A stretch of DNA of 58,283 bases, counting the filler, from Sphacelaria rigidula (Eukaryota), in assembly GCA_964200075.2 (NCBI GenBank). It is 7 parts of 7 records of this genome, joined end to end, with 100 filler letters (N's around TTAATTAATTAA, not from the genome) between each part and the next. Parts side by side here need not be neighbours in the genome. Positions count along the whole stretch, not along the records: positions 8,342 to 16,582 come from CAXNAA020011807.1; 6 more parts are not named here. One strand, given 5' to 3'. The notes under the pieces are model-generated. The model did no database searches, had not been told where the DNA came from, and saw only the letters and a program-made list of their open reading frames with translations. This document shows positions 1 through 58,283 of this stretch, in pieces. Made by a program: the position numbers and the translations under genes. Within the stretch, counting starts at the first letter, position 1. Each line of letters opens with the position of its first letter.

Positions 1-269
1 TCCGTCCCGGCAGTGTAGGGATGCGAGGTCAATGGTCTGATGACTATGGCACGCATGATCATGAGTACACCCCCTCGTCTATTGACGCAATCGACAAATG
101 TTGTGTCCTTTGTACACAGTGTACAATATCTGAAATTGGGTTAATTGTGGGTTGACTCTGGAGGCGTTCGCAACCGTCAGAAGATTTGCGCACGCGCCGT
201 CGTCACAGCACTCGGATAACAGGCAACACGTACCAATAATACTATCCGCATCATACGACGCTGAAACAG

Positions 270-3200
270 GTGTACAGGGCGAAGAACAGGGTGACCCAAG
301 ATGTCGTTGCTCTGAAGAAGATACGGGTGCACAGCGAAAACTTCGGGGTGAGCTGATCCATCTTGGTGTACATGTGAAGATCTCATGTATTTGAAGTCCG
401 TCACCTGATTGAGCACACGGATTAAAGGCGCACGCTCGAATCAGCTCACATCTCTCTGCTCACCACCAGTGTTTCTTATGATCGCCCTTCGTCTTGGGTT
501 TCGAGAGTCCAATGTAACAACCCGCCAGAAAAGCAGGTGCTCAAATATGGTTTCCCTCAAAATGGCCAGTCGGGTCCTCCGAACGGGGGCAAAGAGTCAG
601 GGTAGCGTGTAGTATGCTCATCTCGAGATCCATAGCATGATGTAGAACGAGATTGGTATGTACATGGCCGCGCTGAACATTCATGTATGTCTTTTTGAGG
701 GCTGTAAGGTTGTATAGATGATGTCACCCGCGGTGCAGTTCTACAAACTTGCATTTGGACACGCCGTGCCAAGCTAACAAGCTATTCCCCAGTGTATCAG
801 ATATTTGGCCGCTCGCCCGTCTATGGTATATCTTTGGGGCCTTGACGCAAATCACGCTGAAGTGTGGCTTAGACCTGGCAACGTTCTTGAATCACCGAGA
901 TAAGGAAGATCGCAACTGCGTTGGCAGCGAGTCGATATTCTATTGCTGAAATAACACCTCTGCTGGGGGGGCGATGTCATCCCTGCCGCTCACGGTTCTG
1001 AGGTAATTCCTAATCGCACTGCAAATGCAGTGCATCTCCGAGCTGCAAACTTCGGTGAACCCCTAACTGAATGATGCTGTCTCCTTGTGTGTCTCGCTCA
1101 CCCGCTTCGGTATCGCGTTTGCCAGCTCCCAGTGACAGCGATTCGAGAAATCAAGATTTTGAACGAGCTATCTCATAGCAACATGGTGACGCTGCTTGAG
1201 GTTGTAAGCTCTATTGGCGAGGTGAGCAAAAAACAAAAAACATGCCTACATCGCAGCGGGAGCTAGCACGGAAAGAGCTCCTGGGTGATCGCATGCTGTC
1301 ACGCTGGCCGTTTCATGCTCTGCGATGCTTGATGCCGATGATTGCCTATGGAGCAACACAAGGTGTACGGAAGTACGTCCAGGAATTTTGTGTCCAGTCT
1401 GTTGTATGAGGTGCCAAAAGCGTGAGGAATGGACGTGGGACCAACCGACCAAAGTCGAGGGTCTTATGATCACCTGCGCTAGAAACGGTGATATCACAAG
1501 TCAAAAGTGATCGACAGTGGTGTGCTGCCCAACCGCATCTGCTAGACCGCCACATGTCAACTTGGCGCGCCGTTCTCGTCATTGATGATAGATGGACGAA
1601 GCTATTCCGCTGCTCGCTGCTCGCTTGCTTGCAGAAGGATGATGACGATGACGATGATGACGACAAGGACACGCCGCGAACGGATAGGCAGAGGAGAGGA
1701 AGCCTGTACATTGTGCTGGAGTACCTTGAGCACGATCTTGCCGGCTTGTTAGACCTCAACATCACGCGAGTATTTTCAACATTGACTCTGCTTGAGGATA
1801 TATCACGTTGGTATTGTACTGAGTGCAGCGATGAATAATGATCGAAAATACTGATGGAGTCATCCACTTTGCATTTCGTCGAACATCACTTGCCGTTATC
1901 GGTACGGGTGCCGTCAGCTACAGAGTCCACTTCGCTTTTGACTATAGCCTCTGAACCATTATGCATGTGCCAGAACTTTTGTAAAAAAGACCTTCGTCAG
2001 TATCGCAGCCGTAGTAGCCTAAGCACGCAGAGTGTCGTGGCAAGTGCGACGTGTTGAGTAGCTGAGGTGACGATCGTCCACCTCGCGCTGGTCGTCAGCC
2101 TCACGTGGAACATGACATTGCCAGGAAAGATTCGACAATTGAGATTTTCAATTTTAGGTCCACACTCCGTGTGCTGTCCCGAACCAGACTGCAATTTGCA
2201 TACACTTCACGATTCGTGCTGGCTGCTGACTTGAGTTCCTGCTGCATTCTGTTGTTTCTTCAGGTTCAGCGATGTCCAAATAAAGGGCATAATGAGGCAG
2301 CTGCTGAACGTTCTTGACTTCGTTCACTCAAACATGTACGTTCACCGCGACATCAAGTGCTCGAACCTGCTTATCGACAACAACTGTAGGCTGAAGGTTC
2401 GTGACGCGAGCATTCGCATGGTGTGAGTACTAATTACCACGTGATCCTGCACCGCGTAGTGCTTGGCGATGTGAGGCTCGGACGTAGACTCCAATGTAGA
2501 CTCCTGGCAATTCATGCGGTCATCTGCATGCAAACTCGGCGTCGGTGTTGTCGGTGTTGTTGCTTGTCAAGAGTTTACGTCACCAAGCCAGTATCCTGCT
2601 GCCTTCTCGCCTTTGGTGCATTTCTCCCACAGCTCGCGGATTTCGGCCTCGCACGGCGACTGAGTGATGTGCCTGCCGATCTCACCAACCGCGTGATAAC
2701 GTTGTGGTACCGACCACCGGAACTTCTGCTGGGTGCTACACGATATGGGCCGACTGTGGATTCCTGGGGTGTGGGCTGCATTCTGGCCGAAATAATCATA
2801 GGCAAGCCGCTTTTCCCCGCGAAGGTGGAGTTGGAGCAGTTGGATCTTATTTTGCAGGTGTGTCTGCGTGTGTTGCGTTTGTAGTGACATTTTTGGATCC
2901 ACCAGCTAGCGAAGGCCAGTATGGCACTGTCAAGTGCTGGTTCTTCATGCCGACTGTAATTCGGCCTTTTGCTTCCTTACGCAGTGGCACCGTGACACTT
3001 TTGGGAGAGAGTTGGACATCTTTGTCTTTGCAGAACGTGTATTTTCACGTTGAAATCAGTTCATACGTGTTAGCATTCGTGAGTATGCTTTCACTGGAAA
3101 ACCTTGTGTACTTCCCAATCAAAATTAGGGTGGACGGGTCTCAAAGGCAGCGCGAAGCAGACACGATTTTTGCCGTGCCTACCGCACCACGCTGCTATCA

Positions 3201-6200
3201 AAGGTTGGGAAGCGCAGAGTGACGAAGTCCTTGCCGCGCGGTAGGTACCACGTCACAAGCGATAGGAACAAAAAGGGAAAACGAACGCTGCGAGGGTGGA
3301 TGGATTAGCGAGGGAGTGCAATGATACAGGTTGCTGACAGAAGAACAACAAGCCTGTGACGTACTCGTAGATTCTCCGTCAATCAAGAACAACGCGATGA
3401 AAAATGATGTTTTTAGTACCGTATTCACCACACACCCGAAAGCTCACGCACTTGTCCATTTCGAGAACGCTCTCGCTATGCTATCAAATGTTTCAGACGC
3501 CGAGTGCATAGAGGGCGTTCACCGATTGCCGTGTGCGTTACCAACAGTGAATATTATCCTAGGGAAACCGAGGTCAGCGACTCGTACGACCACACCAATA
3601 GGCAGTGGAGCATGTTTGAAAAAGCCGATAGTACTGCACCGAATGAGTCTTCTTGCCATCCCTCTTATTTGTGTCCGACCCCGCTCCTTGAGTGGCGCGC
3701 ACTCGCTCTCAGGTATTAAGACCTGGGGACTGGGCGCGACTGATGTTAACTGATGTTAACTGATGTTGACGACATACGCCGTGCGGCGGCACTGTATGGT
3801 GACGCGTGGCAGTGCTTGGCCAGGGTTTTTGCAAGCCCTCACATTAGACAGGTAGAGTCACACGTTTCTTTTAACGTTGCCAATTTTATTGCGCAAATCT
3901 GGCGATGCCAACCCGATACAACCCTGCCACTCATAGGTTTCACCTGCGTATCAACCCCTTTCTTTTCTCGCCCTCTCTCTGGCTAGGTGTGCGGCACGCC
4001 CACGCCCAAAATATGGCCAGGGTACGATGAACTTCCGAGCTACAACTCTATGATGCCGTCGAAAAAATATCCGGGCAAACTGAAGAACCACTTGGTGAGA
4101 AATTGCGCTGGGAAACGATTTGAGAATTGCTGACTTTACCGTTCTCCAGACAAAGCGGCAAGCACAGTCGTGGGCGTCTCGGTGGACAGCTTGGATTGCC
4201 GCGTTAACTTCAAAACTGTGATATTTATTCGGCATTACAAGCCGTCAGCGTATCCCCCGCAGATTGAATACCGCAGCAGGTTGAGGGTCAGAGGCTACTC
4301 GTAGTTCAGGAAAGGACCCCTGGATGAAGTATACAGCCATCCCTCGCGCCATTTTTAAGGATTCGGGTACAAAGTTTTGTCCACATTCCTGAAAAAAAAT
4401 CGAGGTGGCCTTTGTCTGAGGTAATTTCCTTCACTCGTCTCACCGGTTCCGTGGGGTACGACCAACAACAACCCAGGACCCCAAGAAATGAATAAAATCG
4501 GCGGAAGATGACTGTGCCAAGACAACGCCAAGTCTGAGCTGTCCCCCAGGAACGTTGTGCAAGAGGTCGTCCTCGAACTCTCACAGGGGAGTGAGAAATT
4601 TTCCTAGAATATAACTCTTTCGAATGTGTGTTTTCATAAGGCAGGATTCCGATGCCCGAAATTCCACTGATTTGGCCAGAAGCGGTATCGCCTTGACTAA
4701 CCTCTTCATCATGGCCTGTGACGTTTCTCTTCGATTTTTGTGTAGGGTGCGAACACGCTCCGCCTCTACTGCGAATGTGTCTTAGTTATACAGAGCTAGA
4801 CATTCCCTGCCGCTACTAAAGAAAAAACGTGACGACGTCCGCATCTCCAGAAGCATCTCGAGAAACGGAACCATGAACAAGCGGCATGTGCTTCCGCTGG
4901 ATATTTTCGCTCCGCCAAACGTTGCATGCTTTCACACGTCGGACAGCTCATGAGCTACCTGGATATTACTTGTTATTAGAGTACTGATCCGGATCATGAG
5001 CTANNNNNNNNNTGAGCTAGCTCATTTGGCCACCATTTCCGTATTAGCTCCCAACAGCGATGGACGCCGAGCACGCCGTGTAGCGGGAAGGTAACGCTTT
5101 GGCTTCTCGGACACTGCTGTAACGTGTTTTGTGTTTTGGTACAATCGATCTGGGAGTTCTCTTCGATTACTTATTTCAGGTAGCTCATGAGCTGTCCGAC
5201 GTGTGTATGCTTTGAATGCCCTCTGTTTGAACCGCAGCTTGCTTCCTGCCACGACTCGGCACTGAGAATGCCACGCCACAGTTTCCATCCGAGATGTCCC
5301 GAGAGGTGGTGTGGTACTTCGCTGGTCTTGACTCGCTTTTCGTGTGAAAAAATGATGATCGGAAGGATCGGGGTTCTTTCGTAGACCAAGTCCGAACTTT
5401 TGCCGCCGGTAGTAATGGAGAAGTTGTCGTTCGTTTTCTGTTCTTGGCGGTGTCTTCCACAGACGGAATTCGCACGGAAGATTGGGAATGCCCATCTCAT
5501 GACTCCTGACGTTGTCGACCTTATTGAGCGTCTGCTAACCCTGGATCCGGCGAGAAGGTGGTCTGCAAATAAGGTATGTGCTTGTTCATGTTACTGGAAG
5601 GAAGGGAATGGAACAGCGTCAGCTGATTCTTGATGCGAATATTGATCTCGTCCTGAATATCTCAAGTTACGTATATTTTTTTCCCAACGCGTCAAGACTG
5701 TGAGTACCACGACTGTAGCCCTTCCCGGCTACGGTAGATGCAGCGAAACAAGATGCAACCTAAGGTCGACACGACCATATTTTTTTCGCACTGCGATTTC
5801 GCTTACTGACTTTCGTGCACTCTTTCTTATGTGCTTTGCCCTCTACCGTGCAGGCACTGAAGCAGGCCAATTACTTCCGAACAGACCCAATTGTGTCGGA
5901 TAGTACTGACCTGGGTGGATTGCAACTGCCTGAGCGCAATGGGTCATACCACGAGTATCAGACAAAGAAAAAGCGGAAACAAGATGGGCTAAATCAGCAG
6001 GAGGCGAAACGCGCGATTAAGAGGAAAAAGGTATGTGACAACGTTGGTGACAATTAAAAACAGTCGCGTACAATCCCCTGGCGTGCCTGTCTCGTGACTC
6101 GTAAGACAAGCTGAGCTGCAGCACCCCGCACGAAATCGACCAAGGGCTTCTCGCTGAGGGATGTTTTGACACGCACAAGAAAAGATGGAAGAAGTCGAAT

Positions 6201-7577
6201 TCGTTGTCGATTGTCAGATGTGGTCCACCACCAGCAACGATAATGCATCAGTCATACGAGATTTGGACCCATAACGAACAGCTGACAATCGTGGCAGATC
6301 ACAGGGCTTTGGACGCTCACCATTAGAGTCGCACTACCTTTCGGACGGTAGTAGATAGTCCGCATAACAGCTCTTACTCACCCAGGCACGTATGATGGGC
6401 TTGTTTTGGCTTCAATCTTCCATCCGTCAAGGAATGAGGTTGAAAAGGCCGTCTTCGGGAAGCCGCAGAGCGTAAATGGTATCGAAACTCCACACTTGGG
6501 TTGGCGTCAAGATCGCATTACCTGTCCGAATGATTGGTGCTACCTACCCCGATACGGGAACGAGTGCGCACGATCAAACCATTTTGTATTTTACTGGAGC
6601 CAGGCTATGTGTGGATGTGTGCGCATTACATCGAGGTGTCGGTACGCGATGCTGCAGTGTCTGAACTGATGAGCATACGTTCGCATTTATGAAGCATCTG
6701 ACCTACACTGACGCTTGGGCAAATGTGCACTGGCATCCAGGCACGCCCTTCCTGCTCCCAGTGTGAAATCGCCCGACTTGACTCTCATTAGTCGGTGGGA
6801 TCGTGCTAATTTAGTCAAAATCGAAAGTGATCACAGCATTATAATAAAAAAGTTGGATTTTGATTTCGATGATTTTTGTTGAGAAGATACCCTCTTACGC
6901 CCACATCACGTTATGTTCTGTTGCTCAGGCCAAATTGAGCGGGATGTCGAACGGGGAACGCGCGGTCAAGACGGATGCTGGACGCGGAGGTGAGCGGACG
7001 TCGTCGCCTAATTCTGGGGCAGGGCTCACTGGTGCGGCGCATCGGGGGGGGGCGCATCGGGGTGGCACTCACGGCAATGCAACTGGTGGACCTTCCCAAC
7101 CTCCGCTGCCACCTGCACCCCCACATCTCTCCCACCACGGACGGCATGACTCTGTTGTATCCAGCAATTGGGCCCCACCGCTGCCCCCCCCCGGTCCTTT
7201 AGCCCCACCCCCCCCCCCGCAGCATGACACCCCCAAGCTACCGCCCGGTGCACCACCTCTGCCAACAAGTGCTCCACCTTCGCAGGTTTGTCAACTCCGC
7301 CCGTGCCGTCAAGGTCATCGATCTATGAAAGTCCATGTTCTTTCTCCACGGGCATGCATGTCTTGAGGCTTCCGTAGTAACGTAGCCTCATACATAGTAT
7401 GTGATACAACCCGCGCCCCGTGCGGTTGTTGACTTTGTAGTCCTGTTACGCTACGTTACAATTTCATCACCACTAACCACTTGGTCATCTGCGTGCTCCC
7501 GAACCTCTTTGCATTTGCAGGCCCCGCCATACTATCAAACGCGCCCACATACGAGCAGCTGGGACGCGAGGAGATAG
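270..7577 (+). CDS. CDKC: Cyclin-dependent kinase, CDKC/CDK12-13 (PITAIRE-type, Pol II CTD kinase) family; 5'-partial, 10 exons, ~490 aa visible
   Basis: Exons with AG/GT (one GC) boundaries and consistent phase: 270-347 (VYRAKNRVTQDVVALKKIRVHSENFG), 1126-1221 (LPVTAIREIKIL...), 1635-1765 (...LYIVLEYLEHDLAGLL), 2264-2396 (HRDIKCSNLL), 2633-2857 (DFGLAR...TNRVITLWYRPPELLLG), 3987-4094 (CGTPTPKIWPG), 5463-5573 (LLTLDPARR), 5854-6030 (HEYQTKKKRK), 6929-7285 (Gly/Pro-rich), 7521-7577 (TAG). PVTAIRE, HRDIKCSN, TNRVITLWYRPPE and the HE plus polybasic C-terminal extension are characteristic of CDKC/CDK12/13. The Gly-rich loop exon lies upstream of the window. Confidence 0.95.
4933..5205. mobile_element. 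MITE family A (~270 bp, CACACG.. TIR, 8-bp TSD; hAT-like), in a CDK intron
   Basis: TIR cacacgtcggacagctcatgagctacctg / caggtagctcatgagctgtccgacgtgtg. Flanks catgcttt and tatgcttt match at 7/8. Related copies at 21777-22038 and 56235-56481. Confidence 0.8.
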
Positions 7578-8241
7578 TAGTTCAACCGGTTGTACGTAAA
7601 TTATTTCGTGTGGGTCGAGTCTCGTGGGCAGGCTGCTATGGGCGCATGGGAACTTTTTTGTTATTGTCACACGGTGTTTGCATGTGAGGTGTTCTGTTCG
7701 GCAGTCAGGTAGTGGGGCTGTGGCACGAAACAAATATTTCGGTGAGTTCTACGAGCTGGGCTGGCCTAGACGCGGATTTAAGCTCTCAAAGCAAAATATT
7801 ATCGACACAGACGAGTTGGGCCGTGATCTACATATCGTATTCATCGTCTGGTCATGGGGAAGGTGCCCATGTGCTCACAAGTTTGGGCCATTTTTTTCTC
7901 GTTGATTGAATCCCATGTCTAGTAATTCCTATACCGTACGGAGATAGCGTCCATACTAAAGTCTTTATGAAACCCCGAACGATATTTACAGCGGATGACG
8001 ACGATCTTTGGTGTGGACTTTCCCTGGAGCACGGGGGAACGATCAATACCTCCACTTTTGCCTACTTCGTTATCTGTCCTGAGATATGGCACTCAACCCT
8101 TAGACGACGAGCGTCGCCTCAGAACAGTTGTGCAGGCTGACAGTTCCGAGACATCCGGGGGTTTCCAAAGCTCGGGGGGGGGGGGGGGTTGGGGGGGGGG
8201 GGGGGGCCCCCCCCGGAGCATCGGGGAAGCCCGGGGGTGCA

Positions 8242-8341
8242 NNNNNNNNNNNNNNNNNNNNNNNNNNNNNNNNNNNNNNNNNNNNTTAATTAATTAANNN
8301 NNNNNNNNNNNNNNNNNNNNNNNNNNNNNNNNNNNNNNNNN
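8242..8341. other. Artificial contig linker (N44-TTAATTAATTAA-N44)
   Basis: Six-frame stop linker, exactly 100 nt. Identical linkers at 16583-16682, 24924-25023, 33264-33363, 41604-41703 and 49944-50043. Confidence 0.98.
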
Positions 8342-8499
8342 GCAAAAAGTCCCCCCTAAACCCCGCCTCCGGGGTATGGATGTATGGCCCCCGCGACACC
8401 CCCCCCCCCCCCCCCATTCGAACTCCAGTTGAAATGCTCTGTGCCGAATGGTCCCTCTCGCTGATGTGCCGTTTTGCGGATTGATCGTGTGTGAAAAAG

Positions 8500-11400
8500 A
8501 TACCTTGATGAGTCCGGAGTACCCCTGACGAGCGACGGTTTTCCGGGCGTGGCCATGATGGAGTACAAGAATACCACCTCTAGTGTGGAAGAGCTGCACG
8601 TGTTCTTCTCCATTGGGTGGTTCGACTTGGGCTCGTGGGCATGGGTACACCATATTGTGGAGTGGGCCACGAAAGGTGTCTTCATGGGAGAACGCCGGTT
8701 CTACCTCGGAGCGGTGGTCGACGACTTGTTTGTCGCGACCAACGAGTTCTTGTACGATGGCGAATTCAACGAAGGGCCGGTGAGAACGTTTGACGCATCT
8801 GGGCAAGAAATGTTGAGTACTACAGTAGAACATACTACGTACAGGGTGCCGAATGCCAGTTGGAGAATAAACACGGACATTTTGTTCTGTCGTTATTCAC
8901 TTGATGCGATACTGAAGTTTACACAAACGTTCGATCAACCAAACGAACAGACGTGCTACGGCTACCCCGGTATCCCGATTCACTCTTGCCATGTATCCTT
9001 TACTTATTTTTCGTCAGTACAAAATGGTACTAAGCATGTGTTTAGCGTCAGCGGCGCAGTAGGTAAGCACCTTGCGTGTCGAGACTACTTGCGCCTGGCA
9101 AACCTCTCCCCTGGCGCTCCTCCTGCTGGCCCTGGGCATCAGGCCTCTTCCTCCGTCGCATGCGCCTCCGTGTATAAAAGTCAACCGTGCTCTGTCTTAA
9201 ACTGCAGGCGTATCGCTGCTCCGCAGAGGACTACAACAACCTAATCGACGTGCAAAACACCCTCAACATAAAGTATTCCTCACAAATCATCACCGAACAC
9301 GCCTTCAACGGGGCCGGTATCCTTCAAGAGGTGAGCTCCCCTTCATGGGGTCGCGAGTGACCGCGCCTCTACGTATGTAGTTTATGGAACCTTGAACTTG
9401 GTGCTCTCGTAACCACTTTCGCCGGATGCTGGAGTCATTGTTCGCGCGATGAAGTACGCAAACCGAAGGGTGGATGGCATACTACCGGTTCTCGTTGCTT
9501 TCGCAGTAGTGTAAGTGAGTTAGGGCATTGTCTTCGAAAGCCTGCCCATGACATGTCCCAAGTCAACAATTCATCAGTCAATTGCAGCTGCTGTTTCAGA
9601 GATTTGACTCAAGTCGTTGACCAGCCATGTGCCACACTTCCTCGCGTGCCCCCTACCCCACGACCTACCCGCTTGTGATCGTCTCCTTCCTGCGGTAATA
9701 CAGGTCGGGTCTTTGTACCAACCTCCATACGAGGAGACGATTGTCACCGTCAAAGGAACAAAGATGACGCCACCCGGTAAGTACGTCTACATTTGATTTC
9801 CTTCCAAGCATTAAATATCCCGACGCAAGAGACAGGTATACTCCCGAGCTTACGATCAACACCAAATGCATCTATTCCTTGCGTGAATCCCCCCCCCCCC
9901 CCTCATCCCATGAGTTCTATTTTGCGTTTAATTGTTTGGATTTCGTCCAGTGTTTCTTATGTTTTCAAATGTATATTTATTGTTTGCAGTCGTACGCGTA
10001 TCGGTGGGCTGTCTCAAGGTTACGTTGGCTCTTGCCAACCTCCCCCACGCACCCGCAAGTAATCAGTGCTTCGAGATGGACAAAGTTCTGGACTATTCGC
10101 CGCAAAACACGTTATAGTCACGATGATGAGGTATGGTAATGCATGAAAGAACCGCGTGCTCAGAGGACCGCATTGTAGTTCGAAACACCTCAGGATCGAT
10201 GTTTTTCAACACCAATCGGGCCAGCCCCTGCAGGGACCACGCCCCTGGCACTAGTCTCAACACTAACCTCAACCCTAACCCTGACCATGGTGAGGATCAA
10301 ATTCCGATGCGGCCCTCTAAGTACGCGGTCCTCTCATGCATTACAGTATACCATACACCCGCCCCCCCCCCCCCTACCCTTCAAATTTAACATTCTATTG
10401 GCTTGTACCCCCACTCGTCCGCACCGTCATTGTATCCGACGCCGTCCAGGTCTACAGAGTGTTGTCATCCCCCCGGACTACCTTAGTGTGAATGTGCCCC
10501 TCATGGAGGCGGAGCACGCAGCTGGCATATGGGACAGCGATGCTTTGCTACAGGCTGTGCTAGCTAATCCCGACGATGCCTTCATTGGCAGCCACACCCT
10601 CACTCATTTGTCTCGCGACGAGCTCCAAGCTTCAGATTGTAACGCCGAGGACGGGGGTGAGCCACATCTCTCGTTTCTTCAACGTATTCAAGTGAGAGTA
10701 TTCTCAATTGTTTTCGAGCGTTGCTCGCCCCCCCCGACTACTCAAAACGCTGCGATATCGTCTGGTTAAAGAACTGTGAAATGCTATCCTTCGAAGTCAT
10801 TCGGGTTGCTTGTCTCACGTTATATCGTAACGGGAGAATATCGACCACTTGCTCTCTCTCGAATGTAGTGGGGCAAAGCTGAGTGTCGGAATGGGGTCGA
10901 AACCGGGTCGTGAGATGATTGGTGCAAGTGAAGGCAGAACTAAGTATTCCGTTTACAACCACTCCCGACACAACCTCTTGTCCATGCCGACTATTCCCTC
11001 CTCTTTGATGTTTGCGCCAAACCTCGAAAAAGCACAGCCAATGCGCAAATCGCCGTAATATCGGGCATGTTCGACATGGACAACTACAACTGGCGCAGCA
11101 TGGTTTCTCCGGGCATCACCGGTCTGTTTAATGCCAACTGTCTCCAGTCTGGCGAGGCCAATCTCATGACATGCTACCCCGGTGACAATACCTACGACGG
11201 GGTGCAGACGGAAGTAAGCCTCGTGAACGAGGACAGCCAATTCCACTCCATCTACACTACCGTGGCTACAAACGGCGAGTGTCAACCCGAAGGCGACGGT
11301 GTCTAGTTGTATGCTATGGGCGGGATGCGGTGTGATCTCGCGTGTTTTTCTCATCTTGATTGTGTGAACGGGATATTCTCTGCAGATGTGGCGTTTTTGC

Positions 11401-13941
11401 GATGTGCCGGCCGCGAGGGGGGGGTGACGGAGACGATTGAGGTACGGTGCACCTGTGTCAAAGTTCCGTCTTTGGTTTAAGTGCGTCGTTGTACACATGT
11501 TCCTCGAATGACTCTTCCTAGCTAGGACAAGCCGCACTTTTGGGGAAACGTCTCCTCGATCTGAACAAATGTAAAGACTCGGATTATCCGAGTTCCTCTC
11601 ACAGACCCTTGGGCACCCTCTCTCCAACTATACAAATCCAATGAATCGACAGGGCATGCCGGCATGCAGATCGTGCCTCGCTTCGCCACCTTCGTCTACT
11701 TCAACTGTGTGACCGGCGAGTGCCTTGTGAATGAAAACGAGTACATCAGGCGCTTCGTCTGCGGCTGCTCGAACTTGGATCCTACAAACCCTGACCGCGG
11801 AACGTGCTCGGGCGTCGGCTCCGTGAACGGTTGCAACAGCGACGATGACATCATGTCCTTCGGCTCCATCGACGCCATTTACAAGGCCGAGTCTGAAACC
11901 ACGTCCCGTTACATGCTCATGGGTCGCAGGTGCGCACGTGTAGCGGTGTTAGATGCAAAGGTGCTGCCACACGACATGTACACATGGTCGAGCACTATCC
12001 ACATATACGAGTAGAACATTCACGGAATGCCTTCACAAGCACGCGTTTGAGTGTGTGAGCCCCATTTGTGACCTGCCTCCTGGCGCAGAGTCATCCTACG
12101 ATAGGGGGGGGGTGTTTTGGGCCCCTTCTTGCACGAAATTCCAAGGCATATCGTCCTTGAGATCAGCAACGGTTGCTCGAGCGAGCTTCTTATAGATAAA
12201 TAACGCTCATTTATAACGATTGACACCGTTATGAACCAACTACAAGCGCATCGCGAGTGTGGCTGGTCGTCTGACACACTTTTGAGCCTTTTTTTTTCGT
12301 GCAATCAATCCGCCCCCCCCCCTATCGTAGGATGACTCCGCAATGCTTTTTCGCCGTACTGTTATTCCCCTGCGTGATTGCGGCCAAACCCAGAGACAAG
12401 TACATGTTCCACCAGGCAAACATCATACCGGCCGATGACCTGGATGGTCAGTCGTCCCTGGAGAAGTGGTACGTGGACGTTATGGCCACCCTATCCAGCT
12501 TCGTCACCTTTCCTGTTAAGGTAAAAAATACACCCATCACTAGAGACTCCCGGAAGTAGCATGCGCGTAGGCTTGAGTAGGGCTTGCGGATATCCACCGG
12601 CAGATGTAGCGATGTAGTCTTCTGACCAATACTTCGTTCTGACACGCTCTCAGGTCGCCTACTCATCGTTTCCAATACCGTGCAGAGAGCATGACCACCA
12701 CCACAGTACCGGTAGACGACAAAAGCTCCCTGAATAGGACAAAACAATCCGCCCAAAGTTCAAACCACCAACCCCTTCTTACCCCGCCGGTACTGTTGAA
12801 CCTACAGTCTGTCAAGTTCGACGACCTGTGCCAGAACTTCCAAGAGCACGAAGCCTTGGATGCGGACAGCCCTGTCGTGACGGCTTCCGTAGACGCTACC
12901 GGTGCTATCGTGGGCATGACTCTGGAGTCCACGGGCGTCGCGGGTGTGATCCCGGTTACCGTGCCCACGTCGGACGCTGCCACTGTAAGCATTTTTTACA
13001 TATGGTTTTCTTCCAATATTCCCATAGCTGTTGGCTTCCATTGCTGCTGATTTGATCGAGTCATTGCGGTTGTTTTGGCTTTTTGTTTTCCGAATATTCA
13101 ACTTTCCGTAGTTCGTCCCTGTTGCATATTGCCCGGCCTCGTGTTGACTTCGTGTGGTGTTGATTCATTTCGTCTGCTTCCCCTCTCCCTTCCCCTCCCC
13201 CGTCCATGGTCGATTTGATATTTCCACGTGCGTCCGCAGATTTCTCTTGGCAGCTTGATTCCCTACAAAACAGAAACGTACGGATCGGATACTACTTTCT
13301 ACTTCACCACTGGAACGGCACCCACGCCCGCGCCTAAGCCTAGCGCCAGGTTCGTAATCACAGAAAAGCTCCATGCATGATATGACGAAATATTGAGACT
13401 GGGATCTCTACTGGCAATATATGAGCACACGCACGCGCGATCGTCCATACGTCTACAAGGTTGTGCATAGTCAGTGCTTGAACCACAGTATTGAATCGAC
13501 CAGGTTGCTTTCAACGCGGTTGCCAACGTTTTGACTGACGGGATCTGCTGTGCAATGATCATGCTGTAGTTTACCATACCATTCAATACCCCCTCCCTCG
13601 TCTTCTTGCTTCCCGACTACTACAGCGAGCTCGCACCGATTGACGTGACCATGATAGCCGTAGCTTCGGTCTCGATGGAGGAGCAAGAAGAAGCAGCCGT
13701 TGAAGGCGTTGAGGCCGCACAGGAGATCGCTGAGGTAGCAGGCGAGCTGGGCTTCGTTGCCGCCGATCAACAGCTCTTCGAACCAGACGTCATCGAAATC
13801 CTCGAGTCCGAAGCCATCGTGGAAATCGCCAGTACGGCCGGGCCCATAATCCCGAATGCCACCGACCCTTCGACTACCCGTCCGCCTGTCGAACTGGTTA
13901 CGACCGTTCTTCCCACTCCGGCCCCTACCGAACCTGTCTAA
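8500..13941 (+). CDS. agd3: Agd3-like (CE18 family) putative polysaccharide de-N-acetylase; 5'-partial, 10 exons, ~640 aa visible
   Basis: Phase-consistent exons: 8500-8779 (WATKGVFMGERRFYLGAVVDDLF), 9208-9330 (EHAFNGAGI), 9704-9776, 10450-10656 (SHTLTH), 11038-11274 (SPGITGLFN...GDNT...TTVATNG), 11653-11929 (GMQIVPRFATFVYFNC), 12394-12520 (DKYMFHQAN), 12808-12984 (SVKFDD...IPVTVP), 13240-13349 (ETYGSD), 13626-13941 (acidic, Pro/Thr tail, TAA). The motifs and their order match Aspergillus Agd3 as I recall it; no search was run. Confidence 0.88.
10135..10345 (+). mobile_element. MITE family B (211 bp, TGT..ACA TIR, 4-bp TSD), in an Agd3-like intron
   Basis: Degenerate TIR ggtaatgcatgaaagaaccgcgt / acgcggtcctctcatgcattaca, flanked by GTAT on both sides. 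Homologous to 34641-34851 and 38509-38713. Confidence 0.85.
12088..12338. mobile_element. MITE family C (251 bp, GAG..CTC termini, 4-bp TSD; Sola-like), in an Agd3-like intron
   Basis: Perfect TIR gagtcatcctacgatagggggggg / cccccccctatcgtaggatgactc, with the direct repeat CGCA on both flanks (12084-12087, 12339-12342). Confidence 0.8.
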
Positions 13942-15399
13942 TGCAGTGAGATATTCTGGTCATGTGTAAAGGCTACTACCTGTGCATGGATGCACCACCG
14001 CTGTACATGGCTGGAGTGCAGCTGCCTCTGAGTTTTCGAAGGCATTGACTCGTAGTATGCAGTGTACCCAAGGGGATCCGTGTCGATTTTCGGTGAATGT
14101 TTGCACGCCCGCCGTGTGACGGGTCGTTTGTTCCCTCGTGCACTCATGCTGGTTACTTCAAGTTCTGCAGTTTCGGCTTTTGGTCCATTGAGAGAGGCTC
14201 GCTTCGTTGAACAAGGGCATGAAGAAAACACTCGTTGTTCACAATTTGCCGCAACGCTTTACCAGTCCCCGGTGCCCCAGGGTCACGTTTCTGTGCAATG
14301 CGGTGTATTTCTTGATGGCGGTATCTCTTTCATGCGTGCACTCGTTCAAGTCGTTAGTTTGATAGGGACCGTGGATCAGGTTTCCGTCGGCTATGCGTAG
14401 GACAACGTGCATATAGCTGTGTAATATTAATTCTCAGCGCCCATTGTAAGATGAGCGTATCATTATTGGGACGGCGCTGAAGGTTACAGTTTCCGTTTTG
14501 TTATGGTCGAATGGGTTTGATAAATCCTCCGCGAACGCATCACAGGTGCGTATAGCTTTGCAGCACAATTCTCCAGGCAAGGGTGCCATAAAACTGTGGA
14601 AAATGGCGACAAGGCAGATAGCGCGCCGAACACGTTTGGTGGAAGCAAATGTAAAAAATACGGTAGAACACGAAAGTCGTGGAGTACACGCAAGATATGA
14701 AGAATAATTGAAAACTGGCGGAGAAGAGCAGAAAGGTGCGAGAGTTTCGCTGAAACGGATGTGTTGTGGTCCTCTACTTGTAAAGGGAAACGTATAGTCT
14801 GCGCATTCACACGGTTGGGTTAAGCTTGCTGGAGATCGAGTGGGTATTCAGCAGGCAATTGCCACATAGGGAGCGACACGTTCCCTGTGCAAGCAACTCT
14901 TGCTAGCGGGCAGCGCGTGTAGGGTTGCTCTAATGCTTCACGCTGTCACCGTCGGCCCGTAAATAGCCGACGGCAGAGAAAGTTTGCCGCCCATTTTCGC
15001 GTTTGTTGGGCTTCATCCGATGCTACTCATGGTTGCGCACCGATGATTATCTCAGATAGTCCTGATAAACCACAAACGTTTCCCTTTCAACAGAAGCTTC
15101 TCGTGTTTCCCCTCTTTTTTAAAAGAGGCATAGGATAGTGTAGTTTGTAACAAGTACGAGTTCTTGAGGCACCAGTACTCAAGGTTCTCATAGAATACCC
15201 AGTAATTTGGGCGAGCGACACTTTAGGTACTCTGCTGGACTACGAGTATTGAGCACTGAAAATTCAGTGCGGATTCGGAGCAACTGTGGCTAATTGTCGT
15301 ACTCTATCTCAAGCTCACTTCTTGAATTCTTCGACTGATTTGCGATCGGGGACAGTCTGCTAAGCGCAGTCGGGTACTTCTATAACGACGGAGAGTATT

Positions 15400-15930
15400 T
15401 TGCACCCTGAACAATACAATATGTTGCCGGCGTAATATATATCGGTACCCTTGGACTGCACACGTATTGCGCGCCCAATATATATATTGGTGCCATAGGA
15501 CTGCGAACATGTTGCCCGCCCGGTATATATATATATATATATATACCGCATCCAGGACAATGCAAGATATTTTTAATGTATATTTGGTCGATGATATTGG
15601 AATTTTGCGATATATTGCCGGCGTAATACATATCCGTACCCTTGGACTGCACACGTATTGCGCGCCCAATATATATTGATGTCGTGGGACTGCATACATA
15701 TTGCTCGCCCAATATATATATGGGTACTGTGTAGGGTTGGACACATATTGTCCCATCAATATATATTGGGGTAGCGCGGGCGACAGCATATTGCACGACC
15801 AATATATATATATATATATATATATATTGGGGTCGTCTTGGTGAGAACATATTGACCGATCAATATATATATATATATATATGGGGTCTAGGTGGGTGCC
15901 AATGTATTAGCCGGTCAATATATATTGGAT
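15400..15930. repeat. AT-rich degenerate minisatellite (~38-40 bp units centred on ccaatatatattgg) with (TA)n runs
   Basis: The motif cacatattg...ccaatatatatattgg recurs repeatedly. A near-exact ~50-nt duplication is present at 15445-15490 and 15636-15680. Confidence 0.75.
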
Positions 15931-16582
15931 GTTATAAGTATGGTGTACCCTTTAAAAAAGATCCAGACGCGATGGATGCCGGAGCCCGTGCAGATTGGGA
16001 AAAGCTTCAAAGGGAGCCGCAGCAGTTCGCGTGCATTACTCCGGAGAGTTGTGGGATGCGTTTGATATATATATATATATATGCACACATAAGGGCTTCG
16101 GCGGCTTCCGCCGCCACGTTCAATGAGATCGATGGCCAAGGTACATGAGGACCGGTCATCGTTGCTCGCATTAGGTGACGGAACAGATCATAGCTTCAAG
16201 TGCAGTATATTGCGTTGTGTGCGCATGGAGACCCGTGTCCCGGGGGCAGGATATGAAGAAGAGGCTTAACGATGTTTTGACGATTGTACCGATACGGTAT
16301 AACGGGCAAAAGACTTCCTCCACCGTCGGAGAATAGATACGAAGACACTCATTTACGTTTTCCTCCCATAGTAACCAATAGGAACCCGATACCCGGGGAC
16401 ACAAAGACTTGCGACGGACACACACGAGTGTTCGCAACCATGAGTCCAGTTCTATTCACACGTGGACAAATAGCACCCTGTAGGACGAGCTGCACAGGGT
16501 TCTCCGCAGTCTTTGTGAAACCTCCTGTAACAACAGCCGATTTTATATTTCGGGGTTCATACAAAATATGGGGTTGAAGTGG

Positions 16583-16682
16583 NNNNNNNNNNNNNNNNNN
16601 NNNNNNNNNNNNNNNNNNNNNNNNNNTTAATTAATTAANNNNNNNNNNNNNNNNNNNNNNNNNNNNNNNNNNNNNNNNNNNN
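16583..16682. other. Artificial contig linker
   Basis: N44-TTAATTAATTAA-N44. Confidence 0.98.
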
Positions 16683-16769
16683 GTCATCGCCAACCGACGC
16701 CAACCCCATCGGGGGTCCGTCCCTACAAAGCCGGGACGGAGCACGCCGGGTTCGCGCCGGGCCAGGCTA
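16683..16769 (-). mobile_element. Partial copy of short dispersed element D (TAGCCTGG terminus) at a contig edge
   Basis: Reverse complement of the element at 49690-49821 and 58172-58283. Confidence 0.8.
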
Positions 16770-17696
16770 CAGGGGTGAAGAGGGGGGGGTCAACACCGGG
16801 ATACATAATGGTTAACTTGATTGACAGCCAACACACTTTTGGCTTAGAAGCAATTAACCCAGAGACAAATTGTTCTGAGAGAAGGTATGGCGCCCAACGG
16901 GTTAAGAATCCACGCTTTTGAGCGATTTTGGATGCAAGGAGCACGCCAGCGCAAACCTGGACCGACAGTATCACCGCTTGGACCTCCATTTGCCACGATT
17001 TACTTCATGCACTACGTGGTAAAAGACTCCAGGGGGCAGGACAGAACAAGCAAGTGCCCAAGACATCAGTATGCGAGACTTGACGCAACACGTACCAGGG
17101 CGTCATGTGCTCCTCAAAGCGTCGATTCGCTCGAAACAAACTGAAATCATGTCTGCCGCATTGTTTGGGTCACCACGTATTAACTTAACATGCTCACGTC
17201 GACGTAGTCATGGAGCGGGGTGTGGGGAACGCGGCGAACTGCTTACCGGCACGGAGGAGACGCAACATTCACGCCGAACAGCGACTCAGAGTCTCAGTCA
17301 AACAACACAGCACCAAGAGGATGAGCATCCATCCGTCCTGAGGCATCCGGATCATTCTCGGATGCGGTGTGGTTGGTGAGATAGATAGATGTGTATCACT
17401 TTGTTTCGCGGAGTACCTCCGCGGAATCTGCGGGAAAACAGTCAATACACATTACCACAAGCGACCCATGACAGACCAACCATGTATGTGAATAGTTGCG
17501 CAGCCGATACAAATTGCCAGCAGCTACCCGAGGTATGTCTCGTTACTGGGTATTTCGTGTGAACCAGAAAAAGATACCGTGAAAACCAACAAAAAACGTC
17601 GGTCTCTCGGCTGCTGCTGCCATCATGTACCCCTCCCTGAAGACCAGTACAATCATACGGCCTACTGTTCATCGCAACTGTCTCCAGATCGCTCAC

Positions 17697-20600
17697 CTCC
17701 AGCAATCTCGCTCTGGCTGATGAGCTGCTTCAACAAAGGCAGCAGATGGAGCAGCTCCTCGTCTGCAGTATCATCGAACCAGCTCTCGATCGGAATACCG
17801 TTATCGATCTGATTAACAACAATGTGAAAAGTTGGAATCGCCGTGGGAACGGAGAAGAACAAGTGGGGTGGCAGGGGGAGGCACAATTGATTAACCGAGG
17901 CAGAGATGAAACACAGCCCGCCGCGACCTTCACACCACAGCAAGGGTTGCTCCACAGACTAGGGACCTTCAGCACAAAGCGTAACCTCTTCCTCGTGTCT
18001 TTTTCCCATCATCGCATCAACCCCTCATTCAGACCCACCGTCGGAAGGCTGATGATCCCTGGGTAATGATGCATTCGACTTAGCTCGATAAAAGTCGTAC
18101 ATGACGTCACATCAATGCGAAGAAGAGGAAGTCCGCCCCACCATGATCTTCTAGACGAGTTTCTCGGGCTTCCACTACAAAACCATCATATCATGTATGT
18201 AGTATGCATGCATGCAGTCATATACGTATGCACGGACATGATATTAAACAAACTCCGGGTAAATTCTTGAAAATGTCAAGAGCTATTACCTACTGTACTC
18301 GAAACAAGCACACAGAGTTCTGCTCATCGCGCTCAAAGTGCTGTCGAAAATCCTTTAAAGACGGCGACCTTCTTGCATTACGATTTTTTGCTTCATCATA
18401 TTTTCAACTCTCTCTGGACAACTTTGTAGTTTGAAGGGATACACTGTTCTCATATCTTCCGCGGAATCGTGTCTACTTTGCAGTGTATGGTCGAGCAACA
18501 GATTGGCACTCTCACACTACGCCAAATTTTACGGAATCATTTGCCGTCACACTTTCAACTCCCCCCCCCCCCGGACAAAATTGCAGTTTAAAGGGATACA
18601 CCGTTCCTACATCTTCCTTGCAATTTTGATCGAGCAACAGATTACCACTCCTACATTCAGTCTGATGTCACCGAATTATATGATATACGACGACAAAGAA
18701 CGAGGCCACTTCAACCAGGGCACACGCCACAAGAGCAGTCACGATCGACACAGTTGTACAAAAATACCTATTATTCACCAATCAGAAGAGTTGCGTGCGA
18801 TTTTTTCAGGGAAAAAAAAAAAAAATCATGAATTTGCTTATACCTTATTTAGGGCAAACAGTATGTCATTGCGACAGGCCTCCGCATCAAATACCCAGTA
18901 CAACACCAAAAACATCAACGAATTTTGTAGTCCGCATTTCCCTCGATTATATATGATTTCTACTTTTCACTGCTTTGCCAAAGGGGCAATTATGTGCATG
19001 TACACCCTCCTCCACCCGACTGCTGGTGTATCCTCTTCTTTGAGGCAGGTCCAGGTCCCTCCATCCGACACCGCAGCCTCAATTGTTTTCGGCGTAGTCC
19101 ATTCGGCCGTGCAAGCATGTTTTCATACCCATCCCTTCTCTCATCCCCCCGTACATACTCAGGTGCTTTTCCTCGTCCATACAACAACAACAAGGGCGTT
19201 CAGCGTAGAATACTACACAGCTCACCTGAAAGCCGTAAGCATACGGCGAGTTGTCAACGATGGCCACCTTGGACAAATCTCGACCCAGCACATTTAGGTC
19301 CTTGAGATAGTTGCCTTCTAACGCCATACACGCGTCACGGTATAGTCGGTATCTGCCTCACGCCGACAAAGAGCGAACGGGGCATCAATATGTTCGTCCG
19401 AGAGAGATCGGAGGCGCAAGGAAAAAAAGAAAAAAAAACAGGCACGAGATCGGGACCCGGTGATCAATAGAAGAACCAACCCTTAGTGTCGTCACTATGA
19501 AAATATGGTGTGTCCTGGATAGACACACGTCATAATTTGTCCACTCGACCTTTCCAACAGTCTGGTGGGTTCACGCTAATCACCCTAAATTGTGTCTTTA
19601 GCAAATGCCTTCAGCGATGCCTACCCAGTTGCCGCATGCATGGTATCATCCTGACCGCCATGGACAACTGAAGAGGGAAACATACCCGAATACTTGTTCA
19701 AGACCCTAGTGGTGGCGCTGAGGGCGAATAAAGGGCGAAAATTTACGTCGACCAATCAGCAGCCTTAAAATTGTTCTGAAATTAAAAAATGCGGAGTTCC
19801 GAGCCAAATTTCTAGCCATTCTACAAATACTTGAATGTGCAATAACCGCCATCAGCTCGAGAACCTGACGGAAAGACAAATTTGAGAATCGTTTACATGG
19901 GATCGAGCTACACTCCAAACCGTGCCATTTCGGTGATGTGGGGGTTTTGGTGTCTTCGAGTTTCCACTAATGATACTCTGCACGGTTTTTCTTATCTGAT
20001 CACGCCAAACTTGCGAACTAGGTAGGAGTTGATGCTTCGAATAACAAATGAATCATTGAAAATAGTTCCAAGTTTTCTACGCCCTTCATCGGCTTCTGGG
20101 GGTCCCCGCGAGATGACCCGCAAGAAGTCGGTACAGAATGCTCGAGCATGACAAATTGATCATGCGTCCCGGCATAGTCCAAGGAACACTTGTACGAGAT
20201 GTCGTAGCGTGACACGAAAAAATGATGCGCTGCGATCATTTTGACGTCACAAGTACCCGAAAAGGCCGTTTCAGAACGATGAAAAAGTATTCCGAGTTTA
20301 AACCCTCCACGCCTCCGTAGTCGCACGAGAGCACAAGGCAGAACGCCGATTCTTGGGGTTCAACTCCGAAAAAATGCACGAAGATTGTAGGGGACATTTC
20401 GGAACTTTCAAAAATTGGTTTTTTTCCTTCCGCCGGATTTCGGGGGTCCAAGAACCGCATGTTACTCCCCAGGAACCTGGAACCCCCGAATCACCGGCGA
20501 GAATACAAAACGTGGGAAACTCAATTCCTCGGAAGCTTCGGAAAGCCTCAGAAATGCATGTGTGTAAATTTTTAGTCTTGACTCCAGGAATCGGCGTGAG

Positions 20601-22753
20601 GCCACTTCTCATAGTCAGAAAACAGGCTCTCTGAGAAATGTCCTTTTCAGCCTTCCATCGCGGATTTTTTGGCGGAATACAGGTCTTGGCGGATTGGGTC
20701 TCCTCTCGAAAAAATGTATGTTTCTCAAAAGGATTCTAGCGGGGTTTTTTCAATCTTTCGAGGACCCGGTTTTACTTTTGGTCGGATTCCCAATTTTTGA
20801 GTCTACTGCGCCGGTCGCCCAGGTGGCTTAGTTGGTATCCTCGAAACCTTCTGACGGTTGGTTGGGTCGTGGGTCGCGAATCTTGGTGCGGTCACAAGAT
20901 CTGGGATTATTTTCAACACCATACCTAACAGTGCAGAGTTACGATGTCCTGGGTACATAAAATTCGACTTGATCTAGGATTATATTTCAAACACCATGCA
21001 CAACAGTGGAAAGCGGTTATGTCCTGGGTATATAAAAAATGACTTGACGGTCGAAGGAGGAGGGAACGGCTAGACCCCTCTCGCGATGAACAATCAGGCG
21101 AGTGCCGCAGAAAGAAGGTGAAGTACTAAAACAAAATAAAAATAAAATAACTCCTGTGTTGGCCTTCCTGTATGACCCCGGCTGATGCACCCACATGTAC
21201 CAAACAGTGTAGACTGGCATGCGGGATAAATGGGATGCCAACACCCAATACACACGCTGAGAAGGTAGGGAATCAGATCAGAAGTGAAACTGGGCGCACG
21301 AAACATCGGGAAAATGTTCTAGAATCCTCTTGGAAAGCATAGCAATTTTTTCAGAGGAGATCTAATCCGCCAAGGCCCGGATTCCTCCAAAAATCTGCGA
21401 TGAAAGGCTCGAAAAGGCCATTTTTCCGAGAGCCCGTTTTCTGACTACAAGAAGCACCCTGAACATGGAACATTTGAACATTTGCAGATAAGTGAATTCG
21501 GGGTCGAACGCGTGAACCAACCAATCTGTATGCAGGCGTCGTCCATCCACCAGAAATAAGTATTCCAAATATCCCCTGATTTTGAAGCCCGTTTAACTCA
21601 TGTCCACCTGGGGTACGGAAGGTTGACGGGATGAAAAACTCTCAACGCTCCCACCCCCCACCTCGAACACGACTGCACATTCATCAACCCTTGGACTACG
21701 AGAAGTTCAGGATCTTTACAGCAGAGGAAGCCGCTCACGATGCTTGATGCATAACAGCGTTGTGTTGACAAACGTGCACACGACAGACCACTCATAAGCT
21801 ACCTGAACATGAACTATCATTAGCGTACACATCCAGATCATGGGCTAGCTCATTTAGCCCCTTCTTCCATACTTGCTCCCCATAGCGCTGGGCGCCGAGC
21901 ACACCAAGTAGCGCAAAGGAAGCGCTTTGGCTTTTTCTGACTCCGCGATCACATATTCTGTGTTCTGGGACAAGGGATCTGAGAGTACTCTCCGACCAGC
22001 TATTGAAGGTAGGTAGCGCATGAGCTGTCCGACGTATGCGAACGTGAACTCGTGTGGAGTGATTCCAGGTCAACACGGTTCATGCAGACAACATGTGTCA
22101 TCTGGTCTTGAGCCATTTTCAAAGTGAACATAGTAGCGACCTAACAGATAGCACGGGTACGAATCTCGTGTATAGATGTCCGTGGTCACCTGTTGGGGAA
22201 GCACGGGTTGTGTTACTCAACGACCCTTGAATAAAAATGATGCAATGGGCCGTGTACAATCGGTACTGAAATGTGAAAGCAGCAGGTTGCTGACTTGGCA
22301 AACTCTGCCCCAGCGTTGAAAGACCAGGCGATCTATTCAATCTGCCTCATTTAAACTTGCAAAAAACCATAGTACACCCATATGACTCACCCTGGCGGCG
22401 AAAGGGTTCAGCATAAACGACTCAGCTAAGACCAGTAATTCGAAGGACGAAGGGCCATCCATCATCAAGCAATCATCTCAACCGAAGAAAAAAAAATGCG
22501 GGCAAACGTCAGGTTTCCTTTCGATAAACTCATTTCGGACAGGTCAACTACTTCGCATCCATCATCCCGACTTCAAAATATACTGAGGGGGGGATTTTCC
22601 ATAGTCTCACTTGACGAACTTCTTTTGTGGGTCGATCATGTTTAGAAGTCGCTCCGCGTAAACCCGTTGGCTGGCGGTGAACACCACCACCTCAAACAGC
22701 TCCGAAACCGCCTCCAAAAACGCATCCAGATGAGGTCGCTTGCGTACGTACAC
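17697..22753 (-). CDS. CTDSPL2: CTD small phosphatase-like (NIF/FCP1-SCP family, CTDSPL2-like); three internal exons, partial at both ends
   Basis: Minus-strand exons 22753-22611 ([42 protein letters not shown]), 19352-19226 ([42 protein letters not shown]) and 17808-17697 ([26 protein letters not shown]), all AG/GT and in phase. The DLDETL exon and the terminal exon were not found in this contig. Confidence 0.93.
20812..21255 (+). mobile_element. tRNA-derived SINE, full-length degenerate copy with an internal ~70-bp duplication, in the phosphatase intron
   Basis: Head ggtcgcccaggtggcttagttgg (A-box-like). The body is homologous to 50199-50567 and 52441-52805 and ends in a CA-rich tail. Confidence 0.8.
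21777..22038. mobile_element. MITE family A copy (8-bp TSD)
   Basis: Degenerate TIR cacacgacagaccactcataagctacct / aggtagcgcatgagctgtccgacgtatg. Flanks caaacgtg and cgaacgtg match at 7/8. Confidence 0.75.
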
Positions 22754-22786
22754 CTTCACAAATGAGGAACCGCAGCAAAAACACGG

Positions 22787-22822
22787 CAACAGCAACAGCA
22801 GCAGCAGCAGCAGCAGCAGCAA
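22787..22822. repeat. (CAG/CAA)n microsatellite, intronic
   Basis: caacagcaacagcagcagcag... lies ~35 nt on the intron side of the phosphatase exon acceptor. Confidence 0.9.
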
Positions 22823-24366
22823 GAACAATCACAACGAAACACATGCAAAGTTGAATCAGTTCTTGGCTGCGCAAGAGATACAGCTCGGACCGACCACACG
22901 ACCTCGTCTTCTTGGGGGGTCTTTGTTTTGCCTTGAGTGGAGACGTTCAAATGTTTCCACGGCATTCACCGAATATTCGAGAAACAATAGAGAACTTTCT
23001 GACGGTCCAGATGCGACAGGCTTCACCCCTCAGCGGCAGGTTACCACCGGCATTCCCTGACAACCATGCCAACGACTGGTGCGCAGAAACAGGGTGATGG
23101 AGACAGACCGCTTTGGACAAGGCGCTATTTTAGAGACAAAATTTTAACCTCAGTGTATGTGTCGCTTCATCGGCGGAGAGATGAGAGGATACCTTCAGGC
23201 AACGGACGCGTCTCAAGGATGGACAAGTTTTGAAAGTAAAACGAACACAAGAAAGCACATGTGCGGGTTACTACGCGCAAGAACAGCTGTGCGCGCGCGC
23301 ACGCACACACGAGGGCACACATGATGGAACTAAAAGTCCGGATATATAACCCATCGATCTTCTCAGCACTTGCTCGATTGCACCCCCCCACCAAAAAAAA
23401 AACATACGCTTCCTTCTTTTGAACACCCCAATAAACGATATAAAAAAGTAGCCTCTAGGAAGTCGGGGAAGAACACGAGTGCAAACGACAAAAAATTCAA
23501 ATTGAAAAAAAAAGAGCAGGAGCTAGATGACCCCAACCTGACAGCACAATGGGTGGACACCTTGCTCGTGCAGTATTGCAGCGTAATTTCCGAGTATAAA
23601 TTGTTCTGTCACAGATCATTGAAGTCTTTCGATTTTTTCCGTGAGCACGTACCCGTCTAGTCCTGTCCGTTGACATGGGTACACTTTACCCCGAACTGTC
23701 GCCAAAAACCACGGTTGGATCTACGATAAAATATGCTTGGTATCAGTGCGGATCCATCACATTCGAATTTGTTGAGAGCCCGCAGTCAAAAACAGCCGTT
23801 CCCAGTGCGCAGGAGGTGTTTTCGCTCAAATTTACTGGTGTGACGCACTCTTGCCTAGGAAACTCCCTGCACCTCCCTCGCCCGAGGGTTCCCAGTATGT
23901 CTCGTGCATATATATACAGTAGTGGGCGGTCCAACTATTTGGGGGTCTTTTGGGGTTTTCCTCGCCTACTACTCTTCGATAGAACTCGGAATTGCTAGTA
24001 TCGGTAGATTTTGGTACAAAAAAACACGCCGTCTTCGAAACAGTGCCCAAGTCAGTGCTAGTTGGTGTTGTCAGGCGAAACGAGTAAATACGCCGTTCAT
24101 CAGGAGGGTGTTGTTCATCGTGAAACACAGTTTTTCGGCCCTAGTGCACCAAGTAGGCAGAATTTCAAAGAAATAAAAACGGTACATTCATCTAAAAATA
24201 TGATCGGGACAGACTCGATCGACCGAAAATACAGAAGAGTAAGAACCTGGGCTGAAACGTGGCAGGAACCCCGATGACCGATCAGCCCGTAAGTGACTCA
24301 ATATTGCAAGGTTGTGTTCTGTAAGGTACGGGTACGTTCTGTAGGATATGAGATTCCGTACAGTGT

Positions 24367-24923
24367 TTACAGAACTGTCGGATACCGGTATGAAAGTCTT
24401 GCAGACTTGACAGAACTTGTCGGCTACGGTACGTGAGGCTTACAGAAAACCGGTACCGGTAGTCGGGGAACTCTTTTCGGGTATACCCGTCCCTTGGGTT
24501 CGGATAAATGTTAAATGTGCAGAACTTACAGAACTGTCGGATACCGGTATGAAAGTCTTGCAGACTTGACAGAACTTGTCGGCTACGGTGTGGGAGGCTT
24601 ACAGAAAACCGGCACCGGCAATCGGGTAACTCTTATCGGGTATACCCGCCCTTCGGGTTCGGGTAAATGTTATGTGCAGAACTTACAGAACTGTCGGATA
24701 CCGGTATGAAAGTCTTGCAGACTTGACAGAACTTGTCGGCTACGGTACGTGAGGCTTACAGAAAACCGGCACCGGCAATCGGGTAACTCTTTTCGGGTAT
24801 ACCCGCCCTTCGGGTTCGGGTAAATGTTATATGTGCAATACTTACAGAACTGTCGGGTACCGGTATGAAAGTCTTGCAGACTTGACAGAACTTGTCGGGT
24901 ATGGTATGGGAGGCTTACAGAAA
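24367..24923. repeat. Tandem satellite, ~158-bp unit, ~3.5 copies running off the contig end
   Basis: ttacagaactgtcggataccggtatgaaagtcttgcagacttgacagaac recurs at 24367, 24526, 24683 and 24842 (spacing 159/157/159). Confidence 0.93.
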
Positions 24924-25023
24924 NNNNNNNNNNNNNNNNNNNNNNNNNNNNNNNNNNNNNNNNNNNNTTAATTAATTAANNNNNNNNNNNNNNNNNNNNN
25001 NNNNNNNNNNNNNNNNNNNNNNN
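24924..25023. other. Artificial contig linker
   Basis: N44-TTAATTAATTAA-N44. Confidence 0.98.
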
Positions 25024-25094
25024 GTGTTCACGCACAAACACTACTCTTCACATGCAGCTGCGGGCGGAAGGTACTGGCGGAAAAAATAACTGAT

Positions 25095-25168
25095 CAGGTT
25101 GGACGGGGAATCGATCCCGGACCTTTGTCGTTGTAAAATTTATGTCTTACACACGGAGCTACGCGTGG
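25095..25168 (-). pseudogene. Degenerate tRNA-like sequence (possible SINE head or tRNA pseudogene)
   Basis: The minus strand has gcgtagctccgtgtgtaaga (A-box-like) and gtccgggatcgattccccg (T-arm/B-box-like) at tRNA spacing, but no good acceptor stem. Confidence 0.4.
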
Positions 25169-28100
25169 TAGTCGTTAAGGATTGGTCAAGGTTTTTAAAC
25201 TTCTGAATTTCGGGGCCCTCGAAGGTCCGTGTCAATAACACTGAAATCCCCCGAATTGTTTTTAGAGGCACAAGTGTAATGGAAATCTGAAAATTGGACA
25301 GCCGCTGCTGTTCGAAGTCCTAATTCCAAACTTGGAATAGGGCAAAAAGGATTCATTCGAAATAAATCCTAATTCCAAACTTGGAATATAGTTGAGAAAG
25401 GATTCATTTCGAAGAGCTTCAGCTGTACAGAAAATCCCATATACACTGTATATAGCAGATGAAATTTGTACACCACCAAGAACACCTGAAATTGAGTGGA
25501 GAAAGAGCTTGCTCGCGAGCAGCTTCAGCTGTTCAAGTCCTATATACTGCACGCAAGCTTTTGTTGCGGCTGATGTCATGATAACAGATCGCAATTGACC
25601 TCGCTAATAGATGGATACACCTGATGGAAACCCCGTAGTCTCGCGTCGACGAAACTAACACAATATACAGGGGATAATGAAACATCGATCTTATCGCATA
25701 CTGCGTAATCGGGATATATATTCACAACAATAAACTATTCTGGACTGTACAACACCATTGCATGCGGGACAGTGCGCTACACCGCTGTGCTTGTACGTGC
25801 GGCGCTATGTACTGCAGATGGCTGGCTATAAATACAATGTAGATGCCTGCAGCTTATTTTGATACATGGGGCGGGTGTTATATACCGTCACGAACTCCAG
25901 TTTTTCACGCCCGTTCCACATCATGTATTTGCGCGCACAGCTGCTGCAGCACAGTAAGTAGGGCGTGAAAGGGAAGGGGAAAAGTATACAGTACAGACAG
26001 CGCAGGACAATGTGTATATATATGTTCTCTACCTACAGTGCGACGTGAAAAGGACTTGAACAACGTGCAGCATATCGTACGCGCGGCCTGTATGCTGCAC
26101 TACTACAGTATGTCATATCGCGGTGCGTCCGCGATCCGCAGCATGCATATGATGGTGAGTGTGTATATGCATAAGATAGGCGGCCGGTTGATTATTGTTC
26201 CTCGCACCCGCGCCTGTATACGCACCCCGCGTATGTCATCGCCGCGCGATGTCGCGACCATGAAAGAAGTAGGTGCTCAAGTTTCCACCAACGAGAAATA
26301 CATCATATCCACCCGCACGGCAGTGTGTATGTGTCTATATCCCTGTGCCCAACCCGTGCTCTTTGCTGCGGGGTTGTGGTGGTATAGCTGGGCGGAATAA
26401 AACTGTTCTGCGGGCGGGTGCGTTGATTGGTGTTCGATTTGTGTGCGGTGATAAATATACGGAGGGATGGTCTACATATACTATTAATATACGATTGATT
26501 GAGTGATATTTTCTAAACATGGTTCGTGTTGGTAGATGATGGAATACGGGGTTTTGGGGATAATGTGCGTACATGGACGAGGTATACCCGATCATCTAGC
26601 ATCTTCCCACGCCTTCCCAGGGGTTTCAGACGAAGCACAAGTGTGGAAATACACACGTATCCAACGTGTGGGATCTCTATTCAGCGAAAGCTGTTGAGAG
26701 CTATTCATCCTTAGCCCATGTACACACGGACTGGGGGGCAAAAGGATGAATACCTTTCAGCAACTTTTCTGCGTGTCGGATCCCATGCGCTGGTGACGAT
26801 GCGGTATGCGGGATTTGCCCAGCAGCTGACGCTGCTCGCCATAAATCTTTTTCCCCCCAATCTCTAGATGAATTCGAGGGAAAAGTAAATATTTATTTCG
26901 AGCTTCTGCCGGTCAAATTCCGAATCTGCCAGTGTGCATGGGATTTGCGCAGCAGAAGAAGCTGTTCGAAATAGATCATTTCTTCGCTCATCTAAAAAAT
27001 GGGCGAAAAAAGGATCGATCTTGAACAACGTCTTCTGCTGTTCTAAATAAATATTTTTTGTGTGCCGAAATAAATTGGGCGAGAAAACGATCTGTATTGA
27101 AGAGCTTGTCCTGCTGTCCAAAATAAATTCCTTTTCGCTCGATTCAAATCGAGTCAAGAGGAATTTACCTCGGACAGGAGGACAAGCTAATGAAGATATA
27201 TTAAATAATTTACAGATTTTGTACCAAAATATTTGGAATTTTCAAAAGAAAAACTTGAGGTTTTTCCACCAAAACACTACCACATGACTGTGCAGGGCTT
27301 TGCTGACGTGCCTACACAGGGCTGCAAATCCAACCCTGGGGAAAACCCTGTCAAAACGCTACCAAGGGTACAGATTTTGCATTTCACTGTCAGTTTTTTT
27401 CACAAAGACTGTGGAGGACCCTGTACGGACCGTGCACAGTGCGCCCCACAGGGTGCTATCTGTCCACGGGTGTTGGTCCGCAAATATGCGCATAGTTCCT
27501 TCCCTCTGTACATACAGCTCATGACGGCCGATCTTTTTCAGGCTGTGGTTGTTGACGCACCTCTTGCCTTGCCGACCCATGTGTTGAGAGAGGTATCGTG
27601 CTCGTGTAGAGCGAGTATGGCCCCGGAATATCCATATCGACCCTCTCTGCACGAGAGCTCGTCACGGCGGATCTGTGAGGCCCAGGATGTTCGATATGTA
27701 TTGGCTTGCTTTGCCGACTCCATGAGTGATGGTGTTCCTGTGATTCGTGAAGCGCCTCCATCCCCCGAAATGGTGAATCAACAAAGGAGCCCACACTGAC
27801 CTACAAGCACACGGTGAACTGTTGACCTGTGCTGGCCACCATTTTTACAAGGTCGTGGAAGTCGTTGTCGGTAGTAGCAATAAACGATGAACAGAAAGGG
27901 TGAAGAGGGAGGGGCCACGCAAGAACGGCTGAAACTACCAATGTTTCCGCGGCTTTCGCAATGGTCAATGGATCGACAGCTAAGTTACATATGAGCACCG
28001 GTGATGATTGCGTTGCGTAATGGCGCAGGTCATGGTCTGATGACGAGGTCGTGGCTGCTCACCAGCTAAGCACGTTGCGCATGACCACGCACAAATCTTG

Positions 28101-28595
28101 GAAATGATGTCGATTCAATTTTGCGCATCAGCTAGGTTGTGCGTGACCTTGCATAAATCTGTCCAGAATTTACCGATAAATTGTGATTAGTGGGAGGCGC
28201 GCGCAGACCGGTGATGTTCGTGTGCGTTGGATAATGGTGCGCATAGTTTGAAGAAAAACCTGTTAAGATGTCATTGAACAATCCGCAAAATGATGCCGAT
28301 TCAATTTTGAAATGCTGCCACTTCATTTTCGAAATTATGTCGACTCGAAATTCTAATTTCGCTCAGTGTATTCGCTTTCTGCTCCGAGTAAAAAATCGAC
28401 CGACCGTTCTTCGGGGGAAAACTTTGTCGAACAGAAACCAGACGCATCTTGCTCCAACGGTCACCTGAACACAGCAGTTGCTGCTGTCTACCTAGTATCA
28501 TCCTTCAATTTAAGTCTTGAGCGAGAACGCCGAGCGTGCAGCTGCTTGACGCGAACACTGCGTTATGCCACGGACCTTTCCCACGTACCCGACTA

Positions 28596-28789
28596 GGGGG
28601 CAACATTCCACACATTGGACAATATATGGTCCAAAGTTGCAATAGACAAGAAACGTAATACATGAAGTGTAGACCTATTGCAACTTTTTTCGGCCGGCAT
28701 TAGCTGCAATAGGCCTATACTTTATTCAGTACACTTCTCGTCCATTGCAACTATTGACCATATATTGTCCAGGATGTGCAACATCCCCG
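28596..28789. mobile_element. Fold-back MITE (~190 bp, ~85-bp imperfect arms, TA flanks)
   Basis: tggacaatatatggtc..agttgcaat..gacctattgca is mirrored by tgcaataggcc..attgcaact..gaccatatattgtcca, with TA on both sides. Confidence 0.75.
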
Positions 28790-29030
28790 TACAGACGTAT
28801 GGCAGCTGGCAAGGTGGTTGTGTCTTTCTAGCGATATCAACTTACGGGGCATTGGACCAGAGTGTGCAGGTCAACATTATGGCGATTGCCTCACTCGCAG
28901 TTCGCCCCGATGTTGCGGATCTTTTCACGATCTCACTGAGTAACATTACACACATGTGGAAATGTACCAGACTCTGGACAAAGATTTTTACAGTCAGTAC
29001 GAACACGATGTTAAAAGTGTACTGCGCACA

Positions 29031-29250
29031 GTGTGTTGTGTGTGTTATCGTCCCATCTATTCTGGACGCCGGTTTCCACCTTTCGCCGGTATATGTGGGC
29101 GCACCAGCTAGGGTCACACAGGAGGAAGGCCAACACAGGAGCTTTTTTTTTGGCTCTCCACCTTCCTTCTGCGGTGCTTGCCTTTCTTTTTCATCGCGAA
29201 AGGGGTACATCAGTCCCTTTCCCTCGTCCACTAAGTCGAACGTTTGTGCA
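29031..29250 (-). mobile_element. 5'-truncated copy of the tRNA-derived SINE
   Basis: Matches the 3' part of 52441-52805 (ggtcacacaggaggaaggccaacacaggag; (TG)-rich tail) and lacks the tRNA head. Confidence 0.8.
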
Positions 29251-32213
29251 CAGTATAGAATATATTGCCGACTGTAATTTGTATTATACAGTACTCGTAC
29301 TTGAAGTCGGTAACTGCAATGCTACACTTCGAGACAACCATGTATACAAATCTTCACGGTGTGGAACGTTACAGGCGGCTTTCGCGCGGCTGTGTTATCA
29401 AACAACTTCGCCGAAAATACATGCAGCCGTTACAGCAGTGGAGGCGGCCTTTCACTCCTGCGTGCGCCACCTGGGGTAAACGCACGCTGTAGCTGCAACA
29501 CGGACAGGTCTACAACATGTGGCGTAGCGATATAGCCCGTAGGGAGGGACGATGTCCCGCGTAAACGTTGGCCGCAGGTACACGCGGCTGCGTTCATGAC
29601 GTGGCGAACTGCATAGGACAGCGCGAAATCAATGCAGGACAGGGATAGGCTCAGGATGTGATGTCCTGTGGTGTGCTTCGTCACCCTGCACCCTGCCGCT
29701 GTGCAGTGAGCAGGTAGTATCGCCGAAGGCGTCACGCTGCGGTTGGTACTCAGTGTTGAACATGGCAGCAAGCGGCATATCTTATGTACATATATGTGTG
29801 TTCGTAGACCGATGCGCACACACACGGCAACTACTATCGCTATCATCCATCGATCAGGGGGGTACTCTCCCTCCTTGAAAAGGTTAGCCGGGGATTCCCC
29901 CCCACTCCCCTCCCACGGCGCCATAATGAGATTTGGGCGACCTGGGGGGGGAGGGGGGGGTGATGTCGTCATTTCCCGATATGGGGCCCCTCGGCCCAGC
30001 GTGCAGCTGCTTGACGCTGTCTGCCCAAGAAAGAGCAGCTTGCAACTTTTAGTCTCTGGCATACCGGGAAGCAAGTCCTGCACGTGTACTTGAAAACAGG
30101 CATGGTAATGGCTGGGACTAGTGCGGGACGACCTAGCGGGAATTTTCCGGGAAACCGCTCGCGTCTCAGCGCCGGCTTGCTTCGGGCCCTTGTGAATATA
30201 GGGCGACGGCGATAACACGAATACGATTCATGCTTCAATACAACTTTACGCTTTCGTGCAGCGACACATCACCATACCCCGGGTGCGTGCGGCAGATCTT
30301 CATTTCAGAGCCACTTCTAACAAGGGGCCAGCGAGACCACTCCGGTTTCATCGCCGTAATCCAAGACCGCAATGTCACAGACACCGAAAAAAATGAATTT
30401 GGAAGCGCCCTGGGCACAGGGCAATCTATTTTAAATATGACGTAGTAAAAACCGTTGTATTCAGCGCCTCATGATCAAAAGTTGGTGGACGTTGTTGTTT
30501 TATCATGGCTTTTCCAGGGGAGTAGAGGAGATCCTCAGAAGTGAGATTGATCATAAAAAGGAGGTTCAACTCCTAAACAGTGCTCTCCCTGACCTAAAGT
30601 CATGACAAACGGCTTTCATAAGGACGACCTTATGCCCCCCGATCTCCCTGAAACTATTTTTGGTGGTTACCCCTCTTCCGTTCCCCCAAAAGGTATTTGC
30701 AAGGGTCCGCTTAGACAATGAGCTGAAGAACATGATGCGCTGACCGTTGGTATTTTTCAGTGCCTTGCCAGTAGATGCCGGAACGGTACAGAAGTCTCAA
30801 GCCGACAGCGTCTTCACAGATTTTTCAGAGCGGGCCACGAACCTCAACATTAGATTTCGATCTCGAGACCAATGATGCCGATTCAAATGAAAATGATGCT
30901 GATTCAAAAAATGTAAAAAGTGGAACAACTCAAACTTCGACAGAGGAGTTGAAACCCTGCCTCGGGAGTAAACTGTGCTCTGTCGAGATGGCACGGCGAT
31001 CGGCTCCCGCATAAAGACACGTTTGAGGTGTTCAAGCCCTGCCTCGCGAGTAACTGTCCCGAGTCGAGGTGACACGCCGATCGAGTGACACCGCTATCCC
31101 GTTTCTATTAGAGGTCGGAAATAGTTTGCCTAACCATCAACCAGTTGAATGAGTACGCGTAGCGCACTCATTAACCAGCTAAATGGAACATGATGGTTTG
31201 GTCATCGAGCGGCGCAGCCGCGAGTCGAAAGCTCCCCCACGGCAGAAGGGGGACCGTCGGAGGCGCCCCCGGAGGGCCTGCTGGAGCCGCCGTGCCGGAG
31301 GCATGTTTTTACGCGATTTGGCTTCACTAAAGCTAGAAAATGCGTCATATTTGGGGCAATTTTCAAGGGCTATATGTATCATACGTGGCCGGTAACGGTA
31401 TATGATAGTTTAAAACCATTATCCCAATTTTTCATATAACCATTACCATTATCACCATTATAATGATAATTGCCACTTATAACTGGTACCATTTCCGAGC
31501 TCTAGTTTTTATTGTGCCTCGTTATAAACATGATCGTTTCTTCCAACATGATCAAACGAGAACGAGGTCGATTCCAAATGCAGCCACGCCATGCACTCGA
31601 ACGGTCAACCGAGACGCTGAGGAAAACCATGCAGAACTAAGCGCGAGAGGCACATGGCACTCCAACGTTCGAAGGCACAGGAAGATTATACAGGACACAG
31701 CGCGGAAGGCGAATGTACTCCAAACCCGCCCACCTTACTGCTTGTGAAGTGCTAGAGAGGAAATTATCAGCGAGAAAGACTACCACAAAACTCCCCTGAA
31801 ATACTGGCGTCAGAGAGCGTCGGAAAAAAATGACAACATAAACGTACTCTAGAACCAAGTAAGGGTAGAATGCTGCTTCGTGGGGTCTTCGTGGGGCGGA
31901 ATGATACCTGTCTATAGTGAAAGCAAACGGCGGAAAAAATTATTAATCGTAATCTAAAATCAAGTAAAGGCAGAACGCTGTCGTGTGGGAGCTCGACAGT
32001 AAAATGACACCTGTCTGCAGGAAAGCGATTTAACGCGAATGTTCACTGCTACAACCGGTATTTTTTGTAGAATGTATGTACTGACATGGTTTGACCACCT
32101 GCTTGCGAGGCCCTCGAAACTGGAAAGTACTACAGTCACTACAAGGGTCACGCTTTTTCTCAAGAAAAGAAATAAAAAATACGAAAACAAGCTGCACACG
32201 TGAAAAAGCTTAC

Positions 32214-32599
32214 CCTGGAAAGTTTTGTCCAGCCAGAGATTGCATGAAGAATGTGTAGATCAGTCTCGCAGCCAGGATTCGCAAGGTAGCATCGTCGCTA
32301 CAAGTCTTCTTCGCATTCTCCACGAAGCGGGCCCAACCAGACTTTGCATCACCCCCACCGGATTCCTTGCTTGGGTTGCAAATTCCGTCGGAAATTCCCA
32401 CGATAGCCCTGCTGTCACTGCTGCTGTCGTTCTTTGCGTTGTTGTGATCGTTCATGATGCCATTTCCGCCGTCTGTCTTTTTGCTCCATACAGCAACCCT
32501 GGCTGCGACTGCGGTCGTGTGAGCGGCACTCTCGCGTTTGCCGCAAGGCAGAAACAACACCAAGAGGGCGCAATTGAGAAGAAACAAGCTGCTCGACAC
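32214..32599 (-). CDS. Probable single exon of a major facilitator superfamily transporter (TM6, central loop, TM7)
   Basis: Open 386-nt segment bounded by atacag| and |gtaagc. It encodes hydrophobic LFLLNCALLVLFLP, a low-complexity hydrophilic loop, then RILAARLIYTFFMQSL. The family is inferred from this pattern only, and flanking exons were not found. Confidence 0.45.
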
Positions 32600-33263
32600 C
32601 TGTATGTTTGAGTTGCGCGATCAGGTACAACAGAGGCAAAACAAATTACCGATACGTCGGTTGTTTCTTCGCTTGGCGGCAGCCGCGTGACAGCCCTCGG
32701 GAAAGTCTCTCGTAAGCGGTGGTGACGGGCGGTCTGAAACATACATGGCGTGGTCGGCTATAAACGGCGTGCCTGTGTGGTGGGTGGGTGGGGGGTTGAG
32801 AGCGTCATTTTCTTGCACAAACTCTACCGTGACCTCACCAACCGTTCTCCCCTATGAGACCGTGGTTTCAAACCTGATTTGTTCCACTACTCTTGTACAT
32901 AATCCTCATCTTGTAGCAGGATGCTCAGGGAGCAACAGGGCCACGGTGGGAGACATTACGCCTGTACACATCACCGCATCAGTCGAAAAAGGAGATTTCA
33001 TCCGCGATATCTCGTACGCAAAACAGATCAGCACTAATCCCTTGACCATGTCCAGAAGTCACGGCGGCTTCGGCCACCTTCCCAGTGCATCAGCGCGCAG
33101 GAAGACGTGCGCCCCACAAGTCTTGCGACGTTCATCAGTCACATAATTGACAGCGATGTCCAGCCGATGTGATGTATGCAGCAGTTTTGAAGACGGGGCC
33201 GGGGGGTAGAAGTAGGGGGGGGGGGGGGGGCGTACTCATTTGTTGCTTGCCTTAGTCGTTTGG

Positions 33264-33363
33264 NNNNNNNNNNNNNNNNNNNNNNNNNNNNNNNNNNNNN
33301 NNNNNNNTTAATTAATTAANNNNNNNNNNNNNNNNNNNNNNNNNNNNNNNNNNNNNNNNNNNN
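33264..33363. other. Artificial contig linker
   Basis: N44-TTAATTAATTAA-N44. Confidence 0.98.
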
Positions 33364-33433
33364 TAATTATAACTGCTACGTGTCCTGAAAATTTGGACGT
33401 CAATAACCGAAATGTTGGGGTCCCACGGGAAAA

Positions 33434-33490
33434 TCCAATTTCAGGGTATTTCGGCTATCCGTCGGATCGCCGAAATACCCTGAAATTGGA
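33434..33490. repeat. Near-perfect 57-nt palindrome
   Basis: tccaatttcagggtatttcggc-t-atccg-t-cggat-c-gccgaaataccctgaaattgga: 22-bp perfect arms plus 5 further base pairs. Confidence 0.9.
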
Positions 33491-34640
33491 GTGTGATACG
33501 AAGATCTTAATCCTCCGGGTTCTCATCCTCAATGGAAAGCACCATCCTCAACATTGATGATCGGCTCTTTATGGTGTGAGGCCTGTCCCCTGGGGAAAAT
33601 CCTGCCCGCCGGGAAAAATCCAACTTGTGCGGTGTGTTGTCCGCTGTGATGCTGTCGTACCTTTTGAGATTAATCTTTGGCCGCATCAACTAATTAGACA
33701 GCAAGCTGAGAGTGAGGGTCAAAGTGAAAGTCCTTCGTTTGGTCCGCACTTGCCGTGGACGCGTGAGAGTTAGACTACTGCTACTGTCTGTAACTCACGA
33801 ATCGAAGGTGGAAAGGTTGCTTCTGTTCGTACGGAAAAAAGGAGAAGTTGAACAAACACTGCGATTCAACAGAGGTGTACAATACGTTCATCTCAAACTC
33901 GAAAGCAAACTGTAGTTGAAAAAGGCCGTTGAAAACATCGGGAACCTCGGGTTCGATTTATTTTTTCATCTGTCGCACTTTGAACCCCTTCTCTTTCTCG
34001 GGACGAGTCCGTGGTCTCGAGGGATCAACCCATGTCTCCCCGGTACACTCCTTGCACGTCTGAACTTGCGGATTGGATCAGCACTCACGTCAAACAAACT
34101 CGGTCGACTACTTTGTTGACTCACGTTCTCACTCTTTCCACGTATATTTTACCCTCTTGACCGTGTGCATGTATCGTAAAGCCGTTCAATCGTGAGTAAT
34201 TATAGTGTCCAGTCGGCGTGGTTCATCTACCCGACAAAATATCACCCCCCCCCCCCCCCCCCCCCCCCGCCTTGGCAGAAATGAGGAATTTCGTCATGAC
34301 TGCCTCTTCCCCTGATGGATGTTACGCTGTTGGGGTGAGAGTTTGCGGCTGGAAAAACTGCAGCCAGCGTAGTGTCACGTTCGTTTGCGGACTGTGGGAT
34401 CGGGTAGAAAACAGGACCTGTGTGGTATCTGGGGCCACTTTTGCCCCAGGAAGTTTGGATGTGAGGGGGGTGCGATTCATCACCCGCCGCGGGTGGTGCG
34501 GGTAAAGTTGGAATTCCCCAAATCACATGGACCGTACCTTGTAGGCTTGAAGTGATATTACTCGTATCGCGAAATAAATGTTTATCCATGTCAAACATCA
34601 CCAGTAATTTGGATCAATGGTTCCACTGCGTTTAATGCGT

Positions 34641-34851
34641 TGTAATGCGTGAGAGGACCGCGTGCCTAGAGGACTGCACTGTAGTTTAAAATACCTCAGG
34701 ATCGACATTTCTCAAAACTGACCGGGTCGGTCCCTGCGGGTACCATGCCCCTGACCCTAACCCCAACACTAACCCTAACCCCAACCCTAACCATGAGGGT
34801 GTTCAAACTCCGATGCGGTCCCCTAAGCACGCGGTCCTCTCACGCATTACA
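34641..34851 (+). mobile_element. MITE family B (211 bp, 25-bp perfect TIR, 4-bp TSD GCGT)
   Basis: tgtaatgcgtgagaggaccgcgtgc / gcacgcggtcctctcacgcattaca, with GCGT on both flanks and internal CCCTAA-like repeats. Confidence 0.9.
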
Positions 34852-37158
34852 GCGTGACTGCTGTAGGCACCGTCGGAGATGACGCCGACAAGCTCGTCGA
34901 CGTTTTATCGCCGCAATAGCCGTCCTCTTACATCCGAATATCCCGATTGGAAATGTTGTAACTGAACTCGTAACATCGCTGGTGCTGACAGTCACGGCCG
35001 CAGGTGTCCTTACTCGAAAACCTCTATGCTGTAGTGGGCAGACTGTTCGTCTGAACGCCCATGACTTGAGCAATTCGTGCCTGGTGGGTGCTGTGCCCCT
35101 TTCTCATTGCACACGAAGCAAGATGCACATTTCAAATGGCCGAAATATTGGCATAGGGATCGGAACGGTAGCCGCCAATACAGCCACCAAACGCCTTTTC
35201 AACGACCATGCTTCATATACACGGCGTTCGAACTACTTGAGGTAACCGGTCGTTGACCTCACCTGAACTTTGTCGGAACAGGGAGAAGTTATATCTTAAC
35301 CACATGGCCGTGTTTCAACCGATTAGTCCACAACATGGGAGAAATCCATCTCACGTTCGCGCGGTCGGGCTATAATTGTAATATGAACACTTCACATTCA
35401 GATAACCTGACGTGATGTGAAATGCGTCGGCTCCGAGTTCGAGATACCTCTGACGAGTCGGGGGGTCGATAAAAGAAGTATCTAGCACACTTGGATACTC
35501 GGTGAGGTGCGGTAGCACTGATTTCGTTGGTTTCGATTTTTACAAGGAACTGCGCAACTCGAGTTCAAGACATTTACAGTAGAGATCAACTGGAACTTTG
35601 AGTTCGAGATATCTTTACTCGAAAGCGTTTCTGGTTTGCAATCGCCAGCTTTTGTCCGGGGTGATTGATTCCGAAGAAGCAAGTAACCCTCACTCTCCAG
35701 GTAAGTGGTGCCAGCGGACTAATTAAACGCCCTTGCTCGTACCTTGTGTGCGTACTGGCAAGGCGGACCTACAAAACACCTCCGCTACATTCATCTGAAA
35801 TTGAACAGATCCCCACGTGGAGAATTTCTTACGCTTTGTTCCTTGATGCCGGGAGCACCGTCCACTGCGCTTTGTATATAGAGTGAGCCTATTGGTGAAC
35901 ATGGTGGTGCTCGGCGCCGCCGTACGCATGAACCTCACAAATGCCGCCAACATGGGCATTCGGGACGGTGGTCAGTTCACGGCGCGCGCTGGGTCGTTGA
36001 CATGATTCGATTTCGGCCGTTGATGATGATCTGATCGTTTCCTTCTTCATCCACTTCCCTTGTCTCTGCCATACTCCACGTGTGTACTTCCCGATGCACT
36101 TGGGGAACCGTCAGGTCGTGAACGAGGGAGCTGATGCGCGAGGCGTCGATGCAGAAGAATTATGTGAGTGACACTTGTTATGGGTCGTCAAATTCACTTT
36201 GAAAATCATTTGACCCCGAGGGTGGAGAACCTGATAATTAGGTACGGTATCATTCTCTTTCATTGGAAGGCCCAGATGCCTCGTCCCGCCGGTAATCACA
36301 GGGCAAACTTCTTCTCGCTGTTTGAAGAACGTTTGCCGCGCGGCGATGATGTTCCGCATTAACGCGCGACACCCCTCTTCGTTTATCACCTGGTATGCAG
36401 CCAAATCTCCGCCTAGGTTTTTGATGTGAATTTGCGTCAATATCTTCATCTGAGAAGTTATGTGCGCCTTCATTTTCTCCCTCATTTTTCCGAGGAGAGC
36501 GAAGGCGCTCCGTAAAGGGTAGGCTCAAAATACGGGCAGTTGAAGCGTCACTGTTCGTAGTACGCTGAGATATTCGTGGTTTTCGGCGGTCGACACTTCA
36601 GGTACTCTGTAACGCATTGGTCCCATTCCTTCACTTGCTGATTTCGACTGGCAACTACCTCACGCCATACACATCCGGACCCTGATGGTAGGCTCTAGTT
36701 CCGTACAGGTATGCGCGTTTTTCAAAATTGAACTCGATTTTTTTTCATGATTTCTTTTTTTTTAGTCCCTTTAGGTTCTTTGAGCGCAAAATAGGCGGGC
36801 TTTATGCTCGTTATTCCCGTCGTTGTTGTGGCGTTGTGGCAGCATCCCTTCCCGAGGCGCACGTGTTATCATGAGGACAAGACGACAAGTTGGGCATTCG
36901 AAGTTGTGTTGATGTATAGCGAAGAAATGAAGCTCTTCGCTGCAGGTGTTATTGATTTTTGAGACCACAACCTGCACACCAACACCCCCACCCACGTGTG
37001 GAAACAACAAACGCCAGTACACTGACGATATTTGAAACAACAGTACGGCATTGTAGCCTCTAGGCTCGGGGGATTGCAGCCTTTGACCTCTCGCCCGGCA
37101 AGCTACAAGCCTCAAGCTACCACCACCACTTCCCCCCCGCATCATCTATCTTGTCGAA

Positions 37159-37440
37159 CTACTGGTATCGATTGTACTTGATCATGAATGCGGACTCGAT
37201 CCGGTCACCTCACGCCTTCTCCTGCCGGGAGTTGAAGGACCCCCTCATAAGCGAAAACGCTCGCTCCATGGACGCCGACGATTGCTGGATAGGTGCAATA
37301 TCCATCGCCACGAGATACTAACTGGGAAGCCTGTTCTTGTTAACATCTCGAAACGACAGCAAACCGTACTCCGACTGCGCGCCTGAGGCCGCGACTAAGA
37401 AGTTGTCTTTCTCTGACAGTAGGCCCGCCATGATCTCGTC
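37159..37440 (-). pseudogene. hAT transposase C-terminal dimerisation-domain relic
   Basis: Translates to DEIMAGLLSEKDNFLVAA...NKNRLPS*YLVAMDIAPIQQSSASMERAFSLMRGSFNSRQEKA*GDRIESAFMIKYNRYQ*. It carries the hAT SSAxxERxFS motif and two in-frame stops. Confidence 0.8.
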
Positions 37441-38508
37441 AGTTACAAACGCTGTCGTCACTCGTTGTCACTTCTCTCTGTTGGTGCTGCTGTTACTACC
37501 GCTCTCTCCTGTCCGCTGTACAAGTACCGAGTGTATTATCTATTTGATACATTATGAATTTTCGAAAGCAACATAGTACCGTGTGTATTGATACAAAGTC
37601 GAGCAGCCTGCTCATCAGACCCGCAACAAAAAAAGAACACGGAACATGACACTAAAAATTTTGAGTATTTTTTGGTGTTTGAGCCTGAAGCCTAACGTCT
37701 GTCGGCCTGTCTGATGACGTGAACCCAGCTCTGGCAAAGAGCTCGCGGAGGCTGCAGAATGTAGGTTGAACACTTGCTTGTGCAAGTAAAGAAATTGGTG
37801 TGAACTCGGCGCTCACTTGGCCGACTTCGAATCAAACACAATGGGTCCCTACTCTACAGAAAACTGATGAGCTGGTGGGCACACTTCGGTGGGTCGCTTT
37901 GGAGGGTAATAGCGTAGGGCTTTGTCAGTCTCTCGACAAAATATCACCGCTTATCCAAACTGTTCCTGCTTGGACTACTCTGAAAAAATGCTGGGTTTCT
38001 GTGAAGGAGCTATAGAGTGCGTGAGTTATTCATGATTCTATGAGACGAATATATCACCTCTTCGGTTACTACTACGATCTCTCTAACTTTGAAGATGAAC
38101 TGGTTTCGCCGCTAATATCGAGTATGTAGATTCGCTACTGATATTTTTTCAAATCCCAACGCAGGGAAGAAAAGTGAAGACATTTTTCTAGTGACGACTA
38201 GCTTTTTTTTGTCACGTCAACAAGGTAGGTGAGCATGCCCTTTCGAGACTTGTCCTCTCCAACTTTTTCACGTGAAACTGCTCACAGGATGGCAATCTCG
38301 GCACTCCTGCGAACTGTGATGGCATTATTTCTGAAGAGTATTATTGCACGCACTCAAAGGGTTGTTCAGTTGCAGCAGTCACTGTATCATTTTTACGGCC
38401 AACGTATTACAGTCGAATCAATTCGACCAAACCAACGATCTGGTGTTATTCTCCTTGAAGTATGCTAGCTGACGCGCAGTTCACATGAGGTCCGACATAT
38501 TGATACCC

Positions 38509-38713
38509 TGTAATGCGTGAGAGGACCGCGTGCTTGGTGGACCGCATCGGAATCTAAGCACCCCCATGGTTGGGGTTAGTGTTAGTGTTGGGGTTTTGGT
38601 CAGGGGCGTGGTACCTGCAGGGACTGGTCTGGTTGATTTCGAAAAACGTCGATCCTGAGGTATTTTGAACTTTGGCGCGGTCCTCTACGCACGCGGTCCT
38701 CTCACGCATTACA
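38509..38713 (-). mobile_element. MITE family B copy, opposite orientation
   Basis: Same 25-bp TIR. Flanks accc/acac match at 3/4, and the interior is the reverse complement of 34641-34851. Confidence 0.88.
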
Positions 38714-41603
38714 ACACATCCACGAGTCTCAGATTTCATTCGGCTGCGTTTCAATGGCATGCTTGGCTTCGGAATATCCCCACTGGGTCTCGCATGCAAA
38801 GCTCTTTATCTTGAAGTCGAAGCAGAAGGGTCTCCTAGCTAGGCAGTAAAGTACGTCGTACTCGACCCCGAAAGAGGGAGATGGTTAACCTGTCGCACTC
38901 CCCCTGAGAAGTCCTCCCTCTTCCAATTTTTTGTTCTCATCAGGGAGCAAACTAGTCTGGCCGTCCGGCGTCAACCCCAAGAAGCTTTCCGAGATTTTCA
39001 ACGAGAAGACCCAAGTGCTCTGCGATGGCTGCGACGAAACCTTCGACTTCGAGGAGGATGACACGTCGTTCTCCTTCAATTACGATGTCTAAATTCACGG
39101 GCTGTCGTTAGTATCTCCTTGTCCGATCTTGGGATGCAGATCTGTCGACAGCGAAATTTTGCAGCTGTTCGTCGAGAAGTCGTGAAAATCTGAGTGCGCT
39201 GGATGATTGCCAACCTGATCGTGTCAGATGTTGAAGCGGACTATCTCATCGAAAGTTCGGAAGTTCGGATTCCAAGAGTAATGATTGATGCTGATGGTGA
39301 AACGTGAACGACAAGATTTGGGTGGCAAGTAATGACGGTCCTTGTTTTTTCTGGGGTGGACGACGGTAGCCGGGTTCGGGGATTGGAGGTTTTTCATTAG
39401 TTCGGCTTGCGGCGGCCGTGTACAGCGTATTGAATGCAGGTGGTCGTGCGGTGGCGGTATACGTATATATTTATATATCTTTGAATGTATGCAATTTGAC
39501 CTTTTGTAGCGTTCCGCATACCCTGGACTCGTGTGTACTGTAACAATATGATGATTGAGTTGGCCGGCACGAAAACTTAACGGCTCCGTGTAGTTCTATC
39601 CGGTACACGGTGTTTTGAAATCAACCCTCCGCCAGGTATCATGATGCATTTGCTCACAGTGAGGAAACGCCCAGTACGAGCCTTTGTTTTCCCGCGCGGG
39701 AGTTGACCAAGACACTTTCGAGGGGTCGCGAACGATATCCGTTCATCGATTGGCAACAAGGGATACTTGCGATGTTGTCATTGTTGGTGCCTCGCGTCCT
39801 GTGATGTCATTTCATGCTTGGGCGCTCCGTGCGGTAGTGTTGTAGATGTTTCGCTGTAGTGTTGTGCGTGCATCAGGAGTGTCGAGGAGTGATGCTGCGA
39901 TAGGGTGAGCATTTTTGTGGCCAAAACCGAGGTGATTCAGGGGTTCCTTAAAGTAGTATCTACACAAGAATATGGGTGAGGATATTCCCGTTTGCAAATT
40001 CATTCGGGATATCCCTAGCAAATTGGGAGAAAACCCTGGCGTACCCTCACCTATTTCGAAAGTCGTGTTTTGGATAAGATGAGGGGTTCCAAGCAATTCT
40101 TATCAGGGCCGTAAAAGTGCTGACCCCATCCCAGCATCACTCCGAGTGTCGTCAGAACTCATCCCCGTGTTCTCTGGGGTTCTTTCGGGAGCTTGGAATG
40201 TCGCAGCAACGGGCGTTCAAGCATCTGGGGGAAATTTCGAGGGAAGGAACGAGCAATATTACCTTCGACTCTACGTCAACAAGCCACATTTAGTTTATCG
40301 GCAATCCCTGGATGCCGACAACTCACGCAGAGGATTTGAGGTGGAGAATGAGAAAACTCGCGTCGATGTGCACCATCTCCGGTTGGTCGTTTGTATAGCG
40401 CGTTTTACGGGTTCCGTCTCATCTGCCCCTGGCGACTTTGTGTAGCCGAGAACTCGTCGGGGTATGATGAGGGCATGGCGTGAAGTGGAATGTTGGGTGG
40501 TGGTGGTTTACAGTCGTACATGCCTCGTGTCTCTTAGCTGCATTTATTGTTGTGATAGCAACGAACTTTCCATCGCCGCGACCAGTTAGCCTTGTTGAAG
40601 TGATCGTGGCTTGTAAGATAAGAGGAAAACAGTTCGTTTAGTGTATGTGACTTGGAAGAGTTTCGTAGTACCAGATCACTGCGGACTCTTTTGCCCTCTT
40701 TGCGAGACAGGACAGGGCCAGTGTGTGTGGCGTGAAGAGACGAGTATAACACTAGCGAGATATCGAGGTGTTTCGTTGTAACAACGATTTATTGTTGATG
40801 ATTATTTCATTTGTAGGAGTTGAATCTACTTCACTGAACATGTGGTTATTTTCTAGAGCTGTGAACTGGCTGATCTGGCCAGTCAAGTTGAAACTGGCCG
40901 CTGGCGCAACCAGTACATCGGTTGTTTTCAACTTGATGGCGAGCGTCTCCGCCGGTCGCCGCCAACGCCCCCCCCCCCCGCTGGTGAGGGAGCCCCGCGG
41001 GAGCGCTGCCGGAGGCCAGAAAAATTGCGTTATTTGACTTGTTTTTCTTGACGGTTGGGACAAATCAAGATTTATACGAGTTGACTCCCGATGAACGTTC
41101 GAGGACAAGTCGTGGACGTGTGAGTCATCCTTCAAGTCACGGGGGTATGAAGTTGTATACTCGAGGTAATGCACCAGTAACGAGCTGGACATCTGCCCTC
41201 GACCGCATTGTGTAATGCGACCGAGAGTTGGAAAGCATATACGGGTCATGGTTCATGTACGTGTGATGACTGATCGAAAACACGTACTCCTTTTACACCC
41301 CCCATGAAGCCAAGGTTGAGTAATATGTATTCATTCAGTGGCGTTCATCGAAGGGTGAGGCGTATTCATCTCTACCTTAATCTCAGACGCACCGAAGGGG
41401 GACAATCTCCATGACTTTATCACCGAATCTGTCATCTCGCACAAATCAAGAGAAATTATTGTGTACCCAGGAGTCATCCGGCATACACTCTGAGGGGAAA
41501 TAGTCATGGTGAATGTAACATACTCACGATGGACAGTGTTGGAAATATGCACAGCCTGGCTGCTTGCATTGTGTGAGTTTTTACTCTGGTAGCAAATTAG
41601 CGG

Positions 41604-41703
41604 NNNNNNNNNNNNNNNNNNNNNNNNNNNNNNNNNNNNNNNNNNNNTTAATTAATTAANNNNNNNNNNNNNNNNNNNNNNNNNNNNNNNNNNNNNNNNN
41701 NNN
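41604..41703. other. Artificial contig linker
   Basis: N44-TTAATTAATTAA-N44. Confidence 0.98.
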
Positions 41704-42002
41704 CCCGGCCTGCCTCCCTCTTGACAGTGTGCCTCCCTCGCCCCCCCCCGGGTCGCCCGAGTCGTATTGCTACCCTAATCTACTGCCTGTCGTTGCTTTC
41801 TTCCAGGTTTTTTTTTTCGTCTCGTTTGTTTTGGCCGGGGGAGATGCGGCGAAAATTTACAACTTGCGCAATCGCCATGGTGATCACTTATACGAACGGA
41901 TAGAGAAATGAGGCTCATGCATTTAAAGGTCTACGTCCAATCCCTACCTTGCACGCTTGTTTTTTTCTGCTCGTGGTGTACATGTAAAACACCGTTCTCT
42001 TC

Positions 42003-42225
42003 ACACCGGCGGATTTGTGCTACATTTTTGTCTGGCTGTTATAGCAACGTGATCATCCACACTGCAGATATGCTCATTGGACACTAGGATCCGGGTTCAT
42101 CCTGTGCCTCACACGCTTGGTTTTTTTGCTCGCGGTGTCTAAGTAGAACATCGTTTTGTTTACACCGGTGGATTCGTGCTACATTGTGTCTGGCTGTTAT
42201 GGCAACGTGATCATATACGGCTGCG
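42003..42225. repeat. Direct duplication, ~60-bp core repeated at 159-bp spacing
   Basis: acaccgg.ggatt.gtgctacatt..tgtctggctgttat.gcaacgtgatcat at 42003 and 42162. Confidence 0.8.
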
Positions 42226-42890
42226 TTCACGACCGTTCGAACGTGCTTTGAACTTACATGTACATAGTCAGTCTTTTCGCTCTACTGATGATTTCCTGTG
42301 TTGACGGTAACGTTTAAGTCAGACCAGTGAACGGCGGGCGTGATTTACCCAACTCGGGGGGATAAATGCATAGGTTGTCGCTTCTCACTCGATGTACGAG
42401 GACGGCTCGTGTCGCGAGTGTGTGAGCTTGAGAGGGATTTCCTTTATAGCGATCTACAATTCCGATTGTTTTCCTTCGATTCTGTACTGTTATTCTTTCT
42501 CTTGATATGTTCAACGCTACACCTTCTTGAGGTGTGCAATCGATTCTTTCTTCCCAAGTTGTGTTACCCTTTCCACATCCCTCAACTCATTTCTGCTAGT
42601 GAAATGCGCATCCCAACATTTATTTCATGTTCGGCGACACATCACTACACATACCCTCTTCCAACCAAGATATACCGTTCATCATGACAAAACGGGAAGA
42701 GTGGAATACAATCGACCTGACAACGGCAACACGGATACTCTATTACAAACAAATGATGGTGCTTCCGTCCCTATAACCGTCACCACCCATAACCCGCCTT
42801 CTCCTTCTCAAGCTCCTTACTTCACAAAGAAACAGAAGGGCTCGGCTGTTCAAAACGCGTCAGGCATGACCCGCTAAAAAAGGGACCGCC

Positions 42891-43225
42891 GCCGGCCGAA
42901 GGCCGGCAAGGGACCTTGTAATGAAATAATAAATCAACGCCAGCTTCGACGAGCGGAACAAAGTCTCCATTTTGCATCAATACCTACCAACTTTTCAATT
43001 TTTATCATTCTGCGGCCCCGACCACGCACGTATGCGTCTACTTCTCTGGTACTACTCCTGTAACTGCATCAACAACAGTTGTTTTCAATCAACAACATAA
43101 TAAATTCCACTAATCACCACCTACAACACGCTAAATTACGAATACTACTACAGCAGTTGACATCGCATGCATCCTACGAGCGAAGCGGCGGGCCGCGTAA
43201 GCGGCCCGCCGAGAAGCGCCCTTGT
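42891..43225 (+). mobile_element. Two Helitron-like 3' termini (GC-rich hairpin followed by CTTG|T)
   Basis: gccggcc-gaa-ggccggc (42891-42907) is followed by CTTG at 42915-42918, and cggcgggccgc-gtaa-gcggcccgccg (43186-43211) is followed by CTTG at 43221-43224. Confidence 0.5.
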
Positions 43226-46200
43226 ACTTATATTGCGCTAATTTGGGAAACGGGAAAAGTAATCTCGTGCTGGAGAAATGTCAACTTTTAGGATGACCAA
43301 GCTGTGCGTAGCAGTACAGTAGTTGTATTTGTTCGCATTCAATGGTTTTTATGCGGCCATGTCTGTCTTGCATTTTACAGCGCAGCAGCGCCGATCGAGA
43401 AGTCGGAAACTGAGAACCCATCCGATGAGTGGAGGATGGTTGGGATTGTGCAGAACAACAATCCGTGTTGATCCAGTGGTGAATGCCTCCAGTTAAAAGA
43501 AACTCATCATGATCACTAATAGATCGTTCGTGGCCGGTGCACTTTTTTTATGAAGCCAAGGTTACAGATGTACGGTAATACCCAGCAAACGTTCGATCCC
43601 TCTCCTCTTTTAGTAGTCGACCACAGGCTTTTCTCTGCATGCTGGAATTTTCCGCAATTGGGCTGGCTTGCCGCTGCTCCGCAGCTTTCACGTAGTTTCA
43701 CTCTGTCTTGTTTTGTGTCGGGAAGGGGATGGATCCACACGTGGCACAACGACGGGTGCTTAAATTTCAGCTAGGGCTATATCTAGAGGAATTCTGGCGG
43801 GAGTTCTAATGAGACGGGAAGGATTCAACCTTCCCATGCCGTCCCGTTGCTCTTCAGGGGCGGGCTTTCGGTCCGTTCCGCCCCGATGGAATCCCAACTT
43901 TTCCCATCCTCTCCCGTTTTGGAGGGTAACGGGAAAAGCTTGCATCGAATCCGGACGCCTTCTTATTTTTCTCCCTGTCTTATCCTTTCCTTCTTTTCCT
44001 ATTGTACTGCACGGAGCACCCTGTCCCGCCCGCAAGGGATCTCTTGTCAAAGAGGAGAATTCCTGTCTAACCTCATAGAAAACACAAAATATTCAGGAGG
44101 TATATCCGGCTATTTTCCAGGTAGGGGGCATGTTACTACAAAGCGTGTTTGACATCAACTGTTTGCGTAATGCCAGCGCTTTTCTTACCGCTGTCGACTT
44201 AATTCCACCCTCACAGTACAGCGGTCACTGCTTATATCAACCGCGGGATATGATCTTCAAGCTCATTCGTCCAAAATCAATCGGGGAAAGTCGCAGCACC
44301 CCGCCTCCTGCGTCTAGAGCATATTTGAAGGACTAGAGCTCAATGCACGAGGCACTTTCAAATATGGAGTAAGGCACCGAGGAGACCAACACCCCACCCA
44401 ACGTGCCGGCGTTTTCACCTCAATTTCGTACTGAAGATAACCCTACCCCAGGGCTTGTCCGACTATTGAGTATAGCTCCCTCGAGGAAATCCGTGAATAC
44501 GGGAGACAGCGTCTAGTACGAGATTTAAGAGCACCCTCCCGAGGGTATCGCCTCCCAACGCGTGAGTACCCGGGTTTGTTATACTTCGGAGAAGTTCCTC
44601 AGGGCATCGAATATTGCGCTTTGCGCTGCTTATGTTCGCAACAGGCCACTTGGAGAGTGTTCTTCAATGTAGGCACGTGTTCCCGTAGCGAGAGAAAGGG
44701 GTGATATCCAGCGTTTTGGGTGGGAAGTAAGAACGGAAAAGACGGCACGAGGCCCAGTGAGCGCAGCCCATAATGCACTTGGTGAGACGTCACGGCAGCG
44801 CGGCAGGTGTTTTCGGCCAGTGAACATTCCTGCATAGGTTCCAGGGGCATTGGTGGCTCGTGGGCGAAGTAATGGATATGCGCATAGCTGAGCGGGGAGA
44901 GAATTCCTGCCGGCGCAGGGTTTCATCGCGGGAAAAAAGAGTGATTCGCCAGGATCTCCTGCCTGATAGAGTATGCCCCTCGTGGAGATCTCGCTTCGCA
45001 CAGAGCACTAATCCTCCAAACGAGCATGTCATCCTGACGCATGAACGTCCATCTGTCGATGAATACCTTTGTGCATCTAAAGTCATGTATCAGTGGGGTT
45101 TTATGGACGTTTTGCGACGGAAGAATTCCCCAGACAGGGTGATCCAGCTGTTTGATAGTCGTCGTGACATCACTTGTCCCTTCTCGACGTTTCGCTCCGC
45201 ATCGGGCACTGTGCCACGAACAAAGCACAGCCGTCCGGCGGGTAAGTGTAGAGCTGGAAAGTATGACCTTTGTTCATCGGTACATTTTTGTATCGACGAA
45301 GTTGCAGCATGCCAAGCCACTGTGCTTCGCACGCATGAGGTTGAATCCCGCTGCTGCGGCCAATGTAGCTATAATAGTACTTTGCTAGGGTCATATGGTG
45401 TGACTACGTCCTGCGGCCAAAGGAAGTGATCTCCGCTTCTTCCTGAAGAAAGTCGCTGTCGTAGCTCCGCTGCCGAAGAATCTCCGAAGCGACGGATATT
45501 TTCTCTCTTCATATTTTGGACCAGGGTTGCCGGTGATCCCGGGTGAAGAGCACTTGAACCGAGCTTGTACAAGGTGCAGAGCACAGTGTACCCGTGTTTG
45601 CGTTCTCACGGTGGCTCTGTACAGTCGAAATCTTGCAGCTGTACTGTGGGACCCGGTTACCTAAGGATGCTAGAGATCCGTGTGTATAGATGTGGGGGTT
45701 TGGGCACCCGCTACTCAGGTTCTGGCACACTCATCTCCTGTGACGTACTCTTGTCCGATGTACATGTGTATACAGCATATACTCATCATTTTGGAATATA
45801 GTGTGGCTTCCACAGTATGTTGTAGATATGCACCATATCCGCACACATAGCCGAGGTGTACACATTTCCAACGCACACTAGGGCTCCATGGGTGTGGCTT
45901 TGGGGTAAGGGTGATGTCTAGAGATTCAGGGGTTTATTATTTGCATAGTGCACGCGCGCACGCAGTACCACACACGCGAGGTGAAATCCCCGATGTTGAT
46001 GTTTTATGAACAAAGGGCTTCCATGCCCTTGTATCGACACCCGGGTGGAGACGTACTTTTTTCGAAGAGTTCTCGGTCCCCGATCCCGATTCAAAGTGTA
46101 CACCGAAGAACATTCTCGTGATATGCAGATGGCGAGTACTTGGGTGTAAAAAAAGATGTAGTCGACTGAGTTTGTTTGACGAGAGTTGACGCGGTGCGGG

Positions 46201-48037
46201 AGTGCCCACCCAATCCACGAGACGGAAATGCAAGGCGTGTACCGGCAAGAGATGGATCGATCTCTTGGTGTCATTTTGTTATTCCCGTGAAGTACTTGGG
46301 TAGGACTGTATTATAGGCACAAAAACAGCAGAACAGGCTCTTCTGATGAACGTGGAGGATAGAGAGTGCGCTCACGGGGGTGGTCTAGGCGCAGCGATGC
46401 GCCCGCAAACCAGCTTAGCCCAATGTATGTCCTATATTCATCCTCCATTACCAGACCACAAAGCCCCCTTTCCTGGCCTAGCTAACCACAAGCTCCTCAA
46501 ATGCTCAGTTCACCCGCTAAATTTTGGATTCGAACTGCGGTTCCTGAGAGCTGGCCTCTCCCAATGCCACAAATCCCTTTCGACTCCTACCGTGCCATAC
46601 CCGTCCGTCATTCAGCTACGATTTCCGTACGGCGAGGAGGTTCAAACATATTTATGATAACTCTCATTTCACCAAGCTGTAATCACGACCACCTGTGCTG
46701 TTCTACGACGCTAACCTACCACACTTGTTTCAGCCCCAGATTATTTTAGCCGTCCGAGGCCAGCTTCATCGACACGTACCCTTTATTTCCGTAGCTGAAC
46801 CCAGATGTCCGTATTCGCAAACACCTCTGAGGAGGCCGCTCACCGGAGAATATAAACACTTCGGCGCAAACACTCCGATGTGCTGACTGTACGATATGCG
46901 TGCCCGGTATGCATTTCAGTACATATTGTTGAAGTAAAATGTGTCTCCGCCAGGCGTCCCACAAAAGAGTGATCGATCGATGTGCTCTCGTGATATTGTT
47001 TGTCCGATATGTTACTCGCCAAACGTGCGCAGTACATGCTTGAGGGGAAGTATATTGCATTGTTTTGATCTGTTCGCCCGGTATGTGTCGAATCCATGTC
47101 GACCAGTCGAAGATGCGGAAATTTCGTGCAACCAGGCGTGCTGGTTGCTTTTTTCATTGGGTGCTGCTCAGTTGCTCTTTTTGGTTGATATGTCTTCGTA
47201 TTTTTGGATGTTCGCTACCATGGCACGGCGCACATGTCAGGTTCTGTGGTTACGTTCGTTGCAAGTGTCGTTGCTGCCCGTTGTATGTGATCATCGGTTA
47301 TTATCCTGTTGTTCATGCGTCAATGCATCGCTGGCGGACATTCTTCTCTCGGCGCTTTTGTCTCGGGGTATCGATACATTTCCTCGTGGGGATGAGGCGG
47401 AATGGGAATCCCTCCCCGTCCCGTCCCGATAAACCCCAATTTTCCCGTCCCGCTCCGTGTTATTTGAGCGACGGCAAAGGCCTCCATCCTGACATGCCCC
47501 GTTCAGTTTTCCCAAGACACGCTGCTAGTTTCGTACCTCGTTGACTGCTTGGCCGCCACAAACGAAAATATCGGAAATCCTGTGGACATACCTGTGATAT
47601 TTACTGTACAAGAGTGCTGTGACGGAGAGGGCCCGGTACAACACTGTTTGTAGCACAGGGGAGGGAAACACAGGTTTTGAGCGACGTATGGTGATGCGGC
47701 GAACTTTAGAGCATCAACGGCAAGTGCGGCCTACAGAACGCCCATTTTGATGCCACACGCGTTCACTCTTCAGCTGATATGAAGGGGACCGAAATGGTCG
47801 TGTTGTTACCTTCAATGATCACAGTGTTGGTCGCGATGCTGTACTTATACTTTACACATTGCAACTTGCGCCGGATGCGCTGTTGATGGAGAGCTCCCAC
47901 AATGACAAGTTGGCCACATGCAAAACTCCCGTGAAAATGAGAAGGCGGTTGATATGACACCGTTCACATTACGCGTGAGTCTCCTCAACCCCAAGAACCC
48001 ACGCCTTGCTTCGCTTTCTCGGATCGCCCGCACCTAG

Positions 48038-49497
48038 CAAGCCGATGCGAAGCGCGACCTGCTGGACGCGATCGCGCCGTTGGAGAAGGGAATCGCTGCA
48101 ACAGAGGAAGACGTTGCGAAGGTGGAGTCGTTGGCGCAGAAGCTGGAGAAGATGAACCCCAACCCTGCGTGAGTGTTCGTGTGCATTTGAATAGTGCTGA
48201 GCCAAGGAGGTTGAAGGCCGGCTTGTTTTGGCGTTTTCTATTGTGGTCAGAATTTTGGATCGGTTTCGTAGAACTGCTTTCCTGTAGGGCAGGCATGCCT
48301 TTTCCCGGCCAATTCGGTGGAGCAGTGGGGCCTCGTCTTTTTCGGGGTTTTTTCGATCCGAAAACGTGCGGTGGAATCGAATGAGCTCGAATCCGATACG
48401 TCCACGGTACCTGTATTCTCAGATGGCCTCAAACTCATTTTGTATTTACTTGCGCGCGACGGGCAGGGTGACAAACAAAACAGCTCGGCATTTTCGATCG
48501 AAAACACGCGACGGAAAAAAACAAAAGGGGGCTTGACTCTCATTTTGCAGCCCACCACGCAGGATACCACCCTTTAACAGAACAATATAAATCTTTTCAC
48601 ACTTTCCTCCAAAACCCAACGTAAGCCGCGGCATAAATCATGAGTCGAGCACAAGGTACATACACTGCAGTAATAGGTAACCTACACTACCACCCGGTAG
48701 GTATGATGTGTTTATTTTTTGCCGACGAAAACTTGAGCATCTTGTTTTTTGGCAGGGGTCAGGGATGGCATCGCGCGGTACGGTAAGCGACCGACTAGCG
48801 AACACGCCTATGGACAGTACAGACAGTACAAAACGACACGTTGTTCAAATCATTTTTACATCCTTTTGTATGAAGATAGTATGGACAGTCCTGTGCTGTC
48901 TGTACTGCACGTTGCCCTCTTGTTCACATCCTGCTATACGAAAAACACACTGTGCAGGCAGTACAGACAGCACTGCACTGTCTGTACTGCATACAAGCGA
49001 ACAAGTACCGCTTCACGAATTCCACCGTCTTCTGCGACCGAAAGCGTGCTAATTCGCTTTGACCCGAACGCATTTAAACAAACGAATTCAAGTCTGCCGC
49101 ACCCATTCGTTGGACATTTGATGGGTTTAATTGATCGATTTATTGTCGCACTTTAACTGACCCCCCCGGGATCCAGCAGTGGTCACATGATGGACGTACC
49201 CAATCGAAACAAAGTTGAAACACTCGCTGAAAAACACCATTTTTTTTTATAAGACAGGGCCTGAGTTCTCCCTATTCAGTAGCAGAGCCGCAGTACGGTC
49301 GGTGATGGGGGCTGTTGTAGGCATGTGTAAGTCATAATTCAGCACCACACTTAGTTTGTTCTATCTTTTCGTGTGTTCACAGGTCGCTAGCTTCGCCGCT
49401 GATAAACGGGCGGTGGGAGCTAGTGTACACCACTTCCGGCAGCATCCTGGGGAAGAACAAGCCTCGCAGGCTACGGCCCAATGGTCCCATATACCAG
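48038..49497 (+). CDS. FBN3: PAP/fibrillin (plastid lipid-associated protein, FBN3-like); two internal exons, partial
   Basis: Exon 48038-48168 (QADAKRDLLDAIAPLEKGIAATEEDVAKVESLAQKLEKMNPNP) splices in phase to 49383-49497 (ASLASPLINGRWELVYTTSGSILGKNKPRRLRPNGPIYQ). The LExxNP and GxWELxYTTS motifs are typical of fibrillins. Confidence 0.92.
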
Positions 49498-49689
49498 GTA
49501 CCCTCGTTTCTTGTTTTCCTCTCGAAACATTGTGCGCTGCCAGATGTCAACAAGATGAAAATTGTCAGCGGAAATGGGGGACGTTTGTCATTTTTCGTAG
49601 TCGGCGTTTTCCAATTGCTTTTCCACGTGGCACCGCTTATCCCAGTGAACGTTTGATTCCGAAGTTTGGGGATCGGGAGATTCTAGGCA

Positions 49690-49821
49690 TAGCCTGGTCC
49701 GGCGAGAACCTGGCGTGCTCTGTCCTGGCTTTGTAGGGGTGGATCCCCGATGGCGTTGGCGTTGGTTGGCAATGACGCTATAAAACACGCCACTCACTGC
49801 GTAAGCGAGGCAACCAGGTTA
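49690..49821 (+). mobile_element. Short dispersed element D (~130 bp, TAGCCTGG..CCAGGTTA termini)
   Basis: Three homologous copies occur in three contigs, and this one has both 8-bp inverted ends. Confidence 0.75.
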
Positions 49822-49943
49822 CCGTTTTTTTTTGCGCACTTGCGTTTTTTTTGCGGTAGCCATGGTGGTAGTCCAGCTAGATCATGTTGTGTGGCGTGAG
49901 AGAACCTCAACTCCGCACAATGGGGATGATCGCACTACGTAGT

Positions 49944-50043
49944 NNNNNNNNNNNNNNNNNNNNNNNNNNNNNNNNNNNNNNNNNNNNTTAATTAATTAAN
50001 NNNNNNNNNNNNNNNNNNNNNNNNNNNNNNNNNNNNNNNNNNN
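49944..50043. other. Artificial contig linker
   Basis: N44-TTAATTAATTAA-N44. Confidence 0.98.
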
Positions 50044-50112
50044 CCCACATATCCCGAAAGGGGTAGACTGGCGTCCAGAATAAATGGGACGACAACACAC
50101 AACACACAACAC
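50044..50112 (+). mobile_element. 3' end of the tRNA-derived SINE at the contig start
   Basis: ggcgtccagaataaatgggacgacaacacacaacacac matches the tail of 50199-50567. Confidence 0.75.
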
Positions 50113-50198
50113 TGGCTGTAGAAAGCTCTTGTTCAGGGTGTAATACATTTCCACACATATTAGGCGGTGAGATCGTGAAATAATCCACGGTACATTAT

Positions 50199-50567
50199 CG
50201 GTCGCCCCGGTGGCTTAGTTGGTAACCTCGAAACCTTCTGACGGTTGGGTCGTGGGTTCAATTTTCGAAGCGATCTGGGATTTTTTCTCACACAATGTCC
50301 AGCAGTAGAGAGCGACTATGTCGTGGGTAGACACAAGTCAACTTAACGGTCGACGAGGGAAAGGAACTGCTGAACCCCTCTCGAGATGAAATATAAAGGC
50401 AACCACCGCAGAAGGAAGGTGGGGTACTAAAAACAAAGAAAAAATAATACGCTCCTGTGTTGACCTTCCTCCTGTGTGACCCCGGCTGATGCGCCCACTT
50501 ATACCGACAGGTTTAGACCGGCGTCCAGAATAGAAGGGACGACAACACACACACACACACACACACA
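50199..50567 (+). mobile_element. tRNA-derived SINE, full length (~370 bp)
   Basis: Head cggtcgccccggtggcttagttgg (A box) ... gtgggttcaatt (B-box-like), a conserved body and a (CA)n tail. Confidence 0.85.
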
Positions 50568-52440
50568 TGGCCGAAGTGGAAGTGAGGCAGTCACTGGAAT
50601 ATTCACGTGCAAAGCCTGTGCGGCCGTACTTTAAGTCGATAGCGCTAGAAGAACACCAGCGCAACAACCATCCCGGCTGCGGGCCTGTTCGCACGGCCGT
50701 CCCGGCAGTGATGGGACTGTCTGCACCGGGATGTCGCCCCCAGTGCCAGGTACGCCGGCAAGGGTCCGTGGCACTATCCACTGGTCGCGCGACAGGAGTT
50801 CAACCTTCGACTGTCGAGATTTTTGAGGCGGAAATGTTCAGCTCCCAACCCTCAAATATATAGCGGACCATAAACGATGCTTGTTCGCTGGGTTTCTTCG
50901 AGTGTTCATCCATAACTGGGCGAAGATTGATTGATGATGAGGCCGGCAGGATCCGCCGCAGCCTGCGTGCTCAACTGTCACTGTACCCACTATTGCTGTA
51001 ATCAGACAGCAGGGTGTTTAAAAAATAAAATCCCACACACCGTGGGTATCCACCGTATCAATGCAGACCGTGCCATCAGCGAGTTCCCCTGCTGCAGCTG
51101 TGACCTTGACACCCTACTCTAATACTAATCCACATATTCTCCAATGATATTCAACATGCTTTTGTGGACTGTTGGGTTCACATAACTGGGACCCACATGA
51201 CGCAGATATATGACGATGTTAGAGACTTCACGTCAATACTAAACAATAAGGGATCTCAAATCATTCGACTCGTGTTCGCTGCTGACCAAGGCCAAGGCAA
51301 TGTTCAACTGTTTTCAACTGCTTTGCTCTCGTGTTCTCGTTACATTCGCTGCATAACCGCTGTCGTCGTGCTCCCAATTCAACGAGAACGCAAACAAAAA
51401 CACGGTGAAAAAATACCCCGCCGTGAACAGGCTTTTGTGATTCGGGTTCCTGTTTGAAGCTTTCCACTATCTTGACAAGACGTTTGTGGTTCGGGATCGA
51501 CACCCCGCGAGAAAGAGCCAGTTCGGGTGACTTTCGGTGGCCAGAACACGCGCCACAGATATCAGATGACACTCAAACCTGAACGGTAATGTACCGCTGC
51601 GCCTTCTTCATGCGCCGCAAAAGAAAGCGCGAGATAAAATGCCTCGCTGCCAGAGAAAACTCGGCAAAAGTGGTGAAAAATGTTAAGTGATACATGTACA
51701 TACATATGTTCGTATTCCCGGTCATTTCACTCACAAGGTAATCGTTCGTAGAGGGTCCTACAAGTATACAGCCTCAGGTTCTAGATTCTTGATGTTTTCG
51801 TTCGATTGGACCGATCCCGATAGTGAAATATGGGTTTGGACTCCCGCAAGACGCGTCACATTCGATTTTTCTATTTCTCTAGGCTGTCTGATCTGATTCA
51901 CGTCCTTAAAAGCACGAGAACGTGCCTAGCGAAAAAGAGTTTCTTCGACTGAGTTTGTTTCGAGAGGCAACGCGGTACAGGAGTGGTGATGGTCATGATC
52001 CAACACGCGAGACCAGAATATCAAGGCGTGTACCGTACAGAGGGAGAAAGGGGTTGATCCCATGAGAGAGACCACGGCTCCGTCTCGAGGAACGGGAGGG
52101 GTTTGGAGTATGACCAAAGAAGAACAAAAAAATGGAGCTGACTCGTGAGGGTCACCAACTTGACTTTAGTGCAGTACGATACAGAACATTATATCACGAA
52201 CAGAACCATCAATATCTGCACGTGCCATCAAGAATTACATTTTGCCGGTATGGCGCGTATATTGCCGAGATATATTATATATACATATATATATATATAT
52301 ATACTCTCATTAGTCTGTTCATTGGCATTCAGTCGTTTGGGTCCAACGATTTCAGTGGCGATGCTATTTTCGGGATTATTGGAAGGATACAATGCAGACG
52401 ATGCTAGTGCAGAAATAAAGAAACAGTATGTTTTTTCGGT

Positions 52441-52805
52441 GTGTGTGTTGTGTGTTGTCCTTTCATCTATTCTGGGCGCCGGGCTACACCTTTCGGTATA
52501 TGTGGGCGCACCAGCCGGGGTCACACAGGAAGAAGGGCAACACAGGAGTTTTTTCTTTTGTTATTTGTCTTTACTACCCCACCTTCCTTCTGCAATGCTC
52601 GCCTTCTTGTTTTTTATCGCGAGAGGGGTTCAGCGGTCCCGTTCCCTCGTCGACCGTTGAGTCGAATTTTGTGTACCCACGACATGGTCGTTCTCCACTG
52701 TTGGGTATGGTGCGAGAAAAAATCCCACATCGCTCCGAGAAGTAAACCCACGACCCAACCGTCAAAAGGTGTCGAGGTTGCCAACTGAGCCACCGGGGCG
52801 ACCGG
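52441..52805 (-). mobile_element. tRNA-derived SINE, full length
   Basis: The reverse complement begins ccggtcgccccggtggctcagttgg and ends in a caacacacaacacac tail. Confidence 0.85.
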
Positions 52806-54319
52806 CTTTTTTCTGAAAAAATTGAATGGAACAACACATGCACCACTCAATCCTCGGACTTTGGGATTAAATGTTATCCGCGAGAAGTATAGGTAACTCA
52901 AAAACCTGGAAAGGACAGAAAAAAAAAACGGTTTCAACCGGAATGCTAGCAGTGCCTGGATCTTCTCTATGAAATCATTTGAGAAATCCATCCCCGAAAG
53001 GGAATATTTGCGCTCTCATTTTGCTGTACGATCTTGCCCTGCAACACAGGGTTTCAAGGGTCGGACGAATCAATGATTCGTCCGGAAATTGCTTGATTTT
53101 GGTGTGATTGATTTGTACGGTACGAATGAATCCTCACACTTTCTTGTTTTCAGCATTGCAACCCAGGTACGCGAAGCCCAGGCACGTGGAATGGCGCAAA
53201 CGTTGCGTGGAGACCTGTTCGACGAACGGTCGACTTTTTTTTCTCTCTTTTGATCAATCAGGCCTGATAAATCGCGGGTATGGTGATTCGAAGCGGCGAT
53301 GATTCATCCGAACCGTGCGGGGTTTGTAGCAACGAAAGCAGGGGGGGAGCCTACACAGGAGGTAGAATTCCTAGGGCCGAAGATCATGAGAGTAGAGCGG
53401 CGCGTGCACTACGCCAAGTTGCCAGGGGCTTTTCGTGGGTTCCACCCCACACTACCCCCACACTACCTCGAGCCAAAGCTTTCCGAACGCCCGAGGCGCC
53501 CACCCCACATGACTGTCTTGAGGCGGTCTGGCCGAGCCTCCCGGGAAACGGCACACGAACCCTCTTGCTGGATCATGTGTTGGGTAAGGTTTCCGACGTC
53601 CCTCAAAGAAACAGAAAAAAACAGAGGTAAATATCGAACTGAAGACACCCTGCTCCGTCTCGAAAAGGATGCGTGGTCAATGGTCAAACGACTAAGGCAA
53701 GCAACAAATGAGTACGCCGCCCCCCGCCCCCCCCCCCCCCCCCACTACTCGCCTCCGATCTCACGGCTGCTGTACCAAGGCTACAGGTGAAAAAAAGCAG
53801 GAGTAGCCGGCTCCCATCAGCACACCGCCCACACCGCCCTCCACCAAGGATCGAATGAATAACGATTCGTCTGAGAATCACTTGATCATATTGTAATAGA
53901 TTCACACCGTACGAATAAATCCTCGGGCTTGTCTTCAGCGTTGCATCTCAGGTACGCGGACCCCCGGCACGAGGGAAAATAGCGCAAACAATGCATAGAT
54001 AGGGGTTTTGACCCGCGGTCGACACTGTTCCTGTCTTCGGGCACTCAAACCTCAGAAATCATAGATTTGGTGATGGGAACCAGCCAAATATCGTCCGACC
54101 GTTGAAATCCACCATGTACGTGTACGTGTGACGCAGATCACCTTCGAAGACGTTCGGATGTCTCTCTTATTTCGATTTGAACGCAAGATGCTAAAACGAG
54201 TGTGTGCTTCGCACCGTATGTGCGGCAATCGGTATCTACCGAGGTTGTCTTCTGTAGGGTATACCCCGAAAGCGGCGCATTCTTGGTTGTTGGAATACGA
54301 TACCATACCAAAATGTGTG

Positions 54320-54569
54320 CTGAACATCCCGGTATGGTCCAGCAGGATTACGAGCATTGTTCCGAATAAATAATCCGGTGAGATTCGGAAGGGTATTTAC
54401 AGATAAAAAAGCTTTTTCAGGCTCCTGTAAATACCCGAAGTTTACTGAACATCCCGGTATGGTCCGGCAGGATTTCGATCATTGTTCCGAATAAATAATC
54501 CGGTGAGATTCGGAAGGGTATTCACCGATGAAACACCTTTTTTAGGCTCCTGCAAATACCCGAAGTTCA
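54320..54569. repeat. Tandem duplication, 125-bp unit x2
   Basis: ctgaacatcccggtatggtcc...aaatacccgaagtt starts at 54320 and 54445. Confidence 0.9.
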
Positions 54570-56234
54570 CCCGGAATGGATGGGATGGATGAGATGGGAT
54601 GCGCTTTTCAGAAAAGATGAAGGCAATATTATAATATGAATCGAACAACAAATCAATAATTCGGATAAGGGGAATACAACATATGAATCGAAAAATAATT
54701 CAATCATGCGATCATTTGCGCAAAATTAAACCAGCGGCCGGCGCAAATACTTCGAAAGAAAAGGAATGAACGGACCAGCGAATAGCCGATAATCGAAATT
54801 GAGGATGGAGTTTTTAATTGAGGATGATAACCCAGAAAGTTGAAATTTGTGAACCCCAGCATTTCACCCGGGAACTTCAGTCGGAATATTCTACTGAACA
54901 GCCCTGGAATCTACCGCCGAGTCCTACGCTCGACGCCACCGGCAACCCAATATCTCGTGGTGCGGGTGATCATTCGGAAATCTGCTGGAGACCAGAAGGT
55001 AGGTTTTACAAACTTCGTGGTGACATTTACGCAAAAAAAACAGCACGATGTTGATAGAGAAATAACATACTTGATTTGCCAATATGGTCGTGGGACTGTT
55101 CGTTCCAGTTTTTCATCATTTGAAGGACGGGGGGTCTTGGAATGCTCGACTTCGATCCCATGTAATGCTGTGGAAACAAAAAAAAACGTTTTTTTCCCCG
55201 TCGTACACACAAAAGAAACGCGGTACCGTATGATCCTTTGGGGGTATCCTCGATGATGGACGGGTGTGACCCACATTCGTGGAACGTCCCTTTTGTGAGG
55301 ACGGCGCGTAATCTACGCGACGGTGGATATACTGAGCTGTGGAAAGAGGGCCTTTCAGTCACGAACACGACACTAAGGAAGGTTTTTCTCACACGTCAGA
55401 GGAGTCGCTGCCCAAATTTTCTGGGGGGAAAACAGGAAACGAAATGAGGCATTTTCCCTCACTAAAAATGACTAGTAACGGGACTCTATTTCTTTTAATT
55501 TGTTCGACTTTCTCGGAGAACCTGGGGTTTTTTCCGACCTTTGCAACGGAAAAAAAAAGCAAAGAAGAACCCAACGCTAGTTTCCTCGAGTGATATGTCG
55601 TCGGTCTTAAACTGATCCATTGTTTGACCTGGTTGCGAAATCTGCTATCACATTGTCCGGGAAGGAGTTTTTCTTTTCCGAAAAAGTACAAACAAGTCTG
55701 GAAAAAAAACGGCCCCGGAAATACCCGCCCTCAAACGCAACAAAATACGGAAACAGTTCCAGTGATCGAAGTTCGCAGTTATCCTGCTCGCGGGACAACG
55801 TCAAGTTTTTTTCATCATGTTGGTCTGCGATGTGATGTTCCGTACCGTGCTTTGTAATACATGAAGGATGAAAGTAGCTGCCAGCGCAGTTGCAGGCATT
55901 TTTCAATTTCGGGGAAGACGTTACTATAATTATTATTTTATTATTATCAGTATTATAATCAATGATATTATTTTATTCTTGTTATTATTATTATGTCCGT
56001 CACATTAGCCCGATCTCTCGAACCCCTGGTCACAGAGTGCGAGCAGCAATCTGGGTAGACAAGCGATGAATATAACCCGATACTCGCTCACATTTAAAAC
56101 AAAGCGCGTCGAGGAATCATTTCTTAGATTCGAAGAACCATTCATGCCTCAACCAAGCGTTCCTGCACGGTTCGCCGGAACGGGGTCACGTTCGAAATAT
56201 ACGGGTGTATCAATAGCAATGGAGAAGAGGTATT

Positions 56235-56481
56235 CACACGTTGGACTGCTCATGAGCTACCTAAGATAACTCATTGAAGAGGCCTCTCAGATCCCTTGAC
56301 TGAGAATATAAGATACATGACAGCGGAGTCCGAGAAGCCGGGGCGCTACCTTTGCGTCAGACCGCGTGGTCGCTATCCAGCGCTAAGGGGAGAAAATATG
56401 AAAATATTGAAAAAGGGGCCAAGTGACCTAGCTCATGATCCGGATCACTACACTACGAGGAAGTAATATTTAGGTGCTCAT
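56235..56481. mobile_element. MITE family A copy, one end truncated
   Basis: Starts cacacgttggactgctcatgagctaccta and contains tagctcatgatccggatca, the reverse complement of 4985-5003. Confidence 0.7.
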
Positions 56482-56495
56482 TTTAGGCCGGCCAT

Positions 56496-56525
56496 TTCTT
56501 CTTCTTCTTCTTCTTCTTCTTCTTC
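56496..56525. repeat. (TTC)n microsatellite
   Basis: About 10 TTC units. Confidence 0.9.
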
Positions 56526-58171
56526 TTTCACATCTTGGTCTACTTTGTCGTTCTGTTCGACTTTTTTCTTTTTTCTGTTCCTTCTTTTATTCAGCGGGCG
56601 TTTGAGTTTTGATTTTTTGGGGTACGTCTATCATGATACCACGGCTGGACCCCTGGGGGAACAGTTAGAGTGCGACAATCAATCAAGCAATCAATCAATC
56701 ATGACCTGTTCGACGCGTGGCTGAAGCATTGCAAACCAGTTTTTTTGTTTACTTGTCTCTGGGAGACAGATAGGAGGGAACCTTAACCATGCGCTTCGGT
56801 ATTTCCAGGTTTGTGCAGCGGGACCAGATATGCCTTTCTCGTTCACAATGCCATCTTCCACTTATTCTGAACAAAAGCACTCCAAATCAGATAAATATGC
56901 CTTCTTCGTTCAAGAGGTCATCTTCCATATATTCTGCATAGAGCACGTTAATTGCAGGGGTAAGTGAAGGAGCTTACTTGGGGGTAAGACAAGCGATCAC
57001 AGAACGCCACCACCACCCGTAAATTTATATCTGTACTGAAAGGAGGATCCCTTTCAATGCGCATCATCGGCATCAGCACTTGACAATAGAGGGGTGATCT
57101 GCTTTGTCCGTATGTGATATGCACTTGACATGCCGTCCTATTTTGAATACAACGAACGAAATTGCTACGTAATTGCGTGCTACTTGGATCGATCTTATTT
57201 CAAAATAGGCGGGAGGGGGTGGGGGATGGCGATAGGACACGCGAAAGCATAACGCTACATCTACGAATAGTATGACAATGAATGATCTACTCCTTCATCA
57301 CATACTAACATCAATACATTTTGATCTGTACTCGACCGAGCATCCTGTTCAAGATGCACCTCATTAAGATCAGCACGTAATACATATCGACGATCTACTC
57401 TATTCTCACGTACGTGCACGCGCAAAAGCGCTGCGGAACGTAAGCTTCACGTAACATCATACGGCATTAAAATTGGAATGTGCCATGGACAAACGGGTGC
57501 AGACAGCTGTCCTAAATAAGTTCACTCACCAGCACGAGTTCGAGAGCAAAGGTGATCACGTAACCCCACGTGAAAGCGAAGGTGACCACATGGACGTAAG
57601 TGTTGATATTGGCCTTGCGGGGATCGTACAACAGAAACGAATACACCGCCGGTCCCCCCAGCGAGGCACCCTGCGGGATAGAAAAGAGTAAAAAAATAAA
57701 AGAGAACCGGAAATCAAACATGTTAGCGGTCTACACTTTTTTGGCACTACAAATGTACTTATTCATCCCGTCTTCCAGAGATTGCGCAAGGCTGGTCGAG
57801 CCAAGATACTGGTCATCATACAGATGAGAGTTGGTGTGCTCTGTTATGTTTCTGTGAATCTGTTTTCTCCGTCGATTTGTTTTCCGATTCATCAATAACT
57901 CGTCTCCGTGAGGGTCCGATCGTAAGCGAAGAATCGAATACAGCGCCGGATCCCAATGCCACTCGTGATACTGCACACACCCGTCGGCGAGACAAAAAGA
58001 CCAAATCCAACGTGTATCTTGGTTTGTCCTCTCGTCAACATTCACTTTGCTGTTGGGGTGAAAAGATGAGTGCATTCCCCCAACGGCCATTGATTGATTA
58101 ATTAACCGAATCTTGCACTACCCGATTATGTCAAGACACTTTCTACGATAGCCCCCCCCCCCAAAAAAACT

Positions 58172-58283
58172 TAGCCTGGTCCGGCGAGAACCCGGCGTGC
58201 TCCGTCCCGGCTTTGTAGGGGCAGACCCCCGATGGGGCTGGCGTCGGTTGGCGATGACGCTATAAAACACGCCACTCACTACG
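58172..58283 (+). mobile_element. Element D copy truncated by the contig end
   Basis: tagcctggtccggcgagaacc...ataaaacacgccactcact is near-identical to 49690-49798. Confidence 0.8.

Follow-up and report, generated by a model that had tools for sequence, protein, structure and literature searches.

An expressed, intron-rich Agd3-family deacetylase gene of the brown alga Sphacelaria rigidula

Agd3-type deacetylases and the locus in Sphacelaria

The closest described system is Agd3 of Aspergillus fumigatus (PDB 6NWZ), the founder of CE18, which also carries CBM87 and in which, in the excerpted text of Bamford et al. (2020), mutagenesis identified D377, D378, H510, H514, R613, M666 and H668 as essential. 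Bacterial Agd3 homologues have CBM87 and the CE domain in common with it and, like PelA, PgaB and IcaB (CE4-type), perform metal-dependent de-N-acetylase chemistry on secreted polymers, which is also predicted for the enzyme reported here. Its gene lies in the window, the whole stretch of 58,283 nucleotides of S. rigidula DNA (filler included) that was analysed, and shares with Agd3 the four catalytic motifs (CM1 to CM4) in the same order. Agd3 is a secreted protein, and the algal one probably is as well.

The differences from the known systems are considerable. The identity of Agd3 to brown-algal members is only ~19–26%, and it takes profile-profile or fold comparison to detect their CBM87_Agd3 and Agd3_C domains. 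The window protein has extra Cys-rich inserts and Phe for the Tyr of Agd3 'I-Y-Y-N-C'. Within the window the gene stands outside any GAG-type cluster, and brown-algal relatives instead carry WSC, extensin-like or GH114_assoc fusions. The bacterial homologues, according to Bamford et al., belong to operons with glycosyltransferase and GH114 genes, whereas the window gene stands alone, is eukaryotic and is rich in introns; in the tree a long stem, of 0.7 + 0.7 changes per column, sets the brown-algal clade apart from them. The first-pass annotation had named Gtb3, Sph3, Ega3 and Uge3 as partners to look for, but no domain of these types was found in the 235 ORFs of at least 75 aa in the 58 kb window; the neighbouring genes, a kinase and a NIF phosphatase, are ordinary eukaryotic ones.

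Proteins of the same clade as the window gene include P0014 of Ectocarpus siliculosus (882 aa) and P0010 of S. rigidula, which belong to the 'Agd3 deacetylase domain-containing'/WSC-domain proteins. Compared with these, the window copy comes into view only where the CBM87-like domain ends and has its own acidic C-terminal tail, and its transcript, with ~700 nt upstream, is too short to encode WSC arrays as long as those found in some relatives. Agd3 homology in brown algae is not new: five Ectocarpus matches in Supplementary Data 1 of Bamford et al. (2020), one of them (882 aa) listed in the tree as 'Other', and the UniRef name of Ectocarpus members ('Agd3 deacetylase domain-containing protein') precede this work. 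The initial picture of a mainly fungal and bacterial family has to be widened to one that also occurs throughout the brown algae.

Gene structure, transcripts and intronic repeats

Positions 8500–13941 (plus strand) comprise the ten exons at the 3' end of a brown-algal gene that is nuclear, expressed and a member of the Agd3 deacetylase family, which is represented in Pfam by Agd3_CE (PF25115) and is CE18-like in CAZy terms. The proposed structure of ten exons and nine introns was borne out by intron-free transcript-like contigs from three runs, X6 (4201 nt), X7 (3023 nt) and X8 (4132 nt), in which all ten exons are joined with 0 mismatches; in the DNA run X1 the introns are retained and none of the exon–exon joints is present. 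Eight of the introns are GT-AG and one is GC-AG. The features are as follows.

8500..8779, plus strand: exon A, the first visible in the window and not the gene's first, with CM1 and the last part of the CBM87-like domain; acceptor AG before 8500, RNA-contig joint 8779/9208
9208..9330, plus strand: exon B, with AFNGAG inside; RNA-contig joints; Pfam PF25115 positions 22–62 matched (E=0.028)
9704..9776, plus strand: exon C, 73 nt; joint 9776/10450 in three RNA contigs, the transcripts fixing the end of exon 3 and the start of exon 4 at these positions
10136..10344, no strand assigned: MITE-like element in intron 3, 209 bp, with 48-nt inverted ends whose arms are 81% complementary
10450..10656, plus strand: exon D, with CM2; RNA-contig joints; 67% identity to Sphacelaria P0010 (tblastn, E=2.6e-34)
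11038..11274, plus strand: exon E, with PGITGLFN and GDNT, followed by the GC-AG intron 11275–11652; 3' boundary set by transcripts (joint skipping 378 nt in three RNA contigs); PF25115 positions 161–233 matched (E=2.5e-6, 27.2 bits)
11653..11929, plus strand: exon F, with CM3 and a Cys-rich insert; RNA-contig joints
12085..12341, no strand assigned: second inverted-repeat element, in intron 6, with 28-nt arms that are 96% complementary
12394..12520, plus strand: exon G, with CM4 (Y-M-F-H-Q-A-N); RNA-contig joints; PF25115 positions 292–340 matched (E=0.046)
12808..12984, plus strand: exon H, beta-rich C-terminal domain (Agd3_C-like); RNA-contig joints; 78% identity to P0010
13240..13349, plus strand: exon I, in which the C-terminal domain ends; joint 12984/13240 and a piece of 107–110 nt in RNA contigs; 77% identity to P0010
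13626..13941, plus strand: coding part of exon J, an acidic Pro/Thr-rich tail (49% identity to the P0010 tail) with stop TAA at 13939–13941; the exon continues as 3' UTR past 14400, 13623–14400 being unbroken in RNA contigs

The spliced model has an open frame of 641 codons without a start codon. The protein is uninterrupted, as first described, but the window lacks the 5' part of the gene and gives a truncated view, not the whole protein: the transcripts extend 673–733 nt upstream of position 8500, the X6 contig having a loose end before it. This upstream part was not located anywhere in the window; the 30 nt directly 5' of exon A in the transcript are absent from it, as is the conserved N-terminal domain of ~190 aa (best HMM E=4.6; nothing convincing in tblastn). 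These last 30 nt keep the reading frame and are homologous to relatives at the matching position, and the relatives and this piece of transcript point to a signal peptide and a CBM87-like domain in the window gene as well. The window also contains an unmasked 9-N gap at 5004–5012.

The intron-3 element, reported earlier as a MITE, has two further copies in the window, at 34642–34852 (80%) and 38508–38712 (77%), and in run X1 the contigs over its region add up to a depth of ~85,000 vs ~65 in flanking DNA. The summed depth of the intron-6 element in the same run is 61,000–93,000; a second copy was not found in the window.

Catalytic residues, fold and phylogeny

The motifs lie where they had been placed: the DD of CM1 is GAC GAC at 8720–8725, the Arg of CM3 is CGC at 11679–11681 and the His of CM4 is CAC at 12410–12412, and AFNGAG, PGITGLFN and GDNT are likewise present in the spliced translation. 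Only the S-H-T-L-T-H motif had to be extended, to 10590–10607, the span 10593–10607 given for it covering its H..H part (CM2, H-x3-H). The homology to Agd3 (CE18) with the full catalytic set was confirmed by several comparisons. Chance is excluded by collinear tblastn matches of brown-algal homologues to the window down to E=1.3e-47, and 4 of the 9 exon pieces match PF25115 in collinear order. Against 6NWZ, the translation of 8501–8779 matches residues 217–267 (E=0.0024) with the DD aligned, that of exon F matches residues 484–509 (E=0.0085) with the Arg aligned, and the homologue P0016 gives E=1.8e-28. Exon D alone has neither a Pfam nor a PDB match and exon G alone has no PDB match, so the assignment of CM2 and CM4 is based on family alignments, in which the His pair of exon D aligns with H441/H445 of P0016 and these in turn with H510/H514 of Agd3. 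Across an alignment of 35 proteins from brown algae, fungi and bacteria, D298, D299, H441, R551, M638, F639 and H640 are invariant, as are the M, F, H, Q and N of CM4 (35/35), while H445 is conserved at 90% or more; the window protein has every one of these conserved residues (D298, D299, H441, H445, R551, M638, F639, H640). By alignment, all the residues essential in Agd3 mutagenesis are kept, namely the catalytic base Asp, the metal triad Asp/His/His, the CM3 Arg and the CM4 Met and His.

The fold was tested on a proxy, the Pylaiella homologue P0016, which is 59% identical to the window protein. The top PDB match of its AlphaFold2 model (pLDDT 86.9) is Agd3 (E=1.8e-40, TM 0.81 over the whole chain), and the three-domain Agd3 fold is thus kept in the modelled homologue, in agreement with the original assignment. 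The second-best match is the N-deacetylase domain of animal heparan sulfate NDST1 (E=1.8e-14, TM ~0.42), likewise a de-N-acetylase of a secreted glycan, with identity of ~10% and a sulfotransferase domain that is absent from the window protein; brown algae are not known to make N-sulfated glycans. PelA is also among the fold matches. In hhalign the N-terminal domain obtained a probability of 85–97% vs 0.1% for the control, and the family C-terminus matched the fungal/bacterial one with a probability of 94.6% (E=7e-8; control 0.1%). Complete homologues have signal-peptide-like N-termini, and the family has 9 or more conserved Cys. Many brown-algal members are fused to WSC and some to GH114-associated domains, GH114_assoc (PF14741) accompanying Agd3_CE in 3 of the 7 brown-algal-type proteins of one scan and in 1 of the 17 proteins of a second.

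PF25115 scores were 135–158 bits in all six homologues of one scan and 127–169 bits in all seven brown-algal-type proteins of another, where the fungal control P0057 was the eighth; the brown-algal values are far lower than the 144–763 bits of 17 other representatives. The Pfam CBM87 and Agd3_C models were not matched in the scanned brown-algal members, and these low scores and missed models indicate that their substrate cleft may bind something else. Mazeas et al., in their expert CAZyme table, have a single CE18 entry for brown algae, which suggests that most brown-algal members fall below CAZy's own criteria.

In the search for homologues, all 34 matches that carry a name are from brown algae. 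The phylogeny, which had been recommended at the outset, places the window gene in a monophyletic brown-algal clade (SH-aLRT 100) as sister to Sphacelaria P0010 (support 100); the protein identity is 76.5% to P0010 over 459 aa and 54–61% to Ectocarpales members. Several paralogue clades are present in the tree and the family occurs class-wide, including the early-diverging Discosporangium and Choristocarpus. The gene belongs to a class-wide multigene clade and is not an isolated case.

Host origin and possible substrates

The N-terminal domain and the 30 nt missing from the window, and the 9-N gap, might raise the suspicion that this is no functional algal gene but contamination by a fungal or bacterial contig, the product of a recent transfer, or a pseudogene copy cut short at its 5' end. 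This reading is extremely unlikely and largely refuted by the spliced transcripts, which continue in frame and with homology upstream of exon A, by the open frame with all catalytic residues, by the closest relatives, which are all brown-algal and include one as similar as P0010, by the host high-copy repeats in the introns and by the eukaryotic neighbours. In keeping with the original proposal of a gene integrated in the host, the gene is a real host nuclear gene, spliced, expressed and brown-algal, and not a fungal contaminant.

It very probably encodes a carbohydrate deacetylase of the Agd3 family that is active, secreted and the alga's own. The product would be a secreted, disulfide-rich, metal-dependent hydrolase in which a long cleft, made up by the CBM87-like N-terminal domain and the (beta/alpha) CE domain, would hold an extracellular glycan chain, from which acetyl groups would be removed. 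As the leading candidate for the chemistry we tentatively put forward de-N-acetylation of an amino-sugar (GalNAc-type) polymer or glycoconjugate in the algal matrix. Deacetylation might then give the polymer cationic patches by which it would adhere to surfaces or to the alginate/fucan wall with its polyanionic charge, and the amplified brown-algal GH114 enzymes would be the matching hydrolases. According to Bamford et al., agd3 and GH114 consistently co-occur and are functionally coupled. Counting against this reading, brown algae have almost no GH135, the table of Mazeas et al. giving 5 rows (4 of Discosporangium and 1 of Tribonema), and no partner gene was found in the window. The GH114 family is amplified in brown algae to ~5 genes per genome, which makes the GalNAc-polymer idea plausible, and together with the GH114-associated fusions in some brown-algal Agd3-like proteins it lends indirect support to the GalNAc-polymer/adhesion pathway; this pathway and horizontal transfer are treated here as hypotheses. 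Among the literature matches listed, none deals with a brown-algal galactosamine polymer, judged by title and the start of the abstract; one of the matching papers concerns coral exudates.

CE4 includes acetylxylan O-esterases with the same metal-dependent mechanism, and O-acetylation is common in brown-algal fucoidans. Both points count in favour of a de-O-acetylase acting on the alga's own matrix glycans, e.g. acetylated fucose-containing sulfated polysaccharides and not an amino sugar, and tuning the charge, sulfation access or gel properties of the matrix. Agd3 is described as a distant relative of CE4 by Bamford et al., the divergence between the brown-algal clade and characterised Agd3 is strong (26% identity), the lack of Pfam-level CBM87 matches is compatible with a changed substrate, and no amino-sugar polymer of brown algae appeared among the matches listed. 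This alternative is nevertheless doubtful: the characterised close fold relatives (Agd3, the NDST1 N-deacetylase and PelA) are all de-N-acetylases of amino-sugar polymers, and the amplification of GH114, whose only cited activity is on alpha-1,4-galactosamine, favours a GalN-type substrate, as do the GH114_assoc fusions. It is still less probable that the enzyme is secreted with GH114 against Pel-, GAG- or PNAG-type matrices of epiphytic bacteria and fungi, in surface defence or microbiome control. Bacteria and fungi do produce such substrates (Bamford et al., in excerpt), Ega3 (GH114) disrupts microbial biofilms according to the title of a cited reference, the families are multi-copy and diversified into several paralogue clades, as expected of defence-related genes, and a synthase partner was not seen near the gene within the window. 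In fungi, however, deacetylation raises polymer adhesiveness according to the same excerpts, which would make it an odd weapon; the fusions to WSC, a wall-stress sensor module (Denoeud et al.), suggest a role in the alga's own wall, and the class-wide presence down to Discosporangium and Choristocarpus fits a core matrix function.

Family membership and catalytic residues

Agd3, the founder of CAZy family CE18, is a metal-dependent enzyme that removes N-acetyl groups from the alpha-1,4-GalNAc of galactosaminogalactan. The first-pass annotation had placed the gene at 8500-13941 (plus strand) in this family, CE18, and both the profile search and the comparison with the crystal structure of Aspergillus fumigatus Agd3 (6NWZ) agree with the predicted homology, all four catalytic motifs being recognisable in the deduced protein. 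Four of the nine exon pieces matched the Agd3_CE model (PF25115) in collinear order, at profile positions 22-62, 161-233, 237-261 and 292-340, with scores of 13.9, 27.2, 19.6 and 13.1 bits (best E = 2.5e-6); each alone falls below the cut-off of 27.6 bits and their rough sum is about 74 bits. The other five pieces had no match in Pfam. A homologue from the same species (P0010), 76.5% identical to the window protein, scores 137 bits against PF25115, and five other homologues score 135-158 bits.

Aligned with 6NWZ, the first exon (A) sets its Asp-Asp pair (GAC GAC, 8720-8725) against D377/D378, the catalytic base and a metal ligand, of the first catalytic motif (CM1; E = 0.0024), and the sixth exon (F) sets the Arg codon at 11679-11681 against the Arg of the P-R-W motif, which coordinates the catalytic base (CM3, R613; E = 0.0085). 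The exons bearing CM2 and CM4 are too short and gave no match singly against the PDB (the CM2 exon at E<=10); the assignment of these two motifs rests on three alignments, namely that of the window protein with a Pylaiella homologue (P0016, 59% identity), that of P0016 with 6NWZ (E = 1.8e-28), and one of 35 sequences. By this route the H-T-L-T-H at 10593-10607, which on direct reading is part of an S-H-T-L-T-H spanning 10590-10607, aligns with H441/H445 of P0016 and, through these, with the metal ligands H510/H514 of Agd3, and the Y-M-F-H-Q-A-N of the window protein (His codon at 12410-12412) is the same as the Agd3 motif holding M666 and the catalytic acid H668. The positions previously assigned to the Asp pair, the Arg and this His are all correct. 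In the 35-sequence family alignment, which covers brown-algal, fungal and bacterial or metagenomic proteins, D298, D299, H441, P550, R551, M638, F639, H640, Q641 and N643 (P0016 numbering) are invariant and H445 is kept at 90% or above. The residues whose mutation is reported to abolish Agd3 activity are D377, D378, H510, H514, R613, M666 and H668 (Bamford et al. 2020, PMC7229062), and the catalytic apparatus of the window protein is, as judged from its sequence, intact.

The AlphaFold2 model of P0016 (pLDDT 86.9, pTM 0.88) is a proxy for the window protein and not its own structure; its best PDB match is Agd3, across all three domains (E = 1.8e-40, target-normalised TM 0.81), followed by the N-deacetylase of human NDST1 and then by PelA. 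The comparison of a predicted structure with Agd3, which had been proposed as a check on the homology, gives a whole-chain match for the modelled proxy. The Pfam CBM87 and Agd3_C models had no match in the brown-algal proteins scanned. In hhalign comparisons the N-terminal CBM87-like region reached a probability of 96.9% when the exon-A part was included and 85.4% when it was left out, and the Agd3_C-like C-terminal region reached 94.6% (mismatched control, 0.1%). The alignments and the model support the presence of a diverged CBM87-like N-terminal domain and an Agd3_C-like C-terminal domain in the brown-algal family, whose complete relatives have signal-peptide-like N-termini and whose cysteines are conserved.

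Transcript structure and the 5' end

A tblastn search of the window with homologues gave nine collinear blocks from 8486 to 13869 (E down to 1.3e-47), and the enumeration of splice sites gave a ten-exon open frame. In a word search of public sequencing runs, four DNA-like runs of one organism shared 0.42-0.93 of the words and one 'algae metagenome' run shared 0.77; four further runs shared only about 0.30, which is near the exonic share of 1927/5759 nt. Contigs of the DNA run X1 and of the runs X6, X7 and X8 were compared over 8342-14400. Each of the latter three runs yielded a single long contig (4201, 3023 and 4132 nt, respectively) that matches the exons with 0 mismatches and skips all introns; in X1 the introns are covered and none of the exon joints is seen. 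The run records of X6-X8 only guess at RNA, and it is from these intron-free contigs that we infer them to be RNA runs. Since the contigs join all exons, the gene is expressed and the ten phase-consistent exons and nine introns originally proposed are confirmed, with two boundaries corrected. The enumerated model was wrong at the joint of exons 3 and 4, where the transcript adds two residues, and at that of exons 5 and 6; the transcript joints replace both.

Exons (A-J) and stop codon of the deacetylase gene according to the transcript joints in X6, X7 and X8
8500-8779, plus strand, exon A
9208-9330, plus strand, exon B
9704-9776, plus strand, exon C
10450-10656, plus strand, exon D
11038-11274, plus strand, exon E
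11653-11929, plus strand, exon F
12394-12520, plus strand, exon G
12808-12984, plus strand, exon H
13240-13349, plus strand, exon I
13626 onwards, plus strand, exon J
13939-13941, plus strand, stop codon; the 3' UTR extends past 14400

The corrected open frame comprises 641 codons. Its introns, of 255-673 nt, are eight of the GT-AG type and one, intron 5 (11275-11652), of the GC-AG type, with the same joint in all three transcript contigs. Runs of C occur in many introns (8398-8415, 9889-9902, 10364-10377, 12312-12322), and the DNA contigs break or cross-join there.

The gene is 5'-truncated within the window. Exon A opens at an acceptor site and the three contigs extend 673-733 nt further 5'; the window holds the CE and C-terminal domains, and the N-terminal domain would be encoded by this upstream part of the transcript. 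The 30 nt of transcript just 5' of exon A keep the reading frame, and their translation can be aligned with the homologues at that position. Neither this 30-mer nor either of its two 16-nt parts occurs in the window or in the metagenome contig collection, an HMM built from the N-terminal region that 20 homologues conserve (about 190 aa) had no match among the 1988 window ORFs of at least 20 aa (best E = 4.6), and tblastn at E<=5 found no 5' exons in the window. Possible locations of the missing exons are the DNA before the window start, a gap of 9 N and, in part, the masked blocks of 8242-8341. Paired blocks of 44 N recur every 8340 or so nt, the pair at 8242-8285 and 8298-8341 being just upstream of the gene; the 9-N run at 5004-5012 breaks this regular pattern and is probably an assembly gap, which makes it a candidate site of the missing exons.

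The brown-algal clade and its possible substrate

A search with exon E found 34 proteins at E<=0.001 among 79 candidates, and every named match is from a brown alga (Sphacelaria, Ectocarpus spp., Pylaiella, Scytosiphon, Undaria). With P0016 as the query there were 62 proteins at E<=1e-5: 48 of brown-algal type (42-100% identity), including those of the early-diverging Discosporangium and Choristocarpus, and, after a gap, 14 CBM87+CE proteins (22-34% identity), with a fungal and a Pseudomonadota MAG protein among them. A quick maximum-likelihood tree, built from 51 rows, unites the 39 brown-algal-type rows in a single clade (SH-aLRT 100) with a long stem and several old paralogue groups inside it, the window gene being sister to P0010 (support 100) beside a WSC-bearing Ectocarpales group. 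The outgroups were flagged for long-branch joins and deviant composition and the tree fixes neither root nor donor; horizontal transfer of the gene is a hypothesis. When 1.84 billion representatives were searched with a profile, 1336 relatives passed E<=0.001, of which 178 also passed E<=1e-30. All 17 non-brown-type representatives scanned have the canonical CBM87+CE arrangement, eight of them with Agd3_C as well, and score 144-763 bits against PF25115, as compared with 127-169 bits for the brown-algal members. Because of these lower scores we regard the brown-algal clade as a diverged branch, at the sequence level, of the Agd3 family.

The family had been thought unexpected in algae, a view that earlier listings weaken. 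The text of Bamford et al. (2020, PMC7229062) names homologues in bacterial and fungal species; its Supplementary Data 1 includes five hits from Ectocarpus siliculosus and others from chlorophytes (Monoraphidium among them), and its tree list holds, as 'Other', an Ectocarpus protein of 882 aa, the length of the E. siliculosus protein P0014. In UniRef the Ectocarpus members are labelled 'Agd3 deacetylase domain-containing protein' or 'WSC domain-containing protein'. As the databases already label the family, the gene is one more member of it and the homology itself is no discovery. The searchable literature on brown-algal walls does not discuss the family: no literature match joins 'Agd3' with a brown alga (preprint supplements, which lie outside this search, may hold more), and, by title, none of the matches for CE18 and algae concerns brown-algal CE18 and none of those for galactosaminogalactan, algae and GH114 concerns brown algae. 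Membership of the clade in CE18 at the CAZy level is uncertain, since the expert CAZyme table of Mazeas et al. (2024, PMC11468063) has for brown algae a single CE18 row, a Desmarestia herbacea fragment. Brown algae hold several ancient paralogue clades of Agd3-like enzymes with intact catalytic residues that have escaped discussion in that wall literature, and it is this family, more than the single gene, that deserves notice.

In fungal GAG and bacterial Pel-like systems the partner genes are co-located, whereas the window gene stands without such partners among the ORFs scanned. A Pfam scan of the 235 window ORFs of at least 75 aa outside the gene, from which short exons could escape, found no glycosyltransferase, GH114, GH135 (spherulin-4) or epimerase; none of Gtb3 (GT4-type synthase), Uge3, Sph3 (GH135) and Ega3 (GH114) is co-located within the ORFs of the 58-kb window, and the gene lies outside any GAG-like cluster within these 58 kb. 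At the genome scale, the annotation of Mazeas et al. (2024, PMC11468063) gives about five GH114 genes per brown-algal genome (the term itself occurs 78 times), up to 16 GT4 genes, and five table rows for GH135, four from Discosporangium and one from Tribonema. Denoeud et al. (bioRxiv 10.1101/2024.02.19.579948) note that in brown algae GH114 is markedly amplified and the WSC orthogroups are expanded. According to Bamford et al. (2020, PMC7229062), agd3 is coupled in function to GH114 in both fungi and bacteria. The sole activity cited for GH114 is on alpha-1,4-galactosamine. The GH114_assoc module (PF14741) is fused to Agd3_CE in three of the seven brown-algal-type proteins scanned (P0042, P0046 and P0051; the eighth protein scanned was the fungal control P0057) and in one further representative (P0132), with PF14741 scores of 45-79 bits across the four. 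These fusions are gene models and may represent either a domain-level link to GH114 or merged neighbours, i.e. adjacency. When the GH114_assoc part of P0046 was used to look for the module among GH114 proteins of brown algae, the query alone was recovered.

The gene product would be a secreted metal-dependent deacetylase that binds a matrix glycan along its CBM87-like/CE cleft and acts on it there. As its substrate we favour, at somewhat below an even chance, an amino-sugar, GalNAc-type polymer or glycoconjugate, because the characterised structural neighbours in the fold search with P0016 are all de-N-acetylases, because Agd3 and GH114 are coupled in fungi and bacteria and GH114 is amplified in brown algae, and because of the four PF14741 fusions. 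Against such a substrate it counts that brown algae are not known to contain a polymer of this kind, that they nearly lack GH135 and that the clade is strongly diverged; for the same reasons, removal of O-acetyl groups from acetylated glycans of the alga itself is a serious rival. Among the literature matches listed for galactosamine in brown algae there was nothing relevant, the match examined being concerned with coral. Action on microbial biofilm polymers, also raised in the first-pass annotation, is a lesser rival.

If the GalNAc-type reading is followed to its end, brown algae would possess a cationic matrix polymer that has so far escaped detection, of the GalNAc/GalN type (GAG- or Pel-like) and with part of its N-acetyl groups removed, as a glue or anchor, a proposal that we consider rather improbable. 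Its remodelling toolkit would then consist of the WSC-linked Agd3-like family present throughout the Phaeophyceae and of the amplified GH114 enzymes, the two families sharing the GH114-associated module in some proteins, and the resulting polycation might glue the polyanionic alginate/fucan wall or anchor spores and holdfasts to surfaces. The GalNAc-polymer/adhesion pathway is put forward here as a hypothesis. The amplification in the same genomes of GH114, for which only that one activity is cited, makes the question a concrete one for the whole family: what role do Agd3-like and GH114 enzymes play in brown-algal walls, and has an amino-sugar polymer been overlooked in the matrix or adhesive? 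Were it to exist, the textbook composition of the brown-algal wall would change, with a bearing on bioadhesion and biofouling.

Host origin and surroundings of the gene

Contamination, fungal contamination included, is ruled out by the spliced host transcripts, the high-copy host repeats in the introns, the brown-algal nearest relatives and the ordinary eukaryotic neighbours (a kinase and an NIF phosphatase). The integration of the gene in the host, previously argued from its introns and a shared repeat, is borne out by these four lines of evidence. The 235-ORF scan yielded only Pkinase, NIF, weak VATC and weak PAP_fibrillin matches.

Neighbouring ORFs with Pfam matches in the window
2405-2881, plus strand, protein kinase ORF upstream of the deacetylase gene on the same strand (PF00069, E = 1.3e-16, profile positions 138-206)
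17665-17958, minus strand, NIF / CTD-phosphatase-like ORF (PF03031, E = 4e-7, profile positions 123-156)
19082-19357, minus strand, NIF / CTD-phosphatase-like ORF (PF03031, E = 9e-12, profile positions 83-126)
49321-49653, plus strand, sub-threshold PAP_fibrillin match (PF04755, E = 0.0039, 17.6 bits against a cut-off of 22)

The two PF03031 ORFs are consecutive domain parts of one downstream neighbour on the strand opposite to the deacetylase gene. The inverted-repeat element of intron 3 (10136-10344, 209 bp) has further copies at 34642-34852 (80%) and 38508-38712 (77%), and since the X1 contigs sum to a depth of about 85,000 over its region, as compared with about 65 over unique DNA, it is a MITE-like family of very high copy number. 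A second inverted-repeat element, in intron 6 (12085-12341), has arms of 28 nt, 96% complementary to each other, each opening with a G/C homopolymer run; no second copy occurs within the window, and the X1 depth of the element is comparably extreme.

A stretch of 26 aa encoded at 50776-50853 (plus strand) resembles the part just past the H-x3-H motif, with about 42% identity to many paralogues (E about 1-5). It has an in-frame stop and neither neighbouring matches nor a Pfam match, and was rejected as a second copy of the gene; we treat it as a chance resemblance or as a tiny relic of another copy.
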